In this document: in pieces, positions 1 through 42,106 of the stretch
Numbering within the stretch: position 1 is the stretch's first letter
Layout of the letters: the number at the start of each line of letters is the position of its first letter
DNA from: Patescibacteria group bacterium
GTDB lineage: Bacteria; Patescibacteriota; 4484-211
Assembly: GCA_018818265.1 (NCBI GenBank)
Contig: JAHISN010000036.1
Location: 1 to 42,106 of the forward strand
Length of the DNA: 42,106 bases
Direction of reading: 5' to 3'
Program-made: the position numbers and the translations under genes
The notes under the pieces: generated by a model
What the model was told of the DNA's origin: nothing
Database searches by the model: none
The model's input: only the letters and a program-made list of their open reading frames with translations

Positions 1-4
1 AGAC

Positions 5-40
5 TGATCCAATCTCGAAGTTGGATCAAATTATTTGCGC
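5..40 (+). terminator. Hairpin plus T-rich tail; possible terminator of an off-window upstream gene
   Basis: 8-bp stem tgatccaa (5-12) / ttggatca (21-28), followed by aattatttg. Confidence 0.3.
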
Positions 41-105
41 CCTGCTGTAGATTTCAGATATACTGAGGTATAGTAAGAACAGCCCACAATAGAGGTGTAT
101 AAAAA

Positions 106-675
106 ATGACACAAAACATTACTACAGTCAAAGTTCGCTATTCCCAAACTCTTACTTGGCCACTATTTTGCGTTTTATGTCTTAAACCGTCACCTGAGCA
201 AACGATGGACATGCATCGCGCAGATCAGAAACTGCAAGTACCGTATTGTCAAGAATGTTATGACAAAATAAATAGGCACTTGAATTGGGCATCGGGCCCC
301 CCTGTAGAAATTTCTGGGTGGCCTGCTCTCATTGTTGCAATTCTATACCTCATAAATAGAATCCACGAGGACGGGACGGTAACACTTCTAAACAAAAACA
401 CTTGGGGCGAGTTCGTTATCATCTTTTTCTTAGTTGTGGGCACCATCTGGGTAATACTAATCCCCATCAACATAATTCTAGAACCGCTGCTCTTAAAATT
501 TCTCCCTTCTAAATTTGCCCGATCTGCAGTTGAGGCGAATACTGCCCTACGTGAAAAGACTGTCTCACCCACTCCTGGAAGTCAAATAAAAGTCACAGAG
601 GGCGTTTTAGAAGAGATAGAATTTGCCAACGCTGAATACGCCAAGAAATTCCGCGAGGCTAATAACCTTGGGTAG
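106..675 (+). CDS. Hypothetical membrane protein with an N-terminal CxxC...CxxC zinc-ribbon-like motif
   Basis: 189-aa ORF. CVLC and CQEC pairs near the N-terminus. Two hydrophobic helices (WPALIVAILYLI, FVIIFFLVVGTIWVILIPINIIL). Confidence 0.55.
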   Translation: MTQNITTVKVRYSQTLTWPLFCVLCLKPSPEQTMDMHRADQKLQVPYCQECYDKINRHLNWASGPPVEISGWPALIVAILYLINRIHEDGTVTLLNKNTWGEFVIIFFLVVGTIWVILIPINIILEPLLLKFLPSKFARSAVEANTALREKTVSPTPGSQIKVTEGVLEEIEFANAEYAKKFREANNLG

Positions 676-718
676 CCAAGTCAGAACTGTTTTTCGCCTT
701 CATTTTTATACTGTCCCA

Positions 719-781
719 CCCGCCTAGGCTCGCCCGCCTAGACTACGCCGAAAGCGAGACTCGCGCTAGGCGAGGCTGGTT
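719..781. repeat. GC-rich intergenic element, module cccgcctagNctcgccc...gctaggcgaggctggtt
   Basis: Both ends match, in inverted orientation, the segment at 41417-41476. The 3' 17-mer gctaggcgaggctggtt is an exact match as a reverse complement. Contains internal small hairpins. Confidence 0.7.
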
Positions 782-876
782 TGTACAAATTCGAAATCGC
801 AAAAAATAGCAGAAACGATGCTGTGCGGGAAATTCTAATAACAGTCTACTAAAGCAATCTAAAAGGCAATAAACCC

Positions 877-1671
877 ATGCGCCCACCGGACTACGATTTA
901 GACAAAATTAAGTTTGCTACAGATAAACCTACGTTTGAAAAGGCAGTGGGATTATACGAGAACGGAAAAGTTACTCGAGTCGCGGAAAGATTTGGCGACT
1001 ATTCCGCGGTGGTACTGGGCACCAAGCCCTATCAAGTTTCAGTGGACACCCGCCGCTACGGTTACGGAAACTGTACCTGCTATCTTGGCCAGCATGACAC
1101 CTGGTGCAAGCATATGACAGCTTTAGCCATCCATGCGGTTATGAATGGCAAGCCGCTTACTGACGAAGACAAGAAACTGACACACAATCCGTCTTGCAGT
1201 GGTCAATTAGGAACTTTAAGCGATGAAGAGTTGCCTGTAGCAAAAAAATCCATCACCGCGGCTATTCGATATATTAAGCCCTACATTGGCCCATCCCGAA
1301 CCTGGTTTGCGTATCAAAACTCACTGGACGAAGGATGCAACCGTCTATCTGCCATTGTTGCCGAACTGCCGGTGAGCAAACAAACAGCGGACATTTTGGT
1401 CAAAATGCTCTTGCGGCTAGATAAGAAATTATCCTACAGCGGAGTAGATGATTCAAACGGCACCGTCGGAGGATTTATACAGGAAGTCGTCCAGATACTT
1501 GTCGAATACGCCCAGCTTGATAAGTCGTGCATTAAAGCCTTTAAGCCGCTCGCTGAGCTTGACGAAACAACCTGCTTTGGTTGGGAAGAGCCACTAGCGC
1601 AACTCTTTGAGGAAAGTGCTGATAAAATTGCATTCAACCATTCTAAAAACAATCCCTCGCATATTAGATAA
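877..1671 (+). CDS. SWIM zinc-finger domain protein
   Basis: 264-aa ORF with the CxCx(n)CxH signature in GNCTCYLGQHDTWCKHMTAL. Confidence 0.7.
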   Translation: MRPPDYDLDKIKFATDKPTFEKAVGLYENGKVTRVAERFGDYSAVVLGTKPYQVSVDTRRYGYGNCTCYLGQHDTWCKHMTALAIHAVMNGKPLTDEDKKLTHNPSCSGQLGTLSDEELPVAKKSITAAIRYIKPYIGPSRTWFAYQNSLDEGCNRLSAIVAELPVSKQTADILVKMLLRLDKKLSYSGVDDSNGTVGGFIQEVVQILVEYAQLDKSCIKAFKPLAELDETTCFGWEEPLAQLFEESADKIAFNHSKNNPSHIR

Positions 1672-1765
1672 GGAAAAACGACGACTAAGGAAACTAAAAG
1701 GCATTTGAAACAAAACCATCAATCTCGTTGTATTAGTACTGGTGTAACATTAGTATAATTAATTT

Positions 1766-2446
1766 ATGAATATTATTGATCTTAAAAGTATTAAAAAGGA
1801 TTACCGGAACAAAAAGAGGATTATTACCAGCGCTCTGCGCGGGTTAGATCTTCGCATTGAAGAGGGAGAGTTTGTCGCAATCATGGGGAGATCAGGTTCT
1901 GGTAAATCAACATTAATGAATATCATCGGGCTTCTTGATAGCGATTTTGAAGGAGAGTATTCATTCAAAAGTAAAAATGTAAAAAACTTGTCCGGAAACA
2001 AGCTTTCAGAACTACGAGGGAAAGAGATTGGATTTGTTTTTCAACAATTTAATTTGCTCAAAAAAACGGATGTTTTACATAATGTTCTTTTACCTACTGT
2101 TTACAGATCCAGTAGGGGTGATAATAAACGGGCAGAAAGTTTAATTGAAAAAGTTGGATTAAAAGATAAAATACACAATAAGAGCAACGAATTATCTGTT
2201 GGTCAAATTCAAAGAGTAGCAATTGCGAGGGCATTAATGATGGATCCTTCAGTTATTCTAGCCGATGAACCAACAGGGAATCTTGACACCAAGACTGCGG
2301 TGGAAGTTATGGATTTAATGATAGGGCTAAACAAAGAAGGTAAAACACTGGTAATTATTACTCATGAGGAAGACATTGCGGCTTATGCAAATAGAATTGT
2401 TCAGCTAAAAGATGGACAAATTGAGAAGGAGGGTAAAAAAAGATGA
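1766..2446 (+). CDS. ABC transporter ATP-binding protein (MacB/LolD/FtsE-like)
   Basis: Walker A GRSGSGKST, signature LSVGQIQRVAIARAL, Walker B ILADEPTGNLD, H-loop ITHE. ATGA overlap with the downstream permease. Confidence 0.95.
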   Translation: MNIIDLKSIKKDYRNKKRIITSALRGLDLRIEEGEFVAIMGRSGSGKSTLMNIIGLLDSDFEGEYSFKSKNVKNLSGNKLSELRGKEIGFVFQQFNLLKKTDVLHNVLLPTVYRSSRGDNKRAESLIEKVGLKDKIHNKSNELSVGQIQRVAIARALMMDPSVILADEPTGNLDTKTAVEVMDLMIGLNKEGKTLVIITHEEDIAAYANRIVQLKDGQIEKEGKKR

Positions 2447-3747
2447 AAATTTCAGCATTAATTGGACAAGCTTTTACAGCTATCTTTGCTAATAAAGTCA
2501 GGAGTTTTTTGACTGTTTTAGGTATTGTGATTGGAATTGGTTCGGTAATCGCTTTAATTTCTCTTGGTGATAGTGTAAGCAATACAATCGGTGAAAATTT
2601 TTCTTCTCTAGGCTCAGCAATGATTACTGTTAATTCCAAACCCGTGAAAGAAGACACCGATGCAATAGATGAAGAGACTGATCAGAATGAGGACCCCGGG
2701 ATAATGATGATGGGTAGAGATCATGGAGAAGAAAATGGTATGAGAGCGATGTTCATGGGTGTGGTCAGCGATCCAACTTTAACAGAGCAAGATTTCAATG
2801 ATATTCGCAACCTTGGGGAAGACAAAGTAACAGCAGTATCACCCGAAATTTCCAAAACTAGTGATGTTGCCTATAATGATCTAAGTAAAAGCTTAACTGT
2901 AACTGGTGTTGATATTGCCTATTTCCAAATAGAAGGATACGAGATTGCAGAGGGAGTATTATTTTCTAATGAAGATATAGCGGGCAAATCGAAAGTAGTT
3001 GTTCTTGCTAGTCAGTCCTACAATGATTTATTCGGTTCAGAGAATGCGATTGATGAGGTTATTACTATCGACGAAGAGGAATGTCGAGTAATTGGAGTTC
3101 TTAGTGAAAAGAAAGAGTCACAGTTTATTAATCCAAATGAGGCAATCTTACTTCCTTATTCCAGCGCTTTAGAATCTTTTGACCAGGAGATGTTTACTAC
3201 AATTAGCGTGGAAGCTGCTAATGAAGAAATCGTGTCGTCAGTTTGCAGTGAAATTGAAACATTATTACTGGCTAACCACGAAATCGCAGATACTGGGGAT
3301 GCCGATTTTACCATTATTTCTTCTCAGGATATACTGGACATGCAAGAGAGCACTATGGCAATTTTAACCGGAGTCTTTGCCGCGATTGCGGGTATTTCCC
3401 TGGTAGTGGGAGGCATTGGGATCATGAATATCATGTTAGTGTCAGTTACGGAGAGGACTAAAGAGATTGGCTTGAGAAAAGCAGTCGGAGCCAAAACTTA
3501 CCACATCTTGATACAATTTCTAACAGAATCGGTGATTTTAACTTTGGTTGGCGGATTGGTGGGAATAGGAATTGGCTATTTAATTAGTCTGATTGCCGCC
3601 CGAATGATTTCAATTACAACGGTGTTATCAATAGACGCGGTAGTCTTGGCTGTATCTATTTCCGGGGCGGTAGGAATTGTATTTGGACTTTATCCAGCTT
3701 GGAAAGCCGCGCGATTAGATCCGGTAGATGCCTTGCGGTATGAATAG
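2443..3747 (+). CDS. ABC transporter permease, FtsX/MacB family, with a large extracytoplasmic domain
   Basis: 434 aa. N-terminal TM, long soluble loop, C-terminal FtsX-like TM bundle ending in the typical ...AARLDPVDALRYE tail. Translationally coupled to the ATPase. Confidence 0.9.
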   Translation: MKISALIGQAFTAIFANKVRSFLTVLGIVIGIGSVIALISLGDSVSNTIGENFSSLGSAMITVNSKPVKEDTDAIDEETDQNEDPGIMMMGRDHGEENGMRAMFMGVVSDPTLTEQDFNDIRNLGEDKVTAVSPEISKTSDVAYNDLSKSLTVTGVDIAYFQIEGYEIAEGVLFSNEDIAGKSKVVVLASQSYNDLFGSENAIDEVITIDEEECRVIGVLSEKKESQFINPNEAILLPYSSALESFDQEMFTTISVEAANEEIVSSVCSEIETLLLANHEIADTGDADFTIISSQDILDMQESTMAILTGVFAAIAGISLVVGGIGIMNIMLVSVTERTKEIGLRKAVGAKTYHILIQFLTESVILTLVGGLVGIGIGYLISLIAARMISITTVLSIDAVVLAVSISGAVGIVFGLYPAWKAARLDPVDALRYE

Positions 3748-3896
3748 TGAAATTACTCCCACTACTCCCCTGCCCCCCTCAATTTCAAAAGGCACATACC
3801 CTTGAGCCAGCTCTTGGGGAAACGTTACAAAGTGCTGTAAAAGAAATCAATCCACATCACAGTTACGTACCAATCCATCTCCGAAGTAGAATTTGT

Positions 3897-5723
3897 CTAT
3901 ATCTTTTGGAATCTCTGGCGATCAGCTCTATTAAGAATCTTCTTTCTAAGACGAATACTTTGTGGTGTAATTTCCATCAACTCGTCAGATTCAATAAATT
4001 CAAAACTTTTCTCAAGTGTCATCTCGATTGGAGGCGTAAGCTGAACAATGCTATCCGACGCCTTGGCACGCATATTCGTGAGTTTTTTCCCCTTGCAGAC
4101 ATTAACGACAATATCTTCATTCCTTGTATTTTTCCCAACAATCATTCCTTCATAAACTTTTACTCCCGGACCGACAAAAGTTACTCCCCTTTCTTGAGCT
4201 ACATTCAATCCATATGCAACAGTATCGCCATCCTGGGAGGCAACAAGTACGCCAGCTCTTAATCTCCGAACCGGCTTTCCAACGGGCTGATAGTCAATAA
4301 CGTGTGAATTAAATATCACAGTTCCCTTAGTTTGCGTAACAAGAAGACTTCTCAAACCAATCAGGGCGCGAGTGGGCATGTGATATATAAATTCAACTTC
4401 CCGGTCGCTAATAGGTTCAGTATTTACTAGGACGGCATATCTCTTGCCCAATTCTTGATTGATTACACCTACGTGTTCCTTAGGGACAATAATGTCCAGC
4501 TCCTCAACTGGTTCATTTTTCACACCCCCAATCTCTCTTATAATCACCTCGGGTTTTTCCACTTCTAGCTCAAACCCATCCCGACGAAGTTCTTCCAGAA
4601 AGACTGTCAGGTGAAGTTCCCCTCTTCCTGACACGACAAATTTACTGTCGTCTCTCTTCTCCACACGCAAACTCAGATTCTTCTCTATCTCATGATTAAG
4701 TCTTCTTTCTATCTGGCGGCTCGTGAGAAATTCCCCCTCTCTACCGGAAAATGGAGATGTGTTAGGCCCAACAACTATATGCAAAGTGGGTTCGCTGATT
4801 TGCATAGAAAGAAGGGCGCCTGTCTCGCTTGGATCAGCTATCGTATCGCCAATTTTAACATCACCTAATCCAGCAATGGCAACAATATCCCCTGAACTCG
4901 CCTGTTCAACTTCCTTTCTGGAAAGACCCTCCGAAACAAAAACTTTTTCAACGGTATAACTGCTGTTTGGTTTATTGACAAGAGATACTTTCTGTCCTTT
5001 CTTTATTACTCCCTGATGGATTCGTCCGATTAATATTCTTCCCAAGTGATTATTATGATCAAATGAAGAAACAAGCATTTTAAATTTCTTATTGTCATTT
5101 GCCTCCGGTGGAGGGATAAAATTAAGTATTGTTTTAAGCAGTGGATTAACATCTGCGTCCACATTGAAATTATCCGGCAAATACTCAAAAACTTTTCCAC
5201 CCCTGCCAAAAGAGTATAGTATTGGGAAATCTAGCTGTTCTTCCGTCTTCGCGAGCTCCAGGAAAAGATTCTCCGTCTTTTTAATAACATACGGAATTCT
5301 TGCATATTGCTTGTCTATCTTATTAATAACAACAATAATCTTTAGGCCTAACTCGAGAGCCTTCCTAAGAACAAAACGCGTTTGCGGCATTGGCCCATCC
5401 TGCGCATCAATTATTAGTAGAGCCCCATTTGCCATACTAAGAGTACGTTCAACCTCGCCTGAGAAATCTACATGGCCTGGAGTATCAATGATATTTATTT
5501 TGGCGCCTTCAAAATTGATCGCACAGGTTTTGGCCGTAATAGTAATACCACGCTCTCTTTCTTGATCATTACTATCAAGAATACGATCCACGCCCATTTC
5601 CTCCTGATTCTCCCGAAATGTATGCGTTTGCTTGAGGAGAGCGTCAATCAGCGTGGTTTTGCCATGGTCCACGTGTGCAATGACAGCCACATTTCTTATC
5701 ATTTTTTCATCTAATGTTTTCAT
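3897..5723 (-). CDS. typA: Translational GTPase TypA/BipA
   Basis: 608 aa. G1 AHVDHGKTTL, G3 DTPGHVDF, G4 NKID, EF-G-like domain order. AAGGAGG Shine-Dalgarno upstream. Confidence 0.95.
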   Translation of the reverse strand: MKTLDEKMIRNVAVIAHVDHGKTTLIDALLKQTHTFRENQEEMGVDRILDSNDQERERGITITAKTCAINFEGAKINIIDTPGHVDFSGEVERTLSMANGALLIIDAQDGPMPQTRFVLRKALELGLKIIVVINKIDKQYARIPYVIKKTENLFLELAKTEEQLDFPILYSFGRGGKVFEYLPDNFNVDADVNPLLKTILNFIPPPEANDNKKFKMLVSSFDHNNHLGRILIGRIHQGVIKKGQKVSLVNKPNSSYTVEKVFVSEGLSRKEVEQASSGDIVAIAGLGDVKIGDTIADPSETGALLSMQISEPTLHIVVGPNTSPFSGREGEFLTSRQIERRLNHEIEKNLSLRVEKRDDSKFVVSGRGELHLTVFLEELRRDGFELEVEKPEVIIREIGGVKNEPVEELDIIVPKEHVGVINQELGKRYAVLVNTEPISDREVEFIYHMPTRALIGLRSLLVTQTKGTVIFNSHVIDYQPVGKPVRRLRAGVLVASQDGDTVAYGLNVAQERGVTFVGPGVKVYEGMIVGKNTRNEDIVVNVCKGKKLTNMRAKASDSIVQLTPPIEMTLEKSFEFIESDELMEITPQSIRLRKKILNRADRQRFQKI

Positions 5724-5905
5724 AAATAATAAAACCTCCTTTCACTTCAACCATAACCACTGATTATACTACTGATTCATGATAATAGCTAAAAAGACAA
5801 ACACATCTGCGCAAAAACATTGTCGGCGCTTCTATCAAATTCTTTAGCCTATCCCACTCAGATTCTCGGTGGGTAAATTAACAAAGCATGATATACTTCT
5901 AAGCA

Positions 5906-6634
5906 ATGAAATTATTGGTAAAAATCCTTCTAATTGGAATCGCAGTTATTCTACTCACCGTGGTTTTAATCCTTGGATACTATGGTTTTATGCCTGGCGT
6001 TTCCTCGCTTTTTGGTTCCAATAAACCACGCGACTTAAGTATTACCTACTCAACTAGCGACCTGTCATCCGCAAAAGACAAATCTAAAATAACCGAAGGG
6101 GTACTAACCGGTAACTTCACTCCAGCACAAAGTATCGAGTATTCTGGGCAGAACGAAGTTAGTTTACAGTTAACCTCAGCCGAACTGACCGCATCCCTTA
6201 ACGACCAATCGTGGAAGTATTTCCCCTTATCTAACTCACAAATCAAGTTTAATGATGACAATACTGTTGAATTTTCCGCCCTGCTCCTTAAAAACCGCCT
6301 GCCCGGCTATTTAGAAGCTATTGGCGCCACAGCCGACACTACCGCTCAAGTGCTGAAAAATCTCAAATATCTTCCGGCCAACCCGCCTATTTATCTTAAA
6401 TTCTTTGCCGAAGGCGAAAATAACACAGTTTCTAAGCTGACAATATATCAAGCCCAAGTCGGCCGCTTCACCGCCCCGAACAGCCTAATCGAACGGTATA
6501 CGGATGACTTTGCCCACCTGGTGGAAAAGCGCCTCTCTATCATCCCTAAGTTTGATATGAAAGAGGCCAAAGTGGAAAATAATATATTTAAATTCAACGG
6601 CACACTTTTTGAATCCTTCGCCACCGCGCGATAG
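5906..6634 (+). CDS. Hypothetical membrane-anchored exported protein
   Basis: 242-aa ORF with an N-terminal TM/signal anchor (LLVKILLIGIAVILLTVVLILGYYGF). I recognise no motif. Confidence 0.6.
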   Translation: MKLLVKILLIGIAVILLTVVLILGYYGFMPGVSSLFGSNKPRDLSITYSTSDLSSAKDKSKITEGVLTGNFTPAQSIEYSGQNEVSLQLTSAELTASLNDQSWKYFPLSNSQIKFNDDNTVEFSALLLKNRLPGYLEAIGATADTTAQVLKNLKYLPANPPIYLKFFAEGENNTVSKLTIYQAQVGRFTAPNSLIERYTDDFAHLVEKRLSIIPKFDMKEAKVENNIFKFNGTLFESFATAR

Positions 6635-6708
6635 TCCCCACGTCCAACAATAACCATACCGAGAATAGTTCTTAATTCATGTCTCCGATGAAAAATATAA
6701 TTAAAAAA

Positions 6709-6758
6709 CACCGTTTCTAGGATTTACCTTATCGTAAATAAAAAGAAACGGTGCTTTT
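6709..6758. terminator. Bidirectional intrinsic-terminator-like hairpin between convergent genes
   Basis: 10-bp stem caccgtttct / agaaacggtg. A-run upstream and T-run (cttttc) downstream. Confidence 0.5.
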
Positions 6759-6762
6759 CATC

Positions 6763-6948
6763 CTAAGGGGTAGAGGGGGAAAGCGGGTTTTCATCTCCGT
6801 AGGGACATCCTTCAAAATTAAGACAACTTTGGACTGTGTCCCCCTGTCCATTTTCTCCTCTAACCTTATCGCCTCCTGCTAGTGCCGCAGTAGCTGCAAA
6901 GCCGACAAGAAACATTGTTAGGAGTGATACTCCAATAATTTTTTTCAT
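6763..6948 (-). CDS. Small secreted Cys-containing peptide (61 aa)
   Basis: Signal peptide MKKIIGVSLLTMFLVGFAATAALA. Strong SD (gagggggtga) 7 nt upstream of the ATG. Confidence 0.6.
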   Translation of the reverse strand: MKKIIGVSLLTMFLVGFAATAALAGGDKVRGENGQGDTVQSCLNFEGCPYGDENPLSPSTP

Positions 6949-7089
6949 TTCTATTTCACCCCCTCTCCAAATATTCTTTACTGTCTACGTATACTAAATA
7001 AATAGTAGCCCCTGTTATTACACACCGTCAATACTGTATTCTGCTTTCTGCTCCAATCATATCTAGACATAAGGTATAATTGTCATAAT

Positions 7090-7269
7090 ATGAGAAAAAG
7101 AATAATCCGTATCGGAATTTTCATCATAATCACTATGGGCGTTCTGTTTGTTCTAAGATTTGTTGTCGGCGGCCCCGAAGATTCCTGGATATGTGTGGAT
7201 GAGCAATGGGTCAAGCATGGTTTTCCAAGTTATCCAAAGCCGGAAACGGGTTGTGAGGAACTCCATTGA
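7090..7269 (+). CDS. Small membrane-anchored protein, 59 aa (below the ORF-track cutoff)
   Basis: My own translation: MRKRIIRIGIFIIITMGVLFVLRFVVGGPEDSWICVDEQWVKHGFPSYPKPETGCEELH. TATAAT at 7075-7080, 9 nt upstream of the ATG. Confidence 0.5.
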   Translation: MRKRIIRIGIFIIITMGVLFVLRFVVGGPEDSWICVDEQWVKHGFPSYPKPETGCEELH

Positions 7270-7370
7270 CTCCCCTCCCCCGCAAATTCGGATATGTGTA
7301 AAGATTGAATCCACAGTACTAAGAGGAAGTTCAGAATGTAGATTTGAAAGTGTAGCGTGGGCCGACGTTG

Positions 7371-7399
7371 TTGAACTCTGGGATATTTTCTGCTATAAT
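7371..7399 (+). promoter_or_regulatory. Sigma70-type promoter TTGAAC-17-TATAAT
   Basis: -35 at 7371-7376, 17-nt spacer, -10 at 7394-7399. Followed by GAGGAGGG SD and the ATG at 7445. Confidence 0.65.
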
Positions 7400-7444
7400 G
7401 GCACAAACGCACGAATTAAACCTATAAAACTGAGGAGGGAAAGA

Positions 7445-7849
7445 ATGAGAAAGTTAGCAGTTCCTGCAGGCGTATTTGCGATTTTAGCAATCGTAACCAT
7501 AATCTTGTGTCCGATGAGTGACCCTTTGTGCTGGAACCACCCAGATGCTTGGGATACAGCCCGAGTGGAAGAAGTCTGGCAAGACTCAGGCAGTCCCACC
7601 GGTTGGTTTGCCTGGATTTCGATTATCCGGCACAACAAGAATAACGCCCCCGCAGATTATGACATTTGTTACCCCAACCGATGGGGTCAGTTCGTTTTCA
7701 AGAAGCAGGTCCAGATTACCGCCGAGGCTGCCAAAGCCTTCCAGCAAACAATAGGGCTTGGAGCCACTATCTTGGGCGTGCTTGGACTAGGCCTCTTACT
7801 ACTAATTTCCTCTTCGATCGCTAGGCGACGCGGCATCAGCCGCGCCTAG
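7445..7849 (+). CDS. Hypothetical membrane protein (N-terminal TM; C-terminal TM plus basic tail)
   Basis: Internal start of the 7160..7849 ORF, chosen because of the SD ctgaggaggg 5 nt upstream and the promoter at 7371-7399. C-terminus is GLGATILGVLGLGLLLLISSSIARRRGISRA. Confidence 0.65.
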   Translation: MRKLAVPAGVFAILAIVTIILCPMSDPLCWNHPDAWDTARVEEVWQDSGSPTGWFAWISIIRHNKNNAPADYDICYPNRWGQFVFKKQVQITAEAAKAFQQTIGLGATILGVLGLGLLLLISSSIARRRGISRA

Positions 7850-7878
7850 TCGCGGGGCAAAACACACAACAAAACCTA

Positions 7879-7913
7879 CGGCACGTGCCCCACAAGGCAC
7901 GTGCCGGTTTCTT
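7879..7913 (+). terminator. Rho-independent terminator
   Basis: cggcacgtgcc / ggcacgtgccg 11-bp GC stem with loop ccacaa, followed by gtttctt. Confidence 0.75.
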
Positions 7914-8151
7914 ATCCCCATTCTGAAACTTCAGGGCAGGCAAAGGTCAATTAATTACAGATTGCCACTTCTCTTGCCGAGAAGTTAGAGCCTAAATCAG
8001 TACAACAACTACACTAAAGACAGTACTTGTTTTCCCAGAGTAATTGCTACATAATCTTAGTGGGAAATAAACAGACATGCTCCGCCAAGGATAAAAATCA
8101 TGCCAGAAACATTGTTCGCACTCTTTTTGACTAATCAATAACAATCACATT

Positions 8152-8658
8152 ATGAACCACAAAGAACTGGTTGCAAAAATCAAGCCAGGTACAAAATTGA
8201 AAATCAAAGATGTTCCGTATACAGTAAGCCAGCACATCGTATGGATGCAGCACCGAGCTAATTATCCATATGATAAATGGGTCCTGGTTGATGAAAAAGG
8301 ATATGACGGATACAGATTGTTTATTGAAGCCAACGAGCCAGCCATGGGGTTTGCAAAAATATTTCATCACGAATTCCAGGAACCTATGCCAGACAAACTT
8401 AATTTTGAAGGGAAGGCGTACAAAAAGGTTTGGGATGAATTCTGCACGGTAGAAAGAGTTGAAGGTAACGGAATTTATAAAAAGGGCGATGGCGAAATCT
8501 GGTGGGATTATGTATCGGAAGATAACAAAAATGAGGGTTTAAGTTTAGGTAGAAGCTGGGAGACATGGGAAAGAGAGGATCTTAAAACACAGTGCTTAGA
8601 ACTAGGAGATGTGGAAATTACTGCTAAATCAGCATTACCTCAAAATATGCTATACTGA
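8152..8658 (+). CDS. Hypothetical protein (possibly DUF4178-like)
   Basis: 168-aa ORF with protein-like composition. The family guess rests on general resemblance only. Confidence 0.5.
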   Translation: MNHKELVAKIKPGTKLKIKDVPYTVSQHIVWMQHRANYPYDKWVLVDEKGYDGYRLFIEANEPAMGFAKIFHHEFQEPMPDKLNFEGKAYKKVWDEFCTVERVEGNGIYKKGDGEIWWDYVSEDNKNEGLSLGRSWETWEREDLKTQCLELGDVEITAKSALPQNMLY

Positions 8659-8697
8659 GATTCGTTAGGTGTTCATTGTGAACAACCATCAGTCCCC

Positions 8698-9369
8698 ATG
8701 AAAACAGCAATTATTTTTGGCCACACATCTGGATTAGGATTAGAAGTATCAAAAATATTCATAGAGAAAAATTGCAGTGTAATTGGACTCGCTCGATCCA
8801 AAAGTGCTCTGCAATCCGATTTACTAACTAACATCCAAGTAGATCTCTCCAAAGAGAAAGATATTGACAAAACGATCTCAACAATAAAGAAAGAGCACTG
8901 CTCATTCGATTACCTAATATATTGCTCGGGAACATTAACAGTACATAACATAGACAATATAAATTATTCTGATATGGAATACTTATACAAAGTTAATGTC
9001 TTTGCCCCAATGGTAATAGAATCGGCCCTGCTAAACCTAGTCAAAGAAAATAGTGCTGATGTAGTGAACATCACATCAAGCACACTAATTGACTATTATT
9101 CCGTGTTTTCGGAGTATGCTTCTTCAAAGTCTGCATTACAGAAATTCACCCAGGACCTGCAGAAAGAACTAGGCGGCACAGCGTCAAGGGCAATCGATTT
9201 TTGCCCCAGTGGATTCGCCAGCAATATATATAAAAGCATGACAGGGGACAAAATCAATAGGGATGAAACGGCCCAAATGCAAACGGCTGATGTTGCGGCT
9301 TTGCTGGTCAGTTTGCTTGAACTGCCTAAGAAGATAGAAATTTCACATATTTTGGTCAATTGCAAATGA
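8698..9369 (+). CDS. Short-chain dehydrogenase/reductase (SDR) family oxidoreductase
   Basis: N-terminal Rossmann motif IIFGHTSGLGLEV. Catalytic YxxxK as YASSK. 223 aa. Confidence 0.85.
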   Translation: MKTAIIFGHTSGLGLEVSKIFIEKNCSVIGLARSKSALQSDLLTNIQVDLSKEKDIDKTISTIKKEHCSFDYLIYCSGTLTVHNIDNINYSDMEYLYKVNVFAPMVIESALLNLVKENSADVVNITSSTLIDYYSVFSEYASSKSALQKFTQDLQKELGGTASRAIDFCPSGFASNIYKSMTGDKINRDETAQMQTADVAALLVSLLELPKKIEISHILVNCK

Positions 9370-9371
9370 CA

Positions 9372-10112
9372 TTATGGAAATAGTATCTTCGTTCTCTTAA
9401 TATTTAAGGATAAGGCAGGAATCTCCAGTATCCCCCCTAAATCTGCCGCTATGGAGCGCACATAAGTTCCACTCTCACAAGTTACCTTCATCCTTGCGAC
9501 TTTTAATGGACCATGGGGAGAAAGAGCAAAATAATTCTTCCAACCCGCAAGAATTTCATCCTGCCGAAAATCTCCTTTCACTAAACCAATTCTCTTTGTC
9601 ACAATTCTTTCCAGTTTCTCAACTGAAACACAACCTATATTTACCAGCTCAATTGAGTAAATTTTTACCTCCCTTTTGGGTATTGTAATCTCACTTATTA
9701 ATCCTCTCCTAGCCCAATAATACAAAGGCTTGCCTTTTACGCGTACTGAAGAATATTGAGGGGGATACTGATACTTTTTAGCTTCAATTTCTTGCAGCGC
9801 ATTCTTAACCGCATCTGGGGATAAATCAACTTTGTCCGCGGTTGCAGTAACAAGCCCTAATATATCACCGCTATCAGTAGTAATTCCAAACAGCGCCTCA
9901 AATAGATATTCTTTATCCAATTTTTCATACTGGTTCCTGTTCTTGTTTTCCTGACCGACGAGAAGCAGCAATGCGCCGCTGGCCATCGGATCAAGTCGGC
10001 CAGCATAACTAATTTTCTCTTTTGCATACAATGGGAATTTAAGTCTGAAACGGTCTATTGCCTCAAGGGGAGTTTCTCCAATTCTTTTGTTAACTATATG
10101 GACTCTTTTCAT
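9372..10112 (-). CDS. truB: tRNA pseudouridine(55) synthase TruB
   Basis: Catalytic motif GRLDPMASGALLLLVG. The ORF extends to 10199, but MKRVHIVNKRIGETP at 10112 fits TruB N-termini and is preceded by TATGAT. Confidence 0.85.
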   Translation of the reverse strand: MKRVHIVNKRIGETPLEAIDRFRLKFPLYAKEKISYAGRLDPMASGALLLLVGQENKNRNQYEKLDKEYLFEALFGITTDSGDILGLVTATADKVDLSPDAVKNALQEIEAKKYQYPPQYSSVRVKGKPLYYWARRGLISEITIPKREVKIYSIELVNIGCVSVEKLERIVTKRIGLVKGDFRQDEILAGWKNYFALSPHGPLKVARMKVTCESGTYVRSIAADLGGILEIPALSLNIKRTKILFP

Positions 10113-10296
10113 CTTTCTTAACACTATCATACATAATTTAACTATTGCGAGAAGCCCGAATTCCTTAAGAAATCTTTTCACTTCTTGCCTCTTTTGCAAG
10201 TTAAATATTTAATTTTTCTGCAGGGATCATAGCGTATTCTGGGGGGCCTGTCAATTAACACGTTTCACAAAGGACAACGTCAGCACTGATTAATAT

Positions 10297-10336
10297 AACA
10301 GAGATCCCCCACAGTTGGGTATTTCTCTGTTTTTTA
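10297..10336. terminator. Hairpin plus T6; terminator-like element with no obvious plus-strand CDS upstream
   Basis: aacagaga / tctctgtt 8-bp stem, 19-nt loop, then tttttt. Lies downstream of the minus-strand 65-aa gene and upstream of truB. Confidence 0.4.
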
Positions 10337-10413
10337 GCTCTTCAATAAATATAGGTAACTGCTACGTTTGAAATCTTCAGTGAGGTAAAAATAATTCCTG
10401 ATTATTGCGGTAT

Positions 10414-10611
10414 TTAAACCTGGTAACGCTGACGGTTAACTGCATAACGACAAATCGCCGTAGCCGTCAATGACAAGGAAATTATATTCACCAATAGAAA
10501 GGCCGCTACCAACCACATATTAACTTGCTTAAGCAAGAAAAAGCTCGCGGCTCCCATAACCGGGAGCGTGGTTAGTGTTCCTAACACTGTTCCTTTAATA
10601 TAATCTGGCAT
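10414..10611 (-). CDS. Small two-TM membrane protein (65 aa)
   Basis: Two hydrophobic helices. SD-like aaaggtggtga upstream of the ATG. Confidence 0.5.
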   Translation of the reverse strand: MPDYIKGTVLGTLTTLPVMGAASFFLLKQVNMWLVAAFLLVNIISLSLTATAICRYAVNRQRYQV

Positions 10612-10769
10612 AGTATTTCACCACCTTTCAATAATAGACGAAAACCATACTCCCCGTTGCTGGGATTAAACAACATTAACTAGACCCTGGCGGGAAAGAG
10701 ATTTTCGTCTGTAACAAACTCAACAAGCACTATCATGGTGGGCAGTACGGGGCAGTAACAATAAGTAGC

Positions 10770-12005
10770 CTATCTTGTCCCCCAGCCGGTAGTATACCCG
10801 AAGGCCCCAAACAGCCGGAGTCCCGTAGAATTTATTATACCATAAGCTGGCAAGCGCTTTAGTAATTTTGCCGACAATGTTCTGTAAATGAAAAATAGAT
10901 AAGAACCCAGCATAACCAACGATAAAGCATTGCTGTATACCAATTCTGGAATAATTGCCAGTCGAACAAGCCAGTCTTTCCGATCGGTATCAGGATTTGC
11001 TGTCAACATGTACACATTAAAACTGAACCCGATTACAAACTGTGCCAAAGCCGTTAACACAACTATCTTAACTAAGCCAGAATTAACCCCTTCCGCCGGG
11101 AGTAAAAACGAAAGCACTATAGTAACAAGAGCAGCTAAAAATAAGGCATGCCCAATAATATCCTGGAAAATCGCTGGCAGGTAATTATAGAAATCTCGGA
11201 GAACAGTAAGCCCCCCATAAGTCCAACGCACCCGCTGTTTCCATAAATGCGGGAATGTCTCCGGAACATATGTCCATGCCACAGCCTTTGGCGCCACACC
11301 AACCTCCCATCCTAATTTTTTTAATTTAGCTGTTATGTGATAATCTTCAATTAAACACTCCGCGGAGAACCCTTTCGCTTCCTCCAAGGCCCGATATTGG
11401 AAACCACTCAACATCCCTTGCATAACAAGCGGACCACGAATGAAACCATACTCAGCCAATTTAACAATGTTAAAATTATAATATTCAAGCGCTTGTAAAC
11501 GCGTTAGCAAGTTCTTATTCTTGTTCTTCACCCGCACCTGAGAACAAACAGCTCCCAGCTTATCATTCTTAAGTAAAGTTTCAACCATCTGCCCAATAGC
11601 GATTTTATCGATGATAATATCATCGTCAAAAGTAAGCACAACGCGGGGCTTCTCTTTCATCGTCTTCAAATATTCTAAACCATAATTTAATGCCCCCGCC
11701 TTTAGCACATTCTGTGGTGTTCTAATAATTTCTATCTGGGAAGTTATGTGTGTCAATCCGATTAACTTATTTAAATAGACGTCACTTTCCAACGGTGAAC
11801 AGTCATTAACAACCAGGACAGACAATCTTGGATTCCAGGCTATCAAATCAACTACTAATTGAAAAGTGCTCTGAGAAGGCCGATATGTGGGGATAATCGC
11901 AACAACCTTGGCTTTGAGATGCTTGTGACGCAAATTCCTAAGAGAATACTCTCGGGGAACAACAAAACTGCCTAATGTTTTGAGCAAGTGACGAATGTCC
12001 GCCAT
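10770..12005 (-). CDS. Processive family-2 glycosyltransferase (NodC/PgaC/cellulose-synthase-like) with a C-terminal TM bundle
   Basis: VAIIPTYRP, DCS, TFDDDIIID (DxD), LIEDY, and the Q(R/Q)xRW motif as KQRVRWTYGG. Several C-terminal TM helices. Confidence 0.85.
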   Translation of the reverse strand: MADIRHLLKTLGSFVVPREYSLRNLRHKHLKAKVVAIIPTYRPSQSTFQLVVDLIAWNPRLSVLVVNDCSPLESDVYLNKLIGLTHITSQIEIIRTPQNVLKAGALNYGLEYLKTMKEKPRVVLTFDDDIIIDKIAIGQMVETLLKNDKLGAVCSQVRVKNKNKNLLTRLQALEYYNFNIVKLAEYGFIRGPLVMQGMLSGFQYRALEEAKGFSAECLIEDYHITAKLKKLGWEVGVAPKAVAWTYVPETFPHLWKQRVRWTYGGLTVLRDFYNYLPAIFQDIIGHALFLAALVTIVLSFLLPAEGVNSGLVKIVVLTALAQFVIGFSFNVYMLTANPDTDRKDWLVRLAIIPELVYSNALSLVMLGSYLFFIYRTLSAKLLKRLPAYGIINSTGLRLFGAFGYTTGWGTR

Positions 12006-12163
12006 GCGCGCATTATAGCATTTTTTGTTGGGTTAAGCCAAATTGTACGTTCAGCCGTATGTCATACTCTTCCCAGGAGTAACGTAACCATGAAAATTGG
12101 CATAATGTCCGAAGAACAGCGCTTCGGATTAAAGGTTGAGATAACAACGAGTTTGATCTGGGA

Positions 12164-12173
12164 GGGGGGGGGG
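12164..12173. repeat. G10 homopolymer in a divergent intergenic region
   Basis: Ten consecutive G. Sits 22 nt upstream of the -35 of the 12196-12224 promoter and 159 nt upstream of the GT2 start. Confidence 0.9.
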
Positions 12174-12195
12174 CACACTGCAGGATACCTCGTTC

Positions 12196-12224
12196 TTGAC
12201 AGGTTTGCAACTCAGCGATAGTAT
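12196..12224 (+). promoter_or_regulatory. Sigma70-type promoter TTGACA-17-TAGTAT, 8 nt from the ATG
   Basis: -35 at 12196-12201, -10 at 12219-12224, ATG at 12233. Confidence 0.6.
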
Positions 12225-12232
12225 AAACTTAG

Positions 12233-13117
12233 ATGAAGAAAACATTCACAACCACGCTCCTAGCCCTTATTTTTCTAAGTTGTTGCCTGTCGAGTTCAGT
12301 TTTAGCGGCCGCGGAAGTTCAAAAACAGCTTCTTCCCACTTCTCCCTTCTACACCCTAGTCAAAGTAAAAGAGTCTATCCAGCAATTTCTGACCTTTAGG
12401 CAATCTTCTAAAGCCACTCTTCTAGAAGGATTTGCAGACCAGAGAGTCGAAGAGATGAACTATGCTTCTTCTATCGATGATCATAATGCTCTAGACCTCT
12501 CATTAGACCGTTACCAACAGCAAAAGACGCAGGCCATAGAATACGCTGAGGGAACCAGCGACTCGGTTGTGGTAGATAAAATTAAGGAAGGAACCCTTAA
12601 CCAGCAAAAGGAAATGACTAAGATGCAGCTGCAAGTCGAGGGATCGGAAGGCGTACAGCAACGTATTGTCGAAGTGCAAAAAGAAGTTGCCGTAGAGGTA
12701 AAGAAAACGGTACAAATTGTTCAAGGTTCCGAAAAAGCTATTGAACTGGACGAAAAAACACATTACATCTGGTTAGACCCAAATGTAGATGCCAGCGGCA
12801 ATTTACCTCCCCTGCCCGATGAACTAATCAAATGGGAATATGCTCCGGGAACCGAGGGAAGAGACTCGGATAATCGGGTTATTGAGACTATTTTAACTCC
12901 GGAGATTAAGGAGACAAATGCGGTAGACGGGGCAACCGTGGTCGATAATAAAATCGAAATTCAATGGGCTCCAGGGCTAGAAGGAGAAGGAAAAAGCGGA
13001 GTGCAGTACGAGAATAGCCCCAAAGTAGTGATTCAAGATGAGCAAGGCGGCAGCAACGGTGATAACAAGGAAGTCCAAGTTCAACAAACCTCCGTCACTG
13101 GCACTCCGTCGCTTTAA
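12233..13117 (+). CDS. Secreted protein, DUF5667-like N-terminal domain
   Basis: Signal peptide MKKTFTTTLLALIFLSCCLSSSVLA. LPTSPFYTLVKVKESIQQFLTF...FADQRVEEM resembles the DUF5667 pattern (LPxSPxYxLK...RLxE). Confidence 0.65.
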   Translation: MKKTFTTTLLALIFLSCCLSSSVLAAAEVQKQLLPTSPFYTLVKVKESIQQFLTFRQSSKATLLEGFADQRVEEMNYASSIDDHNALDLSLDRYQQQKTQAIEYAEGTSDSVVVDKIKEGTLNQQKEMTKMQLQVEGSEGVQQRIVEVQKEVAVEVKKTVQIVQGSEKAIELDEKTHYIWLDPNVDASGNLPPLPDELIKWEYAPGTEGRDSDNRVIETILTPEIKETNAVDGATVVDNKIEIQWAPGLEGEGKSGVQYENSPKVVIQDEQGGSNGDNKEVQVQQTSVTGTPSL

Positions 13118-13449
13118 TTTTGATTAACTGATTTCCTCAGCCGAGATTAAATACTCTCAATAAATAATCGAAAAACTATATCGACACACCGTAATCATAC
13201 ACACCTTTAGTAAAAGGCTCGTCCTTTCATATGTTCATGTATTAGGAAACAACTTATGTTGCAGTTATATGTAAATATGACCGATATGTCACCAAGAATG
13301 TACTCTCAGGCTCATGTAGAGGCAAAAGGAGGGCAAAAGAAGGGACAGTCCCATTTTTTAACTTTTTTCGCTGACAACCCATTCTCTGCTGGTTTGGACA
13401 AAGCTAGCAGTTGCATTCTCACTAAAAATAGTTTAAACTAGGTTGTAGA

Positions 13450-14004
13450 ATGAATAAACTTAAATATTTACTGTTCATCCTGTTTTTGATCATCCTCGCT
13501 ATTCTTGGCTATGTAGGGAAGAATTACTACGACAAGCACGGAGGAAGTTCGGCAACTCCCACGGTTACCCCGCAGCCTACCACCATAACTTCTGCGACTG
13601 CAGTGCCGACACCAAAACCCACCGCTCAAGAACCAGAAACAGAAGAGATTTACCAGAATGGCAATATTTACGCGGTCTATAACAAACCCACTGCAGAAAC
13701 ATCCTTTACGCTTAATCAGCCGCGGGTAATTTATTCAATTCAGAACTATCATTGGAACAGCGCTCAAGGCAACGAAAGCTCCGGGACTATTGGGCTCAAA
13801 GACCAAGATGGAAAAACTTACGGGCCGTGGGAAACAACCGGTGCCATCGGTCAGGGCGGCGTTCCTAACGCCTACTGGACCTGCTACCCCAACCTAGAAC
13901 TCCCGGCTGGCATTTACACCATCACCGATTCCGACCCGGACACCTGGTCCCAAAACAGCGGCTCTGGCGGGCAGGGAATGACACGAGTGTTCGCCGTGAA
14001 GTAA
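13450..14004 (+). CDS. Hypothetical exported protein with a Pro/Thr-rich linker
   Basis: N-terminal TM anchor, PT-rich linker (TPTVTPQPTTITSATAVPTPKPT), then a globular C-terminal domain. Confidence 0.6.
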   Translation: MNKLKYLLFILFLIILAILGYVGKNYYDKHGGSSATPTVTPQPTTITSATAVPTPKPTAQEPETEEIYQNGNIYAVYNKPTAETSFTLNQPRVIYSIQNYHWNSAQGNESSGTIGLKDQDGKTYGPWETTGAIGQGGVPNAYWTCYPNLELPAGIYTITDSDPDTWSQNSGSGGQGMTRVFAVK

Positions 14005-14096
14005 TAACAATCGAATTTTAGTCAAGCAGGAAACCCGCTACTTTCCCCGTCAGCACAACAGCAATATCAGTGGTTAAACCATTGACAAGTAAAGAA

Positions 14097-14366
14097 TTAC
14101 AACCGGCAGCTCAGGGTGAGTGTTTTTTCGGCCCAGCGAAGTCTTTGTAGGGGCTCATGATCTATTTGACCTTCCTGAACTAGTTGATCAAATTCATCTC
14201 TTAGCCCCACCCTTTCATAACCAGAAAGGGAATTAAAGTCTTTTAGGGCGTGCTGTAAAAAAACATCAATTCTCCCCTTAGGAAAAGGCTTGTCTATTTC
14301 CCCCGCCCACTTGGCCACTCGCCGCAGGTCGTTTTTAATGTGATTAAGAAGTTTCTCATCTGACAT
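14097..14366 (-). CDS. Hypothetical protein (89 aa)
   Basis: ORF starts 4 nt downstream of the 109-aa ORF on the same strand. No motif recognised. Confidence 0.5.
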   Translation of the reverse strand: MSDEKLLNHIKNDLRRVAKWAGEIDKPFPKGRIDVFLQHALKDFNSLSGYERVGLRDEFDQLVQEGQIDHEPLQRLRWAEKTLTLSCRL

Positions 14367-14370
14367 AAAA

Positions 14371-14700
14371 TTAGTTAAAAGTCTTTTCTACAATTTCTTT
14401 AAACTTCTTTTGCACCTTCTCATCAGCAATTTCATAAGTCACTCGCCCATCAGCCGGACGATAATTAGACAAGGCCATAAAATCAACCCCTCCGGTTGAA
14501 ACCGTGTATCCCCCACCCCAAAGATCGCTTTGTTTGCTACCATCTTTTATCAAAACCTGCTCACAATCCACATGATATTCCCCTCCTGCGGCCATAACTT
14601 CTCTTTGCAAGTCTATAACCACTTTGATGTAATCTTCGTATCGCTCCTGTAAATCGACCAGATCTTGTTTTGTTGCTTTTTCTCTAAGGATTCTAATCAT
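14371..14700 (-). CDS. Hypothetical protein (109 aa)
   Basis: ORF with balanced composition, first gene of a two-gene unit. No motif recognised. Confidence 0.55.
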   Translation of the reverse strand: MIRILREKATKQDLVDLQERYEDYIKVVIDLQREVMAAGGEYHVDCEQVLIKDGSKQSDLWGGGYTVSTGGVDFMALSNYRPADGRVTYEIADEKVQKKFKEIVEKTFN

Positions 14701-14804
14701 GGCAGATACATTTTATCATGAAAGGGAAACTCGGTATCCACTACCCCAGAAACCAGCGTGAAAATTAGCCCTGTGTTATACTTTTTCCCAGCAGCAACTA
14801 AACC

Positions 14805-15296
14805 ATGGAAATTACCATAATGTCCGACAGTCACGATAATTGGGAGAATCTTGAAAAGGCCGTAGAGCTGGCAAACAGTAATGGTTGTAGCTTTCTCATG
14901 TTTGCCGGAGACCTAATCGCACCTTCGGGAATTCCTATTTTAGAAAAGTTTAACAGTAAAGGTAAGTTCGTCTGGGGCAACAATGAGGGTGAGCGAATGG
15001 GAATTACCCGTAAGCTGGACGCATCCCCCAAAATAGACTTGTGTGGAGATTTGTTTGAAGGTGAAATTGACGGAATAAAAATCTTTATGTGCCACTCCCC
15101 CAGAATAGCCGAATTAGCAGCAAAGTCCGGCGAATTTGATTTGTGCATCTACGGCCATACTCATAAATACAAAGAACAAAAGATAGGAAATTGTATCTTA
15201 GTAAACCCCGGCGCGATTCAAGATTATAAAACCGGCAAGCCCTGCTTCGCAGTCTTCGATACCGATACATCAAAAATCAATAGAATCTCTTTGTAA
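14805..15296 (+). CDS. YfcE/MJ0936-family metallophosphoesterase
   Basis: Motifs SDSHDN, GDL, GNNE, GHTH in canonical order. 163 aa. Confidence 0.85.
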   Translation: MEITIMSDSHDNWENLEKAVELANSNGCSFLMFAGDLIAPSGIPILEKFNSKGKFVWGNNEGERMGITRKLDASPKIDLCGDLFEGEIDGIKIFMCHSPRIAELAAKSGEFDLCIYGHTHKYKEQKIGNCILVNPGAIQDYKTGKPCFAVFDTDTSKINRISL

Positions 15297-15307
15297 CAAA
15301 GATCTCC

Positions 15308-16282
15308 ATGCCTAATTTTTGGACTTCATTACCAAAACCTTTTCTAGCGCTGGCGCCAATGGAAGGTATAACCGATTTTGTTTTTAGAGAAATCATTGCC
15401 GAAATTGCTAAACCAGATGTTTTCTTCACAGAGTTCACCAATACCGATGGGCTTTTCTCCACAGGCCGCGACTTAGTTATTCAAAACCTCTCTTTCACTG
15501 AAAAACAACGCTCCATTGTCGCCCAAATATGGGGGGCAAATCCAAAAAGTTTTTTTAAGGCGGCTCAACTTATAAGCGAACTAAAATTTGATGGAATAGA
15601 TCTAAATATGGGATGCCCGGACAAATCGATTGTGAATAAAAAAGCCGGAGCGGCACTTATTAAAAATCCAAATCTAACTCAAGAACTTATCAAGGCGACC
15701 CGAGAAGGAGCCGGTAATCTAGCGGTAAGCGTAAAAACAAGAATAGGGTTTGATAAAAACATTATGCAAGAATGGATTACATTTTTACTGGAACAAAATC
15801 TTGATGCTTTAACAATCCATGGGCGTACTGGAAAAATGAGATTTAAGGGTCAGGCTTCATGGGAAGACATCGGGAATGCTGTTTTAATAAGAAATGAAGT
15901 TTCGCCTAAAACAATTATTATTGGAAACGGAGATATTAAAAGTTATAAAGAAGCTTTGGAAAAACACAAAAACTGTCAAGTTGACGGAGTAATGATTGGA
16001 CGAGGCATACTTGCTAATCCATGGATATTTAATAAAACGACAGAACCGGTAACCCACACTAAAAAAGAACATCTCGAAATCCTTTTAAGACATATGAAGA
16101 AACATCGCGACAAATGGGGTACAACAAGGAATTTCGCCCCCATAAAAAAATTTATTAAAATGTATGTAAATAACTTCCCGGGCGCCCCTGACTTGCGAAA
16201 CAAATTAATGCAATGCCGCGAGCACACCCAGGCAGAACGACTAGTCACTCAAGCGCTTTCGAGTACCCTCGAACACTCTTGA
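15308..16282 (+). CDS. dus: tRNA-dihydrouridine synthase (Dus family)
   Basis: LAPMEGITDFVFR, GIDLNMGCP (catalytic Cys), HGRT, and the TIM-barrel FMN pattern. Confidence 0.9.
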   Translation: MPNFWTSLPKPFLALAPMEGITDFVFREIIAEIAKPDVFFTEFTNTDGLFSTGRDLVIQNLSFTEKQRSIVAQIWGANPKSFFKAAQLISELKFDGIDLNMGCPDKSIVNKKAGAALIKNPNLTQELIKATREGAGNLAVSVKTRIGFDKNIMQEWITFLLEQNLDALTIHGRTGKMRFKGQASWEDIGNAVLIRNEVSPKTIIIGNGDIKSYKEALEKHKNCQVDGVMIGRGILANPWIFNKTTEPVTHTKKEHLEILLRHMKKHRDKWGTTRNFAPIKKFIKMYVNNFPGAPDLRNKLMQCREHTQAERLVTQALSSTLEHS

Positions 16283-16340
16283 GTACCCTCGAACACTCTC
16301 GAGTACGCTCGAACACTCTTGAGTACCCTCGAACACTCTC
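16261..16340. repeat. Tandem repeat, 4 x 20 bp (gagtacCctcgaacactctY)
   Basis: Units at 16261, 16281, 16301 and 16321. The only differences are C/G at unit position 7 and T/C at position 20. The dus stop codon TGA (16280-16282) is formed at the unit 1/2 junction. Confidence 0.95.
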
Positions 16341-16443
16341 CCGCAAAGTCTTGATAATCGATTTAATCCAAATATACGTTAATAGTTAGGATACGGGAGT
16401 CTAATCCAAAACAGCGAACTATGTTAGGATTATTCTAAAACCT

Positions 16444-16758
16444 ATGGAAAAACTAAAATTAGCTTGGGGTAAATTAATTATTGTTGGAGTAACAAAAAAA
16501 TTCAGCATCGGCATAGATATTATTCTCCCCCAACAAGAAACCGATAAGAAAGGCGCTTATTTAAAAAACGGCGACGGGATTTACTATGTGCTTTCTGGAA
16601 GTGGATTGTGTGGGGAAACCCCAATCAGAAAAGGCGATGTTTTGAAAATTAAAAGAGGTCAAAAAATAAATCTAAAAAATAATGCCCCAAAAAATCTAGT
16701 AGTAATGACTGTTTATGCACCGCCTTATAATGAGAACAATATTGGATACCAAAACTGA
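16444..16758 (+). CDS. Small beta-barrel (cupin-like) protein
   Basis: 104 aa. GDGIYYVLSGSGL...KGDVLKIKRGQ resembles cupin strand spacing, but the metal-binding His residues are absent. Confidence 0.4.
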   Translation: MEKLKLAWGKLIIVGVTKKFSIGIDIILPQQETDKKGAYLKNGDGIYYVLSGSGLCGETPIRKGDVLKIKRGQKINLKNNAPKNLVVMTVYAPPYNENNIGYQN

Positions 16759-16843
16759 GATATTATTTTTTTGTTAACGCCTTTTATAAACTTATGCATG
16801 TACTATACTTTTTACTAATCTAAAGATTTAAAAAAGGAACTGT

Positions 16844-17557
16844 ATGAAAAAACGAGCAAGAGAAGCCACTCGAATATACCATAAAAAACTCTATTCTGAT
16901 AAGAAACTATTCCAGAAAGGTTCGTCATGGCTGGAGAAGCCCAATGCTGAAATTATCGCAGTTGTGAAAAATAATTTTATTGGCAAGAAACATATTAAAG
17001 TTTTGGATTTGGGTGCAGGAGTGGGCAGAAATGCAATTCCGATTGCTAAAATAATTGGAAAATCAGGTGGCAAAGTTACTTGTGTGGACTACCTTGACGT
17101 TGCAATTGATAAGCTAAACGAATATGTAAAAGAGCATAATGTCGGTAAATTTATAAAAGGTTTTGTTTCCTCAATCGAGGATTTTATTATCAACCCAAAT
17201 ACTTACGACTTTATCGTTGCCCACAGTGTTCTAACCCACACCAGAAGTAAAGAAAAAATGGTTCAAATAATCAAAGATATAGCAAAAGGCACAAGGAAAA
17301 ATGGAATAGTTTATATTTATATGATTACAAACTCCAGAGAATTTGATTCAGAGACAGGGAAAGAACAAGACCCCGAAGCTGAAGTGGAAATCAACTTTAA
17401 AGAGGCTAGTGCACTTCTAAAGGATATTTATAAAGGATGGACAATACAGGCCCTAAAGAAAATCCCCTATGAGGAGAAGTATAAAAAAAGAGGAAAAGTG
17501 GTACGTTGGCAAGTTGACTATTTGTTATTTATAGCAAAAGCTGGAATTACTAGGTAG
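16844..17557 (+). CDS. Class I SAM-dependent methyltransferase
   Basis: Motif I VLDLGAGVGRNAIPIA, followed by an acidic residue after beta-2 (CVDYLD). Confidence 0.8.
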   Translation: MKKRAREATRIYHKKLYSDKKLFQKGSSWLEKPNAEIIAVVKNNFIGKKHIKVLDLGAGVGRNAIPIAKIIGKSGGKVTCVDYLDVAIDKLNEYVKEHNVGKFIKGFVSSIEDFIINPNTYDFIVAHSVLTHTRSKEKMVQIIKDIAKGTRKNGIVYIYMITNSREFDSETGKEQDPEAEVEINFKEASALLKDIYKGWTIQALKKIPYEEKYKKRGKVVRWQVDYLLFIAKAGITR

Positions 17558-17730
17558 TTAGACAAGAAATGGGTTCTGCCATATCCATATTACAACGAAT
17601 CCGCACGCACGATAATTCAAATAAACACTCTCAATCAACAATCCCTACACAGAAGCCCCTCAAACGATGGACGTTTGCGTGGCCCCCATATCAACCATTC
17701 CTGCCATAGATCGCGGCCACATGTTAGTAT

Positions 17731-18201
17731 ATGAAGATGAAAACCAATCACCAATCTACCAGTCCCCTACTCCTGAAAAAGCACCAATTAGTCTGGATTA
17801 TAAATGGTCTCAAGAAGAATAGGTTTAAAAAGATCAGAAGGGTGAAAAAAACTTGCCGTTCTTCCAGCAAAGACTATAAAGAAAAGAAAGAAATAGCAAG
17901 AAAGCTAGTTAAAGAAAAAGTAGAAAGATTTAATAGCTTTTATGCTTTTAAATTCGGAAGAATATCTATCAGAAACCAAAGAACGCGCTGGGGAAGTTGT
18001 TCCAGCAAAAAGAACCTAAATTTTAACTACCGCATCATCTACTTACCCGAAAGACTAGCCGACTATATTATCATCCATGAGTTGTGCCATTTAAAAGAGT
18101 TAAACCACACAAAAAAATTCTGGGCGCTGGTTTCCAAGACTTTTCCCGACTACAAAAGCATAAACAAGGAACTAAGAACCAATGGATTCAAATGCCTTTG
18201 A
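17731..18201 (+). CDS. YgjP/DUF45-type (M48-like) zinc metallopeptidase
   Basis: RTRWGSCSSKKNLNFNYRIIYLP...IIIHELCHLKELNH (HExxH). The start may be the second ATG (17737), 6 nt after TAGTAT. Confidence 0.8.
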   Translation: MKMKTNHQSTSPLLLKKHQLVWIINGLKKNRFKKIRRVKKTCRSSSKDYKEKKEIARKLVKEKVERFNSFYAFKFGRISIRNQRTRWGSCSSKKNLNFNYRIIYLPERLADYIIIHELCHLKELNHTKKFWALVSKTFPDYKSINKELRTNGFKCL

Positions 18202-18312
18202 ATACTTAATTACCTCAATTGTTCCCGGCCCCGAAGGCGCATTAAGGGCTAGTTATACTCAAAAAATGAAAAATATATAATTGACGCTTGTAGACTATCG
18301 GAGTAAGTAGAG

Positions 18313-18897
18313 TTAACACTCCCCACACTTCAGCTGATAAAAACCTCGGGGATGATCGCAGGAGGGACATTTCTCCGGCGGCTGAAAACCGAAGTGAACA
18401 TAACCGCATTCACGACAAATCCACCAAACTTCTGTCTCATTTTTGAAAACGGTTCCTCCCTCAACTTCTTTTAATAACTTCTTATATCTTTCTTCGTGAT
18501 GTTTTTCGGAAACGGCAATTGCCCTTAGCCTCTTAGCAATTTGGGACAACCCTTCCCTTTCAGCTGTATCCGCAAATTGCGGATACATTTCGCTGTATTC
18601 GTGATGCTCGCCAGCAATGGCCGCCTTAAGGTTTTGAGCCGTATCGCCATAAACTGTCGGCACCTCAATTTCAACAGTTAATTGGTCCAAACCTGCACCG
18701 ATGCTGGCCTTCAATTCTTGAATATGTTCAAAAAGCCTTTTGGCGTGCGCCCTTTCCTGCTCGGCAATCGCCAAAAAAATACCGGCAATTTGCTCAAAAC
18801 CCTCTTCCTTGGCAATCTTTGCATAGAAAGTATAGCGATTCCGCGCCTGCGATTCACCAACAAATACTTTGGTTAGATTTTTAATAGTTTCCTGCAT
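18313..18897 (-). CDS. rbr: Rubrerythrin
   Basis: Ferritin-like diiron ExxH motifs (EQERAHAKR, SEKHHEER) plus a C-terminal rubredoxin-like CRECG...CPSCD. Confidence 0.9.
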   Translation of the reverse strand: MQETIKNLTKVFVGESQARNRYTFYAKIAKEEGFEQIAGIFLAIAEQERAHAKRLFEHIQELKASIGAGLDQLTVEIEVPTVYGDTAQNLKAAIAGEHHEYSEMYPQFADTAEREGLSQIAKRLRAIAVSEKHHEERYKKLLKEVEGGTVFKNETEVWWICRECGYVHFGFQPPEKCPSCDHPRGFYQLKCGEC

Positions 18898-18903
18898 AGT
18901 TAT

Positions 18904-18932
18904 ATTCTAGCAGATGCCATCCGCATATTCAA
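18904..18932 (-). promoter_or_regulatory. Sigma70-type promoter TTGAAT-17-TAGAAT, 6 nt from the rubrerythrin ATG
   Basis: Minus strand reads ttgaatatgcggatggcatctgctagaatataactATG. Confidence 0.6.
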
Positions 18933-19008
18933 TATGCCCTTGACCTATCAAATTACGGACTTTCAAGTTCTTTCGATATAATACAATCCAGGCACAAAAA
19001 AATCCATT

Positions 19009-21771
19009 ATGAATAAGCTAAAAATCGCTCTTGTTTCTCCCTATGTGTTTAGTGTGCCCGGAGGAGTACAAGAACACTGCAAAACACTACAAAAAGAGTT
19101 AATTAGTCGTGGCCATTCGGTAATAATTATCGCTCCCAAGCAATTTGGCAACCAGAACTTCCCCGAAAAGGAAGGTTTCCACTATTCTCACCCAGCTATC
19201 CCGATAAAAGCAAACAAAAGCGTATCCTGGCTCAGTTTGCCCGTTTCTCTACCAGAGACACAGCCTATCAAATCTTACTTAAGAAAACAAGATTTCGATA
19301 TCGTTCACATTCATGAGCCACTCGCCCCATTTATGAATTGGTCCATCCTGAAACACTCGAAAGCAAAAAATATAGGAACATTTCACAGCGCTCTAGTCTC
19401 TGAAGGAAAAATTAGCCCACTAATGACTATGCAAAAACCACTTGAACCATTCTTTCAAGAGAGATTACACGGGAGAATCGCCGTTTCTGATGTAGCATTA
19501 AGATCGTGGCGTAATTTCTTCAGACGCGGACAGGGTATAGTTATTCCAAACGGGATTCTTGCTAACGATTTCAACCCCGAGAGAATTAAACCATTTAAGA
19601 AATATCTCGACGGTAAAGTAAACATTCTGTACCTTGGCCGATTGGACCCTCGAAAGGGAGTCATCTACTTGGCGCAGGCATTTAAAATCTTGGAGGAACA
19701 ATTCGGCTCGCTAAGATTAATTATTGTAGGAAAAGGTACAGAATACGAACGTGTCCGCAATTATCTCTCCAATCACAATGCCTCAGAAATGATAATGCTG
19801 GACCATGTGAGTTATGAAGACAAACTCCGCTACTACGCCACCTGTGACATCTTTTGCTCACCGGCTATCACAGGAGAGAGTTTTGGCATTGTCCTCGTGG
19901 AAGCAATGGCGTCAGGAAAACCAATAGTTGCTTCTCGAAACCCCGGATTTGAATATTGTTTAAGAAACTACCCGGAAAAAGACCGGTTTCTCGTAGAACC
20001 GGCCAACCCAGAAGCTCTAGCACTTGCCCTCTCAGAATTGATAAAGCAAAAATCGTTAAGAAAAGCCCTGGGGAAATGGGGATTAGATGAAGCTAAAAAG
20101 TACAGCTGGACTGTGTTAGCTGATGAAATTCTAGAATATTATTCACACATCCTCCACCCCAACACCCATCAAAAACAGCCTACGGCCATCAAGGAACGGC
20201 CTGTCAAGACGAAACCAAAACCGCCGGCTAAATATAAACGCGCTGTATTCGTTTTTGTTGACGGAGCTCGTTTCGACGTTTTCTTAGACCTTTTCCAACA
20301 AGGAAAGCTACCAAACATTAAAAGGCACCTTGTTGCTAATGGCGGCATATATAAAGCCGTCAGTTCATTTCCTTCTGCTACCCTTACCTCTATCCTCCCA
20401 TTTATAACAGGCGTTTACCCCGGCAAGCTGGATATTTCGGGATTGCGCTGGTTCGATAAAAGAACTTTAAAAATGAGAAGTTATGTTGGACCTGGCGGAC
20501 TACTGTTTGCAAAAGACGTGGGCAAAAGAGTCAAAACACTATTTGATTTCTTCGAAAACTCAATTAGTGTCTTTGGCGTTCTGCCGAATAACAAGCAGAG
20601 CTTCTTAATAGATTTAACTTACGACATTCAACGCGTAATTGCTCACTTCTCCGGCAAATATGAACAGTTAGATCAGAAAATTCGCTCGCTCGTGCAACAA
20701 AAATTAAGAAAGCATGAATTCGATCTGCTGTTTATAGGTTTTCAAGCGATCGACCACCTCTCTCACATTGAATCACCTTTCTCAGACAGTGTTCTCAGAC
20801 TTTATGAGAATGTCGATGCTGCAGTAGGAGAAATTGCTGAACATTTGCAGAAAAAAAACCAACTTGAAGAAACTCTATTCATGATCATCAGCGATCACGG
20901 GTTAACAAAAACCGACGCGCAAAATCATATCGATTTGGACCATCATTTAAAGAGTTTTTTCCCTGGGATACAGCTGTTTAAAAACATTCCGTTTTTTTCC
21001 AACTTCACCTACGGACACAAATTCTACAGTGGGTTTCATCGACTTTCAATCGGCGCGCGAACAACAGGAAAAGAAGCGGTAAACATGGTCTCAGGAAACT
21101 CGATGAGTCAGTTATATTTCAAAAATTCGCCGCGCGGTGATTGGCAACCTGTTCTTTACGAAGATATGATGGACGACCATAAGCTAAAAAAACTTTACGA
21201 CTATCTGTTAAAGTTGCAAGGAATCGAATTCTTAATTTCTAAAATGAATGGCGGGAAAATACGAATTGACCGGCAGGACAAGACTGGAACGCTTAAAACC
21301 GGCCTTTTAAGTCATGATGGTAAAAAATTCTGGTACGAAAATATGAATGCTGGAGATCCATTTGGATATCAAAACTTAGAGGGAGAATTAAGTTTTAAAG
21401 AAATTTTGGAGAGAACGATTGATACAAAATATCCCGATGCGCTTGTCGGAATTTGGCAACTCTTTTTTTCCAAAAGGGCAGGCGACCTTATTGTAACTTC
21501 TTCTCCCGAATACGACTTGCGGAATCCAAAGTATGAGTGGCCGATAAACCCTCGCGCAACACACGGCTCTCTCGTCAACACACACACCCTAGTCCCTTTC
21601 ATCACAAACGCTAGGTGTTTACGGGGCAAATTATTTAACTATGCTGGCAACAACAACCAAAAAGACTTGACAAAAGGCATAAGGTCAGTTGATGTTTTCG
21701 CGATTTTACTAGAGGAATTGGGCAAGAAAATACCGTGGAGTTACAAGATTGATGGTAAATGTCCCGAATGA
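19009..21771 (+). CDS. Fusion protein: PimA-like GT4 glycosyltransferase (N) plus alkaline-phosphatase-superfamily type I phosphodiesterase/nucleotide-pyrophosphatase-like domain (C)
   Basis: N-terminal domain: KIALVSPYVFSVPGGVQEH and GESFGIVLVEAMASGKPIVAS (GT4 EX7E region). Pro/Lys linker around aa 383-410. C-terminal domain: VFVDGARFD, SFPSATLTSILPFITGVYPG, AIDHLSH, ISDHGL. Confidence 0.85.
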   Translation: MNKLKIALVSPYVFSVPGGVQEHCKTLQKELISRGHSVIIIAPKQFGNQNFPEKEGFHYSHPAIPIKANKSVSWLSLPVSLPETQPIKSYLRKQDFDIVHIHEPLAPFMNWSILKHSKAKNIGTFHSALVSEGKISPLMTMQKPLEPFFQERLHGRIAVSDVALRSWRNFFRRGQGIVIPNGILANDFNPERIKPFKKYLDGKVNILYLGRLDPRKGVIYLAQAFKILEEQFGSLRLIIVGKGTEYERVRNYLSNHNASEMIMLDHVSYEDKLRYYATCDIFCSPAITGESFGIVLVEAMASGKPIVASRNPGFEYCLRNYPEKDRFLVEPANPEALALALSELIKQKSLRKALGKWGLDEAKKYSWTVLADEILEYYSHILHPNTHQKQPTAIKERPVKTKPKPPAKYKRAVFVFVDGARFDVFLDLFQQGKLPNIKRHLVANGGIYKAVSSFPSATLTSILPFITGVYPGKLDISGLRWFDKRTLKMRSYVGPGGLLFAKDVGKRVKTLFDFFENSISVFGVLPNNKQSFLIDLTYDIQRVIAHFSGKYEQLDQKIRSLVQQKLRKHEFDLLFIGFQAIDHLSHIESPFSDSVLRLYENVDAAVGEIAEHLQKKNQLEETLFMIISDHGLTKTDAQNHIDLDHHLKSFFPGIQLFKNIPFFSNFTYGHKFYSGFHRLSIGARTTGKEAVNMVSGNSMSQLYFKNSPRGDWQPVLYEDMMDDHKLKKLYDYLLKLQGIEFLISKMNGGKIRIDRQDKTGTLKTGLLSHDGKKFWYENMNAGDPFGYQNLEGELSFKEILERTIDTKYPDALVGIWQLFFSKRAGDLIVTSSPEYDLRNPKYEWPINPRATHGSLVNTHTLVPFITNARCLRGKLFNYAGNNNQKDLTKGIRSVDVFAILLEELGKKIPWSYKIDGKCPE

Positions 21772-22457
21772 CAGCAACGTACTCACAAATGAAACTTCTA
21801 AAGAAAATTCAACCGACACAAGCATTAAAAGCCCTCTTTGTGATTGTAGTTCTCTTCTTAGCTTTACACTGGTTGATACCTATACTAACTTCTGATGAGT
21901 TCAGATCTTTTGTTGAGAAATTAGGCCCGTTCGGCCCGCTGGTGGTTATCACATACACTGTTCTTTCCCACGTACTTGCGCCCGTAGCTGGCACCCCAGG
22001 CATTCTGTTAAGCATCACCATGTTCGGTATCTACCGCACAATGTTGTATGTCTATCTAGGAAGTATGCTCAGCGCCAGCATTAATTTTTTTATTAGCCGG
22101 CACTTTGGCAGAAAGTGGGTAACTAAGCTTGCTGGCACAAGAACAATGAACGAAATTGACGAATTCGTCGAAGCTTCGGGAACACCCCTTTTAATTCTAA
22201 GCCGCGTGTTTGGATTCTCTTTGTTCGAAGTGGTCTCCTATGCAGTGGGATTTACTAATATGCCATTTAAAAAATACTTCGCCATCACGGCTGTATTCAG
22301 TTTGATTCCCAACATTGCCTTTACTTACATTTTTAGAAACATCGACATCACTTCGGGCAAGAGCCTTATTATTTGGCTAGTTACCCTCATCGGCACCGGG
22401 ATCCTCTTCGCCCTTTTCATAAAAAAGTATTCGAGAAAAAGCAAGAGAGAAAGCTGA
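21759..22457 (+). CDS. DedA/TVP38-TMEM64 (VTT domain) membrane protein
   Basis: Polytopic protein. VLSHVLAPVAGTPGILLSITMFG and FISRHFGRKWV are typical of the VTT domain. Overlaps the upstream gene; an alternative ATGA-coupled start is at 21768. Confidence 0.75.
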   Translation: MSRMTATYSQMKLLKKIQPTQALKALFVIVVLFLALHWLIPILTSDEFRSFVEKLGPFGPLVVITYTVLSHVLAPVAGTPGILLSITMFGIYRTMLYVYLGSMLSASINFFISRHFGRKWVTKLAGTRTMNEIDEFVEASGTPLLILSRVFGFSLFEVVSYAVGFTNMPFKKYFAITAVFSLIPNIAFTYIFRNIDITSGKSLIIWLVTLIGTGILFALFIKKYSRKSKRES

Positions 22458-22612
22458 AGCCTGCACTCGATAAGCTAATCCAAAGCAAACAGCAGCATCT
22501 GGCTACATTGCGCCTGCTCCGCAGGATACTCAACTAACCAAACCAAAAAAGAAGCCCTGGAAATACCCGGACTTCTCCTCTCATTTAGTCGCCTACTCCC
22601 TCCATCACTTAA

Positions 22613-22888
22613 TCATCTTTTTGTCTTAAATCCTTCAAATCTCTTTAAATCCTTGCTTTTGCGAACTTCCATTCGTCCCACCCGCGCCGATGGCGGGCCG
22701 TGGTGGCACCAATCGAGAAATTCGCTTAGCGCCGATTCCTCACCTTCTGCCTCAATATAGACCGAACCATCCGGTTCGTTGCGAACGAAACCGGTTACAC
22801 CCAACTCATTAGCTTTTTCGCAAGCCGCGACTCGAAAAAACACCCCCTGCACATGACCGTGGATTTTGATATTGAAATGTTTTCGCAT
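22613..22888 (-). CDS. acyP: Acylphosphatase
   Basis: IKIHGHVQGVFFRVAACEKANELGVTGFVRNEPDGSVYIEAEG. Start set at the ATG (MRKHF) rather than the TTG at 22915. Confidence 0.85.
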   Translation of the reverse strand: MRKHFNIKIHGHVQGVFFRVAACEKANELGVTGFVRNEPDGSVYIEAEGEESALSEFLDWCHHGPPSARVGRMEVRKSKDLKRFEGFKTKR

Positions 22889-22932
22889 AGAGTTAATATA
22901 GTTCCCGCAAAACAATTTTACCTAATTCCTTA

Positions 22933-23040
22933 TTGTAGCGGCTAGGCTTTTCCGCCAAAGGCGGATCAGCCTCTGGCTGAAGCCTAGCAACGGAAGGTCG
23001 TAATCCCACCTGACGCGGGTCTAAAGACCCGCCGCTACAA
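22933..23040. other. GC-rich multi-hairpin element (candidate structured RNA or repeat), upstream of acyP
   Basis: Closing stem ttgtagcggc / gccgctacaa. Inner stem taggctt / aagccta encloses hairpins tccgcc-aaa-ggcgga and tcagcc-tct-ggctga. Single-stranded cccacctgac. Hairpin gcgggtct-aa-agacccgc. Confidence 0.6.
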
Positions 23041-23184
23041 GCGGACCTCAACTAGGCGCCAATTAAAAATGTGGTGAGTTTGTTTTGCGGTCGCTATAAG
23101 TTATTGAGTTATTGAATACTGCGGCAGGCTCAAGGTGAACCTAATCGCGACTAATACAGATGGCATGGTACTGAACTCTGCTAT

Positions 23185-23234
23185 TTAAAAGCAGGGGCTG
23201 GGGGGTATTCTTGTTATTTGCCCCCCCCAGCCCC
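23185..23234 (-). terminator. GC-rich hairpin downstream of the 289-aa gene
   Basis: ggggctgggggg / ccccccagcccc 12-bp stem with a 17-nt loop. The minus strand continues tgctttta. Confidence 0.55.
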
Positions 23235-23252
23235 GGTGTGTTCAAACACTCT

Positions 23253-24122
23253 CTACAGCTTCTGCATCTCCCTCAACTTCCTTGAAGCTGTTCTGAGGTG
23301 AGTCCGTGCCGACTTGATATTCCCTCCTCGGATCGCTTTTTGAGCGGCCAAAAGTGCATTGGCCGCCTCAACCCGAGATTGCAAATAGGGTTTAAACTTT
23401 ATCGTGCCCAAATCGGAAACCAGTTGAGAAATTCTGCGAGTTGCTCCCCTGCCCTGGCCCTGACTACCTCTCAAGGTTCTGAACAAAGACGTGTTGAGCA
23501 TACTGTTCACCGCGCCAGTGGTCTGACGGATAACTTTTCGAATTCGTTCCTGCTCAATCTGCAGAGCTTTCTTGCGAGCGGCAATCTTGCCTCGGATTAT
23601 ACTGATTTGGTTCTCCAGACGCTGGCACAGATTACATACCGCCGCTCTAGCCATAATCGCCCGAGATGGCGGATTGGTGCGCCCCAGAGAATCTATCAGT
23701 GATTTTGCCTTATCAAAGTGCCCGCCCGCCCTTAGCTTCCATTCGTTCTGAAATGTGCCAAAGCGTTGGGCCAATCGGGCAAAATCTGTTTTGATTTGAT
23801 CTCGCTCTGCACCCGATAGCTCTTTCCACCTCCACAAACGCGCCTCAATATCATGAGCAGTAGAAATAAAAGCCGCTATTTGCAGAATTTCTCTCGCTTC
23901 ATATTTGCTCTCAATATGCTCCTGCATCCGGATAGCCGCCGGTAAATCTTCGACTATTTGAGAACCCAGTCTTCGCCACCACGAATGCGCGGTAGGAAAC
24001 CAGCGAGAAATAACGACCCGTCCATCACGGGCCGGCCTCACTCCCGCCGCCGCCAAAGACACAACGCCTCGACCACCCCTGCGCCGCCGTCGACGCGTAT
24101 CAATTACTACCTGCCTGCCCAT
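23253..24122 (-). CDS. Orphan Arg-rich, predicted all-alpha protein (289 aa) in a G+C-rich island
   Basis: GGGAGGG SD 7 nt upstream of the ATG. N-terminus is MGRQVVIDTRRRRRRGGRG, with a second RG patch RGSQGQGRGATRR. The rest has helical heptad-like composition. I recognise no family. Confidence 0.65.
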   Translation of the reverse strand: MGRQVVIDTRRRRRRGGRGVVSLAAAGVRPARDGRVVISRWFPTAHSWWRRLGSQIVEDLPAAIRMQEHIESKYEAREILQIAAFISTAHDIEARLWRWKELSGAERDQIKTDFARLAQRFGTFQNEWKLRAGGHFDKAKSLIDSLGRTNPPSRAIMARAAVCNLCQRLENQISIIRGKIAARKKALQIEQERIRKVIRQTTGAVNSMLNTSLFRTLRGSQGQGRGATRRISQLVSDLGTIKFKPYLQSRVEAANALLAAQKAIRGGNIKSARTHLRTASRKLREMQKL

Positions 24123-24177
24123 TTCTTTTCCCTCCCTTTTCTTATTTCTTAAAGAGCTAATTCATCACAACTACAAC

Positions 24178-24212
24178 CCCCGCGGCAGACGCCGCGGGGC
24201 TTTCCCTTTTCT
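24178..24212. terminator. Strong GC hairpin between the YibE/F-like gene end and the 289-aa gene start
   Basis: ccccgcggc-agac-gccgcgggg (9-bp stem) followed by ctttcccttttct on the plus strand. Lies just downstream of the minus-strand stop at 24216. Confidence 0.6.
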
Positions 24213-24215
24213 AAT

Positions 24216-25301
24216 CTAAGCCTCACGATCGGCCAATATAACCGCCAAGAAGGTCGTTATCGGCACCGCTAATATCAACCCAATACTTCCAACTAAGGTT
24301 CTCACAATTTCCTCGGCAATTATTTCGTAATTGACAACTTCACTCAACATACGGCCGCTGTCGGTAAATAGTAACAGAAGCGGCAAAGAAGCCCCAGCAT
24401 AAACCAAAACCAGGGTGTTAACCATTGAGGAAATGTGATCTCGGCCTACTTTCATCGCCCTCCAAAAAAGTCTCTTAGAATTTAACCGTGGGTTTACTTC
24501 TTTAAGATTAAAGACTACTGAGGACTGCGCAATGGTAATATCATCCAATACCCCCAGCGCCCCAATCATAATACCCGCCAAAACTAAACCTTTAATATTC
24601 ACTACCCCCTGCGTCGCTGTTTGCAAAAAGGCCGCCTCGTCGGAAGAGAATCCTGTTAATCTGGCAAAATCAACAAAGACCACACCCAAAATCCCGGTGA
24701 TAATCAAGGCTGCCAAAGTCGAAACCACAGCAACAGAAGTCTTCTTATTCACCCCGTGAGACAAATAAAAAGAGACCGGAATAATCAAAAATGAACCTAA
24801 AACTGTCACTAATAATGGATTAGAACCTTTGGAAATCTGCGGCAGAATAAGCAGGAAAATCACCAAGAAAGAAAACACCATTCCTAAAAGCGAAGCTCCG
24901 CCCCACCCGCGGGCAACTAAAACGGAAACTAAAACAAAAATTATAAACAACCATATCAATGCGCCGCGCCTTAAATACTCAGTAATAAAGCAAGTCTGCA
25001 TATTTTCGGAGTTAACTTCACAACTAACTAAAACCCTATCCCCTACCAAATACTGAGGCAAGTTGATAACCGGCACATGCCCACTCTCAATTTCAAGCGC
25101 CTCCCCTACCAAAGAGCCTTTAGTAACTTCTAATTTAAGCTTTTGGTAAAGACGGGGTTGTTGAAACTCTCCCGCCGACTCAATTGTTCGTTCTTCGAGA
25201 ACTTCAATGACTGTAGCTTCGAGAGTTTCGGAGGCGAGGACAGGGTGGGGAAAGAGCATTACAGCAATTAGAAATGTTGAAAGTATTATTTTTTGTTTCA
25301 T
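24216..25301 (-). CDS. YibE/F-like polytopic membrane protein
   Basis: Signal peptide, roughly 100-aa extracytoplasmic domain, then 6-7 TM helices. The family call rests on architecture only. Confidence 0.55.
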   Translation of the reverse strand: MKQKIILSTFLIAVMLFPHPVLASETLEATVIEVLEERTIESAGEFQQPRLYQKLKLEVTKGSLVGEALEIESGHVPVINLPQYLVGDRVLVSCEVNSENMQTCFITEYLRRGALIWLFIIFVLVSVLVARGWGGASLLGMVFSFLVIFLLILPQISKGSNPLLVTVLGSFLIIPVSFYLSHGVNKKTSVAVVSTLAALIITGILGVVFVDFARLTGFSSDEAAFLQTATQGVVNIKGLVLAGIMIGALGVLDDITIAQSSVVFNLKEVNPRLNSKRLFWRAMKVGRDHISSMVNTLVLVYAGASLPLLLLFTDSGRMLSEVVNYEIIAEEIVRTLVGSIGLILAVPITTFLAVILADREA

Positions 25302-25312
25302 TGAGCTCTAAA

Positions 25313-25343
25313 AATGGTTGAATGGTTGCATAGTTGCATAGCT
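25313..25343. repeat. Alliterative tandem 8-mers (aatggttg aatggttg catagttg catagct)
   Basis: Read directly from the sequence, immediately upstream of the YibE/F-like start. Confidence 0.8.
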
Positions 25344-25368
25344 ATAAGGGGCATAATTCGCGACTTAG

Positions 25369-25435
25369 TTGTAGTAGCAAACGACAAAACACAAACTCAA
25401 TCCACCTCAATCGCAGAATAAATTCTGCTAGTACA
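25369..25435. repeat. Member of the tgtagNNgc...ccacct...gcNNctaca element family
   Basis: ttgtagtagc (25369-25378), ccacctc, hairpin gcagaat-aa-attctgc (25413-25428), closing gctagtaca. Compare 41327-41494 and 22933-23040. Confidence 0.6.
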
Positions 25436-25464
25436 GGTAAATGCTTCCTGCTCATTTCGAACAT

Positions 25465-25746
25465 TCATTTTATTCTCTCAATCCTGATCGCCTTCCCCGC
25501 AATCAAACACTCTGCCACTTTCTTATACGCCCTATCCAGCGTACGCGCAAAAGTTGGCTGACTAATCTTCATTTTCTTCGCCGCCTCAATTTGCTCCAAA
25601 CCATCTACGTCGTGCAATTTAAGTGCTTCCAGTTCGTCGGGCAATAAAACAATCTCCTCTAAATGGCGGAGAGGGATTCCCTGCGGCTTAAAATAATGCA
25701 CGCAGGGCTTAAATCGTAAACAGCGGGGCTTTCTAGGTCTAGACAT
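25465..25746 (-). CDS. DUF134 (UPF0251) family HTH protein
   Basis: MSRPRKPRCLRFKPCVHYFKPQGIPL... plus a sigma-70 region-4-like HTH (EAAKKMKISQPTFARTLDRAYKKVA). Confidence 0.8.
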   Translation of the reverse strand: MSRPRKPRCLRFKPCVHYFKPQGIPLRHLEEIVLLPDELEALKLHDVDGLEQIEAAKKMKISQPTFARTLDRAYKKVAECLIAGKAIRIERIK

Positions 25747-25755
25747 AGCTTAAGT

Positions 25756-25784
25756 ATGATACAACAATTAGACAGGGACAGCAA
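25756..25784 (-). promoter_or_regulatory. Promoter TTGCTG-17-TATCAT, 9 nt from the DUF134 ATG
   Basis: Minus strand reads ttgctgtccctgtctaattgttgtatcatacttaagctATG. Confidence 0.5.
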
Positions 25785-25833
25785 ATGAAGTGATGACAGC
25801 GGGCAAAGTCTAATTGCGCCGCTGGTAATTAGG

Positions 25834-25905
25834 TCCGCCAGAGGCGGATTAATCCTGCCTCGCCGGCAGGCGGGTCCGCCTTCAGAAAAAGTGAAACTTT
25901 TTCTG
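25834..25905. repeat. Cluster of three GC-rich hairpins in a divergent intergenic region
   Basis: tccgcc-aga-ggcgga (25834-25848). cctgcc-tcgcc-ggcagg (25854-25870). cagaaaaag-tgaaa-ctttttctg (25883-25905). Confidence 0.75.
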
Positions 25906-25959
25906 GGTGTCATTGAATAACTAGGTAATTGGGTAACATGTGATACACTTAACCCTATC

Positions 25960-26273
25960 ATGATGACTCATACTGGGAAAATACCCACTTTCAAAACAAT
26001 TAAAGAAGAAGCCAAATTCTGGGACACTCACGACATCACCGACTACCTATCGGAGATGAAATCCGTGGAGGTAGAATTTGTTGTGCCGCGAGAAAAAAAA
26101 AAGAACTTCTTACTATCAGAATTCAATCTAAAGTAAAAGAAAAAATTAATAATTTAGCCCTGAAACACGGTGTCTCCACTTCTACTCTAGCCAGAATGTG
26201 GCTGATCGAAAAACTGCGCGAGAAAACACCCCACGATCCCTCTCAATCTTTAGTTCTTCGCGATAAAGATTAA
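25960..26273 (+). pseudogene. BrnA/CopG-type antitoxin-like gene split by a frame change in an A10 run
   Basis: Frame 1: MMTHTGKIPTFKTIKEEAKFWDTHDITDYLSEMKSVEVEFVVPREKKK, stop at 26134-26136. The -1 frame continues ELLTIRIQSKVKEKINNLALKHGVSTSTLARMWLIEKLREK to 26273. A10 lies at 26093-26102. Both halves are below the ORF-track cutoff. Confidence 0.7.
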
Positions 26274-26371
26274 AACTTTGATTACCAGACATCTATCATT
26301 AGAATTAAAATTTGTTTCAAAATTAGTCATTCGTCATTAAAATTCACAACCTAATTCCCTACCTAATTACC

Positions 26372-26428
26372 GTCCGCCGAGACGGCGGACTAATTACCGC
26401 GACTCCCGCCAAATCGACTTGGCGGGAG
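26372..26428. repeat. Two GC-rich hairpins between the convergent brnA-like and DUF5320 genes (likely terminators)
   Basis: gtccgccg-aga-cggcggac (26372-26390). ctcccgccaa-atcgac-ttggcgggag (26403-26428). Flanked by taattacc words. Confidence 0.7.
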
Positions 26429-26442
26429 CGCAAGTTACCCAA

Positions 26443-26700
26443 TCACTTCTTCATCTCCTCCTCTTCCTTCTTCACCATCTCCAACTCTTCCTCTAATGCC
26501 TTGCGATAATCCGCAAGTTCCTCTTTAGTAGGACGAGGAGCAAATCGGCCGCCGAAAAGGCAGCCTAGTCCGCGCCGCATACCACGCCCTTGTCCCCTGC
26601 CCCATCCTTGTCCCCAGCCCATACCTCCACCGCAGGGGCCTCTACCCAAACCGGTGCCGGGACCTTGGCCTTGCGGACCTGTTCCATTTAAATTTGGCAT
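26443..26700 (-). CDS. DUF5320 family Gly/Arg-rich protein
   Basis: MPNLNGTGPQGQGPGTGLGRGPCGGG... followed by a C-terminal acidic coiled coil. Start moved to the ATG at 26700, with GAGGTGA SD 5 nt upstream; the track start at 26709 is a GTG inside that SD. Confidence 0.8.
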   Translation of the reverse strand: MPNLNGTGPQGQGPGTGLGRGPCGGGMGWGQGWGRGQGRGMRRGLGCLFGGRFAPRPTKEELADYRKALEEELEMVKKEEEEMKK

Positions 26701-26905
26701 ATTTATCACCTCTTTTCAATGACAGCCGGAAAAAACAAGTCGAAGACACAGTTTTTTCCGTTGCTAGAATTAACCCTCCGTAGCCCGCAGGGCGAAGGAG
26801 GGCTCAATGAGAACCGCCAAAGGCGGTTGTTCTATTGTTCAAATTAGCCACGTTTATCCCGATGTCCATCGGGATATTTCGTGGCTTTTACCACATTCTG
26901 AATAC
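26701..26905 (-). promoter_or_regulatory. Roughly 200-nt four-hairpin 5' leader of the DUF5320 gene (candidate cis-regulatory RNA)
   Basis: Four hairpins lie between the predicted promoter and the ATG. (1) agccacg...cgtggct with inner atcccgat/atcgggat, 26846-26886. (2) aaccgcc-aaa-ggcggtt, 26813-26828. (3) ccctcc...ggaggg with inner gccc-gca-gggc, 26775-26802. (4) cggaaaaaac/gttttttccg, 26727-26760. Confidence 0.5.
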
Positions 26906-26911
26906 ACATTC

Positions 26912-26940
26912 ATCATATATATTCAAAACCCGTTTGTCAA
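26912..26940 (-). promoter_or_regulatory. Sigma70-type promoter TTGACA-17-TATGAT (minus strand)
   Basis: Minus strand reads ttgacaaacgggttttgaatatatatgat. Confidence 0.6.
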
Positions 26941-26987
26941 GTTGGAAAAATAACTTGGAAGTATGCTCACCGCCCTGCCAGCAAAAT

Positions 26988-27016
26988 TTGACAAATTCAT
27001 TTTCTTACGCTAAGAT
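26988..27016 (+). promoter_or_regulatory. Sigma70-type promoter TTGACA-17-TAAGAT (plus strand)
   Basis: ttgacaaattcattttcttacgctaagat. Downstream: GGAGG at 27036-27040 and GTG start at 27047. Confidence 0.6.
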
Positions 27017-27046
27017 ACGGTAAAAATAAAATCGCGGAGGCAAAAG

Positions 27047-27319
27047 GTGGCGAGAAAGAAACGAAAGTCAAGGTATCGGAAAACCCACAAATTAGAAGTA
27101 ACACTGCGACTGGGAGAAGACTACAAGAATGTAATCATAGAAACAGTGAAAGGCCTTCACCATAACAGGAGCAGCACATTACCTCACACCGCTTTTGTTC
27201 CACGGGGAACGTTACTTCAGCAACGAATCACCGTAGACCTTGGGGGTGGGAAAAGCAGAATAGTCATAGTCGTCCCCAAGAGACGAATTAAACAGGGGCA
27301 AATAGAGCTGAGGTTGTAA
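27047..27319 (+). CDS. Small basic hypothetical protein (90 aa, GTG start)
   Basis: GGAGG SD 6 nt upstream. N-terminus is MARKKRKSRYRK. Own promoter and terminator. No family recognised. Confidence 0.6.
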   Translation: MARKKRKSRYRKTHKLEVTLRLGEDYKNVIIETVKGLHHNRSSTLPHTAFVPRGTLLQQRITVDLGGGKSRIVIVVPKRRIKQGQIELRL

Positions 27320-27337
27320 ACAATCCTCTTCTACACA

Positions 27338-27374
27338 AAGGCACGGCCACAACAGGCCGTGCCTTCTCTTTTTT
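27338..27374 (+). terminator. Rho-independent terminator
   Basis: aaggcacggcc-acaaca-ggccgtgcctt followed by ctctttttt. Confidence 0.8.
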
Positions 27375-27470
27375 GCCCCTTTCTCTCCTTCTCTTATCCA
27401 CCCCACCATTAATTCCGCGCCTGCGACTAATAAGTGGCATAAGCCCTGTTATTTGAACAAAGAGAATCTA

Positions 27471-27890
27471 TTACTCGAGATTACTGTATTCCCCCGGGGT
27501 TATCGTCTTTAGAGTCTTTACCTTCCTAAATTCTTTATCAAAAGTACAAAGAACAGCCTCTTTAGGAAGCTGGGTTGCAATAAGGCAATCGGCGAACTTT
27601 ATTTTGGTCTTTCGGTAAACTTTCAGCGCTTTTCTAAAATCCGTCTTCTCTATCAACGTCAAATTTCTGGTTTCCAAAATACACTCAATATCCTGCAAAA
27701 CTTTTTCTTGAGATATCTTTAAGAGTGAGGTTAAAACATAGTGCACTTCCAAAAGTACAATAGTAGAAGTGTAAGGCCTAAACCTGCCCGCTTCTGCTTC
27801 TATAAAGAAATCAACACACTCCTGATACTGCTCTTTTACATCGGCTAACAAGAACCTTAACCAGACATTGGTATCAATAAATATTTTCAT
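27471..27890 (-). CDS. vapC: PIN-domain toxin VapC
   Basis: MKIFIDTNVWLRFLL (first acidic residue motif). 139 aa. Directly downstream of an AbrB-type antitoxin. Confidence 0.85.
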   Translation of the reverse strand: MKIFIDTNVWLRFLLADVKEQYQECVDFFIEAEAGRFRPYTSTIVLLEVHYVLTSLLKISQEKVLQDIECILETRNLTLIEKTDFRKALKVYRKTKIKFADCLIATQLPKEAVLCTFDKEFRKVKTLKTITPGEYSNLE

Positions 27891-27902
27891 AACTCCTATA
27901 AT

Positions 27903-28139
27903 TTATAACCGGGAATAGTCAATTTGATCACGAACTGTCTCTAAGTTGAGCTTTTTCTTAGCCAAGGATTTATATTTCCCTCCTAGAGATAAAAGCGCGC
28001 TCTTCTGTGGGGTTATAATCAGCTTATCACCAGCTACCTCCAATCGGGCTTTAGACGATTGAGTCAAGCCCAGCTGTTCTCTAACGCGAGTAGGAACATA
28101 AATCTGCCATTGGGGGGTAATAGTTATTAACTGCGGCAT
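27903..28139 (-). CDS. vapB: AbrB/MazE/SpoVT-type antitoxin VapB
   Basis: QIYVPTRVREQLGL swapped-hairpin motif. 78 aa. Upstream partner of the PIN gene. Confidence 0.8.
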   Translation of the reverse strand: MPQLITITPQWQIYVPTRVREQLGLTQSSKARLEVAGDKLIITPQKSALLSLGGKYKSLAKKKLNLETVRDQIDYSRL

Positions 28140-28186
28140 GTTAATAACTATACTTCATTAATAATACAGTGTCAAGACAGAAAACC

Positions 28187-31100
28187 TCACGGATTAATCG
28201 TAAACATCACTGCTGAACTGGAACCGAAGACATCGGGTTGATAAAGCTCGTAGGCACGAGACGGGAGGGCAGAAAATTTACCCGGCGTGGTAGCCCGCAT
28301 TTTATAAGTAAACTCATAAATGCCCTTAGATAAATAGGTTACAAACACTAGTACACGGTCATCCCGCATCTCCCGACTAGAGTACCAGACCGGCTGACGG
28401 TAATCGGCATTCTCCCTGAGTTTCTCAAAAGTGTCTTGGTTGGAAATATGCTCGGTGGCAAATGAGACGTTAATAGGATCAAACCCCGCCGGAAAATAAT
28501 CTTCTAAAACAACATGATGGCGATTTTCCGGTACCAACAGAGTCACTCGCGTTGTAATTGTCTCACCTGCATTTATTTCCTGCACCTCGCTACCATCCTG
28601 GTTAAAATAAACTCGCTCAACAACCATGCCCTCGTCTTTAGGTTCAATCAAGTCCAAAGGGGTATGTTTTTGCAAATTAAGATGGTAGTACAAGGTCCCT
28701 GCTCCTGTCTTTTTAAGCGCCACCGGCAGTTGGTCATCCTGCACCAGATGAGCTACCGAAACCATAACCGTATCTTGTTCCAATATTCGTTTCAGATCAA
28801 AATTTCCCTCAAGGACAGAACCTCCACCGACTTTAACTGAGTAGGTAAAATCTGTCTTTTCTGTTTCCATAGCATCAATATAATCAGCCAGCGACATTAG
28901 GACACTAATCGTATTTTGCGTCGTGCTCCAATAACCGTCTTTTTTTATCTCCAGCAGATAATTTAACGCAGGCTCAATAAGCGGGTGCTTAATGGAATTA
29001 GCAAGCAAAGCCTGAATCATTAAGGCAGATGACTTAGTAGTAGAAGAAAGAGTCTCGTAAGAAAATTCTTCCTCCCAGCGAGCGGTATTCGCTGTTCTCC
29101 TAACCAGTCCCGTTAAGTCATTAAACACTCTACCCTTACTGGATTCCAAAACCTGCCGATTATGTAGTGAATGGCCGGCAAGATTTTCCATTGCCAAGTA
29201 CAAATAAATCCGACTGGAAGCGGTAAATAGTGTCGGTTGAACAATATATCTACCATACAAATTACGCGCGTAAGATACTGAGCCTTCGTTAACTAAACTG
29301 TCAACATACAAGAGATAAGCCCGTACGCGAACACTATTTAGTTCGCTCTTAAGCTGTGTTAACGAATATTCTTTAGCTGATTCATAAACTTGCCGATCAA
29401 TATTTGCGCCTGATTCCTGAACTTCATGCAGTCCCTGCAGAACATAGGCCGACAAGTATGCATTGGATGCGTTATCACCCGGCCAGTACGACCAGCCGCC
29501 ATCGACTCGCTGAGACGTATAGAGTTTTTGCAGTGAAGTAGAAATAATGCTGTCGGCATAATAAGTCTCGGTCAAAACATTAGTCCCTAACTTTTCATTC
29601 AAGCTCTGATTTAGTAGCGCCGCCAGCATCTTAGTAACAATTTGCTCCACACAATCATAAGAAAACCCCAAAGCATAATCCATTCCGCCTTCCAACTGAT
29701 TCAAAAGAGAAGCAGAAACATTTATTGACAACTCGGCCAAGCCGGCCGCACCCTCGGCCAAATCATCCTCCTCCCCAGCAAAAACCTCTACTGTTTCCGT
29801 AATCGAAGTCTTGGTATGCCCACCGGCAGACGTTGTCTCTACTGAGCTAGGGCGCTTAAGAGGCAGTGTCAATTCCAATCCATCAGTTAGACCACTCAGA
29901 CTGTCGGCTTGATAGGTAATCTTCGCCTCAGTGCCCCTTGAAATTTTCGCGGGCCAGTATAGCCTTGCCGAAGCATTAGGTTCTATAGAAACTGTTCTTA
30001 AAGTATTCTTTTCGACAAACTCAAATCCTTCGGCAGAAACGCTGGCATTCACCTGTTGACCAAAATCGGTCTGATTCTGAATCACCGCCCCCACATAAAC
30101 TTCATCTCCCCAAACCCCAAACCGCGGCAGGATCGGGCGAATATACAAATCTTCCGCCACTAAAATGTCTTTGGCCGCCGAACCGACACGGGTTTCAGCA
30201 TCCGAACCGACAAGCAAAAGGTTAAAAGTGGTTAAATTATCCGGCAGTTCAAATTTGCCTTCAGCCCTCCCCTCTTTATTTGTTCTTAAATTGGCTTCAA
30301 AGATGACTGTGTCCAGAAAGTTCTTGCGCGATGTGTCTCTCCTCGAGTCGTCAAAACCCGCACTGCCTGAGCCGCCCTTAGCCCCTAACCCCGCCCGCAC
30401 AATTAATTTCTCCAAAGAAGCAATTAGTGAGTGAGTGTTCTGAACTTGCAAATCTCTTTCAAAATAGAACTTTTGCAGGATATCTCCCAAATTAACATTA
30501 GAGAGAGAAAGGACCGCCTTATCTACTACCGCCAATGAAAAATCCGCTTCCACCGGTTGACCATCAGCATCCATAGCGGAAATTGAATACTCAACTGTCT
30601 CCTGCGGGCGATATCTTTCCTTATTGGTTTCTATGGCCAGCTCCAATTCCCGAGGCTTAATATCCACTAGTAGTTTGGTTAAGCCAATTTTAAAGTCCGG
30701 CGGGTTGAGAATTGAATTACCGGGTTTAACCGCCGTTAAAGAGACAAAAACATTAGGAACATAATTTTCTTTAATCTCTACAGTAAAGTCCTGAGAATTT
30801 CTAGGCAAATCAACCAGATGATAATCAAGCACATTTAGCCTCTCTATCGTCACTAACCCCTTGGCATCTTCAAAAGGAAGCGGGGCGAAAATACTGGCAC
30901 GTTCCCCCGCCTGATATTCACTTTTTTCCATCACTAGGTCAATACGGTCATGGTCTGCTTTTTTAAAAGAAATCGTCTCGTCATCAGCTGAAACCCAATG
31001 CGTCAACGAAGATTCCCATTGACGACCCTGAGCATCCTTGGTTTTGGCCTTAACAATGTAATATCCTGCTTTTTGTGGAATGAACGAAAAACTGCCCTCT

Positions 31101-34100
31101 CCAGAAGTTCCGGAAACAATTTGCCCTTGCTCAGTTAGAGTATCCACAGGCTCAGACTTGGTGTAGTACTGACCATCGTCACCCAATTCTTTCACATAAG
31201 TCCAAACCCTTTCGTAAACTTCCCAATTAACTTTCTGGCCAGCAATTCTTTGCTCATTAACGTTTAAAACAACCAAATCGAACTTTGATTCTAAATTTTT
31301 ATATCCGTAGTATTCGTGCGGCTTTATCCCCACCAGTCGCTCTCCGGCATACATTCGGAAATCAGCCTCATTTCCGGCAGTTTGATTGTTAACATCTTGT
31401 ACTCCCATGGCAACAACATATTCTAAAAGATTCCACCCTTCATCTTTCTCGGAATCTTTAACTAAGCTAAAACTCAGATCAAATTCCCCCTGCGAGCCGG
31501 TTCTGCCCTGTCCCTCCTCAGCATCAACAAAACTCGACGAATAACCAGAATAAGGATAAGAAAGGTAACGGGCTTGGTTAAAATAATAACCAATGTCTTG
31601 CGGCCAGGAATAATACCCGCCGCGCTTAGAAACTTCATAAGTTACCGGAGCATTGGCCACAGCGCCGCCTCCAAAGTATGAGGCGCTAAGCGAAACTTTA
31701 GCTGTGTCCCCAACAAGATATTTATCTCTATCAGTCTCAATAACAACCTGATAATCAGGTTTACGATACTCCTCAACGCGAAATGGTCGCCTAAAAACAT
31801 CCTCTCCGTACTTAACCTTTAGATAATATTCACCCATTGGCAAATCGTCGGCCAGACTGATTGAACCAGTAAAAGAACCGTAACCATCAACCAAAAGCGT
31901 CTGCCGAAAGATTTCTTCTTCGCCCAAAAACTTATACCCCTGACTTGCTACGACTTCCACTTCGGCGCCGGCTGGCGGCATGGCATAAACCACATCCTTC
32001 TCCAACCTTAAATAGCCCTTAAAAAAGACTTCCTGCCCTGGACGGTACAATGGACGGTCAAATGTCAAGAACACTTCCCGGCTTTCGCAGGAATCATAAC
32101 TTGATGAATAGACACTAAAATCATAATTGGCGATTCCATTATTAAACTCCCAGGTTACTAAAGAAACATCATCCTGCTTGCGGCCAATAGCAACAAATTT
32201 CTTATCGTCATAACCACTGCTGGTTTTAGGCCAGACAACATTTTCACGCATCACTCCATCAGCGTTAGTTTCGGCTTTTGTCAACAGTTCATTACCTATT
32301 GTGACCACCTCAATCTCCATATCGGAAACTGGCTCCGCCGTGTTAAAACTTGTTGCCCAAGTAAAAACCTGCTCTGGAGATACTTTTAGCAAGAGGCCGG
32401 TTTTAGAAAGAACCAAAATCAGATTATCATGTGCTCCCCCATCTACCCTCGCCTCCAGAAAATATATCCCCGGAAGAAACAGTTCGCCCTCTTTAGTAAT
32501 TTCGGAAACAACATTAAAAGGCACATCAGGCGTCATCCCAAAACTCTGTGACCATGTATGTATTTTTGAGTATTGGGTAAGATCCACGCTCTGCCAAATA
32601 GTTGAACGTTCAGAAGTACTCGTTCTTTCGTTTATTAGGGCCACCACCTGCGCATTAGTCAGTTCGTAGAGTTCATAGTCAATTTTTTCCACGTTAGTTA
32701 CCTTCGCCGCAACTCTGGGAACAACATCTGCGTTCTGAATAGCAATATATTTATTAACCAAGTTACTGGAAATAAGGCCAATTGTTTTGGGTAAGGGAGC
32801 TGTGGAAAATTGAATTGTGTATGTTTGCGGCAGTGAGCGCCCGTACAAATCTTTAACTGTCTGTGGAATAGTGATGGTATATTCTGTTGAAGCTTTCTGC
32901 CAAAAATAAAGTGTCGCCTTCCTGCCCCAACCGCTAACATTAAAGTCCGATTCTGGCAGAGGATTAACTTTAATCAGCTCCTCAATCTCCCCAGAATTCA
33001 TCGGCGACTTAAAAGTTAATTTAAAGGAGCCTCTCTCATAATTATCCTGACCCCAAAGAGTCTGCTTGTCATTAGGCGTAGTAAAAACTAGTCCCGGCAA
33101 GTCAGCTGTTTTAAAGTCCCAACCCAATTCCGCTTCTGAACCGTAATTACCCAATTTGCCCAACGCCCCGGAATTAAGCTGGGCATGATAAACAGTTAAT
33201 GGGTTAAGGTCCTGAATTGGTTCAAAAATGAACTCTTTATCCGAATCCCAAGAAAAATTAACCGCGACTTCCCCTCCGGCATCTTTTTCAAAAAGATCAA
33301 ATCTCTCTTCAACCGACTGCCTATTCATATCTTGAGTAAAAGTAATCATCCATTTTTGCCTCGGCCCTAAATCTTCAATGGTTTTTTCGTAGTTGTAAAT
33401 GCGAGAAAAGTAATCCTCTTTATCGTAAGACGAATATCGTTGATACGACAAATAATCCACTGCCGGACGCTGAGTAATAAAAGAAAAAGAATAATCCTCG
33501 CGAAAAATATCTCCCTGAGGCGAAACAATATCTTTGTCAATCTTCACCGTATATTTGGATGAAGGATTAAGTAATTGCGACGGTCTAAAAACATATGCCG
33601 ATGTTCCCATCCACTTGCCAACTCCATTAAGAGGCGGCTCGATACCTAGAATATTCTCTCTCTGTTCATTCTGGTCAGTCGTAGTTAGAGAAACCATCGG
33701 ACGGTCAAACATGACCGTGATTAGTGTATCCAAATTGCTGGTATCGAGCGGTGACGCAAATATTACCTTAGGGTCCCCCAAAGTAGTAAAAGAAAAGACA
33801 AAGTCCTCGCCAAGATTTTTTCCGTTCCTGCCCTTGGCGTTTTGATTTATTTGAACTGTGTAGGTAATGTTCTTTTCCAGTTTTTGTTGAGGCCTGAATA
33901 TTAATGACTGATTATTGTTCCATGTGAAATTACCGTCAGCTTGGGGCTGTATCTGAAAAGCGCCCTCTACAGATTCGCGGTTCATATCAATGTCAAAGGT
34001 AATCTCCACAACAGCTGTTGTTTCAACTTCAATCGACTCGGACGCGGGGAATACGGCAATAATATGAGGGATTTGGGTTATTTTCTGAACCTGGAGTGCT

Positions 34101-34381
34101 ATCTGCGGCAGAAAAAACATGACAAGAACAAGCACTGCTACTCCCATACCCACCAAAACCTTCGCTCTTATTGGCAAGTTTAAAAAACAAACCCTAATCT
34201 TATCCAACACTCTTTGAAATGGAGAAAGTAAACTTGATGCAAGGAAATTTCGCAACAAGCCCAATCGATCAGACAAGCGGGGAAAACGGCCCATTCCTTC
34301 TGTAGGACTTTGTTGATTGATTGACTCTTGATTTTCCATTAATGAGCCTAAGGCACTATAACCGAATAATAACCTCCACAC
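28187..34381 (-). CDS. Bacterial alpha-2-macroglobulin family protein with thioester motif, N-terminal TM anchor
   Basis: 2064 aa. CVEQ thioester at aa 1577-1580 (nt 29642-29653). TED-like repeats (RVDGGWSYWPG, KKDGYWSTTQNT). Long run of Ig-like/MG-type beta domains. TM segment VLVGMGVAVLVLVMFFLP. The start codon is uncertain (GTG 34381 or ATG 34339). Confidence 0.85.
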   Translation of the reverse strand: MWRLLFGYSALGSLMENQESINQQSPTEGMGRFPRLSDRLGLLRNFLASSLLSPFQRVLDKIRVCFLNLPIRAKVLVGMGVAVLVLVMFFLPQIALQVQKITQIPHIIAVFPASESIEVETTAVVEITFDIDMNRESVEGAFQIQPQADGNFTWNNNQSLIFRPQQKLEKNITYTVQINQNAKGRNGKNLGEDFVFSFTTLGDPKVIFASPLDTSNLDTLITVMFDRPMVSLTTTDQNEQRENILGIEPPLNGVGKWMGTSAYVFRPSQLLNPSSKYTVKIDKDIVSPQGDIFREDYSFSFITQRPAVDYLSYQRYSSYDKEDYFSRIYNYEKTIEDLGPRQKWMITFTQDMNRQSVEERFDLFEKDAGGEVAVNFSWDSDKEFIFEPIQDLNPLTVYHAQLNSGALGKLGNYGSEAELGWDFKTADLPGLVFTTPNDKQTLWGQDNYERGSFKLTFKSPMNSGEIEELIKVNPLPESDFNVSGWGRKATLYFWQKASTEYTITIPQTVKDLYGRSLPQTYTIQFSTAPLPKTIGLISSNLVNKYIAIQNADVVPRVAAKVTNVEKIDYELYELTNAQVVALINERTSTSERSTIWQSVDLTQYSKIHTWSQSFGMTPDVPFNVVSEITKEGELFLPGIYFLEARVDGGAHDNLILVLSKTGLLLKVSPEQVFTWATSFNTAEPVSDMEIEVVTIGNELLTKAETNADGVMRENVVWPKTSSGYDDKKFVAIGRKQDDVSLVTWEFNNGIANYDFSVYSSSYDSCESREVFLTFDRPLYRPGQEVFFKGYLRLEKDVVYAMPPAGAEVEVVASQGYKFLGEEEIFRQTLLVDGYGSFTGSISLADDLPMGEYYLKVKYGEDVFRRPFRVEEYRKPDYQVVIETDRDKYLVGDTAKVSLSASYFGGGAVANAPVTYEVSKRGGYYSWPQDIGYYFNQARYLSYPYSGYSSSFVDAEEGQGRTGSQGEFDLSFSLVKDSEKDEGWNLLEYVVAMGVQDVNNQTAGNEADFRMYAGERLVGIKPHEYYGYKNLESKFDLVVLNVNEQRIAGQKVNWEVYERVWTYVKELGDDGQYYTKSEPVDTLTEQGQIVSGTSGEGSFSFIPQKAGYYIVKAKTKDAQGRQWESSLTHWVSADDETISFKKADHDRIDLVMEKSEYQAGERASIFAPLPFEDAKGLVTIERLNVLDYHLVDLPRNSQDFTVEIKENYVPNVFVSLTAVKPGNSILNPPDFKIGLTKLLVDIKPRELELAIETNKERYRPQETVEYSISAMDADGQPVEADFSLAVVDKAVLSLSNVNLGDILQKFYFERDLQVQNTHSLIASLEKLIVRAGLGAKGGSGSAGFDDSRRDTSRKNFLDTVIFEANLRTNKEGRAEGKFELPDNLTTFNLLLVGSDAETRVGSAAKDILVAEDLYIRPILPRFGVWGDEVYVGAVIQNQTDFGQQVNASVSAEGFEFVEKNTLRTVSIEPNASARLYWPAKISRGTEAKITYQADSLSGLTDGLELTLPLKRPSSVETTSAGGHTKTSITETVEVFAGEEDDLAEGAAGLAELSINVSASLLNQLEGGMDYALGFSYDCVEQIVTKMLAALLNQSLNEKLGTNVLTETYYADSIISTSLQKLYTSQRVDGGWSYWPGDNASNAYLSAYVLQGLHEVQESGANIDRQVYESAKEYSLTQLKSELNSVRVRAYLLYVDSLVNEGSVSYARNLYGRYIVQPTLFTASSRIYLYLAMENLAGHSLHNRQVLESSKGRVFNDLTGLVRRTANTARWEEEFSYETLSSTTKSSALMIQALLANSIKHPLIEPALNYLLEIKKDGYWSTTQNTISVLMSLADYIDAMETEKTDFTYSVKVGGGSVLEGNFDLKRILEQDTVMVSVAHLVQDDQLPVALKKTGAGTLYYHLNLQKHTPLDLIEPKDEGMVVERVYFNQDGSEVQEINAGETITTRVTLLVPENRHHVVLEDYFPAGFDPINVSFATEHISNQDTFEKLRENADYRQPVWYSSREMRDDRVLVFVTYLSKGIYEFTYKMRATTPGKFSALPSRAYELYQPDVFGSSSAVMFTINP

Positions 34382-34491
34382 TCCCTGCCCATGTTAGTTT
34401 GTTAATTTGGTCCGCCAAGAGCAGGTAATCTTTAACTTTTAACTTTCAAACACGTAAAGGCTTCGGCAAGCTCAGCCCACGTGGCATGCTT

Positions 34492-36723
34492 TTAACTTCT
34501 CGCTACCACCTCAAAATCTACCATATCTGAATCTCCCCGCCAATTAGCAACTTTTAACTGACACTTCCCTGCCTGTGGAGACCAAACAAACTTAGCCGTT
34601 CGGTCCACCGTTCCGCTACTGCCAAGGGATTGACCATTAAGAAACCACTCAACTGTATCTGGGGACAAAACTTCCGCCCTGAAAATAATTTTCTCGAATT
34701 CGGACAGATCATCTCGATTATTTATCTGAAAAATCTGCCCGTTGTAGGGATAAACTATTTCAACTTCTTGATTTCCAGCAAATTTCTGTTCTTCCTGAAA
34801 TACTTCGTTGTCCCTTGGCTCTGTGCCAGCCAGAAAGAGTTCCGATTTAATATCACTGCAATTTGCGTTTAGACAAACATCCTGATGATAAATACCCTCT
34901 GGTTCATCAAACCAGCCGGCATACCCATTTCTAAGATACATCTCCATTAAATCATTCCAGATAGGAGCGGCTCCTTGTGCCCCAGACAAACCCAACATTG
35001 GCGATTGGTCGGCATTTCCCGCCCACACCCCCACCGCTATTTTAGGCGTATAGCCCAAGGCCCAACTGTCACGAAAATCTTGCGTAGTACCGGTTTTAGC
35101 AGCCGTTTTTTGCGACGTGACCAGAGGATTAATCTCCGGAAAAGCAAATCGGCGAGCTCGGTTATCCGAAAGAACATCAGCAATTAAATAACTTAACTGC
35201 TTGCTGAAAACACCCAGCACTTTCTCCTCGCGAGAAGGTTGATGTTCATAAATAACTTTATCATTTTGAAAAATCTTTTTGATAGCATACGGCTCCACGC
35301 GGGCCAACTCATTAGCCAAAGCGGCATAAACCGATGTCAACTCCAATAAAGTTACTTCGCCCCCGCCCAAAGTAATCGCTAAATCATAACGGTAAGTATC
35401 GGAAAAGCTATTAATCCCCAATACTTTGGCTGTTGCAAAAAAATTATCTAAACCTATTTTATCCAAGAGCTCTACTGCCGGAATATTTAATGAAGAAGCT
35501 AGCGATTCCCGCAAGGTTACCAGACCGCGCTGGCGCTGATCGTAGTCTTCGGGTACATAAACTTTTCCATCATGCGTATAAAAGACCTGCAAGCTGTCAT
35601 GAAGCGGTGAAGACAGTGTAAACCCCTCATCCAGCGCCTTAAGATAAGTTACCGGCTTTATCGCCGAACCCGGCTGACGCAAAGACTGAATTAAGTCAAC
35701 GTCTGTATCTTTCTCCGAAACTGAAACATTGCAGGTATAACCTAAAATTTCACCAGTGACAGGATTAATAGAAACCGCAGAGGCATTATTGACTTCATAA
35801 TCAATAGCAATCTCTTTAAGATTTTCTGTCAGAATGCGCCCGCTTTCCAGCAAAAAGCTCTGATCCAAAGTTGTTTCAATAGTTAATCCGAGAAGAGTTC
35901 CGGCGGCATTAGACGATAAATTTAGAATTTCTTGAACTTCATTAGATAAGTATTGCCGCAAACACTGACTCGCCAGATTTTCGGAAAAAGCGCTGGTAAA
36001 ATGCAATGTTTCCAAATAGGCCAAATTTGCTTCATTCAGAACAAGCGCGCCTGCTTCCACTCCTCGATCAAGAACATACTTTTGACGACTCTTCAGCAAA
36101 TCCAAGTTATTCTCAGGCTCAGAAATTCCGGGGAGATGAAGAAGGGCCAAGAGGGCAGAACCTTCGGCTAAATCCAAATCAGAGGCGGTTTTCGCAAAAT
36201 AGCGTTGGGACGCGGCCTCAATACCATAGGCTAATCGTCCAAAATACATCCGGTTAAAATATTCATACAAAATTCTATCTTTCGACCAGATAGAGTCCAA
36301 GACTACAGCAAAAAGCGACTCAACAGCTTTTTGATACAAAGTTTTTCGGCCCGTGCCCTCACTAAACAAAATGTCGTGTGCTACCTGCTGAGTAATAGTT
36401 GAACCACCGGAAACAACTTTTCCTTCTTTGAAATTTAGATATACCGCGCGGACAATACCCTTTATATCAACCCCCGGGTGGGTATAAAAACCCTCATCTT
36501 CAGCAGAAATCAGTAATTGAGGCAGAAACGCAGGCAATTTTGTTAATTCCAGTGGATACCTAAATCCCTTATTAGTAATTCGGGAAAACAGACTTTGTCC
36601 ATTCCGATCCGTAAAAACCGGAGAAGCTTGAGTTTCAAAATCTATACGCGACCAGAGGAGAAAGATACCAGTAACTAGGAGAATAATTAGAATTAGAAAG
36701 TAATATTTCACTATATCAAGCAA
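34492..36723 (-). CDS. pbpC: Penicillin-binding protein 1C (bifunctional GT51 transglycosylase / transpeptidase)
   Basis: GT51 motifs SAEDEGFYTHPGVD and GGSTITQQV. Transpeptidase motifs SAIK (SxxK), SLN and KTGTT. C-terminal PbpC-type beta domain. Confidence 0.85.
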   Translation of the reverse strand: MLDIVKYYFLILIILLVTGIFLLWSRIDFETQASPVFTDRNGQSLFSRITNKGFRYPLELTKLPAFLPQLLISAEDEGFYTHPGVDIKGIVRAVYLNFKEGKVVSGGSTITQQVAHDILFSEGTGRKTLYQKAVESLFAVVLDSIWSKDRILYEYFNRMYFGRLAYGIEAASQRYFAKTASDLDLAEGSALLALLHLPGISEPENNLDLLKSRQKYVLDRGVEAGALVLNEANLAYLETLHFTSAFSENLASQCLRQYLSNEVQEILNLSSNAAGTLLGLTIETTLDQSFLLESGRILTENLKEIAIDYEVNNASAVSINPVTGEILGYTCNVSVSEKDTDVDLIQSLRQPGSAIKPVTYLKALDEGFTLSSPLHDSLQVFYTHDGKVYVPEDYDQRQRGLVTLRESLASSLNIPAVELLDKIGLDNFFATAKVLGINSFSDTYRYDLAITLGGGEVTLLELTSVYAALANELARVEPYAIKKIFQNDKVIYEHQPSREEKVLGVFSKQLSYLIADVLSDNRARRFAFPEINPLVTSQKTAAKTGTTQDFRDSWALGYTPKIAVGVWAGNADQSPMLGLSGAQGAAPIWNDLMEMYLRNGYAGWFDEPEGIYHQDVCLNANCSDIKSELFLAGTEPRDNEVFQEEQKFAGNQEVEIVYPYNGQIFQINNRDDLSEFEKIIFRAEVLSPDTVEWFLNGQSLGSSGTVDRTAKFVWSPQAGKCQLKVANWRGDSDMVDFEVVARS

Positions 36724-36755
36724 TTAAACAAACAAGAAATCGAGAGACAAGGCGA

Positions 36756-36844
36756 CTGAGCGATTGAGTAATCAAGCAATCTAGTGCTCTAGTGACCGAG
36801 CGATTGGTCGCTCAGTACCTCAATCGCTCTGTACCTTGATCGCT
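36756..36844. repeat. Alliterative direct and inverted word repeats (gagcgattg / caatcgctc; gtacctYRatcgct x2)
   Basis: ctgagcgattgag (36756-36768), ccgagcgattgg (36796-36807), tcgctcag (36808-36815), cctcaatcgctc (36818-36829). Tandem gtacctcaatcgct / gtaccttgatcgct. Confidence 0.75.
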
Positions 36845-36849
36845 TACGC

Positions 36850-38175
36850 TCACTTCTTCCTCTTCTTCTCCATTCCATAAAAGCGGGTGCGGTCGCCGCG
36901 GAAAATTAAATCAATTTCACCAGTGGGGCCGTTGCGGTGCTTGGCGACGAAAAGCTTGATATGCTCACCTGCTTTAGACTTTTGCTCTTCTTCGTCTTCA
37001 ACCCGATATAAAAACATGACTACATCGGCATCCTGTTCAATACTGCCGGAATCACGCAGGTCGGAAAGCTGAGGCTTATTGCCTCCACGAGACTCCACGG
37101 CACGAGAAAGCTGGGACAAAGCCAATACCGGACACTTAAGCTCCCTCGCCAAGTTTTTAAGCCCCTGAGAAATCTCCGAAACCTCCTGGACACGGTTTTC
37201 CAAATTACGCGACACCGCCAACTGCATATAATCAACGACAATGAGCTTGACCTCATGCTCCAACTGCAACCGGCGCGCCTTAGTACGCATTTCGATTATT
37301 TTTTGCCCCGGTGTGTCGTCTATAAAAAGCGGCGCATCGCCCAAGATACCATAAGCATCGCCCAGCTTTTTAAAATCATCGTCAGACAAATTACCTGTAG
37401 TAATTTTCCACGAATCCACGTCTGCTTGTGAAGCTAAAAGTCTATCCACTAACTCTTCTTTAGATGATTCCAACGAAAAAAACCCGACTGGGATTTTCTC
37501 GCGCACTGTTATATATTGAATAATATTTAAGGCGAGGCTTGTTTTACCAATCGAGGGTCTTGCCGCCAGTACAACCAAATTGCCATCTTGCAAACCAGCA
37601 AGAACATTATCAATATCCCGAAATCCCGTAGGCAGGCCGCGAAATTTCTTTTTCTTTTTGTGCAGTTCTTCCAATCGGTCAAACGAATCCACCAATGTAT
37701 CTTTGACTAAAACAAACTTTCGGGTAAGATGTCTCTGCGAAATGGCAAAGATCTCCTGCTCAGCTTCACTAAGAACCTCACCAACTGACAACTCACCACT
37801 GTAAGCCTTTTCTGTTAAATTAGTAGCCGAAGAAATCAAGCGTCGTCGGATAGAACAGTCTTTAACAATTTGCGCGTATGATTCGACGTGTGCCGCCGTT
37901 GGCACCATATTGACTAAAGCCGCCAGATAAGCATCGCCGCCAATGTCTTTGAGTTTCTTTCGGTCTTTAAGTTCGTCGGAAACAGTCACCACATCAGCCG
38001 GCTCGTGTCTTTCGTAGAGATTGAGAATTGAAAGATAGATCTCCTGATGATTGCCACGATAAAAATCTTGAGGTTTAATCTTCTCGGCAATCTGAATGAT
38101 CGCATCCTTATCAATCAGTAAAGCTCCGAGGACCGACTGTTCGGCATCAAAATTGTGGGGAGGAGTTTTGATCAT
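36850..38175 (-). CDS. dnaB: Replicative DNA helicase DnaB
   Basis: PPHNFDAEQSVLGALL N-terminal motif, Walker A ARPSIGKTS, and RecA-like C-terminal motifs (VVDYMQL, SQLSR). Confidence 0.95.
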   Translation of the reverse strand: MIKTPPHNFDAEQSVLGALLIDKDAIIQIAEKIKPQDFYRGNHQEIYLSILNLYERHEPADVVTVSDELKDRKKLKDIGGDAYLAALVNMVPTAAHVESYAQIVKDCSIRRRLISSATNLTEKAYSGELSVGEVLSEAEQEIFAISQRHLTRKFVLVKDTLVDSFDRLEELHKKKKKFRGLPTGFRDIDNVLAGLQDGNLVVLAARPSIGKTSLALNIIQYITVREKIPVGFFSLESSKEELVDRLLASQADVDSWKITTGNLSDDDFKKLGDAYGILGDAPLFIDDTPGQKIIEMRTKARRLQLEHEVKLIVVDYMQLAVSRNLENRVQEVSEISQGLKNLARELKCPVLALSQLSRAVESRGGNKPQLSDLRDSGSIEQDADVVMFLYRVEDEEEQKSKAGEHIKLFVAKHRNGPTGEIDLIFRGDRTRFYGMEKKRKK

Positions 38176-38176
38176 A

Positions 38177-38218
38177 GTTAAAAGTGAAAAGTTAAAAGTG
38201 AAAAGTTAGAAAATTCAC
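38177..38218. repeat. Tandem 14-mers gttaaaagtgaaaa (about 3 units); left inverted-repeat arm of the four-helix-bundle cassette
   Basis: Units at 38177, 38191 and 38205 (the last degenerate). The 16-mer ttaaaagtgaaaagtt (38178-38193) recurs as a reverse complement at 38701-38716. Confidence 0.85.
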
Positions 38219-38251
38219 AATTAGCAATCCCTAGTACTAAACTAGAGAATC

Positions 38252-38626
38252 TCACTCGGGTTTCTTCTTGCCCCTGAGGGAAGCTGTGCTGGAACCCAAA
38301 ATTTTAGATATCTCCGTTACCTCATTAAGTAGAGGATTAATAACCTCAGCAGGAACTTTATTCGAATCTCTAAGAAGCCCGAGCCAAAATCTAGTTTCGT
38401 TAGCGGATTTCAAAGCATACAAGAGAAAATTAATAAAGTCTTTTGTAGAACAAGCCGCTTGCGCCTCCACAATATTAGCCCCAACACTACAAGCGCAACG
38501 CAAAAGCTGGTCGCCAAGTGTCCAAAAGACTCGCCGATTCGGGAAATTATCTACCAGCTTAATAACCTCCAAGGAAAAATTGTAACATCGCTTAATTAAC
38601 TTGCGAGCAAATTCCTTATTGTTCAT
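38252..38626 (-). CDS. Four-helix-bundle protein (23S rRNA intervening-sequence protein family, TIGR02436-like)
   Basis: FARKLIKRCYNFSLEVIKLVDNFP...GDQLLRCACSVGANIVEAQ...FINFLLYALKSANETRFWL is the characteristic pattern. Confidence 0.8.
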   Translation of the reverse strand: MNNKEFARKLIKRCYNFSLEVIKLVDNFPNRRVFWTLGDQLLRCACSVGANIVEAQAACSTKDFINFLLYALKSANETRFWLGLLRDSNKVPAEVINPLLNEVTEISKILGSSTASLRGKKKPE

Positions 38627-38690
38627 GTCGAATGAGTAACTCTAATATGTATATTTCCCTACTTTTCACTTCTAATTGTGTCAGATGCGA

Positions 38691-38724
38691 CCTCACTTTA
38701 AACTTTTCACTTTTAACTTTTAAC
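38691..38724. repeat. Right inverted-repeat arm of the four-helix-bundle cassette
   Basis: cctcactttaaacttttcacttttaacttttaac. Overlaps the last codons (VKS-stop) of the MBL-fold gene. Confidence 0.8.
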
Positions 38725-39351
38725 TATGTAGACCTCAGTTTCCTCCGGTAGCTGCCCCTTCTGACTCAACTTCAGTTCTCCCACTCGCTTCACTTCTCCT
38801 CCCATCTCCTCCAAAAATTTATCCACGGGGTCAATTTCGGAAATTTTCACCCCTTCAACTTGATAATGGGAAGGAATAACAATAGACGGTTGCAGCTGAG
38901 CAACCACTTCGGCGGCAGTCTCATAATTAATTGTGTATTTCCCGCCCACAGGAAGGATTAGTACATCAATTGAACCCAAATCTTCCACTTGCTCCTGAGT
39001 TAACTTGTGACCCAAATCTCCCAGGTACGCCACGCTGAACTCCTCCAGTTCAATGCGATACATAGTATTAAACCCACGTTCTTGACCCTGCTTATCATCA
39101 TGATATGACAACATTCCAAAAATACGCACCCCGCCAACTTCATATTCTCCCGGAGAGCCAATTACCAATCGCGCACCTTTCACACCTGCAACATAATTAT
39201 GATCTTTGTGCTGATGAGAAACACAAACTACATCCGCCTCCTGATTCTTCCATGGCAAACCCACAATCTGCGGGTCAAAGGGATCAACAATTAAAGTTAT
39301 TCCTTCACCTGCTATTTTGAAACTGGCCCAGCCGAGATAAGATATTTGCAT
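38713..39351 (-). CDS. MBL-fold metal-dependent hydrolase (UPF0173-like)
   Basis: VSHQHKDHN (HxHxDH). 212 aa. Beta-lactamase-fold pattern. Confidence 0.85.
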   Translation of the reverse strand: MQISYLGWASFKIAGEGITLIVDPFDPQIVGLPWKNQEADVVCVSHQHKDHNYVAGVKGARLVIGSPGEYEVGGVRIFGMLSYHDDKQGQERGFNTMYRIELEEFSVAYLGDLGHKLTQEQVEDLGSIDVLILPVGGKYTINYETAAEVVAQLQPSIVIPSHYQVEGVKISEIDPVDKFLEEMGGEVKRVGELKLSQKGQLPEETEVYIVKS

Positions 39352-39398
39352 ATTCGCAGTTTAACAAATTTAGGAGAAATTTTGAAGAGGAAAAAAAA

Positions 39399-39620
39399 TC
39401 ACAATCTCTCAAATTCCTTCCGCGACACACCCATTTGTCTGATGATATTACGTAACGTTCCCACTCTTACTTCGCGGTGATGAGGAATCACACAGGTTTT
39501 TCTCGTTTCCTCGTTCCACCAAATTTCATGAGAACCTGACGTCTTTCTACGCAAAACAAAACCAGCCTTGCGTACTTTTTTAATAACTTCACGATAAGAT
39601 AAAAGTTTTAATTTACTCAT
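39399..39620 (-). CDS. hicA: HicA mRNA-interferase toxin
   Basis: 73 aa. REVIKKVRKAGFVLRRKTSGSHEIW pattern. ATGA overlap with hicB. Confidence 0.85.
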   Translation of the reverse strand: MSKLKLLSYREVIKKVRKAGFVLRRKTSGSHEIWWNEETRKTCVIPHHREVRVGTLRNIIRQMGVSRKEFERL

Positions 39621-39898
39621 ACGGAGACAAAAAGGGGAAATTTAATTACCTCTTTTTTCCGTAATGAGACTATATTCCTACGAACAGGCAGAGGGATAAC
39701 AATGGCCTCTTCCTCATATAACTCCACCAGGCTAGCCGCAACCGCAACAGCCTCATTGACCACTTCATCCACCGTATCCCCCTGTGCATAACAATCAGGC
39801 CACTCCGGACACGCCGCAACAAAAGTACCACCATCCTCTTGCTCAATAACTAAAGGCAATTCGTATTCTTTTATTTTGACACTTTTTTTTACTGCCAT
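39617..39898 (-). CDS. hicB: HicB-family antitoxin
   Basis: EQEDGGTFVAACPEWPDCYAQGDTVDEVVNEA (UPF0150/HicB fold pattern). Confidence 0.8.
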   Translation of the reverse strand: MAVKKSVKIKEYELPLVIEQEDGGTFVAACPEWPDCYAQGDTVDEVVNEAVAVAASLVELYEEEAIVIPLPVRRNIVSLRKKEVIKFPLFVSV

Positions 39899-39925
39899 TA
39901 TGAATTCATCTTACATCAAAGCGCA

Positions 39926-41221
39926 CTAAATATCAACTTCTTCCTGCTTCCCCGTCTTCATGTCTTTCACCACATAAATACCTTTCGACTTCTCTTCCTC
40001 ACCAAAAATTAACACCTTATCAAACTCCTTCTTATCAGCGTAAGATAGCGCCGAACGTAATCTTTCTACTTTGAGCCCTGTCTCCACAATTTGTTCTTTT
40101 TGGCGCAGACTACGAGCAATTTTTAACACCTGCGGCAAAAATGACTCGTCCAAAAGCGGAATAAATACCCGCTCGGCTGAACTTTCAATTTGCAGCTTAT
40201 CAATCAATCCCCACTCTTCCAAAAACAATTTAATCGTCTCATCTCCCGGAGCACAACCAACCGCTGGAAACGGATCCGCGCCGAATAAACCCGCCAGAGC
40301 GTTATAACGCCCGCCGCCAAAAAGCGAACGATTGTTCTTGGAACTTTTGTCGAAAACCTCAAAAACCATCCCATCGTAATAATCAAAACCGCGAATTAAG
40401 CTGGGTTTAAACTCCAGCCAGTCGGCATAGCCTAATTGGGCGAAATTAGACATAATAGGGTGAATTGACTGGTCCAAAATATCCTGCGCCTCACCCAACC
40501 CTAATCTCTCAAATACACCCTCGTTCGATTCCACCTTCATTAACCCTATTAACTGACCTATCTGGTCATCATTAACACCCTGTGCTGTTAACATTTCTCC
40601 AAACTTCTTCCCCTCCATTTTGTCCCACTTATCCAAAAGCCGCACCAGTTTAATTTTGTCATCTTCACTTTTAACCCCGATTGACTCCAAAACCGCATTA
40701 ATTAATCGCCGGTCATTAACATAAATCACAAAAGAATCTTTCGGCGGATTAAATGCCAGCATGATTTCCAGAGCAATCTGAATCACCTCGATGTCAGCAT
40801 TAATTGATTCTTCGCCGAAAATATCGTAATTTAACTGCCAAAACTCACGGTTCCGGCCGCGTTGGGGCTTTTCGTTACGGAAAAAGTTAGCAATACTGAA
40901 CAAACGAATCGGCTTAGTTTGCGCCACATAATCCTTGGAAACCATGCGGGTTACCGAAGGGGTCATCTCGGGACGGATAGCCAGTTGTATATCACCGCGC
41001 TTTTCCAAAAGCGCCAGCTCTTTACCCCCCACATCCTCGCCAGACTTAGCCCGATACAAATCGGCATCTTCAACTAGAGGCGTAAGATACTCCTCGTACC
41101 CAAACCGAGTACACACCCTGCGCCAGGTATCAAAAATGTGCTTGCGGACTTTATATTCCTCCGGCGGCCAGTCATAAGTCCCGCGGGGGGGCTGGGTGGA
41201 AAGAGTTTGTTTTGCGGTCAT
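39926..41221 (-). CDS. hisS: Histidine--tRNA ligase
   Basis: PRGTYDW, RPEMTPSVTRMV, FRNEKPQRGRNREFWQ (motif 2), GGGRYNAL (motif 3). Start set at MTAKQ, because an extended -10 lies inside the longer ORF. Confidence 0.9.
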   Translation of the reverse strand: MTAKQTLSTQPPRGTYDWPPEEYKVRKHIFDTWRRVCTRFGYEEYLTPLVEDADLYRAKSGEDVGGKELALLEKRGDIQLAIRPEMTPSVTRMVSKDYVAQTKPIRLFSIANFFRNEKPQRGRNREFWQLNYDIFGEESINADIEVIQIALEIMLAFNPPKDSFVIYVNDRRLINAVLESIGVKSEDDKIKLVRLLDKWDKMEGKKFGEMLTAQGVNDDQIGQLIGLMKVESNEGVFERLGLGEAQDILDQSIHPIMSNFAQLGYADWLEFKPSLIRGFDYYDGMVFEVFDKSSKNNRSLFGGGRYNALAGLFGADPFPAVGCAPGDETIKLFLEEWGLIDKLQIESSAERVFIPLLDESFLPQVLKIARSLRQKEQIVETGLKVERLRSALSYADKKEFDKVLIFGEEEKSKGIYVVKDMKTGKQEEVDI

Positions 41222-41227
41222 GAGGAA

Positions 41228-41236
41228 ATTATAACA
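41228..41236 (-). promoter_or_regulatory. Extended -10 (TGTTATAAT), 6 nt upstream of the hisS ATG
   Basis: Minus strand reads tgttataatttcctcATG. No good -35 was seen. Confidence 0.45.
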
Positions 41237-41326
41237 GTATTTGTTGACCAATGCAGAAAAGGAGTTATTTACCGGTGATAATTAAATGAAGGGGAAGGCA
41301 AGAGAAGCCGTGATCGTAATCCTCAT

Positions 41327-41494
41327 CTGTAGTAGCAGAATTCATTCTGCGCCTGTCTGTCACATTTGACCCCACCTGACAGAGTTGTAGCCCCCTCCGG
41401 AGGGACCAGAGCACGCAACCAGCCTCGCCTAGCCCATCTCGACTCGTCGAGGACGAGGAGGGCGAGTCTAGGCGGGTAAATTGCGCTACTACAA
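41327..41494. other. GC-rich composite multi-hairpin element upstream of hisS
   Basis: Closing stem ctgtagtagc / gctactacaa. Hairpins gcagaat-tc-attctgc and tctgtca...tgacaga (with cccacctgac in and next to the loop). Palindrome ccctccggaggg, and ctcgac-tc-gtcgag. Contains the 41417-41476 module related to 719-781. Confidence 0.6.
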
Positions 41495-41530
41495 TCGAGA
41501 AATTGAATTACCCTCTCATTAGGTTATTCA

Positions 41531-41572
41531 CCCCCCAAAAAAGAAAAAGGGTCGGGCGTTCTGCCCGACCCC
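41531..41572 (-). terminator. Rho-independent terminator (minus strand)
   Basis: gggtcgggc / gcccgaccc stem. The minus strand then continues ttttctttttt. Confidence 0.75.
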
Positions 41573-41598
41573 TGCAATTTGGCCTCCTTTCGGTGTCC

Positions 41599-41871
41599 TT
41601 ACACTATGAGAACAACCGACCCGGCAGGAACATTGCCTGCAATCCGTTCGTAAAGAGTCGCCATAGGTTCCGGAGCCACACGCGCGACAACACTGCCGCC
41701 GACATACTTGCTAATCACATACAACGGAATAATACCCCGACGCTTAGCCAAGTGAGTAGCTCTGGCCAGTATTTGCGTGACTAGCCGGTTGCCAAGGTGG
41801 CCAGCACCACTCGGGTAAACTTGTTTCAGCACGCCTTTGCCCCACAGGTATACCTTTGTCACTTCTGCCAC
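41599..41871 (-). CDS. Hypothetical protein (90 aa, GTG start)
   Basis: AGGAGGAG SD 4 nt upstream of the GTG at 41871. The longer ORF (to 41931) begins directly after a TTGACA-17-GATAAT promoter and so is unlikely to be translated from there. Confidence 0.55.
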   Translation of the reverse strand: MAEVTKVYLWGKGVLKQVYPSGAGHLGNRLVTQILARATHLAKRRGIIPLYVISKYVGGSVVARVAPEPMATLYERIAGNVPAGSVVLIV

Positions 41872-42076
41872 TATACTCCTCCTAGTTTTCAATACTTCAT
41901 ACCAGTACTTTTTCTCAAATACTTCGCCCACATTATCCCATAAGCTCGGGCTCCTGTCAATCTCATGTATTATGCCATAGAAATATTCCTCAAGAGAGGT
42001 CTTGTTAGGCCAAAATGGGAATTCCTCGAAATGTTAGAGTACATCACGCTCTTTTGAGCCGAAAGGGGGTGATGAA

Positions 42077-42106
42077 ATGAATCATTTCGAGATGGAATTA
42101 ACACAA
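42077..42106 (+). CDS. 5' end of an unidentified CDS running off the window
   Basis: GGGGGTGA SD 5 nt upstream of ATG. Only MNHFEMELTQ is visible. Confidence 0.35.
   Translation, partial: MNHFEMELTQ

Follow-up and report, generated by a model that had tools for sequence, protein, structure and literature searches.

Genes and promoter of the interval

Within a window of 42 kb (42,106 nucleotides, the whole stretch of DNA analysed), a 4.5-kb interval carries the genes for DUF5320, DUF134 and YibE/F, together with genes for a 289-aa and a 90-aa protein, a broken antitoxin gene and several palindromic blocks (Table 1). The DUF134 and DUF5320 assignments, made in a first-pass annotation of this DNA, are supported by their profile scores. 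The start ATG of the DUF5320 gene at 26700 gives a protein of 85 aa, whose Gly/Arg tract is a feature of the family. In tblastn searches, the DUF5320, DUF134 and YibE/F genes were adjacent, on the same strand and separated by gaps of 9–110 nt in 12–14 Microgenomates relatives, with 49–78% identity between the DUF134 proteins of the relatives and that of the window.

The operon is preceded by a predicted promoter of the sigma-70 type (promoter-scan score 11/12), which overlaps a palindrome, TGAATANNTATTCA, and is conserved with it. The layout is identical in 12 relatives, where TTGACA-N17-TATAAT-GAATANNTATTCA is found 18–45 nt 5' of the DUF5320 ATG, and the palindrome occurs once in the window and once per locus in 13 loci, invariably just upstream of DUF5320 or DUF134. 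The upstream regions of the relatives are short and mostly unstructured: the 250 nt upstream gave a fold z-score of -7.7 in the window versus mostly about 0 in the relatives. Among 14 relatives' loci scanned for perfect GC-rich hairpins, 10 contained 0–1, one (L006) contained 2, and L012 and L014 contained 7–8. The comparison argues for an operon that is ancestral in Microgenomates and mostly free of GC-rich hairpins.

The 289-aa gene is accessory and lies outside this conserved operon. Its product belongs to an uncharacterised helical family (AF2 model, pLDDT 90.7) whose members share conserved motifs, and no relative was found in Pfam, PDB or BFVD. The gene has a G+C content of 52% versus 42.7% for the window, and a large serine recombinase lies near one of its homologues. 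Synteny of the 289-aa gene with DUF134/DUF5320, on which the first-pass annotation depended, was absent: the four homologue contexts that could be read were all unrelated neighbourhoods, none of them beside DUF134/DUF5320. The search for homologues of the 90-aa protein was empty and gave no family match; its transcription unit ends with a hairpin (27338–27365) and a T-run. No homologue of either protein was found at the operon loci of the relatives. The Arg/Gly tracts quoted earlier are present in the ORFs, those of the 289-aa protein being at positions that vary within its family; the Arg/Gly-rich proteins are neighbours of the hairpins, not partners.

Hairpins beyond the blocks sit at gene ends and are probably of the terminator type; the one that follows the 289-aa gene resembles a terminator. 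Three such gene-end hairpins (23194–23234, 24175–24202 and 27338–27365) had been omitted from the earlier count. Terminator-like hairpins are also found at 7879 and 41549.

Table 1. Features of the interval, and element A3. Where two fold z-scores are given, they refer to the two strands.
Feature	Coordinates	Strand	Evidence and details
Inverted repeat enclosing A1	22905–23090		Perfect 11 bp: CCGCAAAACAA (22905–22915), TTGTTTTGCGG (23080–23090)
Element A1 (block 1)	22934–23039	-	Exact head/tail motifs; fold z -6.0 (+ strand), -6.5 (- strand) for 22925–23050; copy in L072; R1 left unit 17.5 bits
12-bp GC-stem hairpin, then UGCUUUUAAAU	23194–23234	-	19 nt past 289-aa stop; z -4.1
289-aa helical protein gene	23253–24122	-	AGGGAGGG ribosome-binding site; 78 remote homologues
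GC hairpin, 9–12 bp	24175–24202		14 nt past YibE/F stop codon; z -4.2
YibE/F membrane protein gene, operon gene 3	24216–25301	-	Pfam YibE_F 248.7 bits; adjoins DUF134 in relatives
Element A2 (block 2), decayed GTAG-type dimer	25370–25435	-	R1 39 bits at 25412–25435; aligns with A1 and A3
DUF134 helix-turn-helix protein gene, operon gene 2	25465–25746	-	66.9 bits; relatives
Block 3	25824–25937		Hairpins; fold z -4.2/-4.8; GGTAATTRGGT direct repeats bracket the block
Frameshifted CopG/BrnA-type antitoxin gene	25960–26273	+	N-terminus 33.9 bits; antisense to operon
Block 4, two GC hairpins	26350–26444		26372–26390 and 26403–26428; CTAATTACC-type linkers; fold z -7.5/-5.6
DUF5320 Gly/Arg-rich protein gene, operon gene 1	26443–26709	-	49.2 bits; relatives
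Block 5, four hairpins	26727–26885	-	Fold z -3.9 to -7.7; palindrome-to-ATG spacing compared with relatives
Predicted operon promoter and palindrome	26899–26940	-	TTGACA (26940–26935), 17 nt, TATGAT (26917–26912), overlapping TGAATGTGTATTCA (26912–26899)
90-aa orphan protein unit	26988–27374	+	Promoter TTGACA-17-TAAGAT (26988–27016), GGAGG ribosome-binding site, ORF 27047–27319
Element A3, third GTAG-type dimer, outside the interval	41328–41493	+	TGTAGTAGC...GCTACTACA; R1 40.2 bits

Palindromic blocks of the interval

The first-pass annotation had placed five GC-rich multi-hairpin blocks in DNA of roughly 40% G+C, a figure close to the 42.7% measured over the window. When each block was compared with dinucleotide shuffles on both strands, four of the five folded far beyond shuffled DNA (Table 1). 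The exception was block 2 (25369–25435), which has 37% G+C and z-scores of merely -1.2 and -0.6, that is, no significant structure, yet belongs, in decayed form, to the repeat family of block 1. Folding energies were near-equal between the two strands for all blocks, which therefore behave as DNA-level palindromes rather than as strand-specific RNA, and an Rfam search was negative up to an E-value of 10. The interval holds seven of the nine perfect GC hairpins of the window (stem of at least 7 bp, at least 67% GC; binomial P = 4.5e-6) and all four occurrences of CCGCC-N3-7-GGCGG (0.03 expected), an enrichment that is due in part to the interval being only 62% coding versus 86% elsewhere.

Block 5, whose hairpins span 26847–26885, 26812–26828, 26774–26802 and 26727–26760, has the conserved palindrome on one side and the ribosome-binding site on the other. 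The distance from palindrome to ATG is 198 nt in the window versus 18–45 nt in the relatives, and block 5 fills the difference. Block 5 is best read, from this spacing, as a four-palindrome insertion of about 160 nt that lengthened the operon's 5' leader.

A second disparity concerns the gap between DUF5320 and DUF134, which is 696 nt in the window versus 9–84 nt in the relatives. In block 3, a CCGCC-AGA-GGCGG hairpin overlaps a nested GGCGGA...TCCGCC / CCTGCC...GGCAGG structure, and an AT-rich 10-bp hairpin lies at 25883–25905; block 4 is located between DUF5320 and the convergent antitoxin remnant. The latter had been described as a broken brnA-like antitoxin, and rightly so: its N-terminus is of the CopG/BrnA type, and the frame is broken at an A10 run (26093–26102) and resumes in another frame to 26273. 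Its toxin partner is absent from the window. Blocks 3 and 4 appear to bracket an insertion of about 0.6–0.7 kb that contains this dead gene and parts DUF5320 from DUF134.

Blocks 3, 4 and 5 matched neither the GTAG unit model R1, described below, nor any other fetched sequence, including, for block 3, every fetched locus. They have in common a CCGCC...GGCGG core and CCTAATTMCC linkers, and the 3' part of block 3, read on the opposite strand, is similar to the beginning of block 5, with one 20-nt match between the two. Through these shared short modules the three blocks may be taken as the same kind of repeat.

GTAG-tagged elements in the window and in other contigs

Element A1 is made up of two GTAG-tagged palindromes in inverted orientation, TGTAGCGGC...GCCGCTACA; their GTAG ends point outward, and the spacer contains a small hairpin. 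A2 has an intact left unit, the tag of which is mutated to GTAC, and a right unit reduced to a GTAGTAGC head, while A3, located between a 110-aa gene and hisS, contains several internal hairpins. Exact TGTAGYRGC heads and tails are restricted in the window to A1, A2 and A3, which all align; all three are built from REP-type palindromes that carry a GTAG tag and are paired in inverted orientation. Each element lies between genes of one shared strand, A1 and A2 in the sense and A3 in the antisense orientation. The 11-bp inverted repeat around A1 may be an older hairpin into the loop of which A1 was inserted.

A 22-mer scan revealed nine other metagenome contigs with GTAG units of the same architecture, in which GTAG and two further bases are followed by a GC-closed 7-bp stem with a TY loop. 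One of these contigs, L072, contains a copy of A1 (2555–2663; 90% identity over 109 nt) that lacks the flanking 11-bp inverted repeat. The identity begins and stops exactly at the TGTAG...CTACAATA boundaries, beyond which the flanks are unrelated, and the two contigs share no other DNA similarity. All 11 differences fall in the central hairpin, where a U-A to A-U swap preserves the 4-bp stem, and the arms are 100% identical. In an alignment of 10 distinct GTAG units (A4), all 70 of the 70 cells of the 7-bp stem were paired, 13 double changes were compensatory and G-U pairs were lacking, although these statistics may be flattered by the choice of the units by eye beside GTAG tags. Model R1 detects units outside its training set, in L027 and L073. 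The GTAG repeats are discrete DNA elements, and in other contigs they adjoin unrelated housekeeping genes.

GTAG REPs are defined by a terminal GTAG, stems of 6–13 bp and TY loops; they form dimers with GTAG outermost as well as heterodimers, and the spacers, 1–100 bp long, are structured (PMC3733652). The elements of the window match this definition in these traits. Their outward-facing units and small spacer hairpins form a REPIN/BIME-like mosaic. A RAYT/Y1 transposase was detected neither in the window nor among the best 25 of 49 families derived from 50 ORFs flanking the elements elsewhere.

Origin of the palindromic DNA

The reading that I favour, with a probability of roughly 0.6, is that, in this one lineage, palindromic repeat DNA colonised a conserved Microgenomates operon, which also acquired a few accessory genes. 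The first-pass annotation had offered as its alternative a DUF134/DUF5320 regulon insulated by REP-like hairpins; the GTAG dimers and the block 5 insertion essentially match a regulon with such hairpins scattered through it, any insulating role being hypothetical. The GTAG units would fold as single-stranded DNA hairpins, to be copied by a Y1/HUH (RAYT-like) transposase whose gene would lie elsewhere in the genome. Once inserted and transcribed, hairpins may have passive effects on the mRNA: they may terminate part of the transcription, shield 3' or 5' ends or change how accessible the ribosome-binding site is.

A cis-regulatory or small-RNA function would make block 5 a selected operon leader, acting in attenuation, stability or translation, and A1 and A3 structured RNA genes or protein-binding sites across CPR. 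Block 5 lies 3' of a strong conserved promoter and should therefore be transcribed as a leader of about 200 nt, GGCGG in block 3 can pair with either of two CCGCC copies but not with both at once, and 13 compensatory changes are seen in the stem of the REP unit. The perfectly conserved arms of A1 and the compensatory swap in its central stem would also be expected if A1 were under selection as an RNA or for protein binding. Such a function is nevertheless unlikely to account for the blocks, given that the leader hairpins are missing in every relative with the same promoter and operon, that Rfam gave no match, that the strands fold equally and G-U pairs are absent, and that the elements vary in orientation to flanking genes, decay (A2) and adjoin unrelated housekeeping genes elsewhere. 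Somewhat less probable still is that the blocks mark the ends, or are the scars, of one or two larger mobile cassettes, such as a toxin-antitoxin cassette that was bounded by terminal inverted repeats and inserted between DUF5320 and DUF134, rather than being independently spreading REPs. Blocks 3 and 4 do bracket the antitoxin remnant with inverted GGTAATTRGGTAAC-type motifs (ATTGGGTAAC at 25928–25937, its reverse complement at 26434–26443), although a 10-mer inverted match would by my own estimate arise by chance about 0.2 times in some 700 nt; the G+C content of the 289-aa gene and the serine recombinase near its homologue also speak for a cassette. Against it, transposase, integrase and toxin genes were not found in the window, blocks 1, 2 and 5 lie away from the borders of the antitoxin insertion, and A1 has exact boundaries of its own in L072.

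That every hairpin is an ordinary intrinsic terminator, in a region packed with genes and with many short transcription units, is very improbable. It would suit the T-run after 27338–27365, the hairpins directly past stop codons at 23194–23234 and 24175–24202, the position of block 4 between convergent genes and the similar hairpins at 7879 and 41549, but blocks 3 and 5 have divergent genes on either side and lie 3' of promoters rather than of genes, blocks 1, 3 and 5 have three to four hairpins each, mostly without U-tracts, and A1–A3 form a repeat family with exact boundaries. The least credible reading is the RNA-protein module proposed in the first-pass annotation, in which hairpin RNAs would be bound by the RG-rich DUF5320, 289-aa and 90-aa proteins. 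RG/RGG tracts can bind RNA, the tract of DUF5320 is a family feature, and hairpins and proteins are physically close. The proposal is contradicted by the relatives, in which DUF5320 and DUF134 occur together at loci mostly without GC-rich hairpins and without 289-aa or 90-aa homologues, by the four unrelated contexts and unconserved RG tracts of the 289-aa family, by the orphan status of the 90-aa protein and by the housekeeping genes beside GTAG elements elsewhere.

REP/BIME-like repeats are a known kind of element, found here in CPR bacteria: in an ultra-small host, what pads and splits a conserved operon looks like selfish repeat DNA, together with a few accessory genes.

Hairpin blocks and gene layout of the interval

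The first-pass annotation had described at least five GC-rich multi-hairpin blocks in the interval 22905-27374; the five it listed are here called blocks 1 to 5. Compared with dinucleotide shuffles, blocks 1, 3, 4 and 5 fold far better than expected on both strands (z between -3.9 and -7.7), which bears out the description for four blocks of the five; block 2 (z -1.2 and -0.6, G+C 37%) does not stand out by this measure. The G+C content of the window is 42.7%. Sliding-window folding likewise singled out the blocks, and outside the interval it picked a few further structured places: terminators (7821-7980, 41541-41640) and a compound palindrome (36741-36840). The latter is a nested palindrome of GAGCGATTG-type repeats (z about -4.5 on both strands); it is located between dnaB and a PBP1C-like gene, and its sequence has no relation to the GTAG-bounded elements described below. 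The clustering itself is pronounced: with a minimum of 7 bp for the stem and of 67% for its GC, the window has nine perfect GC-rich hairpins, and seven of them fall inside the interval, which makes up 10.6% of the sequence (P = 4.5e-6), and the motif CCGCC-N3-7-GGCGG occurs four times in the window, each time within the interval, versus 0.03 expected. The coding share is 62% in the interval versus 86% in the remainder of the window.

In every block the folding energies of the two strands are nearly equal, which points to palindromes at the DNA level, unlike most strand-specific functional RNAs. Searches against Rfam 15 gave nothing at the gathering threshold in the whole window and only chance-level matches (E ≤ 10) in 22400-27600, and no tRNA or tmRNA was found. 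Single hairpins also sit at gene ends, just past stop codons, at 23194-23234, 24175-24202 and 27338-27365. These have the placement of rho-independent terminators, a GC stem-loop following a stop codon, and the resemblance is full at 27338-27374, where a clear T-run follows, and partial at 23194-23234. Blocks 1, 3 and 5 differ from terminators in that most of their hairpins lack U-tracts, are grouped in threes and fours and stand partly upstream of genes.

Features of the interval and related sequences (coordinates refer to the window unless a comparison locus is named)
Feature	Coordinates	Strand	Remarks
Acylphosphatase gene	22613-22888	-
GTAG element A1 (block 1)	22934/23039	aligned on -
289-aa protein gene	23253-24122	-
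YibE/F gene	24216-25301	-
GTAG element A2 (block 2)	25370/25435	aligned on -
DUF134 gene	25465-25746	-
Block 3	25834-25905
CopG/BrnA-type antitoxin gene, frameshifted	25960-26273	+	frame break at A10 run 26093-26102
Block 4	26372-26428
DUF5320 gene	26443-26709	-
Block 5	26885-26727	-	four hairpins, between palindrome and DUF5320 start codon
Promoter and palindrome	26899-26940	-	TTGACA 26940-26935; TATGAT 26917-26912; TGAATGTGTATTCA 26912-26899
90-aa protein gene	27047-27319	+
PIN + AbrB pair	27471-28139	-
GTAG element A3	41328/41493	aligned on +	166 nt; z -2.6 / -4.4
Palindrome TGAATANNTATTCA in relatives (examples)	L003 5289-5302; L005 5175-5188; L035 5394-5407		also in ten further loci
Hairpin sequences of blocks 3, 4 and 5 (examples)			GCCACGTTTATCCCGATG; CTCCCGCCAAATCGACTTGGCGGGAG; module CGGAAAAAAC...GTTTTTTCCG then GCTGTCATTGA

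A family of GTAG-tagged elements

Exact TGTAGYRGC heads with reverse-complement tails occur at three places in the window only: block 1 (A1), block 2 (A2) and, outside the interval, A3. The three elements align head to tail, A1 and A2 being read on the strand opposite to A3. The tag is exact at both ends of A1 and A3, which carry both units of a pair. A2 has it at one end only, with GTAC at the other, and its right-hand unit is reduced to the GTAGTAGC head. All three elements found in these 42 kb are intergenic and lie between genes of the same strand. A3 is located between a 110-aa gene, whose terminator is at 41549-41571, and hisS, and is antisense to both. A3 lies upstream of hisS, but a T-box was ruled out by this antisense orientation and by the lack of any Rfam match. 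A 17-nt match between 23076-23092 and 41203-41219, inside the start of the hisS coding sequence, was set aside as coincidence. A1 is enclosed by an 11-bp perfect inverted repeat, CCGCAAAACAA (22905-22915) and TTGTTTTGCGG (23080-23090). Upstream of the acylphosphatase gene there may thus have been an older hairpin whose loop received A1.

Public metagenome contigs were scanned with the 22-mer TGTAGTAGCAGAATTYATTCTG, which was found, with the same tag present, in nine of them; viral contigs gave no match. Judging from their names only, the nine contigs would come from groundwater samples, some of the 0.1-um fraction. From these sequences the unit can be described as GTAG and a dinucleotide, then a 7-bp stem with G-C and C-G as closing pairs and a TY loop. 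A second, inverted unit with a different stem comes after a spacer of 0-60 nt that may hold one to three extra hairpins in the metagenome contigs; the GTAG ends face outwards in L067 and L070 (0-bp spacer) as well as in L065, L066, L072 and L073. Ten distinct units align ungapped; all 70 stem cells are paired, three of the pairs show double compensatory changes (13 in total) and no G-U pair occurs, statistics that may be somewhat flattering since the units were picked by eye. A covariance model of the unit (R1) recovers the three copies of the window with 40, 39 and 17.5 bits, and it also detects units outside its training set, in L073 and in a locus from a GTDB metagenome-assembled genome (L027).

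The strongest single result for the repeat family is a copy of A1 in metagenome contig L072 (2555-2663), with 90% identity across 109 nt. The similarity starts exactly at TGTAGCGGC and stops at GCCGCTACAATA; the flanking sequences are unrelated, and nothing else in the DNA of the two contigs is similar. The 11 differences are confined to the central 20-nt hairpin, where a U-A to A-U swap preserves the 4-bp stem. A1 shows no target-site duplication, either in the window or in L072, and the 11-bp inverted repeat that encloses A1 is absent around the L072 copy. Within 7.4 kb, L072 carries at least five GTAG elements, and the genes next to them are not related to those of the window; elsewhere, the neighbours are housekeeping genes such as those for MreB, FtsK, RF-1 and RNase J. 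Head-to-tail tandem units are seen at L072 300-354 and back-to-back elements, 9 nt apart, at L068 1117-1173, indicating that clusters exist as well as dimers.

These properties agree with those of a described class. GTAG REPs have a terminal GTAG, sometimes a dinucleotide before the stem, stems of 6-13 bp and TY loops; they frequently form dimers with GTAG outside, among them heterodimers whose two stems differ, with a spacer of 1-100 bp that can itself be structured, lie between same-strand or convergent genes and are presumed to be mobilised by RAYT tyrosine transposases (Di Nocera et al. 2013, PMC3733652). REPINs are REP doublets mobilised by RAYT/TnpA-REP tyrosine transposases (Bertels and Rainey 2011, PMC3116915; PMC3733652). 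The units of the window have the same GTAG, dinucleotide, 7-bp stem and TY loop, and its elements are inverted, GTAG-outside heterodimers with structured spacers, inserted at same-strand intergenic sites and differing between copies by compensatory stem changes. Blocks 1 and 2 and the 41.3-kb copy are thus discrete GTAG-tagged REP-type dimers that are present in other metagenome contigs too. Unlike the described elements, they are found in a CPR/Microgenomates bacterium, they recur as the same units in several contigs, with the one copy conserved to the extent given for L072, and their spacers can hold up to three extra hairpins. The class is also marked by a high copy number per genome in intergenic DNA, to be compared with three elements in the 42 kb of the window and at least five in the 7.4 kb of L072. 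A further defining feature of GTAG REPs and REPINs is a cognate RAYT gene, often REP-flanked, and no RAYT/Y1 transposase was found in the window or among the top 25 Pfam families listed for 50 ORFs flanking elements elsewhere.

Blocks 3, 4 and 5 are real GC-rich palindromes that share short modules with the GTAG elements and with each other. R1 does not match them, and their sole match in nine repeat-bearing metagenome loci is the 13-mer CCGCCAAAGGCGG, which is identical in A1 and block 5 and has variants in blocks 3 and 4. The 3' end of block 3 consists of an AT-rich hairpin and GNTGTCATTGA, an inverted copy of the start of block 5. Seven linkers of the CCTAATTMCC type lie in the interval, six detected by a scan allowing one mismatch and a ATTGGGTAAC variant at 26434 seen by eye; as a window-wide motif it is not significantly enriched (nine matches versus 6.2 expected, six of the nine in the interval). 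Blocks 3-5 may therefore be mosaic relatives drawn from the same pool of palindromes as the GTAG elements.

Several other classes were compared. Neisseria Correia elements and pneumococcal BOX and RUP, MITE-like repeats that insert in leaders and intergenic spacers and may alter mRNA stability or create promoters, are likewise short, non-coding, hairpin-forming and modular; the elements of the window differ from them in showing no target-site duplication at A1, and no transposase or IS element is known to match them. The BIMEs of E. coli, mosaics of REP variants within operons with known binding of IHF or gyrase, also combine variants and short linkers into larger compound structures between operon genes, although their sequence is unrelated and blocks 3-5 have no GTAG tag (mosaic clusters in part after PMC3733652). 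CGTC-tagged REPs have an unpaired CGTC at one end of the palindrome (PMC3733652); only 26370-26390 contains CGTC, within the stem, and blocks 3 and 5 have none. Integron attC sites and CALINs were judged by inspection on RYYYAAC and GTTRRRY cores at the ends of imperfect palindromes, cassettes in one orientation and a nearby IntI, and were rejected: the element ends, TGTAGYRGC and GCYRCTACA, are incompatible with those cores, the genes run in both orientations and there is no integrase. The whole interval gave no match in phage and plasmid collections.

An ancestral operon interrupted by insertions

The genes that the hairpins separate were followed in 62 YibE/F loci fetched from species-representative genomes. 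DUF5320, DUF134 and YibE/F adjoin on one strand in 12-14 of these loci, with 9-84 nt between DUF5320 and DUF134 and a few tens of nucleotides ahead of YibE/F; upstream of DUF5320 they have short regions that for the most part lack structure. Of 14 loci scanned, ten contain no or one perfect GC-rich hairpin, L006 contains two, and L012 and L014 seven to eight. In L012 and L014 a GC hairpin near the DUF134-YibE/F junction is not comparable to those of the window, being inside the YibE/F coding region. In the window, by contrast, the DUF5320-DUF134 gap is 696 nt and holds block 4, then the broken antitoxin gene, which runs on the opposite strand, and finally block 3, which lies between this remnant and DUF134; the DUF134-YibE/F gap is 163 nt and contains block 2.

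The relatives also share a promoter layout: TTGACA, 17 nt, and a TATAAT that overlaps the palindrome TGAATANNTATTCA, with the start codon 18-45 nt further on. The palindrome occurs exactly once per locus in 13 Microgenomates loci, always directly upstream of DUF5320 or DUF134. The window retains this arrangement, and here the DUF5320 start codon lies 198 nt past the palindrome, the extra sequence being block 5. Since the relatives keep promoter and gene order with short gaps, the hairpin blocks are lineage-specific additions to a pre-existing operon: the operon is ancestral, GC-rich hairpins are absent from most relatives' loci, and the blocks and accessory genes are insertions specific to the lineage of the window. 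No intergenic similarity was detected between the window and the relatives. The YibE/F of the window is closest (57-62% identity) to proteins of Gottesmanbacteria, Microgenomates and other Patescibacteria metagenome-assembled genomes, the nearest among 5.8 billion proteins searched being 62% identical; the host is therefore a CPR bacterium, and no close relative of it has been sequenced.

DUF5320-DUF134-YibE/F appears to be a conserved operon in Microgenomates, and the palindrome TGAATANNTATTCA is a candidate operator for the uncharacterised DUF134 HTH regulator. Both proteins of the window pass the Pfam gathering cut-off of 27 bits (DUF134/UPF0251, 66.9; DUF5320, 49.2), and the pair is adjacent in relatives, in contrast to the window, where it is split by about 0.7 kb. 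A literature search on DUF134 with DUF5320 gave nothing relevant among the papers listed; the link to YibE/F and the palindrome is known from the fetched loci only, and I know of no published description of it. Promoter and palindrome together provide a concrete operator candidate for the DUF134 family, a by-product perhaps more useful than the repeats.

Neighbouring proteins and interpretation

The first-pass annotation had suggested that the hairpins and the Arg/Gly-rich proteins form an RNA-protein module. This reading is not supported, because hairpins and RG-rich proteins do not travel together: the relatives' operons mostly lack GC-rich hairpins and contain no homologue of the 289-aa protein, and none of the four readable neighbourhoods of its homologues adjoins DUF134, DUF5320 or YibE/F, contrary to the proposed synteny. 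Two homologues instead lie beside a small GIY-YIG ORF and one is near a large serine recombinase. As to the RG tracts invoked as RNA-binding features, that of DUF5320 is indeed a family feature within the Pfam profile, whereas those of the 289-aa protein fall outside conserved positions, in a non-conserved N-terminus and a variable loop.

The 289-aa ORF is a real gene with a good ribosome-binding site. A word-seeded search found only the protein itself, while an exhaustive search yielded 78 remote homologues (two at 44% identity, the others at 22-37%) of 165-641 aa, mostly 290-420, several with an extra N-terminal domain. The family is marked by the motifs AIRMQDHIL, CRNEFK, KDSLGRxNPGAxAART and IAxRKExL. 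An AlphaFold model built with the homologue alignment (pLDDT 90.7, pTM 0.81) predicts a long helical bundle preceded by a small beta unit at the N-terminus; Foldseek gave no significant match to it in PDB or among the viral predicted structures of BFVD, and the sequence has no relative in Pfam, NCBIfam, PHROG or PDB. This is then a confidently modelled helical family without known structural relative, and it deserves a note beside the DUF134-operon palindrome as a second by-product. The 90-aa gene comes with a promoter, a ribosome-binding site and a terminator of its own, and no homologue, family or PDB-sequence relative of its product was detected.

The N-terminus of the CopG/BrnA-type antitoxin scores 33.9 bits (Pfam cut-off 28) and its frame is broken; a BrnT/BrnA type II system was ruled out on that ground and by the absence of an adjacent toxin ORF. 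The A10 homopolymer at the frameshift could reflect a pseudogene, a phase-variable tract or an assembly error, and L002, a second contig carrying the region, ends ahead of it. Together with the PIN-AbrB pair and a HicA/HicB-type pair (39399-39898), this dead antitoxin indicates several toxin-antitoxin modules in the window. The HicA/HicB-type pair belongs to a minus-strand region, 38252-39898, that also includes a gene for a 23S rRNA intervening-sequence-type protein (38252-38626). At 28187-36723, on the minus strand, a 2064-aa alpha-2-macroglobulin-type protein adjoins a PBP1C-type transglycosylase/transpeptidase with a BiPBP_C domain, a pairing known in other bacteria and seen here in a CPR genome. 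On the plus strand (19009-21771), a 920-aa fusion of a GT4 glycosyltransferase and a phosphodiesterase/alkaline-phosphatase-type domain overlaps the start of a VTT/DedA membrane gene.

On the favoured reading, the elements would spread as single-stranded DNA hairpins by means of a Y1/HUH transposase encoded elsewhere, and those that are transcribed may affect termination, mRNA stability or translation of the operon. Block 4, between convergent genes, could stop or stall transcription both ways, and block 5 would be inside the transcribed leader if the conserved promoter is active. The main rival, which is less probable, gives some of the blocks an acquired role in RNA-level regulation, chiefly block 5 as an insertion in the leader and A1 with its high conservation; the near-equal folding of both strands is not what most functional RNAs display. 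The most far-reaching reading is that the GTAG multi-hairpin elements are actively mobile and exchanged between CPR genomes, possibly as a REPIN-like system run by an unrecognised enzyme, and that their insertion in the 5' leader and between the genes functionally rewired the DUF134-controlled operon. I consider it improbable as a whole, at a probability of roughly 0.18. Mobility and rewiring, if true, would mean that, for example, DUF5320 has been uncoupled from DUF134-YibE/F or RNA-level control has been added, and that REPIN-like mobility operates in organisms whose genomes are tiny and supposed to hold few repeats.

What is known of REP/REPIN-type repeats comes mostly from Proteobacteria and some other phyla, and full-text literature searches found no description of REPs or RAYTs in CPR/Patescibacteria. 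REPs in CPR bacteria would show that very small, symbiont-type genomes tolerate, or suffer invasion by, such elements and, if confirmed genome-wide, the elements would provide both a marker for strain typing and a route to the responsible CPR transposase.
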